A DNA stretch of 64,000 nt from the NCBI GenBank assembly GCA_902485095.1, contig CABTJC010000011.1, positions 197,564-261,563 on the forward strand, given 5' to 3'. Each line of letters starts with the position of its first letter. Position 1 is the stretch's first letter. Source of the DNA: an uncultured Atopobium sp. (lineage in GTDB: Bacteria > Actinomycetota > Coriobacteriia > Coriobacteriales > Atopobiaceae). The notes below the pieces were generated by a model, which saw only the letters and a list, made by a program, of their open reading frames with translations, did no database searches and was not told the DNA's origin. This document shows positions 1 through 64,000 of this stretch, piece after piece. Both the position numbers and the translations under genes were made by a program.

Positions 1-2
1 CA

Positions 3-386
3 ATCAATATTATTGTTATTCTTGCTGTTGTAGCGCTTTGCGGTTTTGCGGTTTATCGTGTTTACGGAATTGCCGCAGGTAAAAAAGGCTGCTGCTCTGA
101 TGAGGGAACAGGCGTTACTACCTGTAACACAGAGCAGGTTTCTGCTGCAGATGGTCCAGAAGACAAAGATGAATCTCATTACCCTTATGTTCAAACATTT
201 GAGATTGGTGGTATGACTTGCCAGAACTGCGTCAATCATGTGACTCGAGCTCTCGATAGTATTGAGGGAACATGGGCGCAGGTTACTCTAGCTGGTGGTC
301 AGGCACGTATCCTCAGCAAAAATCCAATTGATGTCGATGCGTACCGAGCTGCCGTAGAGAAAGAAGGCTACCGTCTTCGTGCGTAA
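3..386 (+). CDS. C-terminal part of a membrane-anchored heavy-metal-associated (HMA) domain protein, partial at window edge
   Basis: In-frame translation from position 3 gives a hydrophobic TM stretch (IVILAVVALCGFAVYRVYGIAAG), a Cys-rich GKKGCCSDEG segment and the metal-binding motif GMTCQNC of HMA domains; stop TAA at 384-386. Not in the ORF track because it has no start codon in the window. Confidence 0.55.
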   Translation: MNIIVILAVVALCGFAVYRVYGIAAGKKGCCSDEGTGVTTCNTEQVSAADGPEDKDESHYPYVQTFEIGGMTCQNCVNHVTRALDSIEGTWAQVTLAGGQARILSKNPIDVDAYRAAVEKEGYRLRA

Positions 387-641
387 GCACAACAAGATCT
401 TCTCGCAAGAAACAAACTTTGAAGAAATTTTGTAAAACTTGCGTAATAGCTGTGCAAAGTAGCGCTCTTTGGCTTGTTTAATCAGCCGAAGAGCGCTATC
501 CTATTGCCCGTATGGCGTCAAGCTATGCACTGTATCTGTTGGCCCCCGAGAGCATGTAAGTTTCCGAGTAGAGAAGCCCACGTATTGGCACTCTGGCAGC
601 AACCATGTTGACCGGGGCCCCGTTTTGGAAGGGGTCCACCT

Positions 642-1886
642 TTGAGTGAGATTCAGAACTCGTCCATCTTCTCTTTGGATGAAATTTCCGATGAGGAAAT
701 GAACAGCCTGATCGACGGCACTGTCACCGATTTTGATGAGGGAGATCTTGTCAACGGCACCGTCGTCAAGATTGAGCGCGATGAGGTCCTCGTAGACATT
801 GGCTACAAGTCTGAGGGCGTTATTCCTGCTCGTGAGCTTTCTATTCGTAAAGACGTTAACCCTGCAGAGGTCATCTCCCTGGGTGAGGACGTCGAGGCTC
901 TTGTTCTCCAGAAAGAGGACAAAGAGGGCCGTCTGGTTCTCTCCAAGAAGCGTGCTGAGTACGAGCGTGCTTGGAAGGCAGTTGAGGATAAGTTCAGCGC
1001 TGGTGAGACCGTTGAGGGCGAGGTTATCGAGGTTGTTAAGGGCGGCCTGATTCTTGACATTGGCCTCCGTGGCTTCCTGCCTGCATCCCTTGTTGACCTC
1101 CGTCGTGTCAAGGATCTTGGTGCATTCATGGGCACTCGTATTGAGGCTCGTGTTATCGAGATGGATCGCAACCGCAACAACGTTGTTCTTTCTCGCCGTA
1201 TTGTTCTTGAGGAGGCTCGTAAGGCAGAGCGTCAGGACATCCTGGGCAAGCTCCAGGTTGGCATGAAGCTCAAGGGTACTGTTTCCTCCATCGTTGAGTT
1301 TGGTGCATTTGTTGACCTTGGCGGCATTGACGGCCTGGTTCACATTTCCGAGCTTTCTTGGAACCACGTTAATCACCCATCTGAGGTTGTTAAGGTTGGC
1401 CAGGAGGTTGAGGTTCAGGTTCTCGACGTTGACCTTAACCGTGAGCGTATCTCCCTTGGTCTTAAGCAGACTTCCGAGGATCCATGGCGTGTACTTGTTT
1501 CCAAGTACCCAGTTGACGCTATCATCGAGGGCACTGTCACCAAGCTTGTTACCTTCGGTGCATTTGTTGACCTTGGCAACGGCGTTGAAGGCCTCGTTCA
1601 CATCTCCGAGATGGCTAAGCAGCACGTCACCGCTCCATCTCAGGTCTGCAAGGTTGGCGACGTTGTACAGGTAAAGGTCATGGAGATTGATCTTGACCGT
1701 CGTCGCATCTCCCTGTCTATGAAGGCAGCTGCAGAGACCCTTGGCATTGACATTGAGGTCACTCCACTTCCAGAGGAGGAGCGTGCAGCAGCAGAGGCAG
1801 CAGCAGCTGAGGCTGAGGCTGATCTTGAGGCTCACCTTGTTGAGTCTGAGGCTAACGCACAGGCAACCGAAGAGGCAGCAGAGTAG
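642..1886 (+). CDS. rpsA: 30S ribosomal protein S1
   Basis: 414 aa with four tandem S1 RNA-binding repeats (GTVVKIERDEVLVDIGYKSEGVIP, GLVHISEL, GLVHISEM) and an acidic Ala/Glu-rich C-terminal tail typical of actinobacterial S1; TTG start. Confidence 0.93.
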   Translation: MSEIQNSSIFSLDEISDEEMNSLIDGTVTDFDEGDLVNGTVVKIERDEVLVDIGYKSEGVIPARELSIRKDVNPAEVISLGEDVEALVLQKEDKEGRLVLSKKRAEYERAWKAVEDKFSAGETVEGEVIEVVKGGLILDIGLRGFLPASLVDLRRVKDLGAFMGTRIEARVIEMDRNRNNVVLSRRIVLEEARKAERQDILGKLQVGMKLKGTVSSIVEFGAFVDLGGIDGLVHISELSWNHVNHPSEVVKVGQEVEVQVLDVDLNRERISLGLKQTSEDPWRVLVSKYPVDAIIEGTVTKLVTFGAFVDLGNGVEGLVHISEMAKQHVTAPSQVCKVGDVVQVKVMEIDLDRRRISLSMKAAAETLGIDIEVTPLPEEERAAAEAAAAEAEADLEAHLVESEANAQATEEAAE

Positions 1887-1914
1887 AGCACTTTGCGCAT
1901 CTAGAGATTTGTCA

Positions 1915-1947
1915 AGAGACGTCATCGAAAGATGGCGTCTCTTTTTA
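1915..1947 (+). terminator. rho-independent terminator after rpsA
   Basis: Stem AGAGACG (1915-1921) pairs with CGTCTCT (1936-1942), followed by a T-run (CTTTTTATG). Confidence 0.6.
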
Positions 1948-2034
1948 TGTAAGTAACAAATATCTCCATTCCTTCAACAGGGTGTTAATGCGAAAATATA
2001 ACGCTAAGTTTTTATTCTGAGGAGGAATACGCCT

Positions 2035-3756
2035 ATGACATCAAAGATGCAGGGCCGCAGTTTTCTTGCTGTTATGTTTGTATTTTTGGCAGCTTTAATC
2101 TTTATGCCAAATATTGCATACGCTGCAAGTAACAATTCGTTCTATAACGGCACTACTACTAACGTGTCTCCTTCTGTGAGTGCGGATGGTCTTATCGAGC
2201 GTTCTATTTACTTTACAGATGCTTCTGGCCAGACATCTAACTACGCTTATAAGGATAATGACACCACTCAGATGAACCGCTCCATTGTAGATATTGATAA
2301 GTATCAGAATCTGCAGGCAGTGGTAAAGATTACCAATATCTCTTCATCTCCAGTTTCTGTTAACGAGGTTATGCAGCTGCCACTTACTTACTATGTCAGC
2401 TCAAGCCCTAATCCTGATTTGCGTGCAACTGGATTTACCTTCTCGTCAACTAATACAGCAACTGCAATTAACCTGAACATTAGTGGACTGAACGGTGGTT
2501 CTGGCTCTCAGCCTGCAGCAAATGCTTATGCTGCATACCAGGCAGCTGGTCAGGACAATGCTGAGATGCGTTCCGTTTCTGTCTCTGGTACCCTGGCTGC
2601 TGGTGAAACCATTACACTTACCGTTCCTTTGACGCTTACCAATGGTTCTACTCTTAATTTGTATGGCACCAACTATGTAGGTCTTACTCAGTACCTGCTT
2701 GATCACAGAACCTCTTACGGAAACCCTCGTGTTTCAGTCAGGTTTGCAAGGCAGGTCTTGGAAGAGGGAACAAACAATTCCATTCTTAGCAGCAATAAGA
2801 AATATCTTGGCGTAATTATTAGGCCTGACGGTAGCTATTACGCTATCCCACAGGACGAGTGGAATTACATGCCAACTATTTCTGCAAGTGATATTCACGT
2901 TGACAATATCCTGTATGAAGATCGCCACAGCGCAACGGAGAATGATGCTCTGTATACCGGCGGTGCGTACTACATTGATTTGACCAACATTAAGAATGCC
3001 ATGAGGGATTATGGCTATTCAGTTCACACTGGAAATTCCAATAGAGGACTGTACCTCAATCTTCCTGGCTGGCAGCTTGCTGTTGATAATGACCTTACTG
3101 ATGATGTGTATCAGGAGTATTCGTACACTTCTCTTTCTAGCGGCAACCTTATCATCAATGCTTCTGAGAACTCAACTGATGAGCTTGATCTTAACAATGG
3201 CGTTATTACTCCTCTTTATACAGAGCTTAGGCAGGTAGTTACGGCACACGACAGCACTATTACCGCTAACCAGGATTCCTGGACTATTCTTGATAACCTT
3301 GATGCTATGGTTGATCACAGCGCTAGTCAGGTTACCCCTGCTGCTGGTTCTGCTGACGCTCGCGTTAAGGTTGTTGATCAGAGCGGTACAGTTGTACTTG
3401 ATACAGCAACCATGGATGCAGCAACTGTTGCTCAAAAGGCAGAAGAGATTTCTAAGACTCCTGGCGCATACTCCGTTACGTATTACTATTACTTCAACGG
3501 TAATGCTGCAGCTGCAGGCAATGACTACGAGGCAGCAAAGACGGTTACCCTAACTGTTGAGTCTGATACTCCAACTCCAACACCAACTCCAGCTCCAGAA
3601 GAGCCTTCCAATCCTGCTTCTCCTGTAAAAGAGAAGAAGACAAAGAAGAAGAAAGCACAGCTTCCAAATACGGGTGAAGAGCTTCTGGTAATGCCTCTTA
3701 TGGTTATGGGTGCATCTGCTTTGACAGCCGCTGGACTTATGAAGCGTAAGCACTAA
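2035..3756 (+). CDS. Sortase-anchored (LPXTG) cell-wall surface protein, function unknown
   Basis: N-terminal signal peptide (MTSKMQGRSFLAVMFVFLAALIFMPNIAYAASN). A (TP)n/PAPEEPSNP linker and a Lys-rich stretch precede LPNTGEE, a hydrophobic segment and the positively charged tail RKH. Lower GC (~43%) than neighbours. Confidence 0.85.
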   Translation: MTSKMQGRSFLAVMFVFLAALIFMPNIAYAASNNSFYNGTTTNVSPSVSADGLIERSIYFTDASGQTSNYAYKDNDTTQMNRSIVDIDKYQNLQAVVKITNISSSPVSVNEVMQLPLTYYVSSSPNPDLRATGFTFSSTNTATAINLNISGLNGGSGSQPAANAYAAYQAAGQDNAEMRSVSVSGTLAAGETITLTVPLTLTNGSTLNLYGTNYVGLTQYLLDHRTSYGNPRVSVRFARQVLEEGTNNSILSSNKKYLGVIIRPDGSYYAIPQDEWNYMPTISASDIHVDNILYEDRHSATENDALYTGGAYYIDLTNIKNAMRDYGYSVHTGNSNRGLYLNLPGWQLAVDNDLTDDVYQEYSYTSLSSGNLIINASENSTDELDLNNGVITPLYTELRQVVTAHDSTITANQDSWTILDNLDAMVDHSASQVTPAAGSADARVKVVDQSGTVVLDTATMDAATVAQKAEEISKTPGAYSVTYYYYFNGNAAAAGNDYEAAKTVTLTVESDTPTPTPTPAPEEPSNPASPVKEKKTKKKKAQLPNTGEELLVMPLMVMGASALTAAGLMKRKH

Positions 3757-3789
3757 GACAGAGAGTTCTTCTCGTTACATGCATTTGTA

Positions 3790-3826
3790 TTGGCAGGTAT
3801 CTCTTTAGTACCTGCCAATATTTTTA
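3790..3826 (+). terminator. rho-independent terminator after the LPXTG gene
   Basis: TTGGCAGGTA (3790-3799) pairs with TACCTGCCAA (3809-3818) across a 9-nt loop, followed by TATTTTTAT. Confidence 0.7.
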
Positions 3827-4067
3827 TGGAAAAATGGACAACTGTCCAAAAATGCTTAGTCAATTTTTATGTTTCAATATAGGTAATTCCTATATGGTTA
3901 GACAAAAAGTGCAGGTAAATAGATTTTGCTGTTATCGTCGCAATTTAATGTTTCATGTCTATTTCATCCTAGGTATATATAGGTAGATGCTGGTAATTGT
4001 TTTGTATAGTTATCTGACCCCAGCAGGGTTGTCTTATAAATCGTTTTAATAAGAAAGAAGGGTTAAC

Positions 4068-5714
4068 ATGCTGGAGAACTCACTAAGCCGTCGTAATTTT
4101 TTGAAGGCATCAGGTATGGTAGCGGCTGGTGGTGGCGCATCTATGATGCTGGCTGGCTGCAATCCTTCCTCCACTGATACTCCTCAGGCATCTGACAAGA
4201 AGAAGATTCTTCGCTACGGCTCCGCAAATTCTAAGCAGGGCCTTGATATGCAGCGTGCAAACAACTCCCAGTCCGCATGTGTTGCAGACTCTGTTTGCGA
4301 GTCTTTGCTCCGTTGGACTGAGGATAATGAGCTTGTCACATGTCTGCTTAAAGAGATTCCAACCTTTGAGTCTGACGGTCTTACTCTTAAGTGCGAGCTC
4401 AAAGAGGGCATTAAGTTCCACGACGGTACTACTTTGACCGCAAAGGATGTTAAGTACACCTTTGAGCGTATGTTTAAGCCAGAAACTAAGGCTCTCTCCA
4501 CTAGCTTCTTTGACAAGATTAAGGGTGCTCCAGAGATGCTTGCCGGTAAGGCAACTGAGCTTGAGGGCCTGACTGTTCAGGATGATACTCACTTCACCTT
4601 TACACTTTCTGAGCCTTACATTGTCTTTGTAAGCGTTCTTGGTATCTCCTATGCTTGCATTTTCCCAGAGAAGGCTTGTGAGGCTGCTGGCGCTAATTGG
4701 GGTACTGGTACTAACCTCATTGGTACTGGTAAGTACAAGATTAAGAGCAATGATGACACCACTGAGGTAGTTCTCGAGCGCTTCGATGACTATCACGATG
4801 GCAAGCCTGCACTGGATGAGATTCGTATTCACTACTACGATGACACCAACACTCAGCTGCTTGCATTCAAGAACAACGACATTGACTTCTGCGACCTTCC
4901 ATCTTCTCTGTACCAGCAGTATTCAAGCGATGCTGACGTTAAGGACCTCATTACCGCATATCAGACCCTTGGCGTTAACTTCATCAACCTTAACCTCAAA
5001 GAGGGTCTGGGTCTGACTGATCCTAAGGTTCGTCAGGCACTTTCTCTGGCAATCAACCGTCAGGAGCTTGTTGACAACATTGCTTCCGGTAACGGTACCG
5101 TTGCAAGTGGTTGGCTTGCTCCTGCAACACCTGGTTACGACAAGAGCGCAGCTGCATTTGCATACGATCCAGAGAAGGCTAAGTCTCTACTTGCTGAGGC
5201 TGGTGCATCTGACCTTAAGCTTTCTGCAAAGGTTAGAAAGTCTTACGAAAAACTCCTTGTTGCTGTTCAGGAGTACTGGAGCAAGGTTGGCGTTACCCTT
5301 GATGTTCAGGTAGAGGACAACGCAGTCTGGAATACTGACTGGGCTGCTGGTAACCTCCAGATTACTACCCTTGCTTGGTATCCACTGTTTGCCGATGGTG
5401 ACCAGCACCTGTACACCTACTTCTACAGCACTAACGCTGCAAAGAAGTCTTCCTTCTATAACAACCCAGAGTTTGACAAGCTCCTTGTTGAGGGTCGCTC
5501 TGAGTCTAACAAGGATAAGAGAACAGAGGATTACAAGGACGCAGATAACCTGCTGACTCGTACAGACTTTGCAACACTTCCTCTGTACTGGCCAAAGAAC
5601 TCCTTTGTCGCTAAGAAGTACGTCAAGAACGCTAAGGTTGGAAACTTGATCTATCACTTCTTTGATATTGATATTGATACATCAAATTCCGATTACACCG
5701 TTCCAGAGGACTAA
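4068..5714 (+). CDS. ABC transporter substrate-binding lipoprotein, family 5 (oligopeptide/dipeptide OppA/DppA-like)
   Basis: Twin-arginine signal RRNFLK followed by lipobox LAGC; 548 aa with family-5 SBP architecture; first gene of a five-gene operon with two permeases and two ATPases. Confidence 0.88.
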   Translation: MLENSLSRRNFLKASGMVAAGGGASMMLAGCNPSSTDTPQASDKKKILRYGSANSKQGLDMQRANNSQSACVADSVCESLLRWTEDNELVTCLLKEIPTFESDGLTLKCELKEGIKFHDGTTLTAKDVKYTFERMFKPETKALSTSFFDKIKGAPEMLAGKATELEGLTVQDDTHFTFTLSEPYIVFVSVLGISYACIFPEKACEAAGANWGTGTNLIGTGKYKIKSNDDTTEVVLERFDDYHDGKPALDEIRIHYYDDTNTQLLAFKNNDIDFCDLPSSLYQQYSSDADVKDLITAYQTLGVNFINLNLKEGLGLTDPKVRQALSLAINRQELVDNIASGNGTVASGWLAPATPGYDKSAAAFAYDPEKAKSLLAEAGASDLKLSAKVRKSYEKLLVAVQEYWSKVGVTLDVQVEDNAVWNTDWAAGNLQITTLAWYPLFADGDQHLYTYFYSTNAAKKSSFYNNPEFDKLLVEGRSESNKDKRTEDYKDADNLLTRTDFATLPLYWPKNSFVAKKYVKNAKVGNLIYHFFDIDIDTSNSDYTVPED

Positions 5715-5798
5715 GTAGCAAACTTGCTATAAACTTTAAAGCGGCATCTAAGATTCTTGGATGCCGCTTCATTTTCTTGAGGGGAGAGGAGCTCAGGA

Positions 5799-6734
5799 GT
5801 GAGATCGTTTCTAATCAAACGAATCCTTCAAGCAGTGAGCGTTGTAGTTTGCATTTCTGCTTTAACGTTTTTTGTCTTGAACATTGTCCCAGGTGACCCA
5901 GTACGAGTCATGATGGGCGATATGGCTGATGAAGCTACGGTTCAGCAGGTCCGTCACACCATGGGTCTTGATAAGCCAATTCCAGAGCAGTATGCAAACT
6001 GGTTTGTAAAAATGCTTGGCGGAGATTTTGGAACTTCTTACACTCAAAAGCGACCTGTCATTGCACTTCTGACTAAGGCTTTGGGAGTTACGCTACGCTT
6101 AGCAGTGTTTGCGTATCTTTTTGCCATAGTATTTGGTCTTTTGATGGGTATTCTCGCCGCAGTAAACCATGGAAAATGGCTTGATAGAACACTTATGTCA
6201 GCTGCAATCTTTGGTATTTCTGCCCCTTCATTCTGGGTGGCATTAGTACTGCAGATTATTTTTGCTATGACGCTTAAGTGGTTCCCGCTATCAGGCGTTA
6301 AAACACCATCCGCCTACGTTCTTCCTGTTATTGCGCTGGGTTCTCGTTATGCAGCAAGTATTGCTCGTGTTACCAGGACTAGCATGCTGGACGTATTAAA
6401 TCAGGACTACATTAGAACCGCTGAAGCTAAGGGCTTAAAGCGCTCCGCTATTGTTTTGAAGCACGCGCTCAGAAATGCTCTTATCCCAATTATTACCATT
6501 GCTGGATCTCAGCTGGGAGACATCCTTACTGGTTCCATCATCATTGAACAGATCTTCAACATGAACGGTATGGGTAAGCTGCTTATCGATGCAATTAATG
6601 CTCGTGACCTGCCGCTGATTCAAGGTAGCGTCATGTACGTGGCAATTATCTGCGTTGTTATCTATCTGCTTGTTGATATTTTGTACGCAGTGGTTGATCC
6701 ACGCATTCGTCTTGGAGAGGAGGCATCAGAGTAA
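5799..6734 (+). CDS. ABC transporter permease (OppB/DppB-like)
   Basis: 311 aa, six predicted TM segments, conserved permease loop motif (YIRTAEAKGL). Confidence 0.88.
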   Translation: MRSFLIKRILQAVSVVVCISALTFFVLNIVPGDPVRVMMGDMADEATVQQVRHTMGLDKPIPEQYANWFVKMLGGDFGTSYTQKRPVIALLTKALGVTLRLAVFAYLFAIVFGLLMGILAAVNHGKWLDRTLMSAAIFGISAPSFWVALVLQIIFAMTLKWFPLSGVKTPSAYVLPVIALGSRYAASIARVTRTSMLDVLNQDYIRTAEAKGLKRSAIVLKHALRNALIPIITIAGSQLGDILTGSIIIEQIFNMNGMGKLLIDAINARDLPLIQGSVMYVAIICVVIYLLVDILYAVVDPRIRLGEEASE

Positions 6735-7690
6735 TGGCTTTGTTTACAAGCGATAAAAATAGCGAGAAGGTCCAAAAGACCGAAGCTGTACTTGAAGATG
6801 CCGCCAAGGCTCAAGAAGCAGAACAGGCTGCCACGGGAAAAGTCCGTGCGCAGAGCTATTGGCAGGTTAGCTGGAACATCTTTAAGAAAAATAAACTGGG
6901 CATGATTTGCTTGGGCATTGTTTTGGCGCTGGTAATTATTGCAATTCTTGCTCCTGTTCTTGCTCCCTATGGCTACAAAGATCAAAACCTTTCAATTCAG
7001 AATCAGAATCCAACATTTGCACATCTGCTTGGCACTGATGAATACGGCCGAGACATTCTTTCTCGTATTATTTACGGCTGCCAGATTTCTCTTTCTGTTG
7101 GTATTATTTCGCAGGCAATTGCCCTGTTTATCGGCTTTGTAGCAGGAGTTGCAGCAGGATATTATGGTCGCTGGGTTGATGCAGTTGTGTCTTTTATCAT
7201 CCAGGTTTTCTCCAGCTTCCCATTCTTGCTCTTTGCAATTTTGATTATGTTTGTTATGGGTCCAGGTCTCATTAACCTCTATATTGCATTGGGTCTTTTG
7301 ATGTGGACTACCACCGCAAGGCTGATTCGTGGCGATGTCATGCGCCTGAAGAATTCTGAATACATTCAGTCTTGTATTCTGTCTGGCGGTAATAGCTTCC
7401 GCATCATCATGAAACATCTCTTGCCTAACTGTATGTCAACGCTGATTGTTGTTTCTACCTTGGGCATTCCAAGCGCAATTCTTTCGGAGGCAACACTTTC
7501 GTTCTTGGGACTAGGCGTTCAGCCACCTGAGGCAAGTTGGGGCCAAATGATTGCAGCATCTCAGCCATACCTTGCATCACAGCCTCTCTACAGTATTGCC
7601 CCAGGTATTGTCATCATCATTACAGTTATGTCTTTCAACTTGCTTGGCGACGCCCTTCGCGACGCCCTTGATCCAAAGATGCGTTCTTAG
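6734..7690 (+). CDS. ABC transporter permease (OppC/DppC-like)
   Basis: 318 aa polytopic membrane protein with N-terminal cytoplasmic extension; ATG overlaps the upstream stop (TAATG). Confidence 0.88.
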   Translation: MALFTSDKNSEKVQKTEAVLEDAAKAQEAEQAATGKVRAQSYWQVSWNIFKKNKLGMICLGIVLALVIIAILAPVLAPYGYKDQNLSIQNQNPTFAHLLGTDEYGRDILSRIIYGCQISLSVGIISQAIALFIGFVAGVAAGYYGRWVDAVVSFIIQVFSSFPFLLFAILIMFVMGPGLINLYIALGLLMWTTTARLIRGDVMRLKNSEYIQSCILSGGNSFRIIMKHLLPNCMSTLIVVSTLGIPSAILSEATLSFLGLGVQPPEASWGQMIAASQPYLASQPLYSIAPGIVIIITVMSFNLLGDALRDALDPKMRS

Positions 7691-7706
7691 AAAGGAGGTT
7701 ACGTTT

Positions 7707-8873
7707 ATGGCAGAAAAAACAGATGCTCTTGCACAAGAGAGTGATCAGACAAAAGAAACCAAAGATGCATTATTTGAGCACGTCATTGAGGGTCCAAACG
7801 GTCAGTCTGTGCAATTTTGCAGTCTTGAGGAGCGCAAGCTTGCGCAAGAAACCGCTCAAAAGGAGCGAGAAGAGCAGTGCAAAAAGAACGTTCTTCTCGA
7901 CGTGAATCATCTTGATGTCACGCTTTTTACCGAAGATGGCGCACTTCCTGCAGTAAGTGACCTCTCGTTTATCATGCGAAAAGGTGAGACTCTTGCAGTA
8001 GTAGGAGAGTCTGGCTGCGGTAAGTCCATGACGGCATTGTCGGTCATGGGACTGCTTCCCACACCTCCTGCACAAATTACTGGCGGAGAGATTATTTTTG
8101 AGGGAACTGATTTAACTCAGCTTCCTCGTGGTGGCATGCGTGACTTCCGCGGTAATCGCATTGGCATGATTTTCCAGGAGCCTATGACCTCCTTGAACCC
8201 TGTTATGAAATCTGGCCTTCAGATTCGTGAGGGCATCCTTGTTCATAATCCCAACATGAGCAAACAGGAGGCAGATCAGAAGGCACTTGATATGATCAAA
8301 CTGGTGGGTATTCCTGCACCAGAGAAGGTCTTCTCGTCATATCCACATGAGCTTTCTGGTGGCATGCGCCAGCGTGTCATGATTGCTATGGCACTAGCTT
8401 GCCAGCCATCGCTTCTTATCTGCGACGAGCCAACAACTGCTTTGGACGTAACGGTTCAGGCACAGATTCTGCAGATCATTGACCGCATGAAGCAAGACCT
8501 GGGTACCGCCGTCATGCTGATTACGCATGACATGGGCGTTGTTTCCGAGATGGCTGACTGGGTTCTTGTTATGTATGCTGGTCATCGCGTTGAGTATGCG
8601 CAGTCTGCAGAGCTCTTTACTAACCCTCTGCATCCTTATGCTCAGGGCCTGATTGCATCTATTCCATCGTTTGACGAGCGCACCAAGGAACTCTATGCAA
8701 TTCCTGGTAGCGTTCCTATGCTTTCTCACATGCTTTCTGGCTGCCCGTTCCATCCACGTTGTCCGTTTGCTAAGGACATTTGTAAGAATCGTCGTCCTGG
8801 CTTGACTGCTGTTGGTGAAGACAATTGCCATACTGTCAGCTGTTGGAAATACACTGATGAGTGGGGTGTGTAG
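7707..8873 (+). CDS. ABC transporter ATP-binding protein (OppD/DppD-like)
   Basis: Walker A GESGCGKS, signature LSGGMRQR, Walker B LLICDEPTTALD, C-terminal oligopeptide-transporter extension. The in-frame ATG at 7707 preceded by AAAGGAGG is preferred over the track start at 7551, which overlaps the permease. Confidence 0.85.
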   Translation: MAEKTDALAQESDQTKETKDALFEHVIEGPNGQSVQFCSLEERKLAQETAQKEREEQCKKNVLLDVNHLDVTLFTEDGALPAVSDLSFIMRKGETLAVVGESGCGKSMTALSVMGLLPTPPAQITGGEIIFEGTDLTQLPRGGMRDFRGNRIGMIFQEPMTSLNPVMKSGLQIREGILVHNPNMSKQEADQKALDMIKLVGIPAPEKVFSSYPHELSGGMRQRVMIAMALACQPSLLICDEPTTALDVTVQAQILQIIDRMKQDLGTAVMLITHDMGVVSEMADWVLVMYAGHRVEYAQSAELFTNPLHPYAQGLIASIPSFDERTKELYAIPGSVPMLSHMLSGCPFHPRCPFAKDICKNRRPGLTAVGEDNCHTVSCWKYTDEWGV

Positions 8874-8875
8874 TC

Positions 8876-9988
8876 ATGGCAGAAGAGAAAAACACAGACG
8901 TCAAGGACCTTTCTGGCGAGAAAACCATCTTGTCCGTAAAGAACTTGGTTAAGCGATTCCCCATCAAAAACGGTGTATTTGGTCGTTCTAATGCTTCCGT
9001 TCATGCTGTTGAGGATGTTTCTTTTGAGCTCAGGCGCAAAGAGACCCTGGCCATTGTTGGTGAGTCTGGCTGCGGAAAGTCTACAACAGGCAAGTGCGTA
9101 CTGCGTCTCACCGAGCCAACCTCTGGTACGGTTGAGCTTGATGGGGAAGATTTCACCTCACTTAAGGGAGAAGATCTTAAGCGTGCTCGTCAGAAGATGA
9201 AGCTTATCTTCCAGGATCCTTACAGCTCACTGAACCCTCGTATGACGGTCATGGATATCATTGGTGAGCCTATTGATATTGCAGGCACCTATAAGACTAA
9301 GGCAGAGCGTGATGCTCGCATTGAAGAGGTTATGGAGGAAGTTGGCCTTAACCTTGAGTTCAAGTACCGCTACCCTCATGAGTTTTCGGGCGGTCAGCGC
9401 CAGCGTATTGGCATTGCTCGCGCTATTGTGCTTGAGCCAGAAATTGTTGTCTGCGACGAGCCTGTTTCTGCTTTGGACGTTTCTGTTCAGGCCAAGGTAA
9501 TCAACTTGCTTGAAGAGCTTCAGAAGGACCACGGTCTGGCATACATCTTTATTAGCCATGACCTTTCCGTTGTTCGCCACATTGCAGATACTGTTATGGT
9601 CATGTATCTGGGTCACCAGATGGAGTTTGCTACTAAAGACGCCCTCTTTGAGCGCCCACTGCACCCATATACTCAGGCACTTTTGGACGTTATTCCTCGT
9701 ATTCGCCACGAGCGTATCCAGGAAAAGCGCATTCTTCAAGGTGACGTTCCAAGTCCTGCTAATCCACCTTCAGGTTGCGTATTCCACACGCGTTGCCCTA
9801 AGGCAATGAAGGTTTGCTCTGAGCGCGTTCCTGATCGCATTGAGGCTGAGCCAGGTCACTTCTGCGCCTGCCACCTGTACGACACATCACTCTCCGACGC
9901 TGACCGTACACCACAGGTTGCACGCGCTATTGAGGCGGCTCAGAAGGCCGTAGAAGAAGCGCGCCTTGAGGAGAAGATTTCCGAGTAG
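8876..9988 (+). CDS. ABC transporter ATP-binding protein (OppF/DppF-like)
   Basis: Walker A GESGCGKST, signature FSGGQRQR, Walker B VVCDEPVSALD; the ATG at 8876 is in frame with the GTG at 8861. Confidence 0.85.
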   Translation: MAEEKNTDVKDLSGEKTILSVKNLVKRFPIKNGVFGRSNASVHAVEDVSFELRRKETLAIVGESGCGKSTTGKCVLRLTEPTSGTVELDGEDFTSLKGEDLKRARQKMKLIFQDPYSSLNPRMTVMDIIGEPIDIAGTYKTKAERDARIEEVMEEVGLNLEFKYRYPHEFSGGQRQRIGIARAIVLEPEIVVCDEPVSALDVSVQAKVINLLEELQKDHGLAYIFISHDLSVVRHIADTVMVMYLGHQMEFATKDALFERPLHPYTQALLDVIPRIRHERIQEKRILQGDVPSPANPPSGCVFHTRCPKAMKVCSERVPDRIEAEPGHFCACHLYDTSLSDADRTPQVARAIEAAQKAVEEARLEEKISE

Positions 9989-10026
9989 CGCATCTTATTG
10001 TCGTGTCTTAAAACGGCATACAAACA

Positions 10027-10072
10027 CAAAAAAGGCGAGAAGACCAATTGATCTTCTCGCCTTTGTTTTTGG
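10027..10072. terminator. bidirectional rho-independent terminator between convergent genes
   Basis: GGCGAGAAGA (10034-10043) pairs with TCTTCTCGCC (10052-10061); flanked by AAAAAA upstream and TTTGTTTTTGGG downstream, so it is T-rich on both strands. Confidence 0.75.
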
Positions 10073-10084
10073 GTGTAGGAAGCC

Positions 10085-11689
10085 TTACTTCTTCTTAACC
10101 TTATCGAAGTGAGGGTTAACCAGAACGCTGAGGCCCGTAAACTCTGGCTTCAAGACGTAAGGCATCTGTGGCCAGTCGATAGGCAGGCAAGCGTAGTCTG
10201 TGTGAGTCATAAGGCTATCTGCCTGACGGGTGAGCTCAAGTACCTTGTCGTTGTTGTTAACGGTAAGGCGAGCCTGGTCAACCAGGTTGTCAAACTCGGT
10301 GCTGTTGTAGAAGGAAGACTTCTTTGCGGCGCGGTCAGAGCGGAAGTAGGAGCCCATGTGCTCAACACCCTGGAAGGAGAGGGTAGACCAGGTAACAAGA
10401 GTGACTTCAAGCTCTCCGTTGGTACGTGCGTCGCTCCAAACGCCAGAGTCAATAACGCTAACGTTACAGGTAACACCAATCTTGGACCATGCATCCTGAA
10501 GGGCAACCATGAGGTTCTGGTCCTGGCTTCTGACCTGTGCATTAAGAGTGAGGTTAGAAACACCTGCCTGTGCAAGAAGCTGCTTTGCCTTGTCTACGTT
10601 GTACTCAAACTCTGGAGCGGACTCATTGTAGCCAGTCTCAGAAGATGGGATAAACGACTTAGCAGGTTTGGCAACACCAGAAAGAATGGTGCTGCAAATG
10701 GTATCTCTGTCAATTGCCATAGAGAGAGCCTGACGAACGCGAACATCTTTGAGGTTCTCGCTCTTAAGGTTCAAGTTTACAAACTGCGTGGATGCAGGTG
10801 TGTAGTTGACAATCTCTTTGGAAATAGACTCATCATTTTGGTACTGCTGGATAAGAGACTGAGAAATAAAGACCAGGTCAACATCATTGTTCTTGTAGTT
10901 AAGAATACGGGTGTTAGCGTCGTCAATGTAGACAAATCTGAGCTCATCCAGACCAGGCTTGCCCTCATGGTAGTCAGCAAATCCCTCAAGAACAACTTCT
11001 GTGGTGCTGTCATTAGAGACAAGCTTGTAAGCACCGGTACCAATGAAGTTGGTCTCAGTACCCCATGCCTCACCGGCTTCTTTGCAAGCCTTCTCTGGGT
11101 AGATAACAGCGTAGAACTGAGCCATAATTGCATTAAAGGTTGAATAAGGCTGTGTCAGCTTAATATCAAAGTGACGGTCATCCTTAATAACAACACCAGA
11201 AAGCTCTTCTGTTGTGCCGGCAATGATGTCTTTAGCACCCTCGATGTATGCGTACGAGTCAATTGAGGTTGCCTTAGTAGCAGGCAAGAACATACGCGTG
11301 AAGGTGTATTTAACGTCAGAGGACTTAAGGGTTTCTCCATTGTGGAATTTGATGCCATCCTTAAGCTCATATGAGTAGGTAAGGCCATCTTCAGAGACAG
11401 TAGGAAGGCCGGTTACCAGGTTTGGTTCAATCTCTTTTGTGTCTGGATTAAGTACCAGCAAAGACTCTGCAACTGCCTCAGATACACCAACAGAACCAGA
11501 AGTCTTCTGAGTATCAAAGGTTACCTTTGGGTTGTTTACACCAAAGCGCAATACCTTTTTCTCTGCGTCTCCGCCAGCTGAACCGCCACAAGCAGAAAGT
11601 AGTGAAGCAGAACCGGCGGCAACGGCAGCCGCCAAAGATCCACGTAAGAATGATTTACGGGAAAGGTTATTAAATACGTGCTCTTTCAT
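10085..11689 (-). CDS. ABC transporter substrate-binding lipoprotein, family 5 (orphan second SBP)
   Basis: 534 aa; Tat-like RKSFLRGSLAAAVAAGSASLLSACGG signal with lipobox; paralogous to the 4068 SBP; convergent with the Opp operon and has no adjacent permease. Confidence 0.88.
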   Translation of the reverse strand: MKEHVFNNLSRKSFLRGSLAAAVAAGSASLLSACGGSAGGDAEKKVLRFGVNNPKVTFDTQKTSGSVGVSEAVAESLLVLNPDTKEIEPNLVTGLPTVSEDGLTYSYELKDGIKFHNGETLKSSDVKYTFTRMFLPATKATSIDSYAYIEGAKDIIAGTTEELSGVVIKDDRHFDIKLTQPYSTFNAIMAQFYAVIYPEKACKEAGEAWGTETNFIGTGAYKLVSNDSTTEVVLEGFADYHEGKPGLDELRFVYIDDANTRILNYKNNDVDLVFISQSLIQQYQNDESISKEIVNYTPASTQFVNLNLKSENLKDVRVRQALSMAIDRDTICSTILSGVAKPAKSFIPSSETGYNESAPEFEYNVDKAKQLLAQAGVSNLTLNAQVRSQDQNLMVALQDAWSKIGVTCNVSVIDSGVWSDARTNGELEVTLVTWSTLSFQGVEHMGSYFRSDRAAKKSSFYNSTEFDNLVDQARLTVNNNDKVLELTRQADSLMTHTDYACLPIDWPQMPYVLKPEFTGLSVLVNPHFDKVKKK

Positions 11690-11923
11690 AGGGCGCCTTC
11701 CGTTTGCATCTTCAAAATATGAAGCTTAAATGTAAAGAACTGGCTTCTTAATACCCAAATTAATTGTACGCAATACAGAAAAATGTTTCATTAATGAAAA
11801 AACATTGTGGAGGAGGGCTTGATAGAGTGGCACGAAAAGCGTAAAAGCGATAAAGTCAAAGACTCAATAAGGGTCAACCTTTACTGTTATGTTGTTTGAA
11901 GAGCTGAGTGTTAAGAGGATTTT

Positions 11924-12718
11924 GTGGTTATTCCAGATATTGTCAAAGATGCATTTAATGATGTTCCCAAGCTTTCTGCTTCTGAGCGCCCTCTTATCTG
12001 TGTGACTCCTCGCTGGATGCCTGAAGAAAATTTTTCTGATTCTGCTTCTGTAGCACAAATTCAGTTTGACGCCATTCTTGCAGCTGGCGGCATTCCAATC
12101 ATGATGCCTCTCACAGAAGACCCAGAGGTTATTGCTCAGTTTGTTGAGATGTGTGATGGCTTCTGCCTTACGGGAGGTCACGATGTTGACCCTCGTAATT
12201 GGGGAGAAGAACCACGCGACCTTAATCGTTTGTGTCCTATACGAGATGCGCTTGAGTTTGAGCTGGTAAAGCAGGTACTTGCTGCAGATAAACCTTTACT
12301 TGCTATTTGCCGTGGCCTTCAGCTTTTAAATGTTGTGCTAGGCGGTACGCTTGTACAAGATCTGCATACCATGGAGCCAGCAGAAAATCATGCATTCTGG
12401 ACTCACTCAGCAAATCTGTATCATCCAGCTCATGCTGTTCATGTTCAGAAAGACTCTTTGCTATACAACGCCTTGGGCCAGGTAGAGGACATTCAGGCAA
12501 ATTCATATCACGATGAGGCACTCCGAAAGGTGTCTTCTGAACTTACGGTAGTTGCCTATGCGTCAGACGGCATTATTGAAGGCGCTGAGGTCAAGGGGAA
12601 GACGTTTGCCTTAGGCGTACAGTGGCATCCAGAGTATGGATGGCATTACAGCAAGGCTGATTGCGAACTTTGGAAATCCTTTGTTACAGCTTCACGAGCC
12701 TCACGGTCTTCTCGTTAA
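11924..12718 (+). CDS. Class-I glutamine amidotransferase-like / peptidase C26 (gamma-glutamyl-GABA hydrolase PuuD-like)
   Basis: Catalytic Cys context ICRGLQLLNVVLGG, His motif GVQWHPE; GTG start. Confidence 0.78.
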   Translation: MVIPDIVKDAFNDVPKLSASERPLICVTPRWMPEENFSDSASVAQIQFDAILAAGGIPIMMPLTEDPEVIAQFVEMCDGFCLTGGHDVDPRNWGEEPRDLNRLCPIRDALEFELVKQVLAADKPLLAICRGLQLLNVVLGGTLVQDLHTMEPAENHAFWTHSANLYHPAHAVHVQKDSLLYNALGQVEDIQANSYHDEALRKVSSELTVVAYASDGIIEGAEVKGKTFALGVQWHPEYGWHYSKADCELWKSFVTASRASRSSR

Positions 12719-12780
12719 TACATTGATACTCTAAACTGCGTTAACTATTTGGTTAGCGCAGTTTTTTGTAAGGGAGTTTT

Positions 12781-14031
12781 ATGAGTGACGTTCTAGATAG
12801 ATTTATTGCGTATTGCAAGGTTTCTTCTCAGTCTAATCCTCTGACGGCAGATGCCGTTCCTTCAACTGAGTCTCAGCACCAGATGGCTGAGGTTGTTGCG
12901 GCTGATCTTCGTGAGCTTGGTGCAGAAAATGTAGTTGTTGATGAGCACGCCTACGTGGTTGCTCACTGGCCGGCAAGCAAGGGTTTGGAGGACCTTCCAA
13001 CTCTTGGTTTCTGCTGCCATATTGATACGGCTTGGCAGTCTTGGGGTAACCCCGTTCATCCTCAGGTTGTTACGTATGAGGGCGGCAAGCTGGTAGTTGG
13101 TTCTGATCGCGAGGGTAGAGAGGTCTATATCAGCCCTGAGACAAATCCTCAGCTTGAGCATATGGTTGGTTGGCAGCTGGTTACCACTGATGGCACGTCG
13201 CTGCTTGGCGGCGACGACAAGGCTGGCATTGCCATGCTGGTCAGCTTGCTCGCTCGCTACAAAGAGCATCCAGAGCTTAAGCACCCACGCATCGCACTTG
13301 CCTTTGTTCCTGATGAGGAGATTGGCCACGGTGCAGCCCTTCTGGATCTTGACGCCTTTGGTGCTGCGTATGGTTACACCATTGACGGTGGTCCCTTTGG
13401 CGAGTTCTGTTACGAGACCTTCAATGCTGCTGAGGTGTTTGTGCGTGCTCACGGACTTTCGGTTCACACAGGTACCGCAAAAGGCCAGATGATCAATGCA
13501 TCTGAGGCAATCATGCGCTTCCACGAGCTGCTTCCACCTGCGGAGCGCCCTGAGTTTACTGAGGGCTATGATGGCTTCTTCTATCTGGAGCGCGTCAATG
13601 GTGATTGCGAGTCTGCTCGCGCTGATTACATTATTCGCGACCATGACCAGGCAAAGGTTGAGCGCCGCAAGCAGTTGATGGTTGATGCTGCAGCATATGT
13701 AAACAAGCAGATTGGCTCTGAGGTACTCTCCGTTGAGATTCACGATCAGTATCACAACTTGGCTGATATTGTCCTCAAGCCCGAGTATGCACACTTAATT
13801 GAGAACGCTCGTACTGCATACGAGAAGACCGGTGTAGAGATGACCTGCATTCCAATGCGCGGCGGCACCGACGGATCCCAACTTTCCTTTAGAGGATTCC
13901 CATGCGCTAATCTTTCTGCCTGCTACTACAATGCTCACGGTGTCAGAGAGTTTGTTCCTGTCCCAGAACTTGAGAGCATGGTTGACATGCTGGAGCACCT
14001 GGTAGAACTCTACACCCATCCACAAAACTAG
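12781..14031 (+). CDS. pepT: Peptidase T (tripeptide aminopeptidase, M20B)
   Basis: 416 aa with M20 metal-ligand motifs HIDTA, GGDDKAG, EEIGHGAA; PepT-like N-terminus. Confidence 0.85.
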   Translation: MSDVLDRFIAYCKVSSQSNPLTADAVPSTESQHQMAEVVAADLRELGAENVVVDEHAYVVAHWPASKGLEDLPTLGFCCHIDTAWQSWGNPVHPQVVTYEGGKLVVGSDREGREVYISPETNPQLEHMVGWQLVTTDGTSLLGGDDKAGIAMLVSLLARYKEHPELKHPRIALAFVPDEEIGHGAALLDLDAFGAAYGYTIDGGPFGEFCYETFNAAEVFVRAHGLSVHTGTAKGQMINASEAIMRFHELLPPAERPEFTEGYDGFFYLERVNGDCESARADYIIRDHDQAKVERRKQLMVDAAAYVNKQIGSEVLSVEIHDQYHNLADIVLKPEYAHLIENARTAYEKTGVEMTCIPMRGGTDGSQLSFRGFPCANLSACYYNAHGVREFVPVPELESMVDMLEHLVELYTHPQN

Positions 14032-14040
14032 GAGATTTTC

Positions 14041-15102
14041 ATGACTCATTTTGAGACTGATACACAGTATCTGATTGACACTACAAAGAAACTTGTTGAG
14101 TGCGATAGTCCTGTTGGCTACTATGAGCGCATTCACGAGCTGCTTCGTGAGCTTGTCGCTGAGGCAGGCTATGAGCTTCAAATTGACAATAAGGCTACTG
14201 CATACGTCCTGGTAGAAGGCAAGGATACCAGCAAGACTGTTGGCGTTAATGCCCACCTTGATACCATTGGTCTAATTGTCCGAGGCTTCAACTCAGACGG
14301 TACGCTGCGCGTTCGTCAGCTGGGTGGCATCAACTACCACAGCATTGAGGGCGAGACCTGCCACGTTGTCTGTAGAGACGGCTCCGTTGTTGACGGCCAG
14401 GTAATCTGCAACCACCACTCCGTTCACGTCTTTGAAGACGCTAGAACCATGGAGCGCACCGAGGACAACATGTCCATCTCGCTTATCGCTGACGTTTCTT
14501 CTGCAGAGGAAGCTCGTGCGCTGGGCGTCTCTGAGGGCGCGGTTGTTGCTATTGACCCACACTTTGAGATGTATGACAACGGCTATATAGTTTCTCGCTT
14601 TATCGACGATAAGGCTTGTGTTGCAGCGCAGCTTCATACGCTCCGTTGGCTTGCACAGTCTGGCGAGAAACCCCTCTATAACACCTTGTTTGCATTCCCC
14701 ATGTACGAGGAGATTGGTCACGGCGGCGCATTCTTGCCTGTTGAGGTAGATGAGTACGTATCGCTGGACATTACCCTCATTGGTCCAGACTACAATTCAA
14801 ATGAACACCACGTAGGCATCATTGTTTCTGATATTCGTTCGCCTTACGATTGGGAAGTTTCCAACAAGCTTATTGCCTGCGCGCAGGAGGTTGTTGAGCC
14901 AGAAAAGTGGAATCAGCAGGTTGCCTTCCACTTCTCAACTGACGCAAACGCTGCGTACTTCTCTGGTAATGATCTGAAGAGTGGCGCATTTGGTCCAGCG
15001 TGCCTCAACACTCACGGTCGCGAGCGTTGCCACATTGATGCAATCATCGGCACCGAGAATCTGTGCCGCGCGTACGTCCTTGGATATGGCGAGAAGAACT
15101 AG
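14041..15102 (+). CDS. M42 family aminopeptidase (glutamyl aminopeptidase/FrvX-like)
   Basis: 353 aa; M42-type motifs GVNAHLDTIG and YEEIGHGGA. Confidence 0.72.
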   Translation: MTHFETDTQYLIDTTKKLVECDSPVGYYERIHELLRELVAEAGYELQIDNKATAYVLVEGKDTSKTVGVNAHLDTIGLIVRGFNSDGTLRVRQLGGINYHSIEGETCHVVCRDGSVVDGQVICNHHSVHVFEDARTMERTEDNMSISLIADVSSAEEARALGVSEGAVVAIDPHFEMYDNGYIVSRFIDDKACVAAQLHTLRWLAQSGEKPLYNTLFAFPMYEEIGHGGAFLPVEVDEYVSLDITLIGPDYNSNEHHVGIIVSDIRSPYDWEVSNKLIACAQEVVEPEKWNQQVAFHFSTDANAAYFSGNDLKSGAFGPACLNTHGRERCHIDAIIGTENLCRAYVLGYGEKN

Positions 15103-15235
15103 TTCTTCTCGCCATGGGTACAGCTTGCTCTTATGGATGTATCAAAGAGTTTGCAAGATATGCTGTATATCGTATGAATTTTGCTGTAGACGTGATAAGG
15201 TAGCCGTAGTTAACTTTTCGAGTCAGGAGTGATTC

Positions 15236-16252
15236 ATGGATAGACGTTCGTTCCTTAAGCTTGCAGGTCTTATTCCAGCTACAGCACTGTTTGGCTGCAA
15301 GGGAACAGACCAAGAGAAGTCTCAGGATGCCACAAAAGAAGAGGCTAAGAAATCTGATCCTGTTGCGGTAAAAGTTGCAACGCTCAAAGGACCTACTGCT
15401 ATGGGCTTGGTTAAGTTCATGAGCGAGGTTGAGGCGCAAAACATTACCGATAACAACTACTCGTTTGAGATTTTGGATGCCCCTGACCAGGTAGTTGCTA
15501 AGGTTGCTCAGGGCGATGTAGACGTTGCTTCTATTCCTGCAAATCTTGCAGCTACGCTGTTCAATAAGACTAAGGGCGCCTATAAGGTAGCTTGCCTCAA
15601 CGTGCTGAATGTTCTCTACATTGTTGAGACAGGTAGCGCCATCTCTAAGCTTGCTGACCTCAAGGGAAAGACGCTCTATGCTTCCGGCAAGGGCGCTGTC
15701 CCAGAGTACACGCTGTCTTACCTGCTCAGCAAAAATGGCATGACACTTGGTGAAGATGTCCAGGTAGAGTGGAAGAGCGAGCATACCGAGTGCGTTGCTG
15801 CTCTTGCGCAAGATCCAGAGGGAATTGCGCTGCTCCCACAGCCTTTTGTTACGGTGGCACAAAGCAAGAACAGCCAGATTCGCGTTGCAATCGACCTTGG
15901 CGCTGAGTGGGAGGCTGTCAATCCTCAGAGCAAGCTGATTGCCGGCGTAACTATTATTTCTTCAAAGCTCATCTCAGATTCTCCAGATGCGGTAACGGCC
16001 CTGCTTTCTCACTACAAAGACTCTGTTGCATTTGCGGTTGATCATCCAGATGAGGCTGCTACACTTGTGGGCAAATACGGTATTGTTCCAGAGCCTATTG
16101 CCAAGGTTGCGCTGCCTAAGTGTAATATTACGTATATTGATGGCGCAGATATGAAGAGCGCACTTTCAAGTTACTTAGGCATTCTGGCTGAGGCTAATTC
16201 TCAGGCAGTAGGCGGACAGGTTCCTGGAGACGATTTCTACTTTGGCGCATAA
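15236..16252 (+). CDS. ABC transporter substrate-binding lipoprotein (NMT1/TauA/SsuA-like, aliphatic sulfonate/nitrate family)
   Basis: Signal peptide with lipobox LFGCKG; 338 aa periplasmic-binding fold; followed by a cognate permease and ATPase. Confidence 0.72.
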   Translation: MDRRSFLKLAGLIPATALFGCKGTDQEKSQDATKEEAKKSDPVAVKVATLKGPTAMGLVKFMSEVEAQNITDNNYSFEILDAPDQVVAKVAQGDVDVASIPANLAATLFNKTKGAYKVACLNVLNVLYIVETGSAISKLADLKGKTLYASGKGAVPEYTLSYLLSKNGMTLGEDVQVEWKSEHTECVAALAQDPEGIALLPQPFVTVAQSKNSQIRVAIDLGAEWEAVNPQSKLIAGVTIISSKLISDSPDAVTALLSHYKDSVAFAVDHPDEAATLVGKYGIVPEPIAKVALPKCNITYIDGADMKSALSSYLGILAEANSQAVGGQVPGDDFYFGA

Positions 16253-17159
16253 CCCGCACATAAAAGATAGTATTTCTGCCCGAGGTGGTGCCAAGAAAGG
16301 CGCTGCCTCGGCAGATTTTTCTGTCGAGAAAAACGATCAGGCCCAAAGCGCAGGTCAGACCCAAGGTGCGGGCCGCGTGCAAGGTAAACCGACTGTGCGC
16401 AAAGTTGCTTCTAGCTGGGGAGTACGTTTAGGCGCACTGGTATTTTGGCTTGTCGTGTGGCAGATAGCTGCGGTTGTCATCAATCAAGATATTGTTTTAA
16501 CTTCACCTATTCAGACCATTCAGACGCTTTTCTCGCTAGCTCAACTACGCGAGTTTTGGGTTTCTATTGGTCTTTCTCTTTTGCGTATTTTTGCTGGTGG
16601 AGCACTTGCTTTTACCGTTGGTTCCTTGCTGGCGTTTTTGAGTTTTAAGTACAAGCTGATCAAGATTCTTTTTGAGCCGCTTATTTCTACAATCAAATCA
16701 ATTCCCGTGGCATCGTTTGTCATCTTGCTACTAATCTGGGTTCGCACGCCCTACCTTTCAATTTCAATTTCATTTTTGATGGCACTTCCCATCATCTACA
16801 TTGCAGTACTTGAGGGGCTCCTCAGCACTGACCAGCAGCTTATTGAGATGGCTGATGTATACCAAATTCACGGTTGGCAACGCATTAAAGCAATTTATTT
16901 GTCGCAGCTTATGCCCTCGCTTAAGACAGCCACCTCACTTGCCATGGGATTTTGCTGGAAGTCGGGAATTGCCGCCGAGGTCATTGGACTTCCCACATTC
17001 TCCATTGGCGAGCACCTCTATAACGCTAAAGTGTATTTGGATACGCCAGCCCTTTTTGCGTGGACGCTTGTGGTTATTGTGATGAGCGCGCTTGGCGAGA
17101 AGATCGTGATGCGGTTAGTTTCATGGGCTGCTGCAAGGCTAGAAAAGAGCTGCTCATGA
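16242..17159 (+). CDS. ABC transporter permease (TauC/SsuC-like)
   Basis: Polytopic membrane protein. The first ~60 residues of the track ORF are low-complexity (Gly/Ala/Gln-rich), so the true start may be internal. Confidence 0.75.
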   Translation: MAHNPHIKDSISARGGAKKGAASADFSVEKNDQAQSAGQTQGAGRVQGKPTVRKVASSWGVRLGALVFWLVVWQIAAVVINQDIVLTSPIQTIQTLFSLAQLREFWVSIGLSLLRIFAGGALAFTVGSLLAFLSFKYKLIKILFEPLISTIKSIPVASFVILLLIWVRTPYLSISISFLMALPIIYIAVLEGLLSTDQQLIEMADVYQIHGWQRIKAIYLSQLMPSLKTATSLAMGFCWKSGIAAEVIGLPTFSIGEHLYNAKVYLDTPALFAWTLVVIVMSALGEKIVMRLVSWAAARLEKSCS

Positions 17160-17785
17160 GTATGAATACAACTAATTGTGCCTATGCAACCGAGCAGTTG
17201 CTTGAGGTAAAAAACATCACTAAATCGTTTGGTAATACGGTTGTGCTTGATGATTTTTCCTACAAGTTTGAGAGGGGGGTGTACGTACTCTCTGAGCCCT
17301 CTGGAGCAGGTAAAACAACACTTCTTCGTATTCTTTGTGGTCTTGAAGTGGCTGATTCAGGCACAGTGCTTAAATCGCCTGACGCTAAAACGGTCATGAT
17401 GTTTCAGGAAGATAGACTGCTAGAAAACTTGAGCGTTATGGCAAATATCATGCTTGCTATACAGTTGCACCCAAAGGAGCAAAAACAAAGCGCTCGAGAG
17501 CGTATTAAAGAGGCGCTTTGTGGGGTAGGACTTGAAGGAACAGAAAACAAGCCTGTTTCTGAGCTTTCCGGTGGTCAAAAGAGACGCGTTGCTCTTTTAC
17601 GTACACTCTTTGCAGATGCAGACATCTTGCTCTTTGATGAGCCGCTCAAGGGATTAGACGAAGCGCTTAAGCAGCAGGTTATTGCCTCTGTCAAACCGTT
17701 CATTGAATCAAAAGTTGTAATTTGGGTAACTCATACTCCTGAAGAAGTAAAACTGCTAGGCTCTTATACAGCACTGCAGTTATAG
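17156..17785 (+). CDS. ABC transporter ATP-binding protein (TauB/SsuB-like)
   Basis: Walker A SGAGKTT, signature LSGGQKRR, Walker B ILLFDEP. The ATG at 17156 overlaps the permease stop (ATGA); the track start at 17060 is an in-frame upstream extension. Confidence 0.83.
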   Translation: MSMNTTNCAYATEQLLEVKNITKSFGNTVVLDDFSYKFERGVYVLSEPSGAGKTTLLRILCGLEVADSGTVLKSPDAKTVMMFQEDRLLENLSVMANIMLAIQLHPKEQKQSARERIKEALCGVGLEGTENKPVSELSGGQKRRVALLRTLFADADILLFDEPLKGLDEALKQQVIASVKPFIESKVVIWVTHTPEEVKLLGSYTALQL

Positions 17786-17796
17786 GAGTGAACTAC

Positions 17797-18411
17797 ATGT
17801 ACAAGGTAATTCTCGCCGGCGGAATGGCGTCTGGTAAATCAACTGTTTCTAAAATGTTTGAAGCAGCAGGTGGTCTGCGCTTTGACCTTGATGAGGTTTC
17901 TCGTAGACTTCTGAGACCTGGATGCGAGTGTACGTATCGTGTGGCAGAGGCTTTTGGAAACGATTTACTAGATCCTGTTACTCACGAGATTAATAGGCGA
18001 GAGCTTGGTCGTAGGGCTTTTGCCACTAGAGAATCTGCTGAGCTCTTAGAAGAGCTTGAGATGCCTTTTATCAGGGAATATATGCGTCAATTCCTTACAA
18101 AAGAGGCTCCTGCTGCAGATGCTCAGTTCTGCTTTGTAGAGGTTCCGCTGCTTGACCGCGTTGAAGACTTGCTTGAGCTGGTTGATGAAGTTGTCGTTGT
18201 TGTAGCGCCTTTGGAACTGAGAGCAGAACGCGCTGAACAGCGAGGATCTTCTCGCCAAGAGTTTGAGCAGCGTATAGCGCATCAGCCTTCCGATACGTAT
18301 TTGCGTAATCAGGCGGATACAGTGTTTGTAAACTCTGAAGGCCTTGATGATCTTAAAGCACAGGTAGAGCTTTGGTTAAACGCTCGGTTTAACCAGCATT
18401 CAGAGCAATAA
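17797..18411 (+). CDS. coaE: Dephospho-CoA kinase
   Basis: P-loop GGMASGKST; ~200 aa. The ATG at 17797 follows RBS AGGAGTG; the track GTG at 17788 overlaps the RBS. Confidence 0.88.
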   Translation: MYKVILAGGMASGKSTVSKMFEAAGGLRFDLDEVSRRLLRPGCECTYRVAEAFGNDLLDPVTHEINRRELGRRAFATRESAELLEELEMPFIREYMRQFLTKEAPAADAQFCFVEVPLLDRVEDLLELVDEVVVVVAPLELRAERAEQRGSSRQEFEQRIAHQPSDTYLRNQADTVFVNSEGLDDLKAQVELWLNARFNQHSEQ

Positions 18412-18434
18412 GTTATAGCTTACGTGCGCGGCCT

Positions 18435-20519
18435 CTAGAAGGGCGTCCTCAGTGAACTCTCTACTTTGGCAGCTGCATCGTCAAAGGTAATTTCAAGGCA
18501 GTTCTTGAGCATGTTTTGGCCAACACAATAAATGCCATCGTTAACACATGCGCTGCCAATAGCAACTGCCTTGTTAAACACAGCTTTCTGGTCAAAGACA
18601 GGAACACCATTTTGCTTAAGGAACGAGAAGACTTCTTGAGGGGTATCCAGTTTCTTAACAGAAGCATCTGCCTTGAGAAGGTCTTCAAGCTCTTCTTTTG
18701 CAGGCTGGGCAACACTGCCGCCGATAATTATTGCCATTTGATAGCAAGCTGCACAAAGGTCAGAGCGTCCTAGCTTCCACTCCATATAGGCCAAGCGATA
18801 GTACACCAGAGCAACATCTGAGCTAGAGAAAATGTGTGCGATAAGGTCTTTGAGCAGCTTTGCAGCCTCAAAAACTTTTGACTGATCTTCTAATGTTCTT
18901 ACCAAAAGCAGCGTTGCATCAATTCCCAAAGGAGAAATTCTATGGGCTTCTTGTGCATAGCGTTCTGCTTTTTCTGGCTGCTCAAGCAGGTTGTAGGCAC
19001 GAGCCATTCTTGCTAAAGACATAAAATAGGTGTCTGGAATAAGCACCAGTTTTCTTGGTTCATTGGGGAATGCAAGGTTATAAGCTACGCGCTCTGAGAG
19101 GGAATCAAAATATCTGTAGATAGAATCAGAGTCATCCAGATACAGACCCATATCAAGGGTTGGTGAAACCTGAGACTCAAGCTCTGTAAGCACCTTTTCT
19201 AGAGCGTCTGCATCTGGCTCTCCGTCCATGATGTTATTTATGGATTGAAGCGTTTTTTGCAAAGGCGAACCAAAGAGGAATTTCTCGGCCATAGACCTTC
19301 TGTCCGAGAAATCAATAGTGCCTTCAACCAGGCCATGGATGACTCTATCAAAGCCTTCAATGGCGTAAATATCAGAAGTTGAAGCTTTTGCTTCCTCAAA
19401 TTTACCAACTGCATCTGCGGTAGAGGCATCTTTTGGGATGTTGTTGAGAGTGGTGTTCCAAAGCCTAATGCGATGAGATGCCTCAGAGTATCCAAGGTCA
19501 CTTACCTTTTGGGCTCCACAAACAGCAGTAACTGCTGACGAGCAGGGGCGATCAGAAAGGTCTGGCATTTCAAAGAAGCTACGAGGAGAAACCCACTCGT
19601 CTGTTGGCTTCATAAAAGGCTCAACTTCGCTAAACCAACCTTCAGAGTCAAAAGAAACTCTGAGCGCTGGATCTTGTGGGAAGCTGTTGCCGTCAATTTG
19701 AGTGTTTGCTGCAGTAGGCAGCAGGCGAGCAAGAGCAGCCTCGTTTAAGTCCATGGATAGGACAATGCGTTCTTCTCCGCGCAAGCTGCCGTTGATGCAG
19801 ACGCGAGAGATTTTGCAGCTTTGAAGTGCCATACGAGCCACGCAAAGAGAAGTACGCAGCGCGTAAGCGCGCGCCGCTGCAATTTGCTCTGCCTTTTCTG
19901 CGGATAAGAAACTAAAGCAGCGAGGACGAGCTACAAAGAACTCGAATACCAAAATATCAAGTTGTGGATTATAAGAGAAGTTGTATACCATCCTAAAAGG
20001 GAATGGCGTGTTCTCAACAAAGTTGGCAAACCAGAGACGCTTCATCCAGTCAGAGCTGCCATCAGCGTTACCACTAAAAGGAGCAACTTGCTCAGAAAGA
20101 GAAGCTGACTTGGGCATGAGACTTGCTACCTGCGAGAGGGTAGTACGAACAAGCTGAAGATCTGTCTCAGAAGCATGTGTATTCTTTAGGGCTTCAACAT
20201 CTTGTGAAATGTTGAGGATTGCTTCTGTTGCAATAAAAGCATCGTACTCTTCTGGAGCACACTCCATTGTGTTGGCGTTGAACCACCAGCGACCCGTTCT
20301 GTCTAGCTTATGAACATCGCCCTTGGGCAGATTGGTATTCTCGAGATTTTTAGAGCGCATCAGCATCTCTTGAAGACCAGCCTCTGCAATCTGATTGTTT
20401 GCAACAAGGTCTTTAAGAGCGGCAATGACATTATTTGAGCGCAGTAAAATCTTCTCTAGGGTAGAACCCTGAGGTTGCTTTGAAGCTTTATTTAGCGAGA
20501 AAAGATCTGAGACGCCCAA
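18435..20519 (-). CDS. Large cytoplasmic hypothetical protein (694 aa) with C-terminal TPR-like helical repeats
   Basis: Long ORF with neither signal peptide nor TM segment. Residues ~520-620 resemble TPR/helical repeats (AERYAQEAHRISPLG...VALVYYRLAYMEWKLGRSDLCAACYQMAII). I recognise no catalytic motif. Divergent from uvrB. Confidence 0.7.
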   Translation of the reverse strand: MGVSDLFSLNKASKQPQGSTLEKILLRSNNVIAALKDLVANNQIAEAGLQEMLMRSKNLENTNLPKGDVHKLDRTGRWWFNANTMECAPEEYDAFIATEAILNISQDVEALKNTHASETDLQLVRTTLSQVASLMPKSASLSEQVAPFSGNADGSSDWMKRLWFANFVENTPFPFRMVYNFSYNPQLDILVFEFFVARPRCFSFLSAEKAEQIAAARAYALRTSLCVARMALQSCKISRVCINGSLRGEERIVLSMDLNEAALARLLPTAANTQIDGNSFPQDPALRVSFDSEGWFSEVEPFMKPTDEWVSPRSFFEMPDLSDRPCSSAVTAVCGAQKVSDLGYSEASHRIRLWNTTLNNIPKDASTADAVGKFEEAKASTSDIYAIEGFDRVIHGLVEGTIDFSDRRSMAEKFLFGSPLQKTLQSINNIMDGEPDADALEKVLTELESQVSPTLDMGLYLDDSDSIYRYFDSLSERVAYNLAFPNEPRKLVLIPDTYFMSLARMARAYNLLEQPEKAERYAQEAHRISPLGIDATLLLVRTLEDQSKVFEAAKLLKDLIAHIFSSSDVALVYYRLAYMEWKLGRSDLCAACYQMAIIIGGSVAQPAKEELEDLLKADASVKKLDTPQEVFSFLKQNGVPVFDQKAVFNKAVAIGSACVNDGIYCVGQNMLKNCLEITFDDAAAKVESSLRTPF

Positions 20520-20632
20520 GGTATCTCCTTTATCTGATGTAACTTGTTTATTTAAATGCTAGTTTAACGCATATAGGTAATGTATTTATTACCCGTCACA
20601 CTTTGAAACTATACTGCAATTTATAAATAGTA

Positions 20633-20648
20633 TAGAACAAGTGTTTCA
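20633..20648 (+). promoter_or_regulatory. Candidate LexA (SOS) box upstream of uvrB
   Basis: TAGAACAAGTGTTTCA matches the actinobacterial TCGAAC-N4-GTTCGA / Cheo GAAC-N4-GTTC consensus except at 3 positions; it lies ~17 bp upstream of a GGGTATACT -10-like element (20662-20670). Confidence 0.3.
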
Positions 20649-20695
20649 GTTTTGAGAAGTGGGGTATACTACTTTCACAAGAAAAGGAGAATCTC

Positions 20696-22936
20696 ATGGA
20701 TGCATCTCATGCTGAAGATCAACATAAAGAATATATAGGTGCTGAACTGCGCCGATTTGGTCGTGAAGTAGGAGAAGAGAAGCTTCAGGTAGTATCTCCT
20801 TTTGAACCCGCAGGTGACCAGCCACAGGCAATAGAAAAGCTTGCTCAAGGAATTGAAGACGGGCTTAGGTACCAGACGCTCTTAGGTGTTACGGGTTCGG
20901 GTAAGACCTTCTCTATGGCTAAAACTATCGAGAAGCTCAACCGCCCCACGCTTATTATGGAACCCAATAAAACACTAGCTGCACAGGTTGCTTCAGAGAT
21001 GAAGGAGCTCTTTCCTAACAACGCTGTTGTGTACTTTGTCTCCTACTATGACTACTACCAGCCAGAGGCATATGTTCCGCAGTCTGATACGTACATAGAA
21101 AAAGATGCTTCCATCAACGAAGAGGTAGAGAAGCTCCGTCACCAGGCAACTTCATCGCTTCTATCTAGACGAGATGTCATTGTAGTTGCATCTGTATCGT
21201 GTATTTACGGTATTGGTAGCCCTCAAGATTATGCAGGTCTTGCACCTAATGTAGATAAATCCGTTCCTCTTGAGCGCGATGATTTTATTAAAGATCTTAT
21301 TGATGTCCAGTACGATAGAAATGATTACGATCTACAGCGCGGTATGTTTAGGGTTCGTGGAGACGTTGTTGATGTGTTCCCGCCGTATGCAGAAAATCCG
21401 CTGCGTATTGAGTTCTTTGGTGATGAAGTAGAAAGTATTTCAGAGGTTAGCAATGTAACGGGAGAAGTGCTTAGAGAGTTTGATGCTATTCCAATTTGGC
21501 CAGCATCTCACTACGTTACTGAGCGTCCAAAAATTACCCATGCTCTTACGACCATCTCGGAAGAGATGGAAGCTCGTGTTAAAGAGCTTAAAGAAAACGA
21601 TAAATTGCTAGAAGCTCAGCGTCTTGCTCAGAGGACAAACTATGATTTAGAGATGCTTGAGACTATGGGTTATTGCAATGGTATTGAGAACTACTCGCGC
21701 CATTTAGATGGGCGTGCTCCCGGTGAGCCTCCCTATACGCTTATTGATTATTTCCCTAAAGACATGATTTGCATCATTGATGAGTCACACGTTACTGTTC
21801 CTCAAATTAGAGGTATGTATGAGGGTGATAGGTCTCGTAAGGTTACGCTGGTAGATCACGGATTTAGACTTCCTTCTGCACTTGATAACAGGCCGCTCAG
21901 ATTTGACGAATTTGAGGGACGTATTCCACAGTTTATTTACGTCTCTGCAACTCCTGGAGACTACGAAGAGACGGTTGCCCAACAACAGGTTGAGCAGATT
22001 ATTCGTCCAACTGGCCTCCTAGATCCAAAGATTGATGTCAGACCAGTAAGAGGTCAGATTGATGATCTTATTTCAGAGGTCAAAGAGAGAGTGGCAAAAA
22101 AAGAGCGCGTTCTTGTTACCACGCTTACTAAAAGAATGGCAGAAGATCTTACAGATCACCTGCTAGATGAGGGCATTAAAGTCAACTATATGCACTCGGA
22201 TACCGCTACGCTTGACCGCGTAGAAATCATTAGAGATTTGCGCCAGGGAAAGATTGACGTACTGGTTGGCATTAACCTTTTGCGAGAAGGACTTGATATT
22301 CCAGAGGTTTCTCTCGTAGCAATTCTTGATGCAGATAAAGAGGGCTTCTTAAGAAACAGAAGGTCTCTTATTCAGACTATGGGTAGAGCGGCAAGAAACG
22401 CTTCAGGCCAGGTCATTATGTATGCCGATAAAATCACTGATTCTATGCGCATTGCTATAGATGAGACAAAAAGACGCCGAGAAATTCAGGAAGCGTTTAA
22501 CAAAGAGCACGGTATTGTACCTAAGACCGTTAAGAAATCCATTACGGATATTGCAGGCTTTATTGCTGAAGCTTCAGAAAACGTTGATAAGCGTAAGCGC
22601 AAAAACGGAGAGTTCTATACCGCCTCTGATGACGAAGATTCGCTTGAAGAACAGCAAGAATCAATTCTTGAGATGCCTGCAGAATTGCTTGCTGAAGAGC
22701 TTCAAAATCTTCCGCGCTCAGAGGTTGAGGCTATGCTTTCTGGTATGGAAGCAGAGATGGCAGAAGCTTCTGCGTCAATGGATTATGAACATGCAGCAGA
22801 GCTCAGAGATCAGATTGTAGCCATTAGAAGCCAGCTTGAAGGCACTACCTCAGATGATGTTATCAAGAGGCTTAAAACAGGAGCTAGGAAGGGTAGTGCT
22901 CACGCAACTCGCAGACGTTATAGAGGCAAGCACTAA
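20696..22936 (+). CDS. uvrB: Excinuclease ABC subunit B
   Basis: GVTGSGKT Walker A, helicase motifs, C-terminal UVR domain ([19 protein letters not shown]); a long acidic linker precedes the UVR domain. Confidence 0.95.
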
Positions 22937-24603
22937 GCGTTGTTGTAGTGCTCTACTACAAGCTCAGCCATTCTAATACCATCTGCAGCAGCACTCATAA
23001 TGCCGCCCGCATAGCCAGCGCCTTCACCTACAGGCCATATTCCCGGTGTGTTAATGCTCTGTCCTGTTTCATCACGGGTAATTCTTACAGGAGAGCTTGA
23101 TCTTGTTTCAACTCCCGTAAGCACAGCATCGGGATGAGCAAAACCATGAAGCTTTTTGTCCATAACCGGAAGGGCTTCTCGTAAGGTTTGTAGGATGTAG
23201 GGAGGCAGACAGTCTTCAAGTGAGGTCCAGGTAACACCACGCGGATACGTTGGTTTTACCGAGCGGGGTCCAGTAGAAGCTTTCTTGTGTAGAAAGTCAC
23301 CAACCAGCTGAGCAGGAGCAACATAAGAGCCGCCGCCTGCTTTAAAAGCTGCTTGCTCACAAGAGCGTTGCAGCTCAATGCCAGCAAGTACGTCGTCTCC
23401 TGGTAGGTCTTCTGGATAGACGTTAGTTAACAGGCCGGAGTTGGCATTTTTGCCCGCACGGTCAGACAGGCTCATGCCGTTTGTGACTACGCCGTCCTTC
23501 TCGCTAGCTGCAGATACAACATAGCCGCCAGGGCACATGCAGAATGAGAAAGCACTTCTACCAGAGGGAAGATGAACAGAAAGCTTGTAGGGGGCCGCTC
23601 CAAGTACGGGATTGGTTGCTTCGGGACCGTACAGTGATTTGTTGATTTGAGACTGAAGGTGCTCAATTCGCACACCCATGGCAAAGGTTTTTCTCTCCAT
23701 AGAAATACCTTTGTCTTTGAGCATGACATACGTGTCTCTACTTGAGTGACCAGTCGCAAGAATCATTGTGCGAGTTTTTATGGTTTCAGTTTGAGTTGAG
23801 CCGTCTGGATTAGTCTTCTCGACCTGAATTGCAGAAAGAGAGCCATCTGAGGCTCGCTCTAGGGAGGTGAGCTTTGTCCTAAATGCAACGGCTCCGCCCG
23901 CCTCTTCAATCATTGTGACAATGTTGGTCACAACAGCGGGAAGAACATCACTTCCTACATGGGGTTTTGCATCCCATAAAATGTTTTTCTGTGCACCTGC
24001 TTTAACAAAAGTCTCAAGAATAAATCGGTGAGAAGCGCTTTTAGTGCCTGTGTTGAGCTTGCCGTCAGAAAATGTACCCGCACCACCAAGGCCAAACTGG
24101 ATGTTGCTTTCAAGATCTAGCTGGCCAGTTTGGTTGTGATGCTCTACCGCTGCAGTTCTTCGTGCTGCATCATCTCCGCGCTCAATAAGCAGGGGATTGA
24201 GACCAGCCTTGGCAAGTGTAAGTGCACAGAACAAGCCTGCACACCCCGCTCCTACAATAACGGGTCGATTCTCTGAGGGGGCAGGTTGTACTGCTTTGGG
24301 AAGCGTAAAAGTATTTGGCTCAGCAAGCTTGATATGCTTTGCTGCTGACTTGCCTTGGATTTTCTTGAGGAGTTTTTGTTCCGCAACAGGCCCACCTTTA
24401 AGGTTTACGTGATAGGTGAGAATGAGAACAATATCGTTTCTTTTACGGGCGTCAATTGAGCGTTTGTGCAGCTCATATGAGGTAACCTCATCCGCAGAGA
24501 CTCGGAGAGCGCGAAGCAGCGCGTCAAAGCCCACCTTTGATTCTTTAGCAGGATGCTTACGAAGAGGAGCAACATGAACTTTAATGTTTGATACTTCTAG
24601 CAT
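22933..24603 (-). CDS. FAD-dependent dehydrogenase (COG2509-like, uncharacterised)
   Basis: Rossmann dinucleotide motif [14 protein letters not shown] after a ~90-aa N-terminal domain; 556 aa. Confidence 0.75.
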
Positions 24604-24604
24604 G

Positions 24605-25858
24605 TTAGTTGTCCTCTTTCAAAGGTGCATTTTTCTGACAAGTGCTTTTTGCGGCAGCCAGACCAGCAACCATGCCGCTTTTCCATGCCCACGAGAGGTT
24701 GAATCCTCCACATTGAGCATCAATGTCAAGGGCTTCTCCAGCGATAAACAGACCCGGAATGCTGCGCGCCTCAAGTGTGTCTGTACTCACTTGCTCAACG
24801 GGAATACCACCAACACAGACCTGTGGTACAACTTTGGTGGATGTACCTGTTACGGTAAATGCTATTTTGTGAGCCTTGGCAATAGTACCCTCTACTGAGT
24901 CATGAGTACTCAGATAAGCAGCAATTTGTGGGTCGAGAAGACCGTCGGTGGTGTGAGCTTCTATAGCTGCCGCAACTTCTTCATCTGTAAGATGGGGGAG
25001 AAGATCAATCTCAAGAATATCTCCAGGTAAAGCAGTACGTGACAGGTTGAAAATCATGATTCCTGAGAGTCCAAACGGTCTAAAGAGTAGCTCACCCGAT
25101 TCCTGTTTAAGGATAGTGCCGTTCCTTAAAAGCGTTGCATGAGCACGAACGCGCTTTCCATCTAGACTTGCTGGAGGCTGGGGAGTGCAGGAAAGTGCAC
25201 AGAGTCCAGGTCGCAGTGAAGTGGTCTGCAAGTCAAGGCTCTCTGCAAGATTTGTGGTTGCGAGTCCGCCAGTAGCTAGAACTACTGATGACGCTTGGAC
25301 TTTGTGTGTTTTCTCGTCACCAAAACATTCTTGGAAGCCAATGGTGAAGTCGTTGTGTTGGGATTTGACTGACGTTACTTCTCGTCCCAGGGCAAATTGG
25401 ACACCTGCTTTTTGCGCTCGCTTGAGCAGCAATGATTGGATGGAGCTTGCCTGCCTGGTAAGAGGGTACATTCTGCCTTCGTCTTCTGTTGCCCAAGCAA
25501 GACCGCTAGACCTAAAAAAAGCCAGGATGTCCGCAAGAAACGTGTCCTTGTCCTTACAGACAGCTTGGACAAACTCTGGATGAGAGAAATTCTCAAAGCT
25601 CAAATCAGCATTGGTAAAGTTACAACGACCGCCGCCTGTTGCCAGGATTGTTCTGCCACTCTCTAGTGCTTTTTCAAAGACAACAACGCGCTTATTGGTA
25701 CCAAGAACCTCAGCAGCAGTGATGGCAGCGCAGAGTCCTGCCGCGCCGCCACCAAGAATTGCTACATCAATGTTGTCTGGCACCATGAACGCCTGAGCTT
25801 GCTTAATACGCTGAGCCTGTGCTGCTTGTCGTTCTTTAATGCGCGTTGTTTGAGCCAT
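24605..25858 (-). CDS. HI0933/BaiN-like flavoprotein (aminoacetone oxidase family, FAD-binding)
   Basis: VAILGGGAAGLCAAITAA FAD motif and GGGRCNFTN motif characteristic of the HI0933 family. Confidence 0.78.
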   Translation of the reverse strand: MAQTTRIKERQAAQAQRIKQAQAFMVPDNIDVAILGGGAAGLCAAITAAEVLGTNKRVVVFEKALESGRTILATGGGRCNFTNADLSFENFSHPEFVQAVCKDKDTFLADILAFFRSSGLAWATEDEGRMYPLTRQASSIQSLLLKRAQKAGVQFALGREVTSVKSQHNDFTIGFQECFGDEKTHKVQASSVVLATGGLATTNLAESLDLQTTSLRPGLCALSCTPQPPASLDGKRVRAHATLLRNGTILKQESGELLFRPFGLSGIMIFNLSRTALPGDILEIDLLPHLTDEEVAAAIEAHTTDGLLDPQIAAYLSTHDSVEGTIAKAHKIAFTVTGTSTKVVPQVCVGGIPVEQVSTDTLEARSIPGLFIAGEALDIDAQCGGFNLSWAWKSGMVAGLAAAKSTCQKNAPLKEDN

Positions 25859-25903
25859 AGTAAGAATTACCTTTTGTGTTGTGTAAGCACCAGCTTCTAG
25901 GGC

Positions 25904-26752
25904 TTACAGGTCAAGAACGCTCTGTGTTGCGTCAGGGACAAGACCTTGAGGAAGCTCGGTGCTAAAGGTTCCTTTATCGGCGATCTGCGCAAAGGTTGCA
26001 TCCATAGGAAGCTGTCCCAAAGGCTTGAGGTTAAATGCCGCTGCGGTCTCGGCAAGCTTTGATGGACCGTAAGGCTCAATGCGCTCATCACAGTGAGGAC
26101 AGGTGATGTATGCCATGTTCTCAATCAAACCAAGTACAGGTACATGCATCATTTCTGCCATGCGCACTGCCTTGCCCACAACCATCTGAACAAGATCTTG
26201 TGGAGAAGAAACAATTACAACACCCTCAACAGGAAGGGACTGAAATACGGTCAGTGCAACATCGCCTGTTCCTGGAGGCATGTCGATGAGCAGGTAATCA
26301 AGGTCACCCCAGTTGCACTGGCTGTAGAACTGTTGGATAGCACCAGCAACAACAGGACCTCTCCAGAGAACAGGATCGGTCTCGTTTTGAAGCACCAGGT
26401 TAGCGCTCATAATCTTGATACCGTTTGCGTCCTCGATAGGAATAAGCTGCTCTTCAACGCCGTAAGAGCGCTCATCAGAGATGCCAAACATACGAGGAAT
26501 TGAAGGTCCGGTAATATCGCCGTCAAGAATACCAACGCGCTTACCTGCGCGAGCAAGGTTAGTAGCAAGAATGCCGGTGACAAAAGACTTACCAACACCG
26601 CCTTTGCCAGAAACAACGCCAATAACGTGCTTAACGCTTGAGTGTTGATTGAGTTCAAAGCCGGCAGGTGGCTGTGGCTCTTTCTTTTTGCCATGCAGCG
26701 CAGCGTCAATCTCTTTACGAAGCGCTTCTTTATCAATATCTACGTCTGCCAT
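25904..26752 (-). CDS. Mrp/NBP35-family Fe-S cluster carrier ATPase (ApbC-like)
   Basis: Deviant Walker A VVSGKGGVGKSFV, CxxC (ITCPHCDERIEP). Confidence 0.85.
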   Translation of the reverse strand: MADVDIDKEALRKEIDAALHGKKKEPQPPAGFELNQHSSVKHVIGVVSGKGGVGKSFVTGILATNLARAGKRVGILDGDITGPSIPRMFGISDERSYGVEEQLIPIEDANGIKIMSANLVLQNETDPVLWRGPVVAGAIQQFYSQCNWGDLDYLLIDMPPGTGDVALTVFQSLPVEGVVIVSSPQDLVQMVVGKAVRMAEMMHVPVLGLIENMAYITCPHCDERIEPYGPSKLAETAAAFNLKPLGQLPMDATFAQIADKGTFSTELPQGLVPDATQSVLDL

Positions 26753-26870
26753 GTCTCTCCTTATGTAGCAGTTGTATGCAGTAACTACTTAATTCTACCC
26801 ATAGAACTTTATGGCAAACGAGATAGCTATAATCTTTTCGGCGCACTTTAGCTGAACGTAGGAGGTTCAC

Positions 26871-27332
26871 ATGATTTTCTCGTCAATTAAAAATTTATCT
26901 GAGAATGACTTTGGTCAGAAATATATGGCCTGTGCTGCGGAGTTTCTAGCAACCCACAATCTGGATGAGCTGCCTTTGGGCAAAACAGAAATTGATGGAG
27001 ATAACGTTTTTGTGAACGTCATGGAGTTTGAGCCAGCTCTTCCTGGCGAGAAGGACTATGAGGCTCATAAGATTTACGCTGATATTCATGTGGTTATTTC
27101 TGGCTCCGAAAGCATCGCTGTTGCCCCTCTTGAGCAGTGTGTTCTTAAGGGTGAATTTAATTTTGATGCTGATTTTGGTGCTTACACCAATCCTGGAGAA
27201 GAGACATGGGTTACCTTGCACGCTGGTGATTTTCTAGTGACACCTCCATCTGATGCTCACAAACCAGGCTGTACGCTGGAGAAATCTGGCTCAAAGCTCA
27301 AAAAGGCCGTGATGAAGGTTCGCATTAAATAG
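26871..27332 (+). CDS. YhcH/YjgK/YiaL (DUF386) family protein
   Basis: 153 aa matching the small beta-sandwich family whose E. coli member yhcH is the last gene of nanATEK-yhcH. Confidence 0.7.
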   Translation: MIFSSIKNLSENDFGQKYMACAAEFLATHNLDELPLGKTEIDGDNVFVNVMEFEPALPGEKDYEAHKIYADIHVVISGSESIAVAPLEQCVLKGEFNFDADFGAYTNPGEETWVTLHAGDFLVTPPSDAHKPGCTLEKSGSKLKKAVMKVRIK

Positions 27333-27361
27333 GGAAGCGCGCTTGCCGTGTTTTGGCGGCA

Positions 27362-27406
27362 TTATCTTGGGTATACTAGAACATCAGTACGCACAAATCG
27401 CATCGG
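27362..27406 (+). promoter_or_regulatory. uvrA upstream region: -10-like GGGTATACT, a Cheo-like GAAC-N4-GTAC box and a 9-bp inverted repeat
   Basis: TATACT (27362-27367) is immediately followed by TAGAACATCAGTAC. CATCAGTAC (27372-27380) and GTACTGATG (27398-27406) form a perfect inverted repeat with a 17-nt spacer. Confidence 0.3.
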
Positions 27407-27485
27407 TGTACTGATGTTGTTTTCTATTGTTTGGCAGTTGGCGCGTAAAAGAAATGCGCATGTCAAACTGGTTATGTGAGGAACT

Positions 27486-30380
27486 ATGGCTTCAAGCAAA
27501 ATTGCTATCCGTGGTGCACGAGAGCACAACCTGCAAGACATTGATATTGATATCCCTCGTGATCAGCTGGTAGTTATTACGGGACTTTCTGGTTCGGGCA
27601 AGTCAAGTCTTGCCTTTGACACCATTTACGCAGAAGGACAGCGCCGCTACGTTGAGTCCTTGTCCAGCTATGCCCGTCAGTTCTTGGGACAGATGGATAA
27701 GCCAGACCTTGACTCTATCGATGGCCTTTCTCCTGCGGTGTCCATCGATCAGAAGACCACTTCCAGAAATCCTCGCTCTACCGTGGGTACCGTTACAGAA
27801 ATCTACGATTACCTGCGTCTTTTGTATGCTCGCATGGGTACTCCTCACTGCCCTGAGTGCGGTCGCGTTATTGAGCGCCAGACAACAGATCAGGTTGCCG
27901 ATAAAATCCTCGAGGCTGGTCAGGGACGTAGAGCTTATGTCCTGTCTCCTGTTGTTTTGGGTCGCAAGGGCGAGTACGTCAAGCTCTTTGAAGATCTGCG
28001 AAAAGAAGGTTTTTCTCGCGTTCGTGTTGACGGTGTTGTGCGTGAACTTGATGAAGAAATTACGCTGGGAAAGACCCTCAAGCACGATATTGAGGTGGTT
28101 GTAGACCGTATTGTCATTCGTCCTGATTCTTTGGGCCGCATTGTTGAAGGCGTTGAGCAGGCAACTAAGCTTGCCCAGGGCAAGGTAGGCATATTGCTCC
28201 TGGCCGATAAATCCAATCCAGAGACTATGCCAGAAGAACTCCTGCAGTATTCGCTGGCGCTTGCTTGTCCTATTCACGGTCACTCTATGGATGACCTGCA
28301 GCCTCGTGATTTCTCGTTCAATGCCCCTTACGGCGCCTGTCCTGACTGTGATGGCCTAGGAACTCGTAAAATCATTGATGCTGCGGCACTGATTGCTGAT
28401 CCAAAACTGTCCGTATCAGAGGGCGTTTTTGGAAGCCTCTTTGGCCACTCTAATTACTATCCGCAGATTCTGTCTGCAGTCTGCAAACATTTTGACGTGT
28501 CTGATACAACACCTTGGAACAAGCTGCCTAAGAAGGTGCAAGATGCCCTTCTCGGTGGCCTTGGTTCAACTAAGATTCGCGTTGACTACAAAACGCGAGA
28601 CGGCCGCAATACACACTGGTTTACCACGTTCTCTGGTGTCAGAAAGATTCTTTTTGACAAGTATCAAGAGACCACGTCAGAGAATATGAAGACGCATCTT
28701 GAGAAGTACATTCGTGAGATGCCCTGTACAACTTGTCACGGAGCTCGCTTAAAGCCAGAAATTCTCTCCGTTACGGTTGGCGAGAAAAACATCTGGGAGA
28801 TCTGTGAACTTTCCTGTAAAGAGTCGCTCCAGTTCTTCAAGCAGCTGACTATTACTGACCGTCAGAAGGTTATTGCAGGTCCTATTGTCAAAGAGATTGT
28901 GGCAAGGCTACAGTTCTTGGTTAACGTTGGCTTGGATTACCTCACGCTTTCTCGCGCAGCAGCATCGCTTTCTGGTGGAGAGGCCCAGCGTATTCGCTTG
29001 GCAACTCAGATTGGCGCTGGTCTCATGGGCGTCCTTTACATTTTGGACGAGCCTTCCATTGGTCTGCATCAAAGAGACAACAACCGCCTCATTGAGACCC
29101 TCAAGCAGCTCAGAGATCGCGGTAATACCGTACTTGTGGTCGAGCACGATGAAGATACCATTCGTGCAGCTGACTACGTTATTGACATGGGTCCCGGCGC
29201 CGGTGAGCTTGGTGGTCACGTTGTTGCTGCGGGAACTCCAGAAGAGATCATTAAGAACCCTGATTCCATCACAGGCGCGTACCTTACAGGAAAGAAGCAG
29301 ATTAGACTTCCAGAGACTCGCCGTAAGCCCGGTCGTGGAAAGATCAAGATTACAGGAGCTAGCGCTAACAACCTTAAAAACGTTTCTGCCGCTATTGAGC
29401 TGGGCACGTTGACGGTAGTCACAGGCGTTTCTGGTTCTGGTAAGTCTTCTTTGGTTACCGATACCCTTGCACCCGCGCTTACCAATGCAGTTCAGCACTC
29501 AAAACGTGTGGTAGGAGAGTATAAAAAGCTTGAAGGCGTCGATCTTATCGATAAGGTCATTGATATTGACCAGAGTCCTATTGGAAGAACACCTCGTTCT
29601 AATCCAGCAACCTATATTGGCCTTTGGGATGACCTGCGCGCGCTGTACGCTTCAGTCCCAGAGTCTCGTGCTCGTGGTTACTCAGCTGGTCGTTTCTCGT
29701 TTAACGTCCAGGGAGGCCGCTGCGAGGCTTGTAAGGGCGACGGCCAGATAAAGATTGAGATGAACTTCTTGCCTGACGTCTACGTTCCTTGCGAGGTCTG
29801 CCACGGTAAGCGTTACAACCGCGAGACGCTCGAGATTCTCTATCACGGCAAGTCTGTCTCTGACGTCCTTGACATGACTGTTCATGAGGCACTAGCGTTT
29901 TTTGCAAATATTCCTCGCATTAAGAACAAGTTGCAGACTCTCCACGATGTTGGTCTTGGCTACATTCACCTTGGCCAGCCTGCAACTACGCTTTCTGGTG
30001 GCGAGGCGCAGCGTGTTAAGCTTGCAAAAGAGCTTCACCGTCAGCAGACTGGTAAAACTCTTTATATTCTGGACGAGCCAACAACTGGCCTTCATTTTGA
30101 GGATGTCAGACAGCTTATTGTTGTTCTTGAGCGTCTTGTTGATGCGGGTAACACCGTTCTTGTTATTGAGCACAACTTGGATGTCATCAAGATGGCTGAT
30201 CGCATTATTGACATGGGTCCAGAAGGTGGCGATGGCGGTGGAACCGTAGTTGTTTCTGGTACGCCAGAAAAGGTTGCGACAACACCAGAAAGCCACACAG
30301 GTAAGTTCCTCAAAGAGATTCTTGACCGCGATAACGCACGTCTAGCTGCAGAGAAAAAAGCTCAGAAGAAGCGCGCATAA
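27486..30380 (+). CDS. uvrA: Excinuclease ABC subunit A
   Basis: 964 aa; two ABC ATPase modules (GLSGSGKSSLAFDT, GVSGSGKSSLV; signatures LSGGEAQR x2) and zinc-finger Cys pairs (CPECGR, CEACKGDG). Confidence 0.95.
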   Translation: MASSKIAIRGAREHNLQDIDIDIPRDQLVVITGLSGSGKSSLAFDTIYAEGQRRYVESLSSYARQFLGQMDKPDLDSIDGLSPAVSIDQKTTSRNPRSTVGTVTEIYDYLRLLYARMGTPHCPECGRVIERQTTDQVADKILEAGQGRRAYVLSPVVLGRKGEYVKLFEDLRKEGFSRVRVDGVVRELDEEITLGKTLKHDIEVVVDRIVIRPDSLGRIVEGVEQATKLAQGKVGILLLADKSNPETMPEELLQYSLALACPIHGHSMDDLQPRDFSFNAPYGACPDCDGLGTRKIIDAAALIADPKLSVSEGVFGSLFGHSNYYPQILSAVCKHFDVSDTTPWNKLPKKVQDALLGGLGSTKIRVDYKTRDGRNTHWFTTFSGVRKILFDKYQETTSENMKTHLEKYIREMPCTTCHGARLKPEILSVTVGEKNIWEICELSCKESLQFFKQLTITDRQKVIAGPIVKEIVARLQFLVNVGLDYLTLSRAAASLSGGEAQRIRLATQIGAGLMGVLYILDEPSIGLHQRDNNRLIETLKQLRDRGNTVLVVEHDEDTIRAADYVIDMGPGAGELGGHVVAAGTPEEIIKNPDSITGAYLTGKKQIRLPETRRKPGRGKIKITGASANNLKNVSAAIELGTLTVVTGVSGSGKSSLVTDTLAPALTNAVQHSKRVVGEYKKLEGVDLIDKVIDIDQSPIGRTPRSNPATYIGLWDDLRALYASVPESRARGYSAGRFSFNVQGGRCEACKGDGQIKIEMNFLPDVYVPCEVCHGKRYNRETLEILYHGKSVSDVLDMTVHEALAFFANIPRIKNKLQTLHDVGLGYIHLGQPATTLSGGEAQRVKLAKELHRQQTGKTLYILDEPTTGLHFEDVRQLIVVLERLVDAGNTVLVIEHNLDVIKMADRIIDMGPEGGDGGGTVVVSGTPEKVATTPESHTGKFLKEILDRDNARLAAEKKAQKKRA

Positions 30381-30381
30381 T

Positions 30382-30891
30382 ATGGCGAGAAAAACGGTCA
30401 AGGTCCAAAAGACAAATGCAATGAGGGAGCTTGATGCTGCCGGCATTGCTTACGAGTTCCAATCTTATGAGGTAGACGAAGACGTTCCTTCTGGAGAGTT
30501 GGGTACTCATATTGCAGAGATGCTTGGAGAAGATCCAGACGCTGCATTCAAAACGCTTGTCTGCGTGTCTTCAAGTGGAGAGCATGTGGTGTGCTGCATT
30601 CCAGTAGATCAAGAGCTTGATCTTAAAAAAGCAGCAGCTGCATCCGGTCAAAAGAACCTCTCCATGCTGCCCGTTAAAGAGCTTGAGGGTTTAACGGGCT
30701 ATGTGCGTGGTGGTTGTACTCCCGTTGGTATGAAGAAGCAGTTTCCCACTATAATTGACGAGACTGCTCAGCTTTTTGAGCTTATTCATATCTCTGGCGG
30801 AAAACGCGGACTCAGTTTGACGCTTTCTCCAGAAGATTTGTCTTCATTTGTATCGGCTACGTTTGCAGATATTGTTCGCGAGGTGCACTAG
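30382..30891 (+). CDS. ybaK: Cys-tRNA(Pro)/Cys-tRNA(Cys) deacylase YbaK/EbsC family
   Basis: 169 aa YbaK-like; starts 2 nt after the uvrA stop. Confidence 0.78.
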   Translation: MARKTVKVQKTNAMRELDAAGIAYEFQSYEVDEDVPSGELGTHIAEMLGEDPDAAFKTLVCVSSSGEHVVCCIPVDQELDLKKAAAASGQKNLSMLPVKELEGLTGYVRGGCTPVGMKKQFPTIIDETAQLFELIHISGGKRGLSLTLSPEDLSSFVSATFADIVREVH

Positions 30892-32771
30892 TGGCATATC
30901 AGCCCAAACATATGCGACTTTCAGCAGAGTCTTCTGATGGAACCTTATCTGAAGAAACTCTGAGCAAGGCTCTTGATCAGACCTTTGATAAGCCTCCTGT
31001 AGTGGATAACATTGTTGTTCCAGAGACGTTTCATCAACCAATTGAGGATGAGGCGTTTGAGCAGATTGTGAGTCAGAAACTCGAAGAGGCCGCTGCTGAA
31101 GAGGATAACTCTGAGACAGATAACAGCTCTGTGTCAGACGGCAACTTCGACGCAGGTAATCCTTATAGTGAAGAAGCTTCTGAGGAAGAGGACGTTTCTA
31201 AGCAGAAAGACTTGAGCCGTTCTACCTCTATGATGAGCGTGCTTGTTCTGATTAGTCGTATCACGGGCTTCTTAAGAACCTGGGCTCAGGCATTTGCTAT
31301 GGGTGCAACTGTTCTTGCAAGCTGCTATTCCATTGCAAACACCCTTCCTGACCAGCTCTATGAGCTTGTTGGTGCAGGAATGCTCACTACAGCTTTCTTG
31401 CCGGTATATCTCTCTATTAAGAAGAAGGTTGGACAGGATGAGGCAAATGCCTATACCTCCAACCTGCTTTCCATTGTTGTTGTCGCAACAGGTCTTGTTG
31501 CCGTTTTAGGTTTCTTCTTTGCCGCAGAAGTGGTGTATACACAGTCCTTCTCGGCAGGTGCTGATTTTGATCCAACGCTGGCAGTGTACTTCTTTAGGTT
31601 CTTTGTTATTGAGGTTATGCTGTATTGTTTCTCCACCATTTTCTCTGGTGTTTTGAATGCAGAAAGAGACTACCTCTGGCCAGCCGCAGCCCCTATCTTT
31701 AATAACTTTGTGACTACGGCATCGTTCTTTGCGTATGCTTTCTTGGTTAACACAAACCCTGAGCTGGGCCTTCTTATTCTTGCACTGGGGAATCCCCTGG
31801 GCGTTTTGATTCAGGTTCTGATTCAGGTACCGTCACTTAAGCGCAAGGGGATTAAGCTCTCGTGGAGAATTAACCTCAAAGACCCCGCACTTAAAGAGAC
31901 GCTCAAGATTGGCGCGCCTGCTCTGATTGTTGTGGTTGCCACGTTTGTAACTATGTCGGTGCAGACAAGCTCGCAGCTCAGTGTTTCTGCATCGGGCGCT
32001 TCCGTTGCGGCGTACGCTCGTCTTTGGTACACGCTGCCATATTCCATTTTGACGGTGCCTATTACCACAGCCCTCTTTACCGAGCTGTCCGATAGCTGGG
32101 CAAAAGAGAATATGGACCAGTTCAAGAAGGACTTCAAGCACGGTATCAACCAGATTCTTTTCTTTACCGTGCCGTTCATGATGTACTTGATGATCTTCTC
32201 GATGCCTCTTGTTTCTATTATTGGAGCAAGCAAGTTCACTGAAGACCAACTGCTGTTAACCCAGCAATTCTTGATTGGCCAGTCGCTTGCTTTGCCTTTG
32301 TATGGCATTGGCATGTACCTGCAAAAAGTCTGCTCTGCTATGCGTCGTATGACGCTCTACGCTGTTTCTGCAACGCTTGGCTCTGTCGTGCAGGTTTTAG
32401 TGCTGCTGGTGGGTACTTCTCACTTTGGCATGATGTTTGTAGCAGCTACTTCAGCCATCTTCTATGTGGTTATCGATACCATTATGTTGATCAGCCTGCG
32501 TAAGCACCTTGGTCAGATTGGACTTAAGTCCATGGTGTTTGCATTTGTTCGTTCAATTCTTTTTGGCCTGGCAGGATCGGCTGCAGCACTTCTTATCATG
32601 GTGGGCCTGCGCGCCGTTATTGGCGTACCAGACGGCCGAGCGCTCTATGGCGTGCTGTACTGCATCTTTGCAGGTATTCCAGCTGTTTTGGTTACCTATG
32701 GCTTGGCAATCCTCTTTAAATCACCAGAGTCCGCCATGCTTCGTTCACTGGTTTCTCGCGTGAGGTCATAG
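30891..32771 (+). CDS. murJ: Lipid II flippase MurJ (MviN) with ~110-aa acidic N-terminal cytoplasmic extension
   Basis: GTG start overlaps the ybaK stop by 1 nt. The polytopic MurJ/MviN core begins around SRITGFLRTWAQAFAMGATVLASCYSIANTLPDQLYELVGAGMLTTAFLPVY; 626 aa. Confidence 0.8.
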   Translation: MAYQPKHMRLSAESSDGTLSEETLSKALDQTFDKPPVVDNIVVPETFHQPIEDEAFEQIVSQKLEEAAAEEDNSETDNSSVSDGNFDAGNPYSEEASEEEDVSKQKDLSRSTSMMSVLVLISRITGFLRTWAQAFAMGATVLASCYSIANTLPDQLYELVGAGMLTTAFLPVYLSIKKKVGQDEANAYTSNLLSIVVVATGLVAVLGFFFAAEVVYTQSFSAGADFDPTLAVYFFRFFVIEVMLYCFSTIFSGVLNAERDYLWPAAAPIFNNFVTTASFFAYAFLVNTNPELGLLILALGNPLGVLIQVLIQVPSLKRKGIKLSWRINLKDPALKETLKIGAPALIVVVATFVTMSVQTSSQLSVSASGASVAAYARLWYTLPYSILTVPITTALFTELSDSWAKENMDQFKKDFKHGINQILFFTVPFMMYLMIFSMPLVSIIGASKFTEDQLLLTQQFLIGQSLALPLYGIGMYLQKVCSAMRRMTLYAVSATLGSVVQVLVLLVGTSHFGMMFVAATSAIFYVVIDTIMLISLRKHLGQIGLKSMVFAFVRSILFGLAGSAAALLIMVGLRAVIGVPDGRALYGVLYCIFAGIPAVLVTYGLAILFKSPESAMLRSLVSRVRS

Positions 32772-32772
32772 C

Positions 32773-34830
32773 ATGGCCAGAAGCGGCGCAAAAAACGGCA
32801 AAGATAGCTCTCAGAACAACCTTGATCCCAACTACGTGCCTTCGGGGGCGCCGGGACTTGCGCCGTCATTTTCTTCCGAGCCTTCAGATGATCTGGTATC
32901 CATCAGAGAGCAGGTTGATCAGGTGCCAACTGATCCAGGCTGTTACCTCTGGAAAGATGGGTCTGGCAAGGTTATCTATGTAGGAAAAGCTAAGAACCTG
33001 CGTGCTCGCATGAGGCAGTACGTCACACTTCAAGATGATCGAGCCAAGATTCCACTGATGATGCAGGTCGTGCGTAGTTTTGACTACATTGTGGTAGAAA
33101 ACGAGCACGAAGCACTGGTGCTGGAGCGCAACCTCATTGCTCAGTATCGTCCTTACTTCAACGTGGACTTTAAAGACGATAAGAGCTATCCCTACATTGC
33201 CATTACCGAGTCAGATACCTTCCCAGCAATTAAATACACGCGCGAGAAACACAAGAAGGGTACGCGCTATTTTGGTCCCTACACTGATTCTTACGCCGCT
33301 CGCCAGACCATTGAGACGCTCAGAAAAGTAGTGCCTATCTGCTCCGCTACGTGCGTGGAGTGGAAGCGTGCTAAGCGTTTGCTCGAAAAAGACCCTGATG
33401 GGGCGGCTGTTGCTAACTTGCTGCTGGCAAAGAAGGGACGTCCCTGCTTTGATTACCACGTAGGCAAGGGACCTGGCGTGTGCGTTGGCGCCATTGATAC
33501 CGTTTCCTACGCAAAGAACGTCAGGCAGGTAGAAAACTTTCTCCGCGGAAATCGTTCCGAGATTGTCTCTGAGCTCAAAGATCAGATGCAAGAAGCCGCC
33601 GCTGACCTGGATTTTGAGAAGGCAGCTAGGCTTAAGTCCCGCCTGACTTCACTTTCTGATCTTGACGACCGCCAGCAAGTCACATTTCCTACCTCGGTCA
33701 ACATTGACCTCATTGGCATTTATCGAGAAGAAACTATCTCCGCTGCCTGCGTTTTTGTTGTGCGAGAAGGTCGTACCATCCGCTCAGTTGAGTTTATCCT
33801 GGACAAAGGCTTGGACGTTTCCGAGGAAGAGCTGGTTTCGGGCTTCCTAAAGCGCTACTACGATGAAACCGCTGACATTCCCGCAGAGGTTAACCTGCCC
33901 ATCGATCTTCTCGACGCAGAGGTTTTGTCCGAGTGGCTGACACAAAAACGAGGCCACAACTGTGTGCTTCACCACCCACAACGTGGCGAGAAGTTCCGTC
34001 TTCTTCAGATGGCTTCCGCTAACGCTCGTCATGCGCTGATGCGCCATATGATTCGCACGGGTTATGCTGACGACCGTACTAACCAGGCACTTCTTCAGCT
34101 TGAAAGCGCACTTGCGCTTGACGCGCCGCCACTGCGCATTGAGTGTTTTGATATCTCTACGCTTCATGGAAACTTTACTGTTGCGTCTATGGTGGTCTTT
34201 ACTAACGGAAAGGCTGATAAGAGTCAGTATCGACGCTTTAAGATCCGTGCTGAGCTTGATGAAGCAAACGACTTTGTTTCAATGACAGAGGTTCTAGGCA
34301 GAAGGTATAGTCCGGAGCGCATGGCGGATGAGCGCTTTGGCTCACGACCTGATTTGCTGGTAGTTGATGGTGGTAAGCCTCAGCTGACCGCCGCAATCAA
34401 TCAGCTTAATGAGCTGGGGCTGGATATTCCTGTCTGCGGCCTTGCTAAGTCTGATGAGGAAGTCTTTGTGCCTTGGGACGACACACCAATTGTGTTGCCT
34501 ACAGGTTCAGCATCTTTATACCTTATCAAGCAAGTCCGTGACGAATCTCACCGTTTTGCGATTACCTTCCATCGTGAGCTTAGAGATAAGGCAATGACTG
34601 TCTCTATTCTGGACGAAATCCCTGGTGTAGGACCTAAACGCAAAAAAGATATCATGCGCCATTTTGGCTCTTTTAAGCGCTTAAAGGCTGCAAGTGTTGA
34701 GGATATTTCTCAGGTAAAAGGTGTTTCTGTGAACTTGGCAGAAACTATTTATGAAGAGCTCAAAGCTTGGGAAGAATCCTCTACGACTGTACATGAGAAG
34801 TTAGATGCAAGGGGAGGAACTCATGAGTAA
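32773..34830 (+). CDS. uvrC: Excinuclease ABC subunit C
   Basis: GIY-YIG motif (GCYLWKDGSGKVIYVGKAKNLRARMRQY), UvrBC-interaction and RNaseH-like/HhH C-terminal regions; ~50-aa low-complexity N-terminal extension; starts 2 nt after the murJ stop. Confidence 0.92.
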   Translation: MARSGAKNGKDSSQNNLDPNYVPSGAPGLAPSFSSEPSDDLVSIREQVDQVPTDPGCYLWKDGSGKVIYVGKAKNLRARMRQYVTLQDDRAKIPLMMQVVRSFDYIVVENEHEALVLERNLIAQYRPYFNVDFKDDKSYPYIAITESDTFPAIKYTREKHKKGTRYFGPYTDSYAARQTIETLRKVVPICSATCVEWKRAKRLLEKDPDGAAVANLLLAKKGRPCFDYHVGKGPGVCVGAIDTVSYAKNVRQVENFLRGNRSEIVSELKDQMQEAAADLDFEKAARLKSRLTSLSDLDDRQQVTFPTSVNIDLIGIYREETISAACVFVVREGRTIRSVEFILDKGLDVSEEELVSGFLKRYYDETADIPAEVNLPIDLLDAEVLSEWLTQKRGHNCVLHHPQRGEKFRLLQMASANARHALMRHMIRTGYADDRTNQALLQLESALALDAPPLRIECFDISTLHGNFTVASMVVFTNGKADKSQYRRFKIRAELDEANDFVSMTEVLGRRYSPERMADERFGSRPDLLVVDGGKPQLTAAINQLNELGLDIPVCGLAKSDEEVFVPWDDTPIVLPTGSASLYLIKQVRDESHRFAITFHRELRDKAMTVSILDEIPGVGPKRKKDIMRHFGSFKRLKAASVEDISQVKGVSVNLAETIYEELKAWEESSTTVHEKLDARGGTHE

Positions 34831-35056
34831 AACAGCAGACGAGAAGATCTTGGCACTCGTGAATCCAGAATACATGAAGCGTATTCCATTCTTTGTTCGT
34901 GGTCACGCAACAGGTAAGTCTTGTGAGTATATTGCTCGGGAGTATCCAGAGCTTTACGCTGCATTTGAGGATGAACCTAGTGCTCAACAAGTTGAAGAGA
35001 TGTCAAAGATTATCAACGAGCTCTTTGAGCAAAGGATGAAGAAGCACAATCTCTAA
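34823..35056 (+). CDS. Small hypothetical protein (77 aa), translationally coupled to uvrC
   Basis: ATG at 34823 preceded by AAGGGGAGGAA inside the uvrC 3' end (8-nt overlap); charged helical protein (MSKTADEKILALVNPEYMKRIPFFVRGHATGKSCEY...); no recognisable family. Confidence 0.5.
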   Translation: MSKTADEKILALVNPEYMKRIPFFVRGHATGKSCEYIAREYPELYAAFEDEPSAQQVEEMSKIINELFEQRMKKHNL

Positions 35057-35087
35057 AACCAAATCAAACAATAGAGTTATTTGTAAT

Positions 35088-35132
35088 AAGAATGGCAGCT
35101 ATGAAGTGTTGTTATGCCATTCTTATTTTTTT
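35088..35132 (+). terminator. rho-independent terminator ending the uvr operon
   Basis: AAGAATGGCA (35088-35097) pairs with TGCCATTCTT (35115-35124), followed by ATTTTTTTC. Confidence 0.75.
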
Positions 35133-35262
35133 CATTCATCGCTGAAATATAGCCATTGGCCGACAGATGAACTGCTAAAGCATACTCGTACGGAATATCA
35201 TTAGAGCAACCTAGTCATTACTCGTATGTCAATTGCGACAAGCAGTTCTAGTGAGGTGACAG

Positions 35263-35913
35263 ATGATGCAGCGTAGAAAAAGGTTTATAAAAGGTCTGTC
35301 ATTATTGGTAGTTCTTGTTATTTGTGGCTTACTGATTAACAACTGGTTTTTTAAGCTGAATACTATGAGACTGCCAGAGTTAAAAAAGCAGGCAGCTCAG
35401 TATGTTGTGCAACAATATGAGAATAAGAAAAATGGTCTTAAGTCTGATTTTGGGTCCGCAGAAAATATTGATTTAGAGACCGCTACTATCTCTGGGCCAT
35501 TTTTAGGAGTCAGTCAAGCTAACCTACTTATGTTGAATGTAGATTTATATTGGGTAATAAGCTCTCAAGAAACGGTTGTTGGTACTGTTGAGCAAGATTT
35601 GGGGCTATTCGCCATTGGGTCTTATTTTGGAACTCCAAAAATGTGGATTCAAACAAGGAACGCTGGGCTGTTACAAGAAATGCATAATAGAAATTATAGA
35701 TGTCTAGTTAGAAGTTTTTGTGGCTTAGGGTTAAGTGGATGGCCGCCACCGTATCTAGCTGATGGCTATTTAGGACGTTATAGCCCAGCAGATGGAAATT
35801 TTGACATTGAAAAAAATGACGAACAAGTATCAGAGATAATCGAATCTCATTTAGGGGAAGAACATCTAGATTTTATGGCGAACCCTGAGCGCGTTGTAGA
35901 TTTAGCTAAGTAA
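35263..35913 (+). CDS. Hypothetical membrane-anchored protein (216 aa) in an AT-rich segment
   Basis: N-terminal RRKRF followed by a TM helix (GLSLLVVLVICGLLINNWFF), then a ~180-aa extracytoplasmic domain; ~38% GC versus ~48-50% in flanks; no recognisable family. Confidence 0.6.
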   Translation: MMQRRKRFIKGLSLLVVLVICGLLINNWFFKLNTMRLPELKKQAAQYVVQQYENKKNGLKSDFGSAENIDLETATISGPFLGVSQANLLMLNVDLYWVISSQETVVGTVEQDLGLFAIGSYFGTPKMWIQTRNAGLLQEMHNRNYRCLVRSFCGLGLSGWPPPYLADGYLGRYSPADGNFDIEKNDEQVSEIIESHLGEEHLDFMANPERVVDLAK

Positions 35914-35950
35914 TTTTGAGGTGTTTTTGCTGTTCTAAGACAAGAGTCAG

Positions 35951-35981
35951 TTCATTTTGGACTGACTCTTGTTTAATCTTC
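35951..35981 (+). terminator. rho-independent terminator after the AT-rich gene
   Basis: CAAGAGTCAGT pairs with ACTGACTCTTG across loop TCATTTTGG, followed by TTTAATCTT. Confidence 0.62.
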
Positions 35982-36275
35982 ACAACATATCCGTAATTTC
36001 TAAAGGTAAACGGTAGCAAATCATCGGTAAACGGTAGTTGACAATGATTACTACTTATGTAGTTAGTTAAATATTTTATATATTTGATAAGGTAAAATAA
36101 TAATAAAGCCCGCTATCTGCGGGCCTTCTTAGCTGCTATTAAGATTTATATGTAGTAAATAATACAACAAAACACGTTTTCATATTTTGAGCAGCCAATG
36201 GGCGATATTTTTGTACCGTTGGGCGAACTGTGTTCAGAAGAAATATCTTTTCTTCATATAGTTATGTAGATGTAA

Positions 36276-36310
36276 GCCACACAAGTGGCATTGGTGCCAC
36301 GTTGTGGCAA
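36276..36310 (+). promoter_or_regulatory. Interlocking GCCAC/GTGGC palindrome array in the 5' leader of the sialic-acid-type ABC operon
   Basis: GCCAC-ACAA-GTGGCA-TTGG-TGCCAC-GTT-GTGGCA forms three overlapping perfect palindromes immediately upstream of RBS GGAGAG (36311-36316) and the ATG at 36336. Confidence 0.4.
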
Positions 36311-36335
36311 GGAGAGTTTTTAGAAAGAGGCAGAA

Positions 36336-37937
36336 ATGAGCGAGTTTATTAACCGTCCACTTTCGCGTCGCGGCTTCCTTGGCGGAGCAACTGTAGCAGC
36401 TGGCCTTGGCCTCACCGCTTGCGGTGGCGGACAGCAGAAGGCAGCTGAGGCTCCATCTGGAAAGGAAGGCGGCGGCACAATTACTGCTGGAACCGCTTAT
36501 TCAACACAGAACTATGATCCATCTACTACTTCATCAGCACTTGCCCTTGGTGTTAACTGGCAGGTAGTTGAGGGTCTCTATGGCCTAAACTTCCACGACT
36601 ATTCCACCTTCAATGAGCTTGCTACTGCTGATCCTAAGAAGGTTGACGATTACACCTTTGAGATTACCCTCCGTGACGGCGCAAAGTTCTCTGATGGTAA
36701 TGAAGTTAAGGCAGATGACGTTGTTGAGTCCTTCAACCGTTCCGCTGCTAAGGGTAGCGTTTACGTCCCAATGCTTTCCCCAATTGCTTCCGTAGAGAAG
36801 AAGGATGACAAGACTGTCACCGTTAAGACCACTATTGCTAACTTCTCCCTCCTCAAGGAGCGTCTGTCCATTGTTCGCGTTGTTCCAGCAAGCAGCTCCC
36901 AGGATGAGATGAAGAAGCAGCCAGTTGGTTCTGGTCCATGGCAGTTTGAGTCCATCTCTGACAACACTCTTGACCTTGTTCCTAACAAAAACTACAACGG
37001 CGCAACTCCTGCTAAGGACGAGAAGCTCCACTATGACGTCCTTAAGGATCCAACCGCTCGTCTGACCGCTCAGCAGGATGGAACCACTCTTGCTATGGAA
37101 ATGGTTCCTGCAGACGCTGTAGATCAGCTCAAGGGCGCAGGCTGCACCGTTGACGCTGTTCAGGGCTTTGGTGTCCGCTTTGCAATGTTCAACCTTGGCA
37201 AGGCTCCTTGGGACAACGTTAAGGTTCGCCAGGCATGCCTCTATGCACTTGATACAGACAAGATGCTTGCAAACGCATTCTCTGGTCAAGCTGAGGTTGC
37301 TACCAGCTACCTTCCTTCTTCCTTTGCTAACTATCACAAGGCATCTACTGTCTATGCACACGATGTTGATAAGGCTAAGAAGCTCATTTCTGAGTCTGGC
37401 ATCACTCCTGGTGATGTTGTTCTTCGCACCACCGATAACGAGCAGGTTAAGTCCATGGCAACTCAGGTCAAGAATGATCTTGACGCACTTGGCTTTAATG
37501 TAAGCATCGTTTCCGATACTTCTCCAGCAACCTATGCTGCAATTGACGCAGTTGACGGCTCTTGGGACATCCTGCTTGCCCCTGGCGATCCTTCCTGCTT
37601 CGGTGCAGACGTCGACCTGCTGCTCAACTGGTGGTATGGCGATAACGTCTGGATGACCAAGCGTTGCCCATGGAAGGAGTCCGCTGAGTGGACCAAGCTC
37701 CACGAGCTCATGACCAAGGCTCTTGGCCAGTCTGGTGCTGATCAGCAGTCCACTTGGAACGAGTGCTTCGACATCATCGCTGAGAACGTACCTCTGTACC
37801 CAGTTCTCTTTGCTAAGACCTTCACCGCTTCCTGGAGCGAGAAGCCAAACAGCAACGGCGTTGCTCTCAAGGGCTTCAAGGGCATCGGAACCACCGGCCT
37901 GTCCTTCATTGATGTCAACACAGTTACTGCTAGCTAA
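36336..37937 (+). CDS. ABC transporter substrate-binding lipoprotein, family 5 (candidate sialic-acid SatA/SiaE-like)
   Basis: Tat signal RRGFLGGATVAAGLGLTACGG with lipobox; 533 aa family-5 SBP heading an operon that ends in nanA/nanK/nanE homologues. Confidence 0.85.
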   Translation: MSEFINRPLSRRGFLGGATVAAGLGLTACGGGQQKAAEAPSGKEGGGTITAGTAYSTQNYDPSTTSSALALGVNWQVVEGLYGLNFHDYSTFNELATADPKKVDDYTFEITLRDGAKFSDGNEVKADDVVESFNRSAAKGSVYVPMLSPIASVEKKDDKTVTVKTTIANFSLLKERLSIVRVVPASSSQDEMKKQPVGSGPWQFESISDNTLDLVPNKNYNGATPAKDEKLHYDVLKDPTARLTAQQDGTTLAMEMVPADAVDQLKGAGCTVDAVQGFGVRFAMFNLGKAPWDNVKVRQACLYALDTDKMLANAFSGQAEVATSYLPSSFANYHKASTVYAHDVDKAKKLISESGITPGDVVLRTTDNEQVKSMATQVKNDLDALGFNVSIVSDTSPATYAAIDAVDGSWDILLAPGDPSCFGADVDLLLNWWYGDNVWMTKRCPWKESAEWTKLHELMTKALGQSGADQQSTWNECFDIIAENVPLYPVLFAKTFTASWSEKPNSNGVALKGFKGIGTTGLSFIDVNTVTAS

Positions 37938-38092
37938 TTTGTTGTCGTCACGCGCTTAGCATCTCATAGATTGGGGCCCGAGCGTTTTACTTATAACGCT
38001 CGGGCTCTTGTGCTCAAAATTTAGTCCTGAGGTGCACAAAGTCTCATCAAATTTTATTTGTACGGTTTGTTTTAAAGAGAGAGGGGGAGATA

Positions 38093-39049
38093 GTGAACAA
38101 CCTATTACGTCTTATCGGACGCCGTCTTATTGCGCTGCCGATTATGGCTTTAGGCGTCACCTTTCTCGTATTCTTCCTAATGTCTTTCTCGCATGTTGAT
38201 CCTGCATACAATGCCTTGGGAGAGTCTGCTTCTGAAGAAGCTATCCAGCAGTATCACATTGAGAATGGCCTTGATGACCCATGGCCTGTGAGATATGTAC
38301 GCTATATCGGTGATGTTGCTCATGGAAACTTGGGTACCTACGGCACTTCTCACTATTCAGTTGCTGAAAGAATTTCAAAGGCTCTGCCAGTAACTATGCA
38401 GTTGACCTTTATGGGTCTCTTTATTGGCGCAATAGTTTCGTTTACGTTGGGCGTTATTGCGGCTCTCTATAGAGATCAATGGCCCGATCAAATCATCCGC
38501 GTATTCTCAATTGCCGGTCTTGCAACGCCATCATTCTGGTTGGCAGTTCTTTTGATTCTGGTCTTTGCGTCTACGCTCAAGCTTTTGCCCGCCTCTGGAG
38601 CGCTGCCAGATCCTACGGTAAATCTTGTCGGCTACCTGGCTCGTATGATTATGCCGGCATTTGCACTTGCGGTTCCAATGTCTGGTCAGATGACCCGTAT
38701 TGTTCGTACCGCTATGGTCGAGGAGCTGGATAAGGACTACGTCCGTACTGCTCGCGGTGCTGGTATTCCAGAGAGAATCGTCATTGCAAGAAACGTACTT
38801 CGCAACGCTCTTATTACCCCTGTAACTACACTTGGTCTTAAGATTGGTTACCTCATGGGTGGCGCCGTTGTTATCGAGGTTATTTTTAACCTTCCTGGCA
38901 TGGGTACCGCAATTCTTGAGGGCATCCAGGGTAACGAGGCAATGCTTGTTCAGGGCGTTGTTGTTGTCGTTGCACTGTCCTTCATCATCATCAACATTGT
39001 TGTTGATATGTTGTACATCTTGATTAACCCACGCATTAGGACGGTGTAG
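38093..39049 (+). CDS. ABC transporter permease (DppB-like)
   Basis: GTG start after RBS GAGAGGGGGAGA; 318 aa; six TM segments; permease loop motif YVRTARGAGI. Confidence 0.88.
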   Translation: MNNLLRLIGRRLIALPIMALGVTFLVFFLMSFSHVDPAYNALGESASEEAIQQYHIENGLDDPWPVRYVRYIGDVAHGNLGTYGTSHYSVAERISKALPVTMQLTFMGLFIGAIVSFTLGVIAALYRDQWPDQIIRVFSIAGLATPSFWLAVLLILVFASTLKLLPASGALPDPTVNLVGYLARMIMPAFALAVPMSGQMTRIVRTAMVEELDKDYVRTARGAGIPERIVIARNVLRNALITPVTTLGLKIGYLMGGAVVIEVIFNLPGMGTAILEGIQGNEAMLVQGVVVVVALSFIIINIVVDMLYILINPRIRTV

Positions 39050-39053
39050 TGCG

Positions 39054-41093
39054 ATGGTACAAATTAGAAAAAAACAAGTCGAGAAGCTCGAAGAAGCTGC
39101 TGCAAAGGGTTCAACCTTTGGTGGCTTTAAGAAGATGAAGACAGCTTCCAAGATTGCTCTTGTCATTCTTGTCTTTGTTGTTCTTGCTTCTGTCTTTGCA
39201 AACTTTATTGCTCCACATAACCCACTTGAGATCTTCAACGCTCGTCAGGCTCCAGGTAATGGATTTATTTTTGGTACTGACGATAAGGGCCGCGATATTC
39301 TTTCTCGTATGCTCCATGGTGGTCAGTATTCACTGGTTATTGGTTTTGGTGCTACGGGTATGGCACTTTTGTGTGGCTCAATTATTGGTGCTATTGCCGC
39401 TGTTTCTAGAAAGGCTGTCTCTGAGGTCATCATGCGTGTGCTCGACATCATCATGTCGTTCCCAGGCATTGCACTTGCAGCAGTCTTTGTTTCTATTCTT
39501 GGTAACAGCGTTCCTTCAATCATCTTTGCCATTGGCTTTATGTACACGCCACAGATTGCGCGTATTGTTCGTGCAAACATCGTAAGTGAGTACGGCGAGG
39601 ATTACGTAAGGGCAACCATTGTTTCTGGTGCTCGTGCTCCTTGGATTCTGTGGAAGCATGTTCTTCGTAACTGCATTGCTCCCATCATGGTCTTTACCGT
39701 TACGCTGGTAGCAGACGCAATTATCTTTGAGGCATCTTTGACCTTCATCGGTGCAGGTATTGCAGAGCCAACTCCAACATGGGGTAATATTCTGGCTGAT
39801 GCTCGTGCTGGCGTTCTTGCTGGTCGTTGGTGGCAGGCATTCTTCCCAGGCCTAGCTATTATGATGACCTGCCTGGCACTGAACATCCTCTCCGAGGGTC
39901 TTACTGATGCTATGGCAGCAGCACCTGGAGCTCCTGTTGACACAGAGAACTCTGATTCCAGGCGTGCAGATGACATCCTGGCATCTGATCCAGTTCGTGC
40001 GTACGCAGAGCAGGCAGAGTCTCTTGAGCGCAGACTTAATGCACTCAAAGAGGTTGAGCTGTCCAGAACAGACAGACGCAAGCCAGACTTTGATGTTGCA
40101 CCATTGCTCAGCGTTAAAGATTTGTGCATCAGCTTTGAGTCTCACGGAGACGTCAAGGTTGTTGACCATGTAAGCTTTGATGTCCGTCCTGGTCAGTGCA
40201 TGGCGCTGGTCGGCGAGTCTGGCTGCGGCAAGTCAATTACCACCAAGGTCATCATGGGTCTGACTGATCCAAAGGAAACCATTACTGGCGAGGTTCTCTA
40301 CAAAGACCAAGACCTCCTGAAGCTCTCCAAAGAAGAGCACCGCAAGCTGCTTGGTCACGAGCTTGCAATGGTGTACCAGGATGCTCTGTCTTCGCTGAAC
40401 CCTTCCATGCTTATCTCTTCTCAGATGAAGCAACTTACCAGCAGGGGAGGCACTCGTTCCGCAGAGGAGCTTCTAGAGCTTGTAGGCCTGGATCCAAAGC
40501 GTACGCTTGAGTCTTATCCACATGAGCTTTCTGGTGGTCAGCGTCAGCGTGTTCTGATTGCTATGGCATTAACCCGCGATCCTTCTCTGGTTATTTGCGA
40601 CGAGCCAACAACCGCTCTGGACGTTACTGTTCAGAAGCAGGTCATCAAGCTCTTGAATGACCTCCAGCGTCGTCTTGGCTTCGCAATGATCTTTGTTAGC
40701 CACGACCTTGCACTTGTTGCAGAGGTTGCTTCTGAGATTACCGTTATGTACGCAGGCCAGGTTATTGAGCAGGCAGCTACTACTGAGCTTCTGACCAATC
40801 CTGTTCACGAGTACACCCGCGGTCTTCTCGGCTCTGTTCTTTCCATTGAGGAAGGCGCACAGGATGGTACCAGGCTTCACCAGGTACCAGGTTCTGTTCC
40901 TTCTCCAGAAGACTTCCCAACAGGCGATAGGTTTGCTCCTCGTTCAAGCCACCCAGATTTGGGACTTGAGGTTCACCCTGTTATCAAGGAGATTCCTGGT
41001 AAGCACCATCGTTTCTCCGAGCTGCCTGATGAGTATCTGAAGGAGCATGGTCTTGTGCCTTACCTTGAGCGTTCTCAAAAGGAGGTGAGGTAA
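39054..41093 (+). CDS. Fused ABC permease (DppC-like, N-terminal ~300 aa) and ATP-binding domain (DppD-like)
   Basis: N-terminal polytopic permease, then a linker, then Walker A GESGCGKSIT, signature LSGGQRQR, Walker B VICDEPTTALD, all in one 679-aa ORF. Confidence 0.85.
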   Translation: MVQIRKKQVEKLEEAAAKGSTFGGFKKMKTASKIALVILVFVVLASVFANFIAPHNPLEIFNARQAPGNGFIFGTDDKGRDILSRMLHGGQYSLVIGFGATGMALLCGSIIGAIAAVSRKAVSEVIMRVLDIIMSFPGIALAAVFVSILGNSVPSIIFAIGFMYTPQIARIVRANIVSEYGEDYVRATIVSGARAPWILWKHVLRNCIAPIMVFTVTLVADAIIFEASLTFIGAGIAEPTPTWGNILADARAGVLAGRWWQAFFPGLAIMMTCLALNILSEGLTDAMAAAPGAPVDTENSDSRRADDILASDPVRAYAEQAESLERRLNALKEVELSRTDRRKPDFDVAPLLSVKDLCISFESHGDVKVVDHVSFDVRPGQCMALVGESGCGKSITTKVIMGLTDPKETITGEVLYKDQDLLKLSKEEHRKLLGHELAMVYQDALSSLNPSMLISSQMKQLTSRGGTRSAEELLELVGLDPKRTLESYPHELSGGQRQRVLIAMALTRDPSLVICDEPTTALDVTVQKQVIKLLNDLQRRLGFAMIFVSHDLALVAEVASEITVMYAGQVIEQAATTELLTNPVHEYTRGLLGSVLSIEEGAQDGTRLHQVPGSVPSPEDFPTGDRFAPRSSHPDLGLEVHPVIKEIPGKHHRFSELPDEYLKEHGLVPYLERSQKEVR

Positions 41094-41915
41094 ATGGCTA
41101 CAACAACTGAAGAGCAGCCAATTATCTTCCTCGATGACATTTCGGTTACGTTTAAAACACGTACGGGTTCAATCTTTAAGCCTAATAAGGTTCACGCAGT
41201 ACAGAATGTTTCTCTCAAGCTTATGCCTGGTGAGACCATTGGTATTGTTGGTGAGTCTGGCTGCGGAAAGTCTACTACCGCAAATGTCATGTGTGGCCTT
41301 CAGTCACCAACGTCCGGTCATGTGTACTTCAAGGGAATGGATGTTACCAAGCGTACTCCAGAGCTTAGAAAGCAGATTGGCCGCGTTGTCTCTGTTGTCT
41401 TCCAGGACCCAGCAACTGCTCTTAACCCTCGTATGATTGTTAAAGACCAGCTCATGGATCCACTGCTCGTGCACAAGGTAGGAACAGAAGAGGAGCGAGA
41501 AGCCCGTATTAATGAGCTTGTCGGTTTGGTAGGACTTCCACATTCCGCACTTCGCGCCCTTCCAGGTCAGCTCTCTGGTGGTCAGCGTCAGCGTGTTGCA
41601 ATTGCACGTGCGCTTTCTCTGAACCCATCGGCAATCATTGCTGACGAGCCTACTTCCGCACTGGACGTTTCTGTTCGCGCACAGATCTTGAACCTGCTCA
41701 CCGACCTCAAGTCTGAGCTGGGTCTCTCGATGATTTTTATTTCGCACGATATTCAGACTGTCCGCTATGTTTCTGACCGCATCATTGTTATGAATCACGG
41801 CCAGATTATGGAAGATGGTCCTGCTAAGCAGGTCTTTGAGCATCCAACAGATCCTTACACTAAGACGCTTTTGGGTGCTGCACCATCTTTGCTTCATCCT
41901 AAACTGGGTGAGTAG
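41094..41915 (+). CDS. ABC transporter ATP-binding protein (DppF-like)
   Basis: GESGCGKSTT, LSGGQRQRVAIARAL, IIADEPTSALD; 273 aa. Confidence 0.9.
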   Translation: MATTTEEQPIIFLDDISVTFKTRTGSIFKPNKVHAVQNVSLKLMPGETIGIVGESGCGKSTTANVMCGLQSPTSGHVYFKGMDVTKRTPELRKQIGRVVSVVFQDPATALNPRMIVKDQLMDPLLVHKVGTEEEREARINELVGLVGLPHSALRALPGQLSGGQRQRVAIARALSLNPSAIIADEPTSALDVSVRAQILNLLTDLKSELGLSMIFISHDIQTVRYVSDRIIVMNHGQIMEDGPAKQVFEHPTDPYTKTLLGAAPSLLHPKLGE

Positions 41916-41936
41916 CGCTTACGTTTTTGTTTGACT

Positions 41937-41966
41937 AGAGCGCAGCTTAGGCTGCGCTCTTTTAGC
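41937..41966 (+). terminator. hairpin/terminator between the transporter ATPase and the esterase gene
   Basis: AGAGCGCAGC pairs with GCTGCGCTCT across loop TTAG, followed by TTTTAGC. Confidence 0.5.
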
Positions 41967-41981
41967 TTGTTAGGTGGATCA

Positions 41982-43022
41982 ATGCACCAAGAAACGCTTG
42001 AGCTTGCAGAATTGAAGGCAGCTCATGCTTTGACGCCCTATCCTTCGGATTTTGAGGCGTTTTGGAAGGCACGTATGGAGGAAGCAGATAACGCTCCTCT
42101 CAGCTGGCAGATTGTTCCTTCAACAGAGGTCACATCAACTGCTTCAGCTCACTTTTTTGACCTAACGTTTGTGGGTATTGATGGCGCAGAAGTCTATGCA
42201 AAGTATCTGCGACCACAGACTGCCTTAGATGTACAAACCCCGCTTGTTTTACAGTTTCATGGCTATCCAGGATCTTCTCGCAGTTGGTTTGAGCAGAGCT
42301 CATTTTTGGGCTTGGGCTGCTCGCTGATTGCGCTTGATAATCCTGGGCAGGGTGGCCGTAGTTTGGACGGAAGCTCGTACAAGAGCACTACCGTCTCGGG
42401 TCACTTGGTGCTCGGACTAGATGGACCTGTAGAGGACCTTTACTTTGTTCATTTGTATCAGAATATTCGCTTGCTCTGCAGAATTGTTCGCCAGCTTGAA
42501 GGAATTGATACAAATCGCGTTTTTGTAAACGGCGCGTCACAGGGCGGCGGTATTGGTCTTGCTACCTGCGCACTCAATCAAGACCTTATCAACAGGGCAG
42601 CAATTCTTTATCCCTTCCTCACCGATTTTAGGTGTGTGTGGGAACTTAATGCTGATGAGGTTGCCTACGAGGGCATCCGTTATTATTCCCGCTGGTTTGA
42701 CGCAGATGGTTCTCGCGTTGATGAGGTCTTTGCAAAGCTTGCCTATATTGATTCAGCTAATTTTGCACGCCTGGTTACCTGTCCTGTGCTTTTTGGCACC
42801 GGACTTGATGACCCGGTAGTTCCTCCCGAGGCTCAGTTTGCAGCTTACAATGCCTTGACCTGCCCAAAGAGACATCTTCTTTATCCCGGATACGCGCATG
42901 AAGAGATTGGCGATTTTGACGATAAGATCATTGATTTCTTCTGCTCAGACAAGGGAGAGCAAGCTCTTGAAAAGTTGGACTCGTCATTTCCTGCTCAAGC
43001 AGAAGGCGAGGTGAAAGCATGA
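41982..43022 (+). CDS. CE7-family acetyl esterase (acetylxylan esterase/cephalosporin-C deacetylase-like; candidate sialate O-acetylesterase)
   Basis: Nucleophile elbow GASQGGG, alpha/beta-hydrolase fold. The ATG at 41982 follows RBS AGGTGG and the hairpin; the track start at 41931 would read through the hairpin. Confidence 0.7.
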   Translation: MHQETLELAELKAAHALTPYPSDFEAFWKARMEEADNAPLSWQIVPSTEVTSTASAHFFDLTFVGIDGAEVYAKYLRPQTALDVQTPLVLQFHGYPGSSRSWFEQSSFLGLGCSLIALDNPGQGGRSLDGSSYKSTTVSGHLVLGLDGPVEDLYFVHLYQNIRLLCRIVRQLEGIDTNRVFVNGASQGGGIGLATCALNQDLINRAAILYPFLTDFRCVWELNADEVAYEGIRYYSRWFDADGSRVDEVFAKLAYIDSANFARLVTCPVLFGTGLDDPVVPPEAQFAAYNALTCPKRHLLYPGYAHEEIGDFDDKIIDFFCSDKGEQALEKLDSSFPAQAEGEVKA

Positions 43023-44005
43023 GGGGCTTAACACAAAGGCTTGAAGATGCTCGTTCTTATCGCGGCGCGTGGCTTAGACCATCAAACTTTGAATCATTTT
43101 GGGAGACGTCCGTAGCGTTTGCACAAAATGCGCACGTAGAGAGTGTGGTTGAGCTTCCGTCTGCTACCCAGGCGGCAACGTTTAAGCGCATCACATTCAC
43201 CTCAACTGACCAGACGCAGCTGCGTGCTCGCGTCATTCTTCCAGCAGGTGTGTCGGTGGCAGAACCGCTAGCTGCGACAGAGTTGTCCGCCCCAGCAGAG
43301 CTGTCCGCCTCGGCAAAACTGCCCGCGGTGGTGCTCTTCTCCGATCTTGGTCGGGGAGTGCGTAGCTGGCTGCACCTATTGCGTTTCTCTGCGCTTGGCA
43401 TGCCCGTTGTAGCCCTAGAGGCTCGCCCGTGCGAAGCGCCACTCAAAGACGCTTGGAGGGGAGCGTTGACCGCAGAGGAGCTTGCCCGCGCGCTCATCAA
43501 CCCAGATGACGCCGCATCCTCCACGCTCAAGCAGCTCATCGATGACGCACTGGTAACTGCCTCGGTTGCCTCACGCTTTCTGGGATGCACAACCGTTACC
43601 TGGGGAGAAGGTCTAGGCGGCTCGCAGGCATTGTTTGCGGCTGCGCTTCTGCCCAAGGATGTGAGCGCTACCATGGCGCTGAACCCGCTCTTTGCCGACA
43701 ACGCAACAACCCTGCGCTCGGTTGTCGGGTGCGGAGACACTCCGCAGTCAGATGCAGCTATCGACGCGGTCGGTCTTCTCGACAGCGCGTGCGCGGCCGA
43801 GCTGGTGCGTGTACCTGCGCTTATCGGCACGGCCCTGCTGGACCAGACCGCGCCAACTGAGGGAACGTTTGCGCTGTTCAACCGCCTGAAAGGGCAGAAA
43901 GAGATACGCGTGTATCCCAAGTTTGGGCACGAGCGCATCAATCAATTTGAGAACGAGCAAATCAACTGTCTCTGCGAGGTTATATCAGGACTTTGTCATA
44001 ACTAA
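43019..44005 (+). CDS. Divergent alpha/beta-hydrolase (CE7-like paralogue) with atypical nucleophile motif
   Basis: 328 aa; ~60% GC versus ~50% for neighbours; GGSQA in place of canonical GxSxG; internal tandem ELSAPAELSASAKL repeat; overlaps the upstream gene by 4 nt. Confidence 0.55.
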   Translation: MRGLTQRLEDARSYRGAWLRPSNFESFWETSVAFAQNAHVESVVELPSATQAATFKRITFTSTDQTQLRARVILPAGVSVAEPLAATELSAPAELSASAKLPAVVLFSDLGRGVRSWLHLLRFSALGMPVVALEARPCEAPLKDAWRGALTAEELARALINPDDAASSTLKQLIDDALVTASVASRFLGCTTVTWGEGLGGSQALFAAALLPKDVSATMALNPLFADNATTLRSVVGCGDTPQSDAAIDAVGLLDSACAAELVRVPALIGTALLDQTAPTEGTFALFNRLKGQKEIRVYPKFGHERINQFENEQINCLCEVISGLCHN

Positions 44006-44122
44006 GCGGACTATAATTACGTAGGTTCTTTGAAGTTGCTTTTGATCAATGCTTTGGTCGGCCACTTCAGTACATTGTTGTATGAAACCAGTTGGATTTT
44101 CCAACGTGTGAAAGGATAAAGC

Positions 44123-45046
44123 ATGTCCAGTAACGTACCATTTAGCGGTGTTGTTCCACCAGTTGTAACCCCAGATACCCCAGACCATCAGCTTGATGTT
44201 GTGTCGTTTGAGCGCTCTATTAATCGTCTCATTGAAGCTGGCGTAGACGGCCTGTTCTTCCTTGGCTCTTCTGGCGAGGTTGTTTTTGCAACTGATGAGC
44301 GCCGCGATCAGATTGTGCGCGAGGCTGTCCGCATTGTTGACCACCGCGTTCCGGTCCTTGTGGGCATCATTGATACCGAGACCGAGCGTGTCTTGGAGCA
44401 CGGTCGCCGTGCCCTCGCACTGGGCGCAGATGCTCTTGTAGCAACCGCTCCTTTCTACGCACTTGGTGGCCCAGCTGATGTTGAGGAGCACTTCCGCATC
44501 CTTCACCAGGAGTTGGATGCACCTCTGTTTGCGTATGACATTCCTGTCTGTGTTCATACTAAACTTCCTTGGAAGATGCTTGCTCGTCTGGGTGCAGAGG
44601 GCGTTCTTGCAGGCGTCAAAGACTCTTCTGGCGATGACGTTTCCTTCAGATATCTTGTTCAGGAAAACGAGAAGAACGGTCATCCTCTGACCCTTTTGAC
44701 CGGCCATGAGATTGTTGTTGACGGCGCCCTTCTTTCTGGTGCAGACGGTTCTGTTCCTGGCCTTGCTAATGTTGAGCCAGAGGGCTACGTCCGCATGTGG
44801 AAGGCAGCTCAGGAAGGTAACTGGGCAGAGGTCAAGCGTGAGCAGGACCGACTTAACGAGATTTCCCACATCTTTGATGTCACTTCAGGCGTTCAGGGCT
44901 ATGGTGCTGGCGTTGGCGCATTCAAGTGCGCACTTAACCTCATGGGTATCTTTGATTCTGATCAGATGCCTCGTCCAGTTAAGCCACTTGATGGCCAGAA
45001 CCGTGAGGCAATCAAGCAGGTTCTTGTTGCAAACGGCCTTCTCTAA
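44123..45046 (+). CDS. nanA: DapA-family lyase (N-acetylneuraminate lyase-like)
   Basis: DapA/NanA fold with GSSGE motif (FFLGSSGEVVF); 307 aa; followed by ROK kinase and NanE homologues. Confidence 0.75.
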   Translation: MSSNVPFSGVVPPVVTPDTPDHQLDVVSFERSINRLIEAGVDGLFFLGSSGEVVFATDERRDQIVREAVRIVDHRVPVLVGIIDTETERVLEHGRRALALGADALVATAPFYALGGPADVEEHFRILHQELDAPLFAYDIPVCVHTKLPWKMLARLGAEGVLAGVKDSSGDDVSFRYLVQENEKNGHPLTLLTGHEIVVDGALLSGADGSVPGLANVEPEGYVRMWKAAQEGNWAEVKREQDRLNEISHIFDVTSGVQGYGAGVGAFKCALNLMGIFDSDQMPRPVKPLDGQNREAIKQVLVANGLL

Positions 45047-45061
45047 ACAAGAGGGGACACC

Positions 45062-46051
45062 ATGGACTCTAAGTTTGTTTATCCAACACATGTTTGCGCC
45101 GTTGATATTGGCGGCACAAAAATTGCCTGTGGCATAGTCACTCTTAACGGCACCGACGCTCCAAACGTTCAGTCCGTAAAAAAGGTTCCTACCAATGCAA
45201 AAGAGGGTGGCAAGCAGGTTCTTGCCACCGTTCTGCAGGCAATTAGAGAGGCTCTTGCTCGCGCAGAAGAGCTGGACCTTACCATTTCCGGCGTAGGCAT
45301 TTCTTCTGCTGGTGTTGTTGATCCTCGCACCGGAGACATCACTTACGCAAATGAGCTTATGCCAGGCTGGGGTGGAACCGCTCTTGGCTCTGCAGTTACC
45401 AGCGAGTTTGGCCTTCCGTGCAGCGTTCTCAATGACGTTCACGCCCATGCTCTGGGCGAGGCTCGTCATGGCGCTGGCCACGGCAAAGACAGCGTTCTAA
45501 CCGTAGCGGTTGGCACGGGCATTGGTGGCGCCTTTGTGAACCACGGCATCTTGATGCTGGGTGCTCACGACGAGGCTGGCCACATTGGTCACGTTGCAAC
45601 TCCAGCCGCTGCAGGCGTTGATTGTCCGTGTGGTGGAACTTCTCACCTTGAGCCTGTTTCTGCAGGTCCTGGCATTATTCGCGAGTATGTCCGTCTTGGC
45701 GGCTCCGACACGCTTGAAGACGGCTCTGCTCTTGATGGAGCCGAGATTGACCGCAGAGCTCTTGCTGGCGAGAAGATCGCTCAAGCTGCAGAGGAGCGCT
45801 CGGGCCGCGCGCTTGGTGAGGTTCTGGGCAGCATGTGCAACATGCTTGACCCTTCTGTCATCATTCTGTCTGGCTCCGTTGCAGAGTGCGGAAAGTACTG
45901 GCACGAGGCACTTGAAGCTGCATTTAAGCTGCAGGCAATGCCTCCCGTTCAGGCAACGCCCATTGTGAAGGGCACGCTTGGTGGAGAAGCTCCTCTTATT
46001 GGAGCTGCAGAAAACCTTATTCTACCTGGTTATTTAGAGACACGTCTTTAG
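45062..46051 (+). CDS. nanK: ROK-family sugar kinase (N-acetylmannosamine kinase-like)
   Basis: N-terminal ATP-binding DIGGTKIACG, ROK zinc motif CPCGGTSHLE; 329 aa with no N-terminal HTH, so a kinase rather than a repressor. Confidence 0.78.
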   Translation: MDSKFVYPTHVCAVDIGGTKIACGIVTLNGTDAPNVQSVKKVPTNAKEGGKQVLATVLQAIREALARAEELDLTISGVGISSAGVVDPRTGDITYANELMPGWGGTALGSAVTSEFGLPCSVLNDVHAHALGEARHGAGHGKDSVLTVAVGTGIGGAFVNHGILMLGAHDEAGHIGHVATPAAAGVDCPCGGTSHLEPVSAGPGIIREYVRLGGSDTLEDGSALDGAEIDRRALAGEKIAQAAEERSGRALGEVLGSMCNMLDPSVIILSGSVAECGKYWHEALEAAFKLQAMPPVQATPIVKGTLGGEAPLIGAAENLILPGYLETRL

Positions 46052-46145
46052 GCATAAGCATGTCAGCAGGCATATTGCTTGCTGACTAGGTATGTCGCAA
46101 AGACAGACACCTTTAACGTACGTACATTTTTGTGAGGAGAATACC

Positions 46146-46835
46146 GTGGCATATTCAGAGCTTGTTGAGTCACTTAAAGGAAAACTCATTGTCAGCGTCC
46201 AGGCGTATCCTGGTGAGCCTATGAGGCATCCAGAGACCATGGCTCAGATTGCTCGCGCTTGTGAGCTTGGCGGCGCTGCAGCTATTAGGTGCCAGGGTTT
46301 GTCTGACATCTCTGCCATTAAAGGTAGAGTTGAAATTCCTGTTATTGGCCTCTGGAAAGAGGGTCATGAGGGTGTCTACATTACTCCTACGCTTCGTCAT
46401 GCGCGTGCTTGTATTCACGCTGGCGCAGATGTTGTTGCCCTGGATGCAACAGACCGTCCAAGGCCAGATGGTAGAACCTTTGAAGAGACCGTTGCAGCTC
46501 TGCGCGCAGAGTCTGACGTGCTGATTATGGCTGACTGCATGACTATGGATGACATCCGTCGCGCTGTTGCCGCTGGTTGTGACCTCGTTTCAACTACGCT
46601 CTCTCACAACAAGGCTGCTATTGATACAACGCTTGACGATGGTCCTGACATTGCTCTTCTCAAGCAGGCAACCACTGAATTCCCAGGTATTGCCATTATT
46701 TGCGAGGGTCACGTCCACACACCACAAGACGCAAAAGATGCTCTGGATGCAGGCGCTTGGGCAGTTGTTTCAGGTACAGCCATTACACATCCAACTTCAA
46801 TTACCTCTTGGTTTGCTGCAGCACTTGAGGATTAA
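46146..46835 (+). CDS. nanE: N-acetylmannosamine-6-phosphate 2-epimerase
   Basis: NanE-like KLIVSVQAYPGEPMRHPETMAQIARACELGGAAAIRCQG. GTG at 46146 preceded by GAGGAG; the track start at 46092 is an in-frame extension. Confidence 0.78.
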   Translation: MAYSELVESLKGKLIVSVQAYPGEPMRHPETMAQIARACELGGAAAIRCQGLSDISAIKGRVEIPVIGLWKEGHEGVYITPTLRHARACIHAGADVVALDATDRPRPDGRTFEETVAALRAESDVLIMADCMTMDDIRRAVAAGCDLVSTTLSHNKAAIDTTLDDGPDIALLKQATTEFPGIAIICEGHVHTPQDAKDALDAGAWAVVSGTAITHPTSITSWFAAALED

Positions 46836-46881
46836 CGCTTGGAGCGGTAAGGTTTTCTCGTCACGTATTTAAGGAGCGCCT

Positions 46882-47799
46882 GTGAAGAAAAACGATCCTA
46901 CATCTTCAGTTATTCCCGACATTGTCATTATTACGGGTATGTCTGGATCGGGTCGTACGCAGGCGCTTCATGTGTTTGAGGACATGGGTTATTTCTGCAT
47001 TGATAACCTGCCACCAGCTCTTATTTTGCAGCTTTCTAACCTTGTGGGCATTAACACAGGTGTTGGCCGTCACTTGGCTGTTACTTGTGATTTGCGCTCG
47101 CAAGGTCTTTTTGATGACATCTCTGAAGCGCTGAGGTCACTTGCAGATCACGAGCTTACCTACAAGATTGTCTACCTGGATTCTTCAGATGAAGTGCTCA
47201 TGCGTCGCTATAGCGAGAACCGCCGTCGTCATCCTTTAGCGCAGGAGGGAGAAAATCTCTTATCTGCAATCTCTAGGGAACGCTCACAGCTTCAAGACAT
47301 AAAAGCGCTGGCAGATGTGGTCTTAGACACCTCGTCCATGCGTACTAATACATTAAAGAGTCGCCTTCGTCGCGCATTTTCAGAGCTTGCTGAACAGCAG
47401 CTCATGGATGTCAGCGTGTTTTCCTTTGGCTTCAAAAATGGTTTGCCTGTTGAGGCTGACCTTATGATTGACGTGCGCTTCCTGCCCAATCCTTACTATG
47501 ATCCAGAGCTCAGGCCACTTACCGGTCTTGATGAGCCAGTAGCTCAGTTTGTCCTTACGCATGGCACTACCAAGAAATTCCTTAAGTCTTGGTTTGAGCT
47601 GCTTGATGTGGTTATGCCTGGCTATGTTCAGGAAGGCAAGAGCTTGCTCTCTATTGCGGTAGGCTGCACGGGCGGCCAGCATAGAAGTGTTGCAATCGCA
47701 CGTGCTACTGCAGAGCATCTTACCAGCCAGGGATATCGCGTAACGCTGTTCCATCGCGATCTTGATGCGGCTCAGAAGAAGTCTCAGCAGGCTGAGTAG
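46882..47799 (+). CDS. rapZ: RNase adapter protein RapZ (YvcJ family P-loop protein)
   Basis: Walker A GMSGSGRTQA and C-terminal GCTGGQHRS motif; 305 aa. Confidence 0.88.
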   Translation: MKKNDPTSSVIPDIVIITGMSGSGRTQALHVFEDMGYFCIDNLPPALILQLSNLVGINTGVGRHLAVTCDLRSQGLFDDISEALRSLADHELTYKIVYLDSSDEVLMRRYSENRRRHPLAQEGENLLSAISRERSQLQDIKALADVVLDTSSMRTNTLKSRLRRAFSELAEQQLMDVSVFSFGFKNGLPVEADLMIDVRFLPNPYYDPELRPLTGLDEPVAQFVLTHGTTKKFLKSWFELLDVVMPGYVQEGKSLLSIAVGCTGGQHRSVAIARATAEHLTSQGYRVTLFHRDLDAAQKKSQQAE

Positions 47800-47812
47800 A
47801 AGTTAGTCTGTC

Positions 47813-48781
47813 ATGTCCTATACAGCCCTGGTAAAAAATGAGCTGGTTAGCGTACCAGAACTTCAGACGGAGTGTGAATTAGCACAGCTTTCTGCGCTTA
47901 TTCGTGTTTCTGGAACGTTGTCGATGCACGGCCCTGGTAAATTTGCCGTTCGCATTGTTACCGAGACTGGCACGGTTGCCCGTACCGTTATTAGTTCTTC
48001 TCGCCGTTTGTTTGATCTGGGTACTTCCGTTGAGTACCGCCGCTCTATCATGCATAAGAAACGCAACTATTTGCTTGAGATTTCTAACCAGGATTCGCTT
48101 GCAGAAGCACTTTCCGCTCTTGGCATTTACATACCGGGAGAAGGCCTGGTAAGCGGCATTCCAAAGAGTGTTATTCGCACCAAGCAGGCGCAGCGTGCTT
48201 TTTTGCGCGGAGCATTTATGGCGGGCGGATTTTTGGCTGATCCCTTAAAAGATTTTCACCTAGAGATTGCTGTCTCGGGTGAAAGATTTGCCTCTGAGCT
48301 GGTAAAACTTATGGGATCCATTGGCGTTAAGGCACGCCTTAATCATCGTAATCGCCATACCAACGCTCTGATGCGTACCAGAGAAATTTATGCCGTCTAC
48401 CTTAAGAGCTCTGACGACATCATCAAGTTTTTGCGAGAGATTGGTGCGCCCACCATGGCGCGCGCTATTGCATTTACGCGTGTGCAAAAGCATTATCGCA
48501 ACAACGTCAACCGAGTTGTCAACGCAGAGATGGCAAATCAAACACGCTCTTCAAATGCAGCGGCAGACCAGTTAGCGCTCATAGAAAAGGCCGAGAAACT
48601 CATTGGACTCAGAGCTCTGCCGCCAGCGGTCAGAGATTTTTGTCTTGCACGAAAAGATAACCCTGAGCTGTCATTATCAGCGTTGGGGGAGTCGTTTGTA
48701 CCACCCGTATCCAAGTCCGCCATGTATCACCGACTGCTTCGTTTGGAAAAAATCGTTCAGGATTTAGAAAAAGATGCATAA
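47813..48781 (+). CDS. whiA: Sporulation/cell-division transcription factor WhiA
   Basis: 322 aa; LAGLIDADG-like N-terminal domain and C-terminal HTH; starts 14 nt after rapZ. Confidence 0.88.
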   Translation: MSYTALVKNELVSVPELQTECELAQLSALIRVSGTLSMHGPGKFAVRIVTETGTVARTVISSSRRLFDLGTSVEYRRSIMHKKRNYLLEISNQDSLAEALSALGIYIPGEGLVSGIPKSVIRTKQAQRAFLRGAFMAGGFLADPLKDFHLEIAVSGERFASELVKLMGSIGVKARLNHRNRHTNALMRTREIYAVYLKSSDDIIKFLREIGAPTMARAIAFTRVQKHYRNNVNRVVNAEMANQTRSSNAAADQLALIEKAEKLIGLRALPPAVRDFCLARKDNPELSLSALGESFVPPVSKSAMYHRLLRLEKIVQDLEKDA

Positions 48782-48873
48782 GTTATCGGCGAGTGCGGTA
48801 AAATACTCGGTGTACGGTTTAAATGTTAATGAATCCGGAGAATGGCTCTGGGTCACCGAAAGGAGCATTACGT

Positions 48874-49899
48874 ATGGCAGTAAAGGTTGCTATTAACGGT
48901 TTTGGCCGCATTGGTCGCCTTGCATTTAGGCAGATGTTTGGTCACGAGGGTTCCGAGATTGTTGCAATCAACGACCTTACTTCTCCAGAGATGCTTGCAT
49001 ATCTTCTGAAGTATGACTCTACTCAGGGCAACTATTCCCGCGATCACAAGGTAGAGGCAACTGACCACTCCATCATCGTTGACGGTCACGAGATTGTTAT
49101 TTACAAGGAGGCAGACGCTAACAACCTGCCTTGGGGCGATCTCAACGTTGACGTTGTTCTTGAGTGCACCGGTTTCTACACTTCTAAGGACAAGGCACAG
49201 GCTCACATCAACGCTGGTGCTAAGAAGGTTGTCATTTCTGCTCCTGCAGGCAATGACCTCCCAACCATCGTCTTCAACGTTAACCATGAGACCCTCACTG
49301 CAGATGACAACATCATCTCCGCAGCTTCCTGCACCACCAACTGCCTTGCTCCTATGGCAAAGGGTCTCAACGACTTCGCAACTATCAAGTCCGGTATCAT
49401 GACCACCATTCACGCATACACTGGTGACCAGATGATCCTCGACGGCCCACAGCGCAAGGGTAACTTCCGTCGTTCCCGTGCTGGTGCAGAGAACATCGTT
49501 CCTAACTCCACCGGTGCTGCAAAGGCTATTGGTCTTGTTCTTCCTGAGCTCAACGGCAAGCTCATTGGTGCTGCTCAGCGCGTTCCTACGCCAACTGGCT
49601 CCCTCACCAACCTCTATGCTGTTGTTGACAAGAAGGTCACCGTTGACGAGGTCAACGCTGCAATGAAGGCATATGCAGAGACTATCCCAGAGACCTTTGG
49701 TTACAACGAGGATGACATCGTTTCCCGCGACATCGTCGGCGAGACCCACGGCTCCATCTTCGACGCAACTCAGACCATGTGCTCTGACCTTGGCGACGGC
49801 ACCACTCTTGTTCAGGTCACCTCTTGGTACGACAACGAGAACTCCTACACTTCTCAGATGGTCCGCACCATTAAGTACTTCGAGAAGTTCGTTGCTTAA
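48874..49899 (+). CDS. gap: Glyceraldehyde-3-phosphate dehydrogenase
   Basis: [11 protein letters not shown] motif, catalytic SCTTNCLAP. The ATG at 48874 follows RBS AAAGGAG; the track start at 48823 is an extension. Confidence 0.92.
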
Positions 49900-49987
49900 G
49901 TTCTAGTTACATAGACGCCTTAGGCGCGGTCGCAGCATCTGCCGCGATCGCGCCTTCTTTTGTTGGAAACGTATTTAAAGGAGTGAC

Positions 49988-51178
49988 ATGGCTTTTACAA
50001 AGAAGACTGTCCGCGATGCAGATGTTGATGGTAAGCGCGTTCTTATGCGCGTTGACTTCAACGTGCCTCTGAAGGACGGCGTTGTTACTGACGACACCCG
50101 CGTTCGTGCTGCACTTCCAACCATCCAGTATCTTCTCGACCACAACGCAAAGGTCATCCTGATGAGCCACCTTGGCCGTCCAGATGGCACCGGCTTCCAG
50201 CCAGAGCTTTCCCTGCGCCCAGCTGCAGAGAAGCTTGCTGAGCTTCTTGGCCGCGAGGTTAAGTTTGTTGAGGACACCTATGGCGAGAAGGCCCGTGAGG
50301 CTGTAGACGCACTCAAGGACGGTGAGGTTCTTGTTCTTGAGAACGTCCGTTTTGACAAGCGTGAGAAGAAGAACGATCCAGAGATTGCAAAGACCCTTGC
50401 ATCTTATGGTGACGTCTTTGTTCTTGATGCATTTGGTACCGCTCACCGTGCACAGGGTTCTGTTGTGGGACCAGCAGCTTACCTTCCTGCATATGCTGGC
50501 TTCCTGCTTGAGAAAGAGGTTGACACTCTTACCTCTATCTTCTCTAACCCAGAGCGCCCACTTGTAGCTATCGTTGGTGGCTCCAAGGTTTCTTCTAAGA
50601 TTGGTGTTCTTGATCACCTTATCGACTCCGCTGATACCCTCATCATTGGTGGCGGTATGGCATACACCTTCTTCCTGGCTAAGGGTTATACCGTTGGTAC
50701 TTCTCTTCAGGAGCCAGACTGGATTGAGCGCGCAGGCGAGATGCTCAAGAAGGCTGAGGAGAAGGGCGTTAAGATTCTGCTTCCTGTTGACAACGTTGTT
50801 ACCGATCACTTTGGTGAGGACGCTGTTGGTGAGGTAGTTCCTTCCGATCAGATTCCTGCAGACCGCATGGGTATGGACATTGGTCCTAAGACCGTTGAGC
50901 TTTACTCTGAGGCTATCAAGGGCGCAAAGACCGTCTTCTGGAATGGTCCTATGGGCGTCTTTGAGTTTGATCAGTTTGCAAAGGGCACCGAGGCTGTTGC
51001 TCGTGCTGTTGCAGATGCTGATTGCACTTCCATTATCGGCGGCGGCGATTCCGTTGCAGCAGTTAACAAGTTCCACCTTGCTGACAAGATGAGCTGGATT
51101 TCCACTGGCGGCGGTGCTTCCATGGAGCTCGTTGAGGGTAAGGCACTTCCAGGAGTGGAGGCGCTTCTCGATGCGTAA
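49988..51178 (+). CDS. pgk: Phosphoglycerate kinase
   Basis: 396 aa with canonical PGK N-terminus (RVDFNVPL) and C-terminal nucleotide-binding region. Confidence 0.95.
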   Translation: MAFTKKTVRDADVDGKRVLMRVDFNVPLKDGVVTDDTRVRAALPTIQYLLDHNAKVILMSHLGRPDGTGFQPELSLRPAAEKLAELLGREVKFVEDTYGEKAREAVDALKDGEVLVLENVRFDKREKKNDPEIAKTLASYGDVFVLDAFGTAHRAQGSVVGPAAYLPAYAGFLLEKEVDTLTSIFSNPERPLVAIVGGSKVSSKIGVLDHLIDSADTLIIGGGMAYTFFLAKGYTVGTSLQEPDWIERAGEMLKKAEEKGVKILLPVDNVVTDHFGEDAVGEVVPSDQIPADRMGMDIGPKTVELYSEAIKGAKTVFWNGPMGVFEFDQFAKGTEAVARAVADADCTSIIGGGDSVAAVNKFHLADKMSWISTGGGASMELVEGKALPGVEALLDA

Positions 51179-51938
51179 TCGTATGATCGCAGGTAACTGG
51201 AAGATGAATGAGACTTTCGCTGAGGGTGTTGAGCTTGCTCAGGGAATTGTTGATCAGCTTGCTTCCGGTACCGGAAACGTTGATGTTGTTATTGCTCCAC
51301 CTCTTGTAGACCTTAAGGGTGTCTCTGAGGTTCTTTCTCAGGCCAACTCTTCTGTTGCTCTTTCTGCACAGAATGTGTACTGGGAGGAGTCTGGTGCCTT
51401 TACTGGTGAGACCTCTCCAGCAATGCTGACCTCTGTTGGTGCAACTTACTGCATCATTGGTCACTCCGAGCGTCGTGGCTACTTTGGCGAGACCGACGAG
51501 GACATTAACCGCAAGGCAAAGGCACTGATGGCTCATGACATCGTTCCTATTTCTTGCTGCGGTGAGTCACTTGAGGTTCGTAACGCCGGTACTCATGTTC
51601 AGTTTGTTGTTGACCAGATTAAGGAAGATACCAAGGGTCTAGAGATTACAGATCCTTCCAAGTACGTTATTGCTTATGAGCCAATCTGGGCAATTGGTAC
51701 TGGTATGACTGCAACTGCTGATGACGCTCAGGAAGTTTGTGGTGCAATCCGTAAGACCCTGGTAGAGATCTTTGGCGCAGAAATTGCAGACGGTATCCGT
51801 ATTCTTTACGGTGGCTCTGCAAAGCCAGAGAACGTTGGCGGCTTCCTCGAGAAAGAGGACGTTGACGGCGCACTTGTTGGCGGCGCATCGCTCAAGGCTG
51901 ATTCCTTCGTTGCAATGGTAAAGAGCGCAATGAACTAA
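51171..51938 (+). CDS. tpiA: Triosephosphate isomerase
   Basis: MRNRMIAGNWKMN N-terminus, AYEPIWAIGTG active-site loop; the ATG overlaps the pgk stop by 8 nt; the track start at 51114 is an in-frame extension inside pgk. Confidence 0.9.
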   Translation: MRNRMIAGNWKMNETFAEGVELAQGIVDQLASGTGNVDVVIAPPLVDLKGVSEVLSQANSSVALSAQNVYWEESGAFTGETSPAMLTSVGATYCIIGHSERRGYFGETDEDINRKAKALMAHDIVPISCCGESLEVRNAGTHVQFVVDQIKEDTKGLEITDPSKYVIAYEPIWAIGTGMTATADDAQEVCGAIRKTLVEIFGAEIADGIRILYGGSAKPENVGGFLEKEDVDGALVGGASLKADSFVAMVKSAMN

Positions 51939-52112
51939 ACTCTGACAAAGTTCCTTACCGCCGGTGAGGCGCTTGGCTCATTTGTTAAGTTCTTGTTTGT
52001 TTTGCAACTTGGCACACGTTATTCCCAAAGGGGAGTGGCGTGTGCTATTCTTTTCTGTTGTACGTGAAAATAACTAGGGCTGGATCTTCTCGCCAGCAAG
52101 AGGGGGAACCTC

Positions 52113-52364
52113 GTGGGCGTTCTGAATACAATTCTTTTAGTGCTGTTTGTACTTTCTGGCATTTTGACGGTGCTGCTTGTTTTGGCACACTCCGGAAAGG
52201 GCACCGGCGTTTCTGACATGATTGCTGCATCTATGTATAACGCAAGCGCTGGTTCAGGCATTATGGAGAAGAACCTTGATCGCCTTACCGTCATCACTAC
52301 AACCATCTTCTTGGTCTGTGCTATTGTGATGGCTTTGACGTTCCCTGTTGGCGCTATTGGCTAA
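52113..52364 (+). CDS. secG: Preprotein translocase subunit SecG
   Basis: 83 aa with two TM helices separated by a Gly-rich loop (GKGTGVSDMIAASMYNASAGSG). Confidence 0.8.
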   Translation: MGVLNTILLVLFVLSGILTVLLVLAHSGKGTGVSDMIAASMYNASAGSGIMEKNLDRLTVITTTIFLVCAIVMALTFPVGAIG

Positions 52365-52391
52365 GCAGTCGCTTGCATATTTGAATTACTT

Positions 52392-52425
52392 GCCGAGAAA
52401 CCCGAGTTTCTCGGCATTTTTTATT
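52392..52425 (+). terminator. rho-independent terminator after secG
   Basis: GCCGAGAAAC pairs with GTTTCTCGGC across loop CCGA, followed by ATTTTTTATT. Confidence 0.8.
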
Positions 52426-52788
52426 CGTAGCCTGCGGAGCATGTGAAAATTTGCTGTTGGGAATAACGGCAAAATGGTTGGATGCGACAGATAGTAGTTT
52501 TCTGTTACTTCTTAACAGAATTTTCAATAACGTTTCTCATATGTAAACAAATTTGATTGTGACCTGCACGCTGGACTCAAACAGTCATTATATGTGGATA
52601 CGTTTTACTGGGATTGGTATGCATAATCTTGTTTATCTAAGAGATATTTTTTGGGTTAAGCAGCTTATCCATGGTAAAATTGCACTTTGCTGTGTATTCA
52701 CGGCATGTTTGTTGTAGGAATGCTAGGTTGCCATACCGAGAAAACCTCGCTTATCGGGTGGATAAGCGCAAGGCGGTGAGGAGAGTCA

Positions 52789-53781
52789 ATGGCACGGTTT
52801 GTTTGGTACGTTACAAAGAGGATTTTGAGCTACATTGTGATGATTTTTGTTGCAACTTCGCTCACATTCTTCCTCGCATCATCATTTATGAACCCACGCT
52901 CCAACTTTGAGCAGCGTACTCCACGTCCTCCACAGGAGTCTATTGAGGAAAACCTGTATAGGACTAATCTGAATGATAAGACTCCAGTTATTGAACGTTA
53001 TCAGGTTTGGGTTACCAATCTATTTACCAAGTTTGATCTTGGTATGACTCCAACAGGCGATAATGTTAACCGTGAGATGAGCTCTAAGTTTATGGCTTCT
53101 ATTGAGCTTATGACTCCAGCAACTATTTTGTCTGTTGTTATTGGCGTTAGCCTGGGCGTTTATACTGCCCAGCGTCAGTATCAGTGGCAGGACCGCTTCT
53201 TAAGTGGTGTTGCTTCGGTTTTGCTGGTTATTCCAACCGTTGTTATGGCAATCTTGATTGTTTTTGCAGCAATCGAGATTAACGCACGTGCCGGTTCCCG
53301 TATTTTCTACGTTACCGATCTTTCCAGTGGAGATACCGGAAACTTCTTCACTTGGCTCATTGACTTCCTCCAGCACATTATTCTTCCAACCATTGTTCTT
53401 ACTATCGTAAGCTCCGTTGGTTACCACCTCTCTCAGCGTACGTACCTGCTTGACGAGATGCACGCAGACTATGTCCGTACTGCTCGCGCAAAGGGACTTA
53501 CTCGTAAGAAGGCAATTCGTAAGCACGCTCTTCGCGTTTCTTTGATTCCAACCGCTGTTTCAGTTGCTTTCTCTCTTGCAGGTATCTTCACAGGTGCTGT
53601 TATGACCGAGAAGGTCTTTGCAATTCACGGTCTTGGTGAATACTTCATTAACTGTATTAACAACAACAATATTCACGGTGCAGTTGCAGTTGCAGCATTC
53701 TCTGGCGCAATGACTCTTGTTGGCGCTCTTCTGGCTGACCTCTTTGCTGCTGCTCTTGATCCACGAATTAAGATGAGCTAA
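52789..53781 (+). CDS. ABC transporter permease (OppB/DppB-like)
   Basis: 330 aa; polytopic; loop motif YVRTARAKGL; RBS GAGGAGAG. Confidence 0.88.
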   Translation: MARFVWYVTKRILSYIVMIFVATSLTFFLASSFMNPRSNFEQRTPRPPQESIEENLYRTNLNDKTPVIERYQVWVTNLFTKFDLGMTPTGDNVNREMSSKFMASIELMTPATILSVVIGVSLGVYTAQRQYQWQDRFLSGVASVLLVIPTVVMAILIVFAAIEINARAGSRIFYVTDLSSGDTGNFFTWLIDFLQHIILPTIVLTIVSSVGYHLSQRTYLLDEMHADYVRTARAKGLTRKKAIRKHALRVSLIPTAVSVAFSLAGIFTGAVMTEKVFAIHGLGEYFINCINNNNIHGAVAVAAFSGAMTLVGALLADLFAAALDPRIKMS

Positions 53782-53791
53782 GGAGGCGGAC

Positions 53792-54859
53792 ATGTCTAAA
53801 GAAGAGCTTCAGAATAAAGACGAGAAAAACGTCTCCATTGATGCAGGTCTTACTAACGCTGAGCGTGAGCTTCAGGCAGATGCTAAGTCTGACAATAAAG
53901 AAGTTAAAAGAATTAGCTATGCTGGCCTGATTACAAGGCGTTTCTTCCGCCAGCGTTCTGCAGTAATCGGCTTGATTATTCTTGGAATTATGGTTCTCAT
54001 TGCAGTTTTTGGACCATATGCCACCCCATTTAATTACACAGATGCTGACTTTACTGCAATTAACATGGCTCCTAATGCAAAGCATTGGTTTGGTACTGAT
54101 GGTGCCGGTATTGATCTGTATGCTTGCGTTGTCCACGGTCTTGGTCGTTCTTTGACCATTGGTATTAGCTACGCAATCTTGACCACTATCATCTCTGCAA
54201 TTATTGGTACTGCCATTGCCTATGTCCGTGGTATTCCAGAGAAGATTGGTATGTGGCTTCTTGATATGCTCATGGTCATTCCTAGCTTCTTGCTGGTTGC
54301 TATGATTGTTCGAGCAGCAGGCGGTGAGTCTGGTTGGCTCATGCTTATATTTGGTCTGACTGCGTTTGGTTGGATTGGTCGCGCACGTACTATCCGTACC
54401 ATGGCTCTGTCTCTGCGTGAGAGAGATTACGTCAAGGCCGCTAAGTACATGGGTGTTCCACCATTTACCATCATTGTTCGTCACCTTATTCCAAACCTTG
54501 GTTCAATTCTTATTATTGACTTGGTCTTGGCTGTTATTGGTGGTATTAACTCTGAGACAGCATTCAGCTTCTTGGGTCTTGGTATTAAGGCACCAGATAC
54601 TTCCCTTGGTTACCTTCTGAGTGCTGGTTCTTCTGCAATGCTTACTACTCCATGGATGATTCTGATTCCATCGGCATTTCTGATCATTGTTTGTGTTGGC
54701 CTGCAGCTCATTGGCGATGGCCTTCGCGATGCCTTTGACCCTTATTCACGCGCTGCTGGTAGCGTCAAAGATCAGGAAGAGGATTCTTCCAAGGATGACG
54801 CTCAGCTCGGCGATCTTGAGGGTAGCATCGTTTCTGAAGAAACTACGGAGCGTGCATAA
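53792..54859 (+). CDS. ABC transporter permease (OppC/DppC-like)
   Basis: 355 aa; N-terminal ~60-aa charged cytoplasmic extension then a six-TM core. Confidence 0.88.
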   Translation: MSKEELQNKDEKNVSIDAGLTNAERELQADAKSDNKEVKRISYAGLITRRFFRQRSAVIGLIILGIMVLIAVFGPYATPFNYTDADFTAINMAPNAKHWFGTDGAGIDLYACVVHGLGRSLTIGISYAILTTIISAIIGTAIAYVRGIPEKIGMWLLDMLMVIPSFLLVAMIVRAAGGESGWLMLIFGLTAFGWIGRARTIRTMALSLRERDYVKAAKYMGVPPFTIIVRHLIPNLGSILIIDLVLAVIGGINSETAFSFLGLGIKAPDTSLGYLLSAGSSAMLTTPWMILIPSAFLIIVCVGLQLIGDGLRDAFDPYSRAAGSVKDQEEDSSKDDAQLGDLEGSIVSEETTERA

Positions 54860-56892
54860 TGTCTGACACTACTACTACTTCAACAAAGCAGGGAAGTGTA
54901 GAGATGGACGATGTCCTTCGCTACGAACTGCTTGAATCAAACGGCCCAAAGGGCGCTCCAACAGGAGATCCAGTTCTTTCTGTTCGTGACCTTAAGGTTT
55001 CCTTTAATACTGAGGCTGGTCGTGTAGACGCAGTTCGCGGTGTTAACTTTGACCTTTGGGGTGGCCGTACTCTTGGTATCGTAGGTGAGTCTGGTTCTGG
55101 TAAGTCAGTAACCGCTCTGTCTCTTATCGGTCTTCTTGATGACAATGCTCACGTTACCGGCTCTATTAAGCTTGGTGACGAGGAGCTTATTGGTAAGACC
55201 GATGAAGAGATGTCACAGCTCCGTGGTACTAAGATTTCTATGATCTTCCAGGATCCACTGTCTGCTCTGACTCCAATGTTCTCTATTGGAGATCAGCTTG
55301 CAGAGGCTCTGCTTACTCATAATCCTCACATGAGCAAGGCAGATGTCCGTAAGCGTTGTATTGAGCTTCTCTCCATTGTTGGTATTACTGATCCAGAGAA
55401 TCGTCTGGATTCTTTCCCTCATGAGTTCTCTGGTGGTATGCGTCAGCGTGTTGTTATTGCAATTGCTATTGCAAATAACCCTGACATCATCATTGCTGAC
55501 GAGCCAACTACTGCTCTTGACGTAACTATTCAGGCTCAGATTCTTGACGTCTTGAAGGTTGCGCAGAAAGAGACCGGTGCAGCAGTTGTTCTGATTACTC
55601 ACGACCTTGGTGTTGTTGCAGGTACTGCTGATGACATTATGGTTATGTATGCAGGCCGCGGCGTAGAGCGTGCAAGCGTTGATACACTTTTTGCTGAGCC
55701 TCGCCATCCTTATACCATGGGCCTTCTGGGTGCTGTTCCAAAACCTCACCTTCAGGCAGAGCATAGGCTTGTTCCTATTAAGGGCAATCCACCATCACTT
55801 GCAGCCATTCCAACTGGTTGTCCTTTTAACCCACGTTGTCCTATGGCTACCGAGGAGTGCTCCAAGAAAGAGCCAGTTCTACTTCCTGCAAATGCTGCTG
55901 AGGGTCACTTGGCATCTTGCCACCACCTTCAGGAGATTTGCGAGAAGAACCTCACCTATGCTGAGGTGTATCCAGACTTTGAGCCAATCCTTCCAAAGTG
56001 GGTTGACGTTCCTCGTAATGAGCGTCCTGTTGTGCTTAAGGTTGAGAACCTTACCAAGACATTCCCTGTTCAGGGTAAGGGCTTTATTAGGCGCAGCAAG
56101 GGCACTATGACTGCAGTTGACCGTGCAAGCTTTGAGATCCATGAGGGAGAAACCCTTGCGCTTGTTGGTGAGTCTGGTTCTGGTAAATCAACAACTCTGA
56201 TGCAGATTATGGATTTGCTGAAGCCTGAGGATGGTCGTATTACGGTCCTTGGCAAAGATGTTGCTGAGCTTAAGAATGCTGCACAGCGTAGAGAGCTGCG
56301 TAAAGATCTTCAGGTTATCTTCCAAGATCCAATGAGTTCTCTGGACCCACGTATGCCTGTCTATGACGTTTTGGCTGAGCCACTTCAGGCACAGGGTTGG
56401 AACAAAGAGGATATTAATACTCGTATTGGCGAGCTCATGCGTCTGGTTGGTATCAACCCAGACTATGTTGACCGCTTCCCATCCCAGTTCTCTGGTGGTC
56501 AGCGTCAGCGTATTGCTATTGCTCGTGCTCTTGCAACAAGTCCAAAGATTCTTCTCTTGGACGAGCCAATTGCATCTCTGGACGTTTCCATTCAGGCAGG
56601 TATTATTAACCTCCTTGAGGATCTTCAGGTTCAGTTGAAGATTTCTTATCTCTTTGTTGCTCACGATCTTGCTGTTATTCGTCATATTTCTGACACGGTT
56701 GCTGTTATGCACCTGGGCAAGATTGTTGAGTACGGTGAGACTGAAGACGTCTTTACTAACCCACAAGATCCTTACACTCAGGCGCTTCTCTCGGCTATTC
56801 CAATTCCTGATCCAAAGATTGAGCGTACCCGTGAGCGCATGATCTACCAGGATGGTAAGCTGGTTCCTGCTACTCACATCTCTAACGAGTAA
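54859..56892 (+). CDS. Fused tandem ABC ATP-binding protein (OppD-OppF-like duplicated ATPase)
   Basis: Two complete nucleotide-binding modules in one 677-aa ORF: GESGSGKSVT/FSGGMRQR/IIADEPTTALD and GESGSGKSTT/FSGGQRQR/LLLDEPIASLD. Confidence 0.9.
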   Translation: MSDTTTTSTKQGSVEMDDVLRYELLESNGPKGAPTGDPVLSVRDLKVSFNTEAGRVDAVRGVNFDLWGGRTLGIVGESGSGKSVTALSLIGLLDDNAHVTGSIKLGDEELIGKTDEEMSQLRGTKISMIFQDPLSALTPMFSIGDQLAEALLTHNPHMSKADVRKRCIELLSIVGITDPENRLDSFPHEFSGGMRQRVVIAIAIANNPDIIIADEPTTALDVTIQAQILDVLKVAQKETGAAVVLITHDLGVVAGTADDIMVMYAGRGVERASVDTLFAEPRHPYTMGLLGAVPKPHLQAEHRLVPIKGNPPSLAAIPTGCPFNPRCPMATEECSKKEPVLLPANAAEGHLASCHHLQEICEKNLTYAEVYPDFEPILPKWVDVPRNERPVVLKVENLTKTFPVQGKGFIRRSKGTMTAVDRASFEIHEGETLALVGESGSGKSTTLMQIMDLLKPEDGRITVLGKDVAELKNAAQRRELRKDLQVIFQDPMSSLDPRMPVYDVLAEPLQAQGWNKEDINTRIGELMRLVGINPDYVDRFPSQFSGGQRQRIAIARALATSPKILLLDEPIASLDVSIQAGIINLLEDLQVQLKISYLFVAHDLAVIRHISDTVAVMHLGKIVEYGETEDVFTNPQDPYTQALLSAIPIPDPKIERTRERMIYQDGKLVPATHISNE

Positions 56893-57052
56893 CAAAGATT
56901 CAATAAATTTTTTGAAAACCCGCACTTAAAACTAGGTGCGGGTTTTTCTTTGTTACAAATAGTGAACGAGGTTGTTACGGGAATGTTTCTGCTATGGAGT
57001 ATTTTCAGGCAATTTCGTATAGTTAAGTGAATATCTGTAGGCCTTTAACGAA

Positions 57053-58828
57053 ATGGGTGATCATATGGCTGACAGTTTTTCCCGTCGTTCGTTCTTTGCT
57101 TTGACTGGAATCACCGCCGCAGGCCTTGGCCTTGCTGGCTGCGCTCCATCAAATCCTCAGAGCAGCTCTACCACCACTGGTACTGAGCCACAGGACGGCT
57201 CCCCTGCAAACACTCCTCTGGATCAGCTTCCAATCCCAGAGAAGGGCAAGACGTACAACAATCCTAAGTCTCGTGATGAGGTTAAGGATGGCGGTACTCT
57301 GACTCAGCCAATCAACGAGATTGGTCCACAGTGGAATTATTACCAACTTGCTGGTAATACCTCTTACATGAACATCCTTCACGGTCTTATCAACCCTCGT
57401 GACCTGTTCCTTAACAATGCTGATGGCGATAAGTTTGAGCCAAACAAGGATTACATCAAGGACTTCAAGGTAGAGGAGAAGGACGGCAAGCAGGTTGCTA
57501 CCCTGACCTTCACTGATCAGGCTACCTTCAACGATGGTACCGCTATTGATTGGACCGCAATTCAGACCGCATTCATCACTATGTGTGGTCAGAATAAAAA
57601 GTTTGCGGTTTCTTCAACTGATGGTTATGACAAGTATGAGTCTGTTGAGCAGGGTGATACTGCTAAGACCGCTGTTATTACCATGAAGGAGCCAGTCTAT
57701 CCAATCGAGAGCATCTTGAGCTATGCTCTGCACCCAAAGCTTCAGGATCCAGACTTCTTCAACAATGGCTATAACAATGAGCCACACAATGAGCTTGGTT
57801 CTGGTCCTTATATTGTTGATTCTTTCGATGACTCTGCTGTAACCTTCAAGCCAAATCCAAAGTGGTGGGGTGACGCTCCTAAGCTTGATACCCTTGTCTA
57901 CAAGCAGATGGATACCCAGGCTTCCATTAACGCATTCAAGAACGAAGAGACTGACACTACTGGTTCTTCCGTCGCAGGTTCTGCTGAGCTTCTTTCTAAC
58001 TTCTCCGGTCTTGGTGATAAGGCTCAGATTCGTCGTGGTCTTGGTATGTCTATTGCTGTTATCGAGCTTAACTCTACTCGCGGTGCTCTTCAGGATGTTG
58101 CAGTTCGTAAGGCATTCTGCCAGATCGTTGACCCTGCAACTATCGTTTCCATTGTCTTCCAGGGTGTTAACTGGAAAGAGGACGCACCAGGCTCCATGCT
58201 TTGGCCTTACTGGGCAGCTGGTTATGACAACAACCTCCCAGACGATATCAAGAACCTCAAGTCTGTTGACGAGCGCAAGGCTGCTGCAAAGAAGACTCTT
58301 GAGGATGCAGGCTATAAGCTCAATGGTGATTACTACGAGAAGGATGGCCAGCAGGTAACCTTTAGCTACACTCTGTTCGGTGACGGTACCACTGTTAAGA
58401 ACCGCGCTGCTGCAATCCAGAAGATGTGCAAGGACGCTGGTATTAACCTTACCCTTGATTCTCACCCATCTTCTGAGTTCTCTGATGTTCTTACCTCTGG
58501 CTCTTGGGATGTCTGCCTCTTTGGTTGGGTTGGCTCCTCAACTTCTTACAACAACGGCAATCAGCTCTACGGCTCTGAGTCTGGTTCCAACTTTGGTCAG
58601 CAGGGCTCCGCAGAGACCGATGAGATGTTTGCAAAGGTTGTCTCTACCAAGGACTTTGATGAGCGCATGAAGCTCATGAATGAGGCTGAGAAGAAGATGA
58701 TGCAGACTTACGCATATCTTCCTGTCTACACTGGTCCAGACTGCTACGTTGTTAAGAAGGGTCTTGCCAACTTTGGTCCATCACTCTTCCAGAGCACACC
58801 AGCAACCATTGTTGGTTGGCAGAAGTAA
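57053..58828 (+). CDS. ABC transporter substrate-binding lipoprotein, family 5 (encoded last in its operon)
   Basis: Tat signal RRSFFALTGITAAGLGLAGCAP with lipobox; 591 aa; the alternative ATG at 57065 is in frame. Confidence 0.85.
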   Translation: MGDHMADSFSRRSFFALTGITAAGLGLAGCAPSNPQSSSTTTGTEPQDGSPANTPLDQLPIPEKGKTYNNPKSRDEVKDGGTLTQPINEIGPQWNYYQLAGNTSYMNILHGLINPRDLFLNNADGDKFEPNKDYIKDFKVEEKDGKQVATLTFTDQATFNDGTAIDWTAIQTAFITMCGQNKKFAVSSTDGYDKYESVEQGDTAKTAVITMKEPVYPIESILSYALHPKLQDPDFFNNGYNNEPHNELGSGPYIVDSFDDSAVTFKPNPKWWGDAPKLDTLVYKQMDTQASINAFKNEETDTTGSSVAGSAELLSNFSGLGDKAQIRRGLGMSIAVIELNSTRGALQDVAVRKAFCQIVDPATIVSIVFQGVNWKEDAPGSMLWPYWAAGYDNNLPDDIKNLKSVDERKAAAKKTLEDAGYKLNGDYYEKDGQQVTFSYTLFGDGTTVKNRAAAIQKMCKDAGINLTLDSHPSSEFSDVLTSGSWDVCLFGWVGSSTSYNNGNQLYGSESGSNFGQQGSAETDEMFAKVVSTKDFDERMKLMNEAEKKMMQTYAYLPVYTGPDCYVVKKGLANFGPSLFQSTPATIVGWQK

Positions 58829-58936
58829 GTAAGGGATAAGGCTATCTTCTCGCAAAGTTCTTTTGAGAAAAAGTTTTTAATTTTTCTCAGTAAAGTTGCT
58901 TGAAGATGTGTTAGTATATCCCTCGCTGCAAAGCAA

Positions 58937-59026
58937 GTCGGAGTGGCGGAATTGGCAGACGCGCTAGCTTGAGGTGCTAGTGACCTACTAACGGTTGTGC
59001 GGGTTCAAGTCCCGCCTCCGACACCA
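58937..59026 (+). tRNA. tRNA-Leu (anticodon GAG), type II with long variable arm, encoded CCA
   Basis: Acceptor stem GTCGGAG/CTCCGAC, D-arm GGCGGAATTGGCAGACGCG, anticodon stem-loop CTAGC-TTGAGGT-GCTAG, long variable arm, T-arm GCGGGTTCAAGTCCCGC, 3' ACCA. Confidence 0.85.
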
Positions 59027-59035
59027 CGGAATTTC

Positions 59036-59064
59036 GGCGGATCTCTTCGGAGGTCCGCCTTTTT
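59036..59064 (+). terminator. rho-independent terminator with UUCG tetraloop after tRNA-Leu
   Basis: CGGCGGATCTC pairs with GAGGTCCGCC (one G-U wobble) around loop TTCG, followed by TTTTTCG. Confidence 0.8.
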
Positions 59065-59114
59065 CGTATACTTAGACTATGTGATTTGTTTTTCCTTGCT
59101 GGTAAGGAGTGACT

Positions 59115-61406
59115 GTGGCAGATAACAAGCTGAGCGTAAGGCGTGTTGAGGGAGTTGTCGACGGAACCGTTGCTGCAACTCTGTCTCAGTTGCTGCGCCT
59201 GACCAGCGATGCAGTCATTGTTTTTAATATGGAGGGCACAGTTCTTCTCGCCAATGAGGAGGCCGAAAGCTTATTTGCTAAGGAAGACGGCACCATTGCC
59301 GGCCTGGATGTTCGCTTTTTGTTCACGCCGGCAAATCAAGAGAACTTACAGAAACCGTTCTTTGTAGAGTCGCTGCCGTTTGCGATTGATGGCTCCACTT
59401 CCATGGTGGCCGCTCCTGCGCAAGATGGCACGTCGCAGGTTTTGAGTGTGCGTGCGGATTATGTTGGTGCGCCTACACAGGCTATTGTTTTGACTGCCTC
59501 TAAGCTTCGTGACATGGCTAGCCCTATGCACGATGATGAACGAATGGTCTTGGACCTTCGTCGAGCTAATAAGAGGCTCTCAGGAGCGCTTCAGATTGTT
59601 TTGGACACGCTTGACTCGGAAGATATGGGTCAGCTTATCGAGCGCGTGTTAGAAGAGCTCTCAGAGACTGTCGAGGCTGATGGTGCGCTTATCTATCTTG
59701 CTGAGCAAGACGGGTATCACCTTCATGGTGCAACGGAGTCTTTGAGAAGTGCGTCATTGGATAGAATTCCTCGCTACTTTGCATTTAACAGCTCTCTGGA
59801 GCGTTTGACGTTTTATTCCGAGCACGCACTTCGCTTGCATACCATGCCTTTGAACTCTAGCGCGCTCAAGCAGGGAAGAGTTAAAAAGCGCAACCTTGTT
59901 AACGAAGAAACTCGTGAGGTCATAACCGTTGACGCAAGTCATTTGCCTCCGTTTACCAGCTTTCTTGTGGTTCCTGTGTGGTTTGGTGGCCACATTGTTG
60001 CTCTGATTGAAGTGGGCTGGGAGCGTAAGCGTGCGCTTTTGGTTGAAGACGCACGGCTTCTGGACTCCATTGCAAATTACCTCTCGGTACAGCTTGTGGG
60101 CGCGTTGTCGGCCATGAGAACGCAGCGTAGAGATGCGCTTCGCGAGGCATTAGCTCGCGTGCGCCAAGGATTGCTTCATAGCGCTGCAGAGGGCGAGAAA
60201 ATCTCTGGTGAGCGATTACAGCAGGTTATGAGGTCGGTGGGTACTGATCTCTCTGCACAGGTTTTCTCGGTAGATTGCTGTGAGGTCACAGGCAACATTA
60301 CGCTCCATGCGCTTGGCGCTGAGCAAGCTGCAGCCGGGACCGGCGTCGCGCAGGATGGCGGCAAACAGATTGCGCTTCCATCGACGGTTGAGGGGCTCAA
60401 GACAGGGGAGGGCCAGGCGTCGGTCAAAGAGGTCGAGCTGGATTCTGCGCTGAGTCGCGCGCTTGCTGCACAAGGTTTGCCGTGCAAGGGAGCTGTGCTC
60501 TTTTTGGGTAAGTTTGCAGGTGAGCAGCATACCTGGCTTTTCTTGCGAGAAGAAAACGCTGAGCCTCTGAGCGATATTGAGCTTGATTTCTTGGATCGCG
60601 TGATGCTTCTGGTCCACTCGTTGGCCGTTGGTGCCGAAGAGAGCCAGCAAAATAAGCATATCTCCCAGGCGCTGCAGTCGGGCATGAAAAATGAGCTGCA
60701 GCAGGTTGAGGGAATCTCTGCCGAGGGAATTTATTCATCCGCAACTGCTGATGCGTTTGTCGGCGGCGATTTTTACAGCATGATTAAGCTGCCTGGTCGT
60801 CGCGCGTGCATCATTATGGGTGATGTTTCTGGCAAGGGCATTGAGGCGGCTTCTATTTCGTCCGCAGTTAAAACGGCACTTTCTGCCTACGCGTGGGAGG
60901 GAAGAACTCCTGCTCGCATGGTAGCAACGCTCAACGAATTCTTGCTGGGCTTCTCAAGGGTTGAGACGTTTGCGACGCTCTTTGTCGGTATTGTTGACCT
61001 TGCAACCTCATCGCTTATGTACTGCTCAGCTGGCCATCCACCAGCGATTTTGGTGTCTGCTCAATCAGGTGACGCCGAGCTTTTGGACGTACAGTCGGGC
61101 GTTGTGGGTGCGTTCCACGACATGGAGTACAAAAACGGCACAGTTCGTTTGCATGAGGGCGATATCTTGCTGCTTTACACCGACGGAACCACAGAGGCTC
61201 GAAGCCCTGAAGGCGCTTTCTTTGGCGAGACTGGACTCCGTGACATGATTATGAACGAGGTTCCCCAAGGCTTTGACGGCCTTTTGAACAGGTTCTTGAG
61301 CACGCTTGATCGCTACACCGGCCGAAGGCTTGATGACGACGTTGCTATGGTGGCTCTGCGCTTTGACGAGCTTGGCGGTGGCGACTCTGGTGAGAAGAGC
61401 AACTAG
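59115..61406 (+). CDS. PAS-GAF-(GAF-like)-PP2C serine phosphatase (RsbU/RsbP/SpoIIE-like)
   Basis: N-terminal PAS-like region, GAF-like middle region(s), C-terminal SpoIIE/PP2C motifs (FVGGDFYSM, GDVSGKGIEAASISSAV, YTDGTTEAR). GTG at 59115 is 5 nt after AAGGAG; the track GTG at 59109 is also possible. Confidence 0.85.
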   Translation: MADNKLSVRRVEGVVDGTVAATLSQLLRLTSDAVIVFNMEGTVLLANEEAESLFAKEDGTIAGLDVRFLFTPANQENLQKPFFVESLPFAIDGSTSMVAAPAQDGTSQVLSVRADYVGAPTQAIVLTASKLRDMASPMHDDERMVLDLRRANKRLSGALQIVLDTLDSEDMGQLIERVLEELSETVEADGALIYLAEQDGYHLHGATESLRSASLDRIPRYFAFNSSLERLTFYSEHALRLHTMPLNSSALKQGRVKKRNLVNEETREVITVDASHLPPFTSFLVVPVWFGGHIVALIEVGWERKRALLVEDARLLDSIANYLSVQLVGALSAMRTQRRDALREALARVRQGLLHSAAEGEKISGERLQQVMRSVGTDLSAQVFSVDCCEVTGNITLHALGAEQAAAGTGVAQDGGKQIALPSTVEGLKTGEGQASVKEVELDSALSRALAAQGLPCKGAVLFLGKFAGEQHTWLFLREENAEPLSDIELDFLDRVMLLVHSLAVGAEESQQNKHISQALQSGMKNELQQVEGISAEGIYSSATADAFVGGDFYSMIKLPGRRACIIMGDVSGKGIEAASISSAVKTALSAYAWEGRTPARMVATLNEFLLGFSRVETFATLFVGIVDLATSSLMYCSAGHPPAILVSAQSGDAELLDVQSGVVGAFHDMEYKNGTVRLHEGDILLLYTDGTTEARSPEGAFFGETGLRDMIMNEVPQGFDGLLNRFLSTLDRYTGRRLDDDVAMVALRFDELGGGDSGEKSN

Positions 61407-61464
61407 ATAGTCTTCTCGTCAACTAAACGATTTTCTCGTCAAAAAAGGCAGATATCTGAAATTC

Positions 61465-62223
61465 TTGTTGCTGCGCGGGAACAAGAAACGTATGTATACG
61501 CAGCCAAACATAGCAGTTGTTTCAGTCAATACTGACCTTGACGTGAGGGGAGTTCCGCGCGTGAAGGCTCAGATTGAGCAGCTCATTGATAGCGGCTGCA
61601 GAAGAATTGTGCTGAATATGTCGGAGGTTTCGTACATCGATTCATGCGGCATGGGCTTTATCGTGTGCGCTGTTCGACGCATGAAGACGCTCGGTGGTCT
61701 TATGAGCTTGACCAACGTGCAGCCAACGGCGTTTAAGGCGCTGGTACGCATGGGTCTTATCGATTTCATGCCTATAAGTACCTGCGCCGCAAAGTCGCGC
61801 GTGACTCCGCTTGCACCGGGCACGCATCCATCGTTTCAGACAACGTTTAGAGTTGATCCCAATAAAATGTGCGACGCTCGCTCAAGGGCTATCGCGCTGC
61901 TGAAGACGCTGCCGTTTACCTCGGATCAAAAGTTTGACATTGAACTTGCAGTTGGCGAGGCTATTGGCAACGCCGTTGATCACGCGTGCGAGAAGGGCGT
62001 GCTGACCACGGTCTCCGCGTATCCAGACAGAGTGGTCATTGACGTCTCGGATTGCGGTGGTGGTTTTAGCGTCTCCGATGAGGAAGAGCCTCCCGAGACC
62101 GGCCAGTTTGCCGAGCGTGGACGCGGCGTTAAGCTGATGCGCCTGCTTATGGACGCCGTGTCTATCCAGGAGAAACCTTCCGGCAACGGCACCATTGTTC
62201 GCCTGGTCAAGATGATGCGCTAG
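61465..62223 (+). CDS. Fused anti-sigma-factor antagonist (STAS, N-terminal) and RsbW-like anti-sigma-factor serine kinase (HATPase_c, C-terminal)
   Basis: Residues ~15-115 form a STAS domain with phosphorylatable-Ser context YIDSCGMG. Residues ~135-250 form an RsbW/SpoIIAB-like GHKL kinase (GEAIGNAVDHA N-box, DCGGGF G-box). A TTG start is predicted; the ATG at 61492 is an alternative. Confidence 0.75.
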   Translation: MLLRGNKKRMYTQPNIAVVSVNTDLDVRGVPRVKAQIEQLIDSGCRRIVLNMSEVSYIDSCGMGFIVCAVRRMKTLGGLMSLTNVQPTAFKALVRMGLIDFMPISTCAAKSRVTPLAPGTHPSFQTTFRVDPNKMCDARSRAIALLKTLPFTSDQKFDIELAVGEAIGNAVDHACEKGVLTTVSAYPDRVVIDVSDCGGGFSVSDEEEPPETGQFAERGRGVKLMRLLMDAVSIQEKPSGNGTIVRLVKMMR

Positions 62224-62274
62224 GGCGTGTGGGTTGCGTGCGCAGGTTGCGTACGCAGGTCACAAGTGATTTCA

Positions 62275-62310
62275 ACCCGGTATCTATTTCGTGTGGATAC
62301 CGGGTTTCTT
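62275..62310 (+). terminator. hairpin terminator after the STAS-kinase gene
   Basis: AACCCGGTATC pairs with GATACCGGGTT (11-nt loop), followed by TCTT; T-tract weak. Confidence 0.5.
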
Positions 62311-62329
62311 GTGCGAAAGCGCTGTTAGT

Positions 62330-62720
62330 GGACGGGTTTCTCGCCAGGCGGGTGGCGTGAGCTGAGTGTGAGCCTGCTGCAAGCCTGATTTTCTCGCCAA
62401 GTCTGAACGATTTGCCTGAAAAACGTACCATGTCTGAGCTATTTGCCGGTTTTTCTCGCCATGTCTGAGTAAATTTACTCAGACATGGTGGGGCTTTCAG
62501 GCTCGCAAAATTTGGAGACAACACCCTAGTTAGAACGTGCCTGATTTCTGCAAAGAATCTGTAACTTCTGCCTAAATAAGTAAAAGAATCGGTGGATTTG
62601 CCTGATTTTGTCAAAGAATCGGTGTCTCAAATACAGATTCTTTGCACTTTTCAGGCTCGTCTGACTAAAACGTTTGCACTTTTCAGGCACGCAATCCAGA
62701 ATTCCAGCAAGCACGGTCGC
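62330..62720. repeat. Repeat-dense non-coding region (interspersed ~15-25 bp direct and inverted repeats)
   Basis: Four classes of direct repeat are interleaved with two inverted repeats. TTTTCTCGCCA[A/T]GTCTGA occurs at 62388 and 62450, with a partial copy at 62335. TGCCTGATTT-N-CAAAGAATC[T/G]G occurs at 62537 and 62599. TTTGCACTTTTCAGGC occurs at 62639 and 62683. CATGTCTGAG occurs three times. There is a perfect 14-bp inverted repeat CATGTCTGAGTAAA/TTTACTCAGACATG at 62460-62489 and a 9-bp inverted repeat CAAAGAATC/GATTCTTTG at 62612-62644. Confidence 0.5.
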
Positions 62721-62727
62721 GCGCGAC

Positions 62728-62756
62728 AAAAAGAAACCCCAGCCGAAGCTGGGGTT
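62728..62756 (-). terminator. rho-independent terminator after tRNA-Cys (minus strand)
   Basis: Minus-strand hairpin CCCCAGC-TTCG-GCTGGGG followed by TTTCTTTTT. Confidence 0.7.
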
Positions 62757-62766
62757 GTCAATTCAC

Positions 62767-62840
62767 TGGAGGCGAGACCCGGATTCGAACCGGGGATAAA
62801 GGCTTTGCAGGCCTCTGCCTTACCACTTGGCCATCTCGCC
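62767..62840 (-). tRNA. tRNA-Cys (anticodon GCA)
   Basis: Reverse complement reads GGCGAGATGGCCAAGTGGTAAGGCAGAGGCCTGCAAAGCCTTTATCCCCGGTTCGAATCCGGGTCTCGCCTCCA: 7-bp acceptor stem, anticodon loop CU-GCA-AA, T-arm GGTTCGAATCC, encoded CCA. Confidence 0.85.
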
Positions 62841-62878
62841 ATATGAAAAAGGCCGAAACGAATCCGGCCGAAAAATCA

Positions 62879-62954
62879 TGGAGCGGGCTACGGGGTTCGA
62901 ACCCGCGACCTCAACCTTGGCAAGGTTGCGCGCTACCAACTGCGCTAAGCCCGC
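62879..62954 (-). tRNA. tRNA-Gly (anticodon GCC)
   Basis: Reverse complement reads GCGGGCTTAGCGCAGTTGGTAGCGCGCAACCTTGCCAAGGTTGAGGTCGCGGGTTCGAACCCCGTAGCCCGCTCCA: anticodon loop UU-GCC-AA, encoded CCA. Confidence 0.85.
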
Positions 62955-63156
62955 GAACGCGAGGAATAATATACGCAAGTTCACGGCTGAGCGCAAGTGT
63001 AAATTTCAAAATCGTCAAACTTTTTTAGAAAAGTCACGAATCCCGTGGCGCTCAAGAGGTGGATTTTTCTTGCAAAACTTGTAAATAAGAGCAGGTAAAT
63101 TGCCAAGTGTGACTGCTTGCCGTATCATAGAACAAGAACTTTTTGAATGAGGTTGT

Positions 63157-64000
63157 ATGTTCTTTATTGTCGCGTCACTTTTAGCTCTTTTGACGCTTGC
63201 GTATCTTGTCGCAAGCGGTTTTGTTCGCGTGGTACGCTATTTTTGGGGCTGGCTTTCGTCTGGCGAGAAGATCGATGGGCTTGCAGGTGATGCCGTATCA
63301 CCAGCACCCCAGACCGCTCCGTTCTCCAAGCCCAAGCCAACGCAAGCGGAGCTCTCAGCATATTTGGACACGATGCATCTTGGCTGGTACCAGGTGGTCA
63401 TCCTCTTCATAGTGGGCTGTATGGCCGGCCTTCTTATTGAAGAGATTTGGATGCTCATTACCGCTGGCCTGACCGAGAGCAGGGTTGGCCTCATCTGGGG
63501 ACCATTTTCCCCGCTTTATGGAACTGGCGCGGTGTTTCTCACCGTTATTTGTTACCAGCTGCACAAGCACCATGCCAATAGCCTTATTATTTTCTTGGTC
63601 TCGGTTGTTGTTGGTGGCACGCTGGAGCAACTTACCGGCTGGGGAATGCAAGAGATTTTCCACTCGGAATCGTGGACGTACGCTCATCTTCCAGATGCCA
63701 TCACACAGTGGGTGGCCTGGCGATTCTTGGGATTTTGGGGCATTTTGGGTCTGATTTGGTGTCGGGTCATCATGCCTCGCGCGCTCTACAAGATAGGTGA
63801 GCCAACATCAAAAAGGCAAGCAATTTTTGTTACCCTGCTTACGGTGTATCTTGTCGCCGACATTTCAATGACGGTGGCATGCCTAGGCAGAAAGGCTCAG
63901 CGAGACGCTGGCGTTCCTCCGTCAAATGCGTTCGAGATGTGGGTAGATACTCATTACGACGACAGCTTTGTATCTACTCGTTTCCAGAACATGACCTTTA
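63157..64000 (+). CDS. Polytopic membrane protein, partial (continues past window end); possibly 'putative ABC-transporter type IV' (PF06541-like) family
   Basis: ATG at 63157 with GAGG RBS 5 nt upstream; manual translation MFFIVASLLALLTLAYLVASGF...GWYQVVILFIVGCMAGLLIEEIWMLITAGLTESRVGLIWGPFSPLYGTGAVFL... with several TM helices. No stop within the window, so it is absent from the ORF track, which shows only out-of-frame fragments here. Confidence 0.55.
   Translation, partial: MFFIVASLLALLTLAYLVASGFVRVVRYFWGWLSSGEKIDGLAGDAVSPAPQTAPFSKPKPTQAELSAYLDTMHLGWYQVVILFIVGCMAGLLIEEIWMLITAGLTESRVGLIWGPFSPLYGTGAVFLTVICYQLHKHHANSLIIFLVSVVVGGTLEQLTGWGMQEIFHSESWTYAHLPDAITQWVAWRFLGFWGILGLIWCRVIMPRALYKIGEPTSKRQAIFVTLLTVYLVADISMTVACLGRKAQRDAGVPPSNAFEMWVDTHYDDSFVSTRFQNMTF

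Follow-up and report, generated by a model that had tools for sequence, protein, structure and literature searches.

A predicted sialic acid (nan) operon with a CE7-fold gene pair between uvrC and rapZ in the Lancefieldella parvula group

In a 64 kb stretch of DNA (hereafter, the window) from the Lancefieldella (Atopobium) parvula group (class Coriobacteriia), we found a gene cluster that is very probably (about 85%) the chromosomal nan operon, located at the uvrC-nan-rapZ position common to Coriobacteriales. Judged from the sequence, import and breakdown of free sialic acid in the oral bacterium Lancefieldella parvula is a supported function of this operon. The cluster is of an ordinary, previously surveyed kind, and its sole unusual feature is two closely coupled esterase-like genes, of which the second no longer has a catalytic serine. 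The open reading frames and domain profiles confirmed the gene placement in the initial annotation (uvrC, satA-satB-satC-satD, two CE7-fold genes, nanA, nanK, nanE and rapZ), and the distance from uvrC to rapZ, given there as about 12 kb, measured 12,051 bp. Its reading of the cluster as genes for sialic acid uptake and catabolism, with an importer of the SatABCD type, was supported, with four points corrected: the naming, the insertion, the second esterase and the mucin. The genes are as follows.

uvrC, 32773..34830, + strand: UvrC domains; left boundary, outside the operon
satA, 36336..37937, + strand: predicted sialic-acid binding lipoprotein of an ST3 (SatABCD) ABC importer; SBP_bac_5, 207 bits (Pfam)
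satB, 38093..39049, + strand: first membrane permease (TMD1); BPD_transp_1 (128 bits) and BPD_transp_1_N
satC, 39054..41093, + strand: second permease fused to an ATPase (TMD2+NBD) in one 679-aa ORF
satD, 41094..41915, + strand: second ATPase (NBD); ABC_tran, 124 bits
est1, 41982..43022, + strand: canonical CE7 acetyl esterase; AXE1, 264 bits; ORF reaches upstream to a TTG at 41931
est2, 43019..44005, + strand: CE7-fold paralogue without the nucleophile Ser (GEGLGG); AXE1, 85 bits
nanA, 44123..45046, + strand: N-acetylneuraminate lyase of the C. glutamicum (CgNal) type; DHDPS family, 141 bits
nanK, 45062..46051, + strand: ROK-family sugar kinase; ROK, 160 bits over residues 12-316, no HTH
nanE, 46092..46835, + strand: ManNAc-6-phosphate 2-epimerase; Pfam NanE, 157 bits
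rapZ, 46882..47799, + strand: RapZ-like_N and C-terminal domains; right boundary, 46 bp past nanE

At its N-terminus, SatA has a twin-arginine signal (SRRGFLGG; TAT_signal_seq 20.2 bits, cut-off 16.7) and a lipobox (LTAC). Its top PDB matches are H. ducreyi SatA structures (5ZA4, 5Z99 and 5YYB; E = 2e-99), to which it is 41% identical over 491 aa. The next family, that of peptide/nickel binders, follows 70 orders of magnitude later (3e-27), which agrees with the earlier proposal of a sialic-acid binder rather than an OppA/DppA protein. At what is probably the position of HdSatA His333, the window SatA has an Asn, which counts against the assignment. SatB fits the component list of ST3 transporters (Severi 2021). 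In SatC, OppC_N and BPD_transp_1 occupy residues 33-286, ABC_tran 371-520 and oligo_HPY 571-630; the TMD-NBD fusion is the published ST3 architecture, and the gene set equals the ST3 table entry (Severi 2021). SatD is 79–93% identical to its counterparts in other Coriobacteriia nan loci. The closest known systems are the ST3 (formerly "SAT") transporters SatABCD of Haemophilus ducreyi, SiaEFGI of Corynebacterium glutamicum and NanBCDF of Bifidobacterium breve, which have in common with the window system a family-5 binding protein, the four-gene layout, the fused TMD2-NBD SatC and linkage to nanA, nanK and nanE. The window system differs from them in its binding protein, a Tat-type lipoprotein from a Gram-positive organism; its substrate is predicted. 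The label "SAT3" used previously is wrong: it is the old name of ST6/SatEFG, which has an SBP_bac_1 binding protein, and the system here is SAT/ST3.

The transporter could also be an ordinary peptide, nickel or opine (Opp/Dpp/Nik) importer and the lyase a true dihydrodipicolinate synthase of lysine synthesis, with nanE adjacent by coincidence. The best named NCBIfam matches of the four transporter genes are indeed nickel, dipeptide and oligopeptide components, the dapA model TIGR00674 (121.6 bits) outscores the nanA models, and CgNal itself has some DHDPS activity (PMC5380162). However, all these matches lie far under the curated cut-offs, and SatA scores 337 bits against H. ducreyi SatA but no more than 99 against the other binding proteins of known structure. 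Across genera, the order of the nine genes is preserved. Elsewhere in the window there are already two more complete Opp/Dpp-like systems, as well as an additional family-5 binding protein, and nan genes accompany none of them. The best PDB match of the lyase is 5C54/5C55 (E = 7e-71), and it is 46% identical to the characterised CgNal; it keeps K166 (the Schiff-base Lys), Y138 and GSSGE, and has Cys143 at the position where DapA needs Arg138 (residue roles from PMC5380162). The lyase turned out to be NanA-like, as had been proposed, and lacks the DapA-specific arginine. We consider a peptide importer with a lysine-pathway enzyme extremely improbable and retain the reading as a nan operon.

CgNal (PDB 5C54/5C55) and the window NanA share GSSGE, the Tyr, the Schiff-base Lys and a sequence nearer DHDPS than E. 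coli NanA, whereas Ser143, Thr199 and Val212 of CgNal are replaced by Cys143, Ile and Ser. NanK is 30% identical to E. coli NanK and was assigned as a ManNAc kinase from its gene context. Because both NanK and NanA score under the NCBIfam equivalog cut-offs, gene context and one characterised relative are the basis for their predicted specificity. NanE, in contrast, reaches 261 bits with NF002231 (cut-off 189) and is 38% identical to E. coli NanE; on identical metagenome contigs, gene callers start it at 46146 (229 aa).

In the pathway that we propose, the Tat-exported lipoprotein SatA would capture free sialic acid outside the cell, and SatB, SatC and SatD would import it using ATP. The cytoplasmic esterase Est1, probably together with Est2, would take off O-acetyl groups, either from sialic acid itself or from the 6-O-acetyl-ManNAc expected from cleavage. 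If left in place, a 9-O-acetyl group would sit on the hydroxyl at which NanK has to act. NanA would split Neu5Ac into pyruvate and ManNAc, NanK would phosphorylate ManNAc, NanE would epimerise the product to GlcNAc-6-P, and NagA and NagB, encoded elsewhere, would feed it into glycolysis. The initial annotation had predicted foraging on mucin sialic acid. Use of free sialic acid is supported, but the mucin part was overstated: the window ORFs scanned include no sialidase, and also no nagA or nagB. A literature search found no report of L. parvula growth on sialic acid.

Two CE7-like esterases had been proposed, and only the first has a Ser-Asp-His triad. Est1 matches 3FCY (E = 6e-63), and its GASQGG, the Asp of GLDD and the His of AHEE align to the enzyme triad; PGQ replaces the usual CE7 RGQ. 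The ATG at 41982 is the est1 start (346 aa) chosen by gene callers on identical metagenome contigs. The est2 gene overlaps est1 by 4 bp (ATGA). In both phmmer and MAFFT alignments, a Gly of Est2 aligned to the nucleophile Ser, while the Asp and His-Glu-Arg are kept. Inspection of the sequences revealed no signal peptide in either protein. In the AF2 model of Est2, Gly198 lies at the nucleophile elbow, between strand 192-197 and helix 199-210, and the top 48 matches of a Foldseek PDB search are all CE7.

The missing Ser could mean that est2 is a functionless, decaying duplicate of est1. Its dN/dS (0.156) is the highest among the cluster genes proper, the protein has a segment with variable indels and low model confidence, and identity in a sister species is 34%, where that of nanA is 87%. 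Nevertheless, its dN/dS is well under 1, none of the loci examined has a broken est2 ORF, and the predicted fold is confident (pLDDT 91). Among 36 members 25–59% identical to the window Est2, twelve columns are invariant, including G-E-G-x-G and H-E-R-x-N-x-x-E, and the start of est2 is coupled to the stop of the upstream gene in distant taxa too. Decay thus seems unlikely. Est1 probably works with its translationally coupled serine-less partner, and the two may form a complex. An Est2-type gene directly follows a canonical CE7 gene in every examined locus with enough upstream sequence, mostly in sialic-acid loci. This conserved serine-less CE7 subfamily straight after a canonical CE7 gene is the one possibly new detail of the cluster.

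CE7 enzymes are broad-specificity deacetylases of small substrates, which would fit a role of the pair outside sialic acid: the genes may serve to remove acetyl groups from other small sugars or from xenobiotics and be no more than passengers in the operon. To our knowledge, activity on free Neu5,9Ac2 has been demonstrated for no CE7 enzyme. Streptococcus pneumoniae Axe (SPD_1506), an acetyl xylan esterase that we take to be a CE7 member, resembles Est1 in being an intracellular serine esterase that uses a Ser-Asp-His triad. In vitro it released acetate from sialomucin (bovine submaxillary mucin), but deletion of axe gave no phenotype on sialomucin, which also fits another role. In that work Axe is treated as a single enzyme, whereas an esterase of the window type is always followed by the serine-less paralogue. 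In three loci the pair lies near PTS, glmM and glmS genes, away from nan genes, and five Coriobacteriia nan loci lack it. On the other hand, the pair stands between satD and nanA in 29 loci, and in unrelated gut-metagenome loci it occurs with a BNR sialidase, a NanOx-like oxidoreductase, YhcH or a Sat-like ABC system; in one locus a DUF386 gene is directly 3' of it. The pathway chemistry, in which a 9-O-acetyl group would block the C6-OH used by NanK, also argues for a sialic acid role. We therefore regard an unconnected function as possible but doubtful and prefer deacetylation within sialic acid catabolism. The same role belongs to the SGNH-type sialate O-acetylesterases (E. coli NanS, Bacteroides EstA and P. 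vulgatus SAE), which strip O-acetyl groups and thereby make sialic acid available for catabolism. However, their fold is unrelated to the alpha/beta-hydrolase CE7 fold, and they act outside the cytoplasm before uptake, in contrast to the signal-less Est1 and Est2.

We also assessed whether the cluster is a genomic island recently acquired by this lineage and inserted between uvrC and rapZ, as the initial annotation had it. In some relatives (four loci) uvrC and rapZ are adjacent, so that about 12 kb is extra here, actinobacterial NanA-K-E trees carry a strong horizontal-transfer signal (Li & Huang 2022), and GC3 of est2 is deviant (0.60 compared to about 0.45 in neighbour genes). Yet in 52 of the 64 informative Coriobacteriia loci, which span two families (Atopobiaceae and Coriobacteriaceae), rapZ is preceded by nan genes, and uvrC is directly upstream of satA in the four loci that reach far enough. 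GC3 equals that of the flanks for all genes but est2, and dS of the cluster genes (0.10–0.32) overlaps that of uvrC, rapZ and whiA (0.20–0.27). There is no integrase domain in the ORFs scanned, no tRNA within 12 kb, and no direct repeats bracketing the cluster were found. In Enorma and others nanE alone remains, a pattern that points to loss, not gain. Recent insertion is thus very unlikely, and we read the cluster as a resident of this position. Each of the 14 informative Lancefieldella loci has this gene order, as do 20 of the 50 informative loci from other Coriobacteriia, and all cluster genes are under purifying selection (dN/dS 0.00–0.16). The index of a public assembly collection lists the identical SatA protein in 207 blocks, and the gene context is identical in all six metagenome contigs examined.

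Actinobacterial ST3 nan clusters, including Lancefieldella, have been surveyed (Li & Huang 2022; Severi et al. 2021), and like the window they have consecutive nanA-nanK-nanE and an ST3 transporter. Sialic acid catabolism was scored positive in 2/2 Lancefieldella and 98/107 Collinsella genomes (Li & Huang 2022). The Coriobacteriia clusters are described there as lacking FadR and having "whiA" as a neighbour; the words "esterase" and "rapZ", which would mark the CE7 pair and the fixed uvrC-rapZ position, do not occur in the text and supplements searched.

Nearly all Actinomycetia clusters have an adjoining GntR/FadR-type NanR, in contrast to the window, where no ORF between 34.8 and 46.9 kb has a DNA-binding domain; the cluster contains no cognate regulator, as noted before. 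Three further elements were located.

Twin palindromes GCCAC-N3/4-GTGGC, 36276..36308, + strand: preceded by a promoter-like site (36233-36262) and followed by the satA ribosome-binding site
GC-rich hairpin with a 10-bp stem, 41937..41960, + strand: in the satD-est1 spacer, upstream of the ATG at 41982
YhcH/NanQ-family gene, 26871..27332, + strand: DUF386, 133 bits; 36% identity to E. coli NanQ

The palindrome pattern has just two matches in the window against 0.14 expected, and in two sister-species loci the arms are conserved while the spacers differ. The palindromes may be an operator bound by an unlinked regulator, or they may form hairpins in the leader, and we infer that an unlinked factor may control the operon at the satA leader. 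The hairpin, which has a weak T tail, heads the list of terminator-like sites from the scan and is possibly an attenuator or an mRNA-stability element. The same scan listed no terminator-like site in the 46-bp gap between nanE and rapZ. Past rapZ the order is whiA, gap, pgk and tpiA, with yvcK absent. The YhcH family gene, correctly recognised earlier, is a separate transcription unit 9 kb upstream of the operon and possibly encodes an accessory Neu5Ac anomerase. Of the six metagenome contigs, five extend to this position and carry the gene there; in the sixth it is cut at the contig end.

The uvrC and rapZ genes of the window are separated by an interposed stretch of 12,051 bp. ORF and profile searches showed that the coordinates and domain calls of the initial annotation were correct. 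Reading of the plus strand from 32.7 to 52 kb, together with the YhcH gene further upstream, gave the following genes:

26871-27332, YhcH/DUF386 gene (DUF386, 133 bits)
32773-34830, plus strand, uvrC
34805-35056, plus strand, ORF without a family match, between uvrC and satA
35263-35913, plus strand, ORF of 216 aa without a family match, between uvrC and satA
36336-37937, plus strand, satA, family-5 solute-binding protein (SBP_bac_5, 207 bits)
38093-39049, plus strand, satB, permease
39054-41093, plus strand, satC, one 679-aa ORF with a permease fused to an ABC ATPase
41094-41915, plus strand, satD, second ATPase
41982-43022, plus strand, est1, AXE1/CE7 type (AXE1, 264 bits)
43019-44005, plus strand, est2, AXE1/CE7 type (85 bits)
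44123-45046, plus strand, nanA, DHDPS-family lyase
45062-46051, plus strand, nanK, ROK kinase without a DNA-binding domain
46092-46835, plus strand, nanE (Pfam NanE, 157 bits)
after nanE, plus strand, rapZ, whiA, gap, pgk and tpiA

The sat and nan genes lie on one strand with short spacers, and their order is kept across genera. The core reading of the initial annotation, a cluster for sialic-acid uptake and catabolism, was right with respect to protein families, catalytic residues and this conserved order. Full-length RapZ matches in genomes of Lancefieldella (formerly Atopobium) parvula and 'Atopobium sp.' share 96-99% identity with the window RapZ, which puts the window in the family Atopobiaceae (class Coriobacteriia, Actinomycetota). 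An identical SatA is indexed in 207 blocks of the public assembly collection, and in the six contigs with this protein that were examined, the gene order from YhcH to whiA was identical. In the complete L. parvula MAG CP097092.1 (L018), satB gave only a partial tblastn match and satC gave none covering at least half its length, while the neighbouring genes were intact; these gaps could be frameshifts, pseudogenes or assembly errors in the record. The 216-aa ORF at 35263-35913 has an N-terminal hydrophobic segment, a GC of 0.38, a GC3 of 0.31 and a dN/dS of 0.19. Its size differs among strains (153-223 aa), it is duplicated in one comparison locus (L087), and it is missing from the sister species, where the gap between uvrC and satA is about 450 bp. 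The yvcK/glmR gene usually lies between rapZ and whiA in Actinomycetota; it is absent from the window, and rapZ is directly followed by whiA (46882-48781).

The three best solved-structure matches of SatA were all H. ducreyi SatA (HdSatA; 5ZA4, 5Z99 and 5YYB; E 2e-99, 337 bits), with 41% identity over 491 aa, whereas the next-best solved structure was an unrelated ABC binding protein (3e-27), and NikA, DppA and OppA were weaker still. SatA therefore groups with the sialic-acid binder, as had been proposed, rather than with peptide-binding OppA/DppA. Its N-terminus carries a twin-arginine signal (match to the TAT model) and a lipobox, which fits a Gram-positive lipoprotein. According to a review, His333 is the only charge-neutralising residue of HdSatA that contacts Neu5Ac; the His at chain index 331 of 5Z99, an index that may differ from the His333 numbering, aligns with Asn in the window SatA. 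The ST3 class comprises SatABCD, with SatA as SBP_bac_5, SatB as TMD1, SatC as TMD2 fused to an NBD, and SatD as an NBD; earlier names of this class are SAT, SiaEFGI and NanBCDF (Severi 2021). The domain maps of the window transporter match this layout exactly (Table 1 of Severi 2021), and its genes are linked to nanA, nanK and nanE. Judged by its sequence, the transporter is of the ST3/SatABCD type and is a predicted sialic-acid importer. The initial annotation had called it 'SAT3-type' and likened it to the C. glutamicum importer and to H. ducreyi SatABCD. The likeness holds. The name does not, since 'SAT3' formerly denoted ST6/SatEFG, a CUT1-type system with an SBP_bac_1 binding protein and separate permeases that is unrelated to ST3, and the window binding protein is SBP_bac_5.

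The best solved relative of the lyase was the characterised Neu5Ac lyase of C. glutamicum, CgNal (5C54/5C55; E 7e-71, 46% identity). CgNal is biochemically a Neu5Ac lyase although it is nearer to DHDPS in trees (PMC5380162). We aligned the window lyase with CgNal and with NanA and DapA of E. coli. Invariant residues in this alignment are K166, the Lys that forms the Schiff base, Y138, the catalytic Tyr, and G48, G51 and E52 of the GxxGE motif; Cys143 of the lyase stands at the position of the DapA-specific Arg138, whose role in E. coli DapA has been described (PMC5380162). A true DapA identity was rejected on this substitution and on the score against the TIGR00674 dapA model (121.6 bits, cut-off 206). 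The E. coli-type nanA models TIGR00683 and NF003164 were not reached either (75.7 bits vs 382 and 88.2 vs 281), and identity to E. coli NanA is 24%. Because the curated cut-offs for dapA and for E. coli-type nanA both failed, we filed the protein as a predicted N-acetylneuraminate lyase of the CgNal type and not as an E. coli-type equivalog; the earlier view of it as NanA-like rather than a dihydrodipicolinate synthase agrees with this. NanE exceeded the curated cut-off of NF002231 (261.4 bits vs 189). The ROK kinase (160 bits, no HTH) is 30% identical to E. coli NanK, stays below the cut-offs of the NanK equivalog models (100 bits vs 283 and 91 vs 450), and is the least conserved gene product of the cluster (43-73% identity across other Coriobacteriia). 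It was assigned as the predicted NanK (ManNAc kinase) from gene context only. The DUF386/YhcH gene was found where the initial annotation had placed it. Its product is 36% identical to E. coli NanQ, which is a Neu5Ac anomerase. This gene lies outside the nan operon because it is 9 kb from the cluster and four genes intervene (uvrA, a tRNA-editing domain gene, murJ and uvrC).

The two esterase genes had been described as a pair of CE7-like esterases. Both products have the CE7 fold, but only Est1 has the nucleophile serine. Est1 matched 3FCY with E 6e-63, and its GASQGG, GLDD and AHEE motifs align with the catalytic triad of that structure. The RGQ signature is replaced by PGQ, likewise in all the paired upstream partners examined, so that Est1 is by sequence a standard CE7 enzyme with a PGQ variant. 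In Est2 the nucleophile Ser is replaced by Gly, both in a phmmer alignment with 3FCY and in a MAFFT alignment with orthologues from Olsenella, Collinsella and others. The elbow motif reads G-E-G-[L/F]-G-G (GEGLGG in the window), and the Asp and the His-Glu-Arg motif are retained. In the AlphaFold2 model of Est2 (pLDDT 91.1, pTM 0.91), Gly198 lies between strand 192-197 and helix 199-210, that is, at the nucleophile elbow, and the top 48 Foldseek PDB matches of the model were all CE7 (TM 0.66-0.74). We considered Ser202 ('GGSQA') as a shifted nucleophile and rejected it: orthologues from Olsenella, Collinsella and others lack it, and in the model it falls within helix 199-210.

Near-identical L. 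parvula alleles made up the best 120 proteins listed as Est2 homologues. When 1.84 billion cluster representatives were searched exhaustively with Est2, only 242 relatives were obtained at E <= 1e-3. Two window proteins and 60 cluster representatives were aligned; Gly occupies the nucleophile position in 45 of these 62 proteins, with Glu directly before it in nearly all 45, and canonical GxSQGG/RGQ enzymes were found mainly among the weaker Est2 matches. Across 36 members of the Est2 subfamily, which are 25-59% identical to the window Est2, 12 columns are invariant, including G196, G198, G200, H304, E305, R306, N308 and E311. Within Lancefieldella, est2 has a dN/dS of 0.156 vs 0.055 for est1, which indicates purifying selection yet faster change than in the neighbours (0.015-0.03 for the sat and nan genes except satA, which shows no non-synonymous change). 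Neither protein has a signal peptide. At about residues 76-102, Est2 has an Ala/Glu/Leu/Ser-rich segment (model pLDDT 57-59) that only some Lancefieldella alleles carry (the allele of locus L001, for example, lacks it).

The est1 and est2 reading frames of the window share a 4-bp overlap (ATGA). We looked up four distant members of the Est2 subfamily, each 38-41% identical to Est2. It turned out that in all four the est2-type gene directly follows a canonical CE7 gene (G[AG]SQGG, DCPGQG, HEEI), and that the junctions of these distant pairs overlap or abut (ATGA, TGATG, TAAATG). A metagenome scan showed the same pairing in every distant locus with enough upstream sequence. The neighbours of the pair are a BNR sialidase and an FAD oxidoreductase in locus L095, YhcH/DUF386 in L093, and PTS, glmM and glmS genes in one lineage (L089-L091). 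In human-gut metagenome contigs with GC of 0.57-0.60 (L168-L176), the pair occurs with a Sat-like family-5 ABC system (25-39% identical), an FAD_binding_2 oxidoreductase, a GFO_IDH_MocA (NanOx-like) protein and a BNR sialidase. A sister Lancefieldella-like species (L161/L164) has the order uvrC-sat-est1-est2-nan-rapZ, with only 34% identity to the window in est2, 87% in nanA and 93% in satD.

The notable part of this cluster is the conserved pair formed by a canonical CE7 esterase and a CE7 partner without the serine. We give a probability of roughly one in three to the reading that Est1 and Est2 are two subunits of an undescribed heteromeric CE7 enzyme, a widespread accessory module of sialic-acid loci. 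In such a heteromer, the Est1-type subunit would be the canonical Ser-Asp-His esterase with PGQ and HEEI motifs. Its partner would be an obligatorily co-encoded, translationally coupled paralogue in which Ser has become Gly and which retains the invariant Glu-Gly elbow, the Asp and His-Glu-Arg-x-Asn-x-x-Glu. The serine-less subunit would gate or select O-acetylated sialic acids for the active one, or would carry out other chemistry, such as acetyl migration or water activation by a Glu/His pair. The enzyme would belong to Gram-positive gut and oral bacteria and would be a cytoplasmic counterpart of the SGNH NanS-type enzymes that act outside. In the literature we found no link between carbohydrate esterase family 7 and sialate O-acetylesterase activity. 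The nearest precedent is pneumococcal Axe, a single intracellular acetyl xylan esterase that releases acetate from sialomucin in vitro. From this precedent and from the gene context, we infer that the Est pair may act as a sialate O-acetylesterase. A heteromeric cytoplasmic enzyme of this kind would, if it exists, fill a gap: the sialate O-acetylesterases known so far belong to the SGNH group and act before uptake. The O-acetyl groups that hosts add to sialic acid are at present regarded as an obstacle to bacterial use.

In the proposed pathway, free sialic acid would be bound by SatA and imported by SatBCD. O-acetyl groups would then be removed in the cytoplasm by Est1, probably in a complex with Est2. 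NanA would yield ManNAc and pyruvate, NanK and NanE would lead to GlcNAc-6-P, and NagA and NagB, encoded elsewhere, would finish the pathway. The 9-O-acetyl group of sialic acid would correspond to O6 of ManNAc, the site phosphorylated by NanK; by blocking this site, it would explain in chemical terms why the operon might need a deacetylase in the cytoplasm. An anhydro-sialic acid route was rejected for the window, where neither a GFO_IDH_MocA (NanOx-like) gene nor an SBP_bac_1 transporter is present. The window ORFs scanned include no sialidase, nagA or nagB. For this reason scavenging of free sialic acid is supported, while mucin foraging by the organism alone, predicted earlier, is not shown, and the sialic acid may come from neighbouring sialidase producers. 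L. parvula is a common species of Coriobacteriia in the mouth and upper gut and has been linked to dysbiosis. It appears equipped for the use of free sialic acid, and so counts as a further consumer in sialic-acid cross-feeding networks, without a change to any concept. We found no report in the literature of sialic-acid use by A. parvulum or L. parvula.

The cluster itself is of a documented kind, as earlier surveys already cover ST3 nan clusters in Actinobacteria, Lancefieldella among them. ST3 transporters occur widely in Actinobacteria, which are probably also where they arose (Severi 2021). In a survey of 7,180 actinobacterial genomes, 52.6% of Coriobacteriales were positive by species, and the positive genomes included 2/2 of Lancefieldella, 98/107 of Collinsella, 14/33 of Olsenella and 0/7 of Enorma (Li & Huang 2022).

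The initial annotation had interpreted the cluster as an island inserted between uvrC and rapZ and had suggested comparing these junctions in related genomes to date the insertion. We mapped the window proteins onto 80 species-representative loci around rapZ, of which 64 had at least 3 kb upstream of rapZ. The nan genes were found upstream of rapZ in most of the 64:

Content upstream of rapZ in the 64 informative loci
sat genes with nanA/K/E: 34/64 loci (est1 in 29 of the 34)
nanA/K/E only, sat genes out of reach or absent: 7/64 loci
nanE without nanA: 11/64 loci
uvrC directly abutting rapZ: 4/64 loci
other content: 8/64 loci

The 34 loci with sat and nan genes comprise all 14 informative Lancefieldella loci and 20 of Collinsella, Olsenella and relatives, and uvrC is directly upstream of satA in the loci that reach far enough (L055, L161, L164, L167). 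Island-gene GC3 is 0.39-0.53, compared with 0.42-0.58 in the flanks; the exception and outlier of the operon is est2 (0.60). Among Lancefieldella strains, dS of the cluster genes (0.10-0.32) overlaps that of uvrC, rapZ and whiA (0.20-0.27). Profile searches of the cluster ORFs gave no integrase or recombinase domain, there is no tRNA within 12 kb of the cluster, and no direct repeats bracket it. A mobile genomic island was rejected on these grounds and on its presence in all informative Lancefieldella loci. The data are explained most simply by an old site shared across the order, with losses and remodelling in individual lineages, rather than by a recent insertion; homologous replacement between relatives at the fixed uvrC-rapZ site is possible. 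The class with nanE and no nanA includes Enorma and Tractidigestivibacter. The uvrC-rapZ interval holds nanE alone in L025, L027-L031, L034, L038, L052 and L061; in L025 a GFO_IDH_MocA oxidoreductase comes after it. Such intervals are either a remnant of the nan cluster or have a distinct two-gene function.

Profile searches found no DNA-binding domain in any ORF of the interposed stretch, in accordance with the earlier view that the cluster has no cognate regulator gene. In L055, L161 and L167, uvrC abuts satA with no regulator between them. Coriobacteriia clusters have been reported to be without a FadR-type regulator and to have 'whiA' among the neighbouring regulators (Li & Huang 2022); our locus maps account for the latter by the fixed nan site beside rapZ-whiA. 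In Olsenella uli (L049, 4377-9415), a GFO_IDH_MocA oxidoreductase, a DeoR regulator, a PfkB kinase and PTS EIIABC lie between nanE and rapZ. This DeoR was rejected as a linked regulator, as it is part of an adjacent DeoR-PfkB-PTS fructose-type operon; this arrangement in O. uli is probably why 'glpR' was reported for Coriobacteriia nan clusters.

Upstream of satA, twin palindromes GCCACACAAGTGGC and GCCACGTTGTGGC of the form GCCAC-N3/4-GTGGC occupy 36276-36308, downstream of a promoter-like site and just ahead of the satA ribosome-binding site. The pattern GCCAC-N3-5-GTGGC occurs nowhere else in the 64 kb window (0.14 matches expected). In the sister species (L161/L164) the arms are conserved upstream of satA and the spacers differ. 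The palindromes are a candidate operator or candidate leader hairpins. Two exact copies of GGTAAACGGTAG (36005-36016 and 36026-36037, 21 bp apart) stand right before a perfect TTGACA hexamer, some 300 nt ahead of satA, and L161/L164 have one copy at the equivalent place. Together, the palindromes and the GGTAAACGGTAG repeats are candidate binding sites for an unlinked regulator. The satD-est1 spacer contains a strong GC-rich hairpin with a 10-bp stem and a weak T tail (41937-41960), which might partition expression between the transporter and catabolic genes. An Rfam scan of 34.7-48.9 kb gave no known riboswitch or leader, only two sub-threshold chance matches. The nanE-rapZ gap is 46 bp with no terminator-like site listed inside, so that read-through into rapZ is possible.

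Elsewhere in the window, Pfam searches at E <= 1e-5 gave no match for ORFs of 474, 573 and 694 aa (501-1925, minus strand; 2035-3756, plus strand; 18435-20519, minus strand). At 4068-15102 and 52789-58828 lie two more complete ABC systems of the Opp/Dpp type and an extra, divergently oriented family-5 binding protein; C26, M20 and M42 peptidases adjoin these systems, which suggests heavy investment in peptide uptake. The genes at 59109-62223, for a GAF-SpoIIE (PP2C) phosphatase and then a STAS-HATPase_c_2 fusion protein, form a compact partner-switching module.

Follow-up and report, generated by a model that had tools for sequence, protein, structure and literature searches.

Lancefieldella (Atopobium) parvula, a commensal and opportunist with a reduced genome, inhabits the human mouth and gut. 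Two of its genes, adjacent on the plus strand, specify a phosphatase with sensor domains and a protein in which an antagonist domain and its apparent kinase share one chain. Both open reading frames were confirmed in the window, the whole 64-kb stretch of DNA that was analysed. Upstream lies a tRNA-Leu(GAG) gene (58937..59026, plus strand; ARAGORN, with the Rfam tRNA model at 55.1 bits), followed by a terminator-like hairpin (59036..59059, plus strand) with a 10-bp stem, seven GC pairs and a trailing TTTTT; an earlier note on this DNA had placed the phosphatase directly after these two features, and there it stands. Gene A (59115..61406, plus strand) encodes a 763-residue PAS-GAF-unknown-PP2C phosphatase of the SpoIIE family (Pfam), and gene B (61492..62223, plus strand) a 243-residue protein with an RsbV-like STAS domain and an RsbW-like GHKL serine kinase domain (Pfam, NCBIfam). 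With gene B starting at the ATG at 61492, the spacer between them (61407..61491, plus strand) is 85 nt long and not 58 nt, as first given. A terminator-like site was sought in this spacer and none was found, and its RNA folding does not rise above that of shuffled sequences (z -0.9). Past the stop codon of gene B stand two strong hairpins (62225..62306, plus strand; fold -53.8 kcal/mol, z -7.0). UUUCUU comes after the second, and the pair probably marks the end of the transcription unit. The missing inter-gene terminator and the strong hairpins after gene B both support the reading of the two genes as one module. Comparison of the spacers with Rfam returned no family except tRNAs. The next genes are tRNAs, as the earlier note had stated (tRNA-Cys and tRNA-Gly, minus strand), the genes around the module are housekeeping genes, and PADLOC gave zero defence-system matches at the locus.

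The start of gene A at GTG 59115, also proposed earlier, agrees with an AAGGAG ribosome-binding sequence (59104..59109, plus strand) read 5 nt ahead of it and with database orthologues, which begin at the residue encoded there. A 100% identical protein (P0304) exists in public data, and the search with the gene A protein yielded, among the matches listed, only near-identical proteins. The predicted PAS-GAF-PP2C architecture is upheld by SpoIIE and GAF matches above the Pfam gathering score and, for PAS, by an orthologue profile. At the N-terminus, the PAS-like sensor domain (59181..59435, plus strand; approximately residues 23-107) scores below the gathering score of the Pfam PAS models (PAS_4 E 0.003; 18.2 vs 23.1 bits). 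Its identity is supported by a profile of the N-terminal 140 residues from four orthologues, which matches the FixL PAS domains in the PDB (E 3.5e-5), and all 23 listed matches of this profile are PAS-type sensor proteins. The GAF domain follows (59619..60086, plus strand; GAF_2 E 7.7e-10, GAF E 4.9e-8), and together with the PAS domain it forms the kind of N-terminal sensor or regulatory part that characterises the partner-switching phosphatases RsbU, RsbP and SpoIIE. The middle region (60099..60743, plus strand; approximately residues 331-545) has no assigned fold: it is variable in alignments and the least conserved part of the phosphatase, it has an insertion behind residue 405 or so that differs among strains, and an orthologue profile of it found no relative in the PDB. 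The catalytic PP2C/SpoIIE domain (60795..61364, plus strand) is unambiguous (SpoIIE, PF07228, E 1.8e-45; 155.7 bits vs a threshold of 25), with the motifs GGDFY, GDVSGKG, YTDG and DDDV, and its motif aspartates (D552, D570, D690, D741 and D742) do not vary across four orthologues of 50-59% identity. Its nearest solved relative is Rv1364c (3ke6; E 3.4e-18). An AlphaFold2 model of the phosphatase, built from 11 near-identical sequences, reached a pLDDT of 30.8 and was set aside.

Gene B most likely starts at ATG 61492, whose Met is invariant in the aligned relatives and is the first residue of most of them. An alternative reading of 252 residues shifts the numbering, so that S51 of the 243-residue protein becomes S60. 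The single-chain, STAS-then-kinase protein described in the earlier note emerged intact from an HMM domain check, in which STAS (PF01740; residues 9-105 of the 252-residue reading, 61.1 bits vs 22.6) and HATPase_c_2 (PF13581; residues 130-249, 71.8 bits vs 27.4) both exceed their curated thresholds. The STAS domain (61492..61779, plus strand; Pfam E 9.6e-17) aligns to SpoIIAA (1th8_B) and is also recognised by the NCBIfam model ant_ant_sig (TIGR00377; 63.9 bits vs a cutoff of 53.45). The phosphosite context YIDSCGMG is present as claimed: the predicted phospho-acceptor, S51 (codon 61642..61644, plus strand), aligns with Ser58 of SpoIIAA, a column occupied by Ala in the 1tid_B sequence, and 75 of 76 relatives have a serine at this place in the D-S-x-G motif. 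The RsbW/SpoIIAB-type kinase domain (61852..62211, plus strand; Pfam E 7e-20) retains its N-box (E156/N160/H164), G1 (D187xG189xG191) and G2 (E208-R-G-R-G212) residues in all 76. Between the domains runs a segment of about 24 residues (61780..61851, plus strand; from alignments) of near-fixed length, with the consensus LDPSVLPxWRTTF. Measured between Pfam domain limits, the spacing is about 25-28 residues in most of the distant fusions checked, and 38 in P0266.

The AlphaFold2 model of gene B (pLDDT 85.6, pTM 0.61) carries no confidence in the relative placement of the two domains. Foldseek matched it to SpoIIAB and RsbW structures (1thn, 1til, 1l0o, 6m36; TM-score by target length 0.70-0.89) and to SpoIIAA (about 0.71-0.75 on the same scale), and the best match for the whole model was LvrC (PDB 9qih; E 1.1e-8), with an rmsd of 19 A, which means either a different arrangement of the domains or one that the match did not capture. 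Gene B lies far under the NCBIfam equivalog cutoffs for RsbW (NF003144; 40.7 bits vs 145) and SpoIIAB (TIGR01925; 42.9 vs 135), and hence a sigma-binding function is not transferable by orthology. It is also under the SpoIIAA equivalog cutoff, and where RsbV and SpoIIAA are stand-alone STAS proteins, the kinase is fused to the STAS domain in all 120 listed relatives.

Along 99% of the fusion, the alignment with the rsbV-rsbW pair of Clostridioides difficile, which is followed by sigB, is colinear, and the 243 residues of the fusion compare with 105 + 135 in that pair. Given this colinearity and almost no added length, gene B reads as an in-frame fusion of a canonical rsbV-rsbW pair. The same two observations would be expected if a frameshift introduced by sequencing or assembly, or a strain-specific loss of a stop codon, had joined separate rsbV and rsbW genes. 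The chance of this is negligible. Relatives of gene B number 186, and each of the 120 listed (about 242-308 residues) carries both domains in one protein, from many independent assemblies; 219 blocks of the collection searched contain the exact protein of the window; and a scan of genome contigs with the fusion protein gave 58 loci, most of them full-length at 92-100% identity and all in Lancefieldella/Atopobium. The breadth of these independent assemblies refutes an artefact.

Genes A and B make up a conserved chromosomal module in the Atopobiaceae, found in seven lineages at 48-100% identity. A GAF-SpoIIE gene lies immediately upstream of the fusion in six of the seven; in the seventh it is about 5 kb upstream, beyond an inserted GntR/GH1/PTS cassette. 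In lineages farther removed, the fusion gene stands as an orphan, without a PP2C gene beside it, and thus the phosphatase link is not universal. The rarity that the earlier note implied for the STAS-then-kinase order does not survive: 81 of the 150 top-ranking cluster representatives share this order, including an Armatimonadota relative, and published examples exist in CapK and VapK. Among these 81, the acceptor is Ser or Thr in 73 and the N-box Asn is present in every one. By these counts the architecture is common in public sequence data, where the products are annotated as anti-sigma factor antagonist, RsbW kinase or ATP-binding protein. Literature searches turned up no specific account of an RsbV-RsbW fusion in this order, and nothing specific on partner switching in Coriobacteriia.

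On balance, A and B probably form a two-gene partner-switching module in which the kinase phosphorylates the serine of its tethered STAS domain and the adjacent phosphatase resets the switch. We infer the following cycle. With ATP available, the kinase domain would phosphorylate Ser51 of the tethered STAS domain, on its own chain or on that of a dimer partner. The phosphorylated STAS domain would then leave the kinase domain, freeing it to hold a partner protein. Stimulation of the PAS and GAF domains of the adjacent PP2C protein would lead to removal of the phosphate, whereupon the STAS domain, present at very high local concentration, would re-dock and the partner would be released. This partner would be encoded away from the locus and could be a sigma factor or a non-sigma protein. 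Phosphorylation may equally proceed in cis or in trans within a dimer; with almost no linker beyond the length of two separate proteins, the STAS serine may or may not extend as far as the active site within its own chain. There is precedent in Rv1364c of Mycobacterium tuberculosis, a single polypeptide whose STAS domain is phosphorylated on Ser600 by its kinase domain and dephosphorylated by its PP2C domain (PMC9138534).

The identity of the partner is where the readings diverge. As claimed earlier, no sigma factor gene is adjacent: genes lying up to 10 kb to either side of the module in L. parvula, and up to 6-8 kb away in six further lineages of the Atopobiaceae, carry no sigma-factor domain, and neither the 64-kb window nor the roughly 1.1 Mb of loci that were fetched gave a tblastn match to a SigB query. 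The cognate sigma gene that shares an operon with RsbW and SpoIIAB is thus missing from this position in all seven lineages. The module may still be an ordinary anti-sigma system in unusual packaging, sigma-less only locally, with the kinase sequestering a SigB/SigF-type sigma factor encoded elsewhere; this deserves serious weight, if somewhat less than an even chance, and is compatible with the switch proposed above, which fixes no partner. It draws on the nearest relatives in sequence and structure, SpoIIAB and RsbW, both anti-sigma factors, and on the best Foldseek match, Leptospira LvrC, a REC-Bergerat protein and proposed anti-sigma factor whose sigma partner is unidentified (PMC13269768). 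Against it stand the sigma-free neighbourhoods, the window without a SigB-like match, and the many partner switches with non-sigma outputs, such as SiaABCD (PMC9239204) and CapK/CapS (PMC13373217). A bolder and rather doubtful proposal is that the complete phosphatase and tethered RsbV-RsbW switch releases a non-sigma partner, or works as an energy-reporting, ATP-consuming phospho-timer, as a core feature of the Atopobiaceae in which the inter-domain segment enforces a cis or domain-swapped geometry. If so, a non-sigma switch would belong to the core of these small host-associated genomes, and a fixed-length segment would set a geometry unseen in two-protein systems.

A caution on the tethered substrate comes from the CapK/CapS and VapKSC systems (EMBO J 2026, PMC13373217), ssDNA-activated kinases whose separate STAS substrate is encoded next door; an internal STAS domain beside a GHKL kinase need not be its substrate. 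CapK (HTH-STAS-GHKL) and VapK (STAS-GHKL) share the domain order of gene B, phosphorylate separate STAS proteins and use their own STAS domain to help form an ssDNA-binding groove (PMC13373217). By the same logic, the STAS domain of gene B would be regulatory or ligand-binding, and the kinase would act on a protein encoded elsewhere, be it a second STAS protein or something else, a reading with which the orphan fusions lacking a PP2C neighbour in other lineages would agree. It is nonetheless unlikely: the D-S-x-G acceptor is canonical in 75 of 76 relatives, no second STAS gene turned up in the window or the fetched loci, and PADLOC returned no matches. Sequence kinship to CapK was rejected, as hhalign against CapK of E. 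roggenkampii gave a probability of 1% (E 0.054) over 40 columns covering the N-box and G1 only, and Pfam finds no STAS domain in CapK, whereas that of gene B is clear.

Partner switching is a major logic of bacterial signalling, and how the stoichiometry of antagonist, kinase and target, and competition among them, set the response is debated. Where antagonist and kinase come naturally as one chain, their ratio is set at 1:1 and their local concentration is as high as it can be, which makes such a protein a convenient minimal system for studying the switch. Few signalling modules can be recognised in this commensal and opportunist of mouth and gut with its reduced genome, and this is one of them; a non-sigma output would also place it among the growing number of uses of the switch outside transcription. 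With standard components, a common architecture and database annotation already in place, the advance is incremental.

Among known systems, OsaC of Streptomyces coelicolor combines an RsbW-like kinase, PAS, GAF and PP2C in one protein and acts on SigB; its PAS and GAF domains precede PP2C, as in gene A, and its kinase is on the phosphatase chain, in which no STAS domain is known. The RsbV-RsbW-SigB systems of Bacillus and Clostridioides and the SpoIIAA-SpoIIAB-SigF system, with the phosphatases RsbU, RsbP and SpoIIE, have the same parts as the Lancefieldella module (a D-S-x-G STAS antagonist, a GHKL serine kinase and a PP2C phosphatase) and likewise place the antagonist before the kinase. The module differs in joining antagonist and kinase in one polypeptide, in having a phosphatase gene with PAS and GAF sensors immediately upstream, and in that a sigma gene does not come next. 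With CapK and VapK it has in common a STAS domain N-terminal to a GHKL serine kinase in one chain and, should its partner be a non-sigma protein, the kind of output, whereas the kept acceptor serine, the adjacent PP2C gene, the lack of a second STAS gene nearby and a locus outside any defence context (housekeeping neighbours, no PADLOC match) set it apart. LvrC (PDB 9qih) also tethers an N-terminal phospho-acceptor domain to an RsbW-like Bergerat domain, but its acceptor is a REC domain whose Asp is phosphorylated by a histidine kinase, where that of the fusion is a STAS domain with a Ser that the attached kinase domain would phosphorylate. Rv1364c, linked to SigF where no sigma link is known for the fusion, holds all four domains in one polypeptide in the order PAS-PP2C-kinase-STAS (PMC9138534, PMC10950880). 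Both systems covalently link kinase and STAS domains and include a PAS-sensor PP2C; here the parts are divided between two genes, the phosphatase has a GAF domain and an unassigned middle region, and the fusion runs, as the earlier note recognised, in the opposite order, STAS first and kinase second.

In Atopobiaceae, a conserved single-chain RsbV-RsbW is accompanied by a dedicated PAS-GAF-PP2C partner. The earlier note had described a sensor PP2C phosphatase gene followed by a single STAS-kinase ORF, and the two plus-strand ORFs and their Pfam domains bear this out. The phosphatase gene (59115-61406, 763 aa) opens with GTG, preceded by AAGGAG at 59104-59109, at the same start residue as its database orthologues; upstream lie tRNA-Leu(GAG) at 58937-59026 and, at 59036-59059, a terminator hairpin. 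The mechanical ORF of the fusion gene, on the same strand, opens at TTG 61465. Because the Met at ATG 61492 is invariant in the aligned relatives and is the start residue of most of them, the gene most likely runs from this codon to 62223, giving a product of 243 aa and a spacer of 85 nt between the two genes, in place of the 58 nt first proposed. With the terminator ahead of the phosphatase gene, no terminator-like site in the spacer (whose folding is not better than that of shuffled sequence) and two strong hairpins (fold z -7.0) downstream of the fusion gene, the pair look like a single transcription unit.

Beyond the fusion gene, a 540-nt non-coding stretch is followed by tRNA-Cys and tRNA-Gly on the opposite strand. 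The spacer up to tRNA-Cys (62224-62766) holds two adjoining arrays at 62383-62694, with 24-25-nt repeats spaced by 30-31 nt. The first, GCCTGA-N12-TGTCTGA, has three direct copies and one inverted copy and contains a perfect 30-nt palindrome (62459-62488); the second, TGCCTGATTT-N3-CAAAGAATC-N-GT, has three direct and two inverted copies. Neither occurs elsewhere in the window or matches an Rfam family; they look like either an array of protein-binding sites or the remnant of a small mobile element next to tRNA genes.

In the phosphatase, the SpoIIE/PP2C (E 1.8e-45) and GAF_2 (E 7.7e-10) domains exceed the Pfam thresholds, and PAS models score under theirs. Built from the initial 140 residues of four orthologues, a profile matches FixL PAS domains at E 3.5e-5, and all matches listed are PAS-type sensor proteins, so that the N-terminal domain is accepted as a predicted PAS domain and both sensors initially proposed for the phosphatase are retained. 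No domain is assigned to residues ~331-545 by orthologue profile. Within the PP2C motifs (GGDFY, GDVSGKG, YTDG, DDDV), the Asp residues do not vary among orthologues of 50-59% identity, and the nearest solved relative of this domain is Rv1364c (3ke6, E 3.4e-18). Among L. parvula strains sharing 95-100% identity the phosphatase varies from 763 to 795 aa, the window carrying the shortest form; a strain-variable Ala/Gly/Gln-rich insertion of 0-18 residues follows residue ~405, and the C-terminal tail (~61370-61403) carries a tandem octapeptide of the type LGG[A/T]DSGx, of variable copy number, ahead of the C-terminal EKSN.

The fusion has a STAS domain (E 9.6e-17) followed by HATPase_c_2 (E 7e-20), the two domains for which an HMM check had been suggested. 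It exceeds the cutoff of the NCBIfam anti-sigma-factor-antagonist superfamily model and scores far under those of the RsbW, SpoIIAB and SpoIIAA equivalog models. The Ser of its YIDSCGMG motif aligns with the column of SpoIIAA Ser58, where 1tid_B has Ala, and is kept in 75 of 76 fusion family members; all 76 retain the kinase N-box (E, N, H), G1 box (DxGxG) and G2 box (ERGRG). The AlphaFold2 model has good per-residue confidence (pLDDT 85.6) and moderate overall confidence (pTM 0.61). Its N-terminal half matches SpoIIAA (TM-score by target length about 0.71-0.75) and its C-terminal half SpoIIAB and RsbW (0.70-0.89). In alignments, the inter-domain segment is of nearly fixed length and carries a conserved motif.

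The best-supported reading of the pair is a tethered partner switch, and the earlier note's interpretation of the module appears reasonable. The kinase domain would phosphorylate Ser51, the predicted acceptor of the attached STAS domain, within its own chain or across a dimer, and would thereby be released for its partner, a distal sigma factor or other; the sensor phosphatase would then reset the switch. We infer every step from which residues are conserved, how the genes are linked and how homologous systems behave.

The window matches the Lancefieldella (Atopobium) parvula group, and the fusion has 186 relatives in 90% identity clusters, with both domains in 120 of the 120 listed; the members with names, from Olsenella and Paratractidigestivibacter, bear the annotation anti-sigma factor antagonist. 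Across seven lineages (48-100% identity) the order is an opp-type ABC transporter, the GAF-SpoIIE phosphatase, the fusion, and then a CmpB-like protein, a cysteine desulfurase-like aminotransferase, MnmA and LPG synthase. In one Atopobiaceae lineage (loci L062 and L063; 2979-7704), a ~5-kb cassette (GntR regulator, GH1 glycosidase, PTS EIIC/IIB/IIA) splits the phosphatase gene from the fusion gene, which must therefore be expressible alone there. The claim that no sigma gene is adjacent holds: none of the genes called in the Atopobiaceae loci carries a sigma-factor Pfam domain, and a tblastn query with C. difficile SigB matches nothing across the 64-kb window and ~1.1 Mb of fetched loci, where RsbV and RsbW queries match only the fusion. 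'Sigma-less' can be said of the gene neighbourhood only. The upstream Opp-type ABC ATPase (54859-56892) joins two ABC_tran/oligo_HPY units in one 677-aa protein; in other Atopobiaceae (loci L060, L074 and L076) the two are separate genes of ~340-384 aa; by this gene comparison it is a second lineage-specific in-frame fusion in the module's neighbourhood.

By tblastn, 99% of the fusion aligns colinearly with C. difficile rsbV and rsbW, which are separate genes there with sigB next, and its 243 aa approximate the 105 + 135 aa of the two C. difficile proteins. By colinearity and summed length, the STAS-then-kinase order is that of the canonical rsbV-rsbW genes after an in-frame fusion that added hardly any linker. 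A similar spacing, with ~25-28 residues separating the Pfam limits, is seen again in most distant fusions, at only 25-35% identity. The implied rarity of this order was overstated: when 1.84 billion cluster representatives were searched exhaustively, 81 of the best 150 shared it, with an acceptor Ser/Thr in 73 and the N-box Asn in all 81. The other eight lack Ser/Thr at the acceptor position; at least three of them carry Glu, possibly a permanent phospho-mimic. A relative of P0205, one of these distant fusions, is annotated as originating from an Armatimonadota bacterium, and in this group the fusion is an orphan gene with no PP2C or sigma neighbour. A reverse-order, kinase-then-STAS fusion (P0220) is also found, as is a double-STAS protein (P0257) among the best 150. 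In P0143 (573 aa, metagenome), a CDF cation-efflux transporter with ZT_dimer ends in an entire STAS-HATPase_c_2 unit, which hints that a non-sigma effector can carry the single-chain switch.

No paper was found on the fusion family, nor on an RsbV-RsbW fusion in STAS-then-kinase order with a retained acceptor. In Rv1364c, PAS, PP2C, kinase and STAS domains share a single chain, where the kinase domain phosphorylates STAS Ser600 and the PP2C domain takes the phosphate off (PMC9138534, PMC10950880); the fusion has the opposite, STAS-then-kinase order, as had been noted. The best whole-chain structural match of the fusion model is LvrC, a REC-Bergerat fusion put forward by its authors as an anti-sigma factor, sigma unknown (PMC13269768). 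CapK (HTH-STAS-GHKL) and VapK (STAS-GHKL) were described in a 2026 paper: their internal STAS helps to bind the ssDNA that activates them, and what they phosphorylate is a separate STAS protein (PMC13373217). A CapK-like descent of the fusion family is rejected, since CapK (sequence from the source data of PMC13373217) has no Pfam-recognisable STAS domain and no meaningful profile similarity to the family (probability 1%). In contrast with CapK and VapK, the fusion family keeps the canonical acceptor and has a PP2C neighbour, and the window and fetched loci show no second STAS gene.
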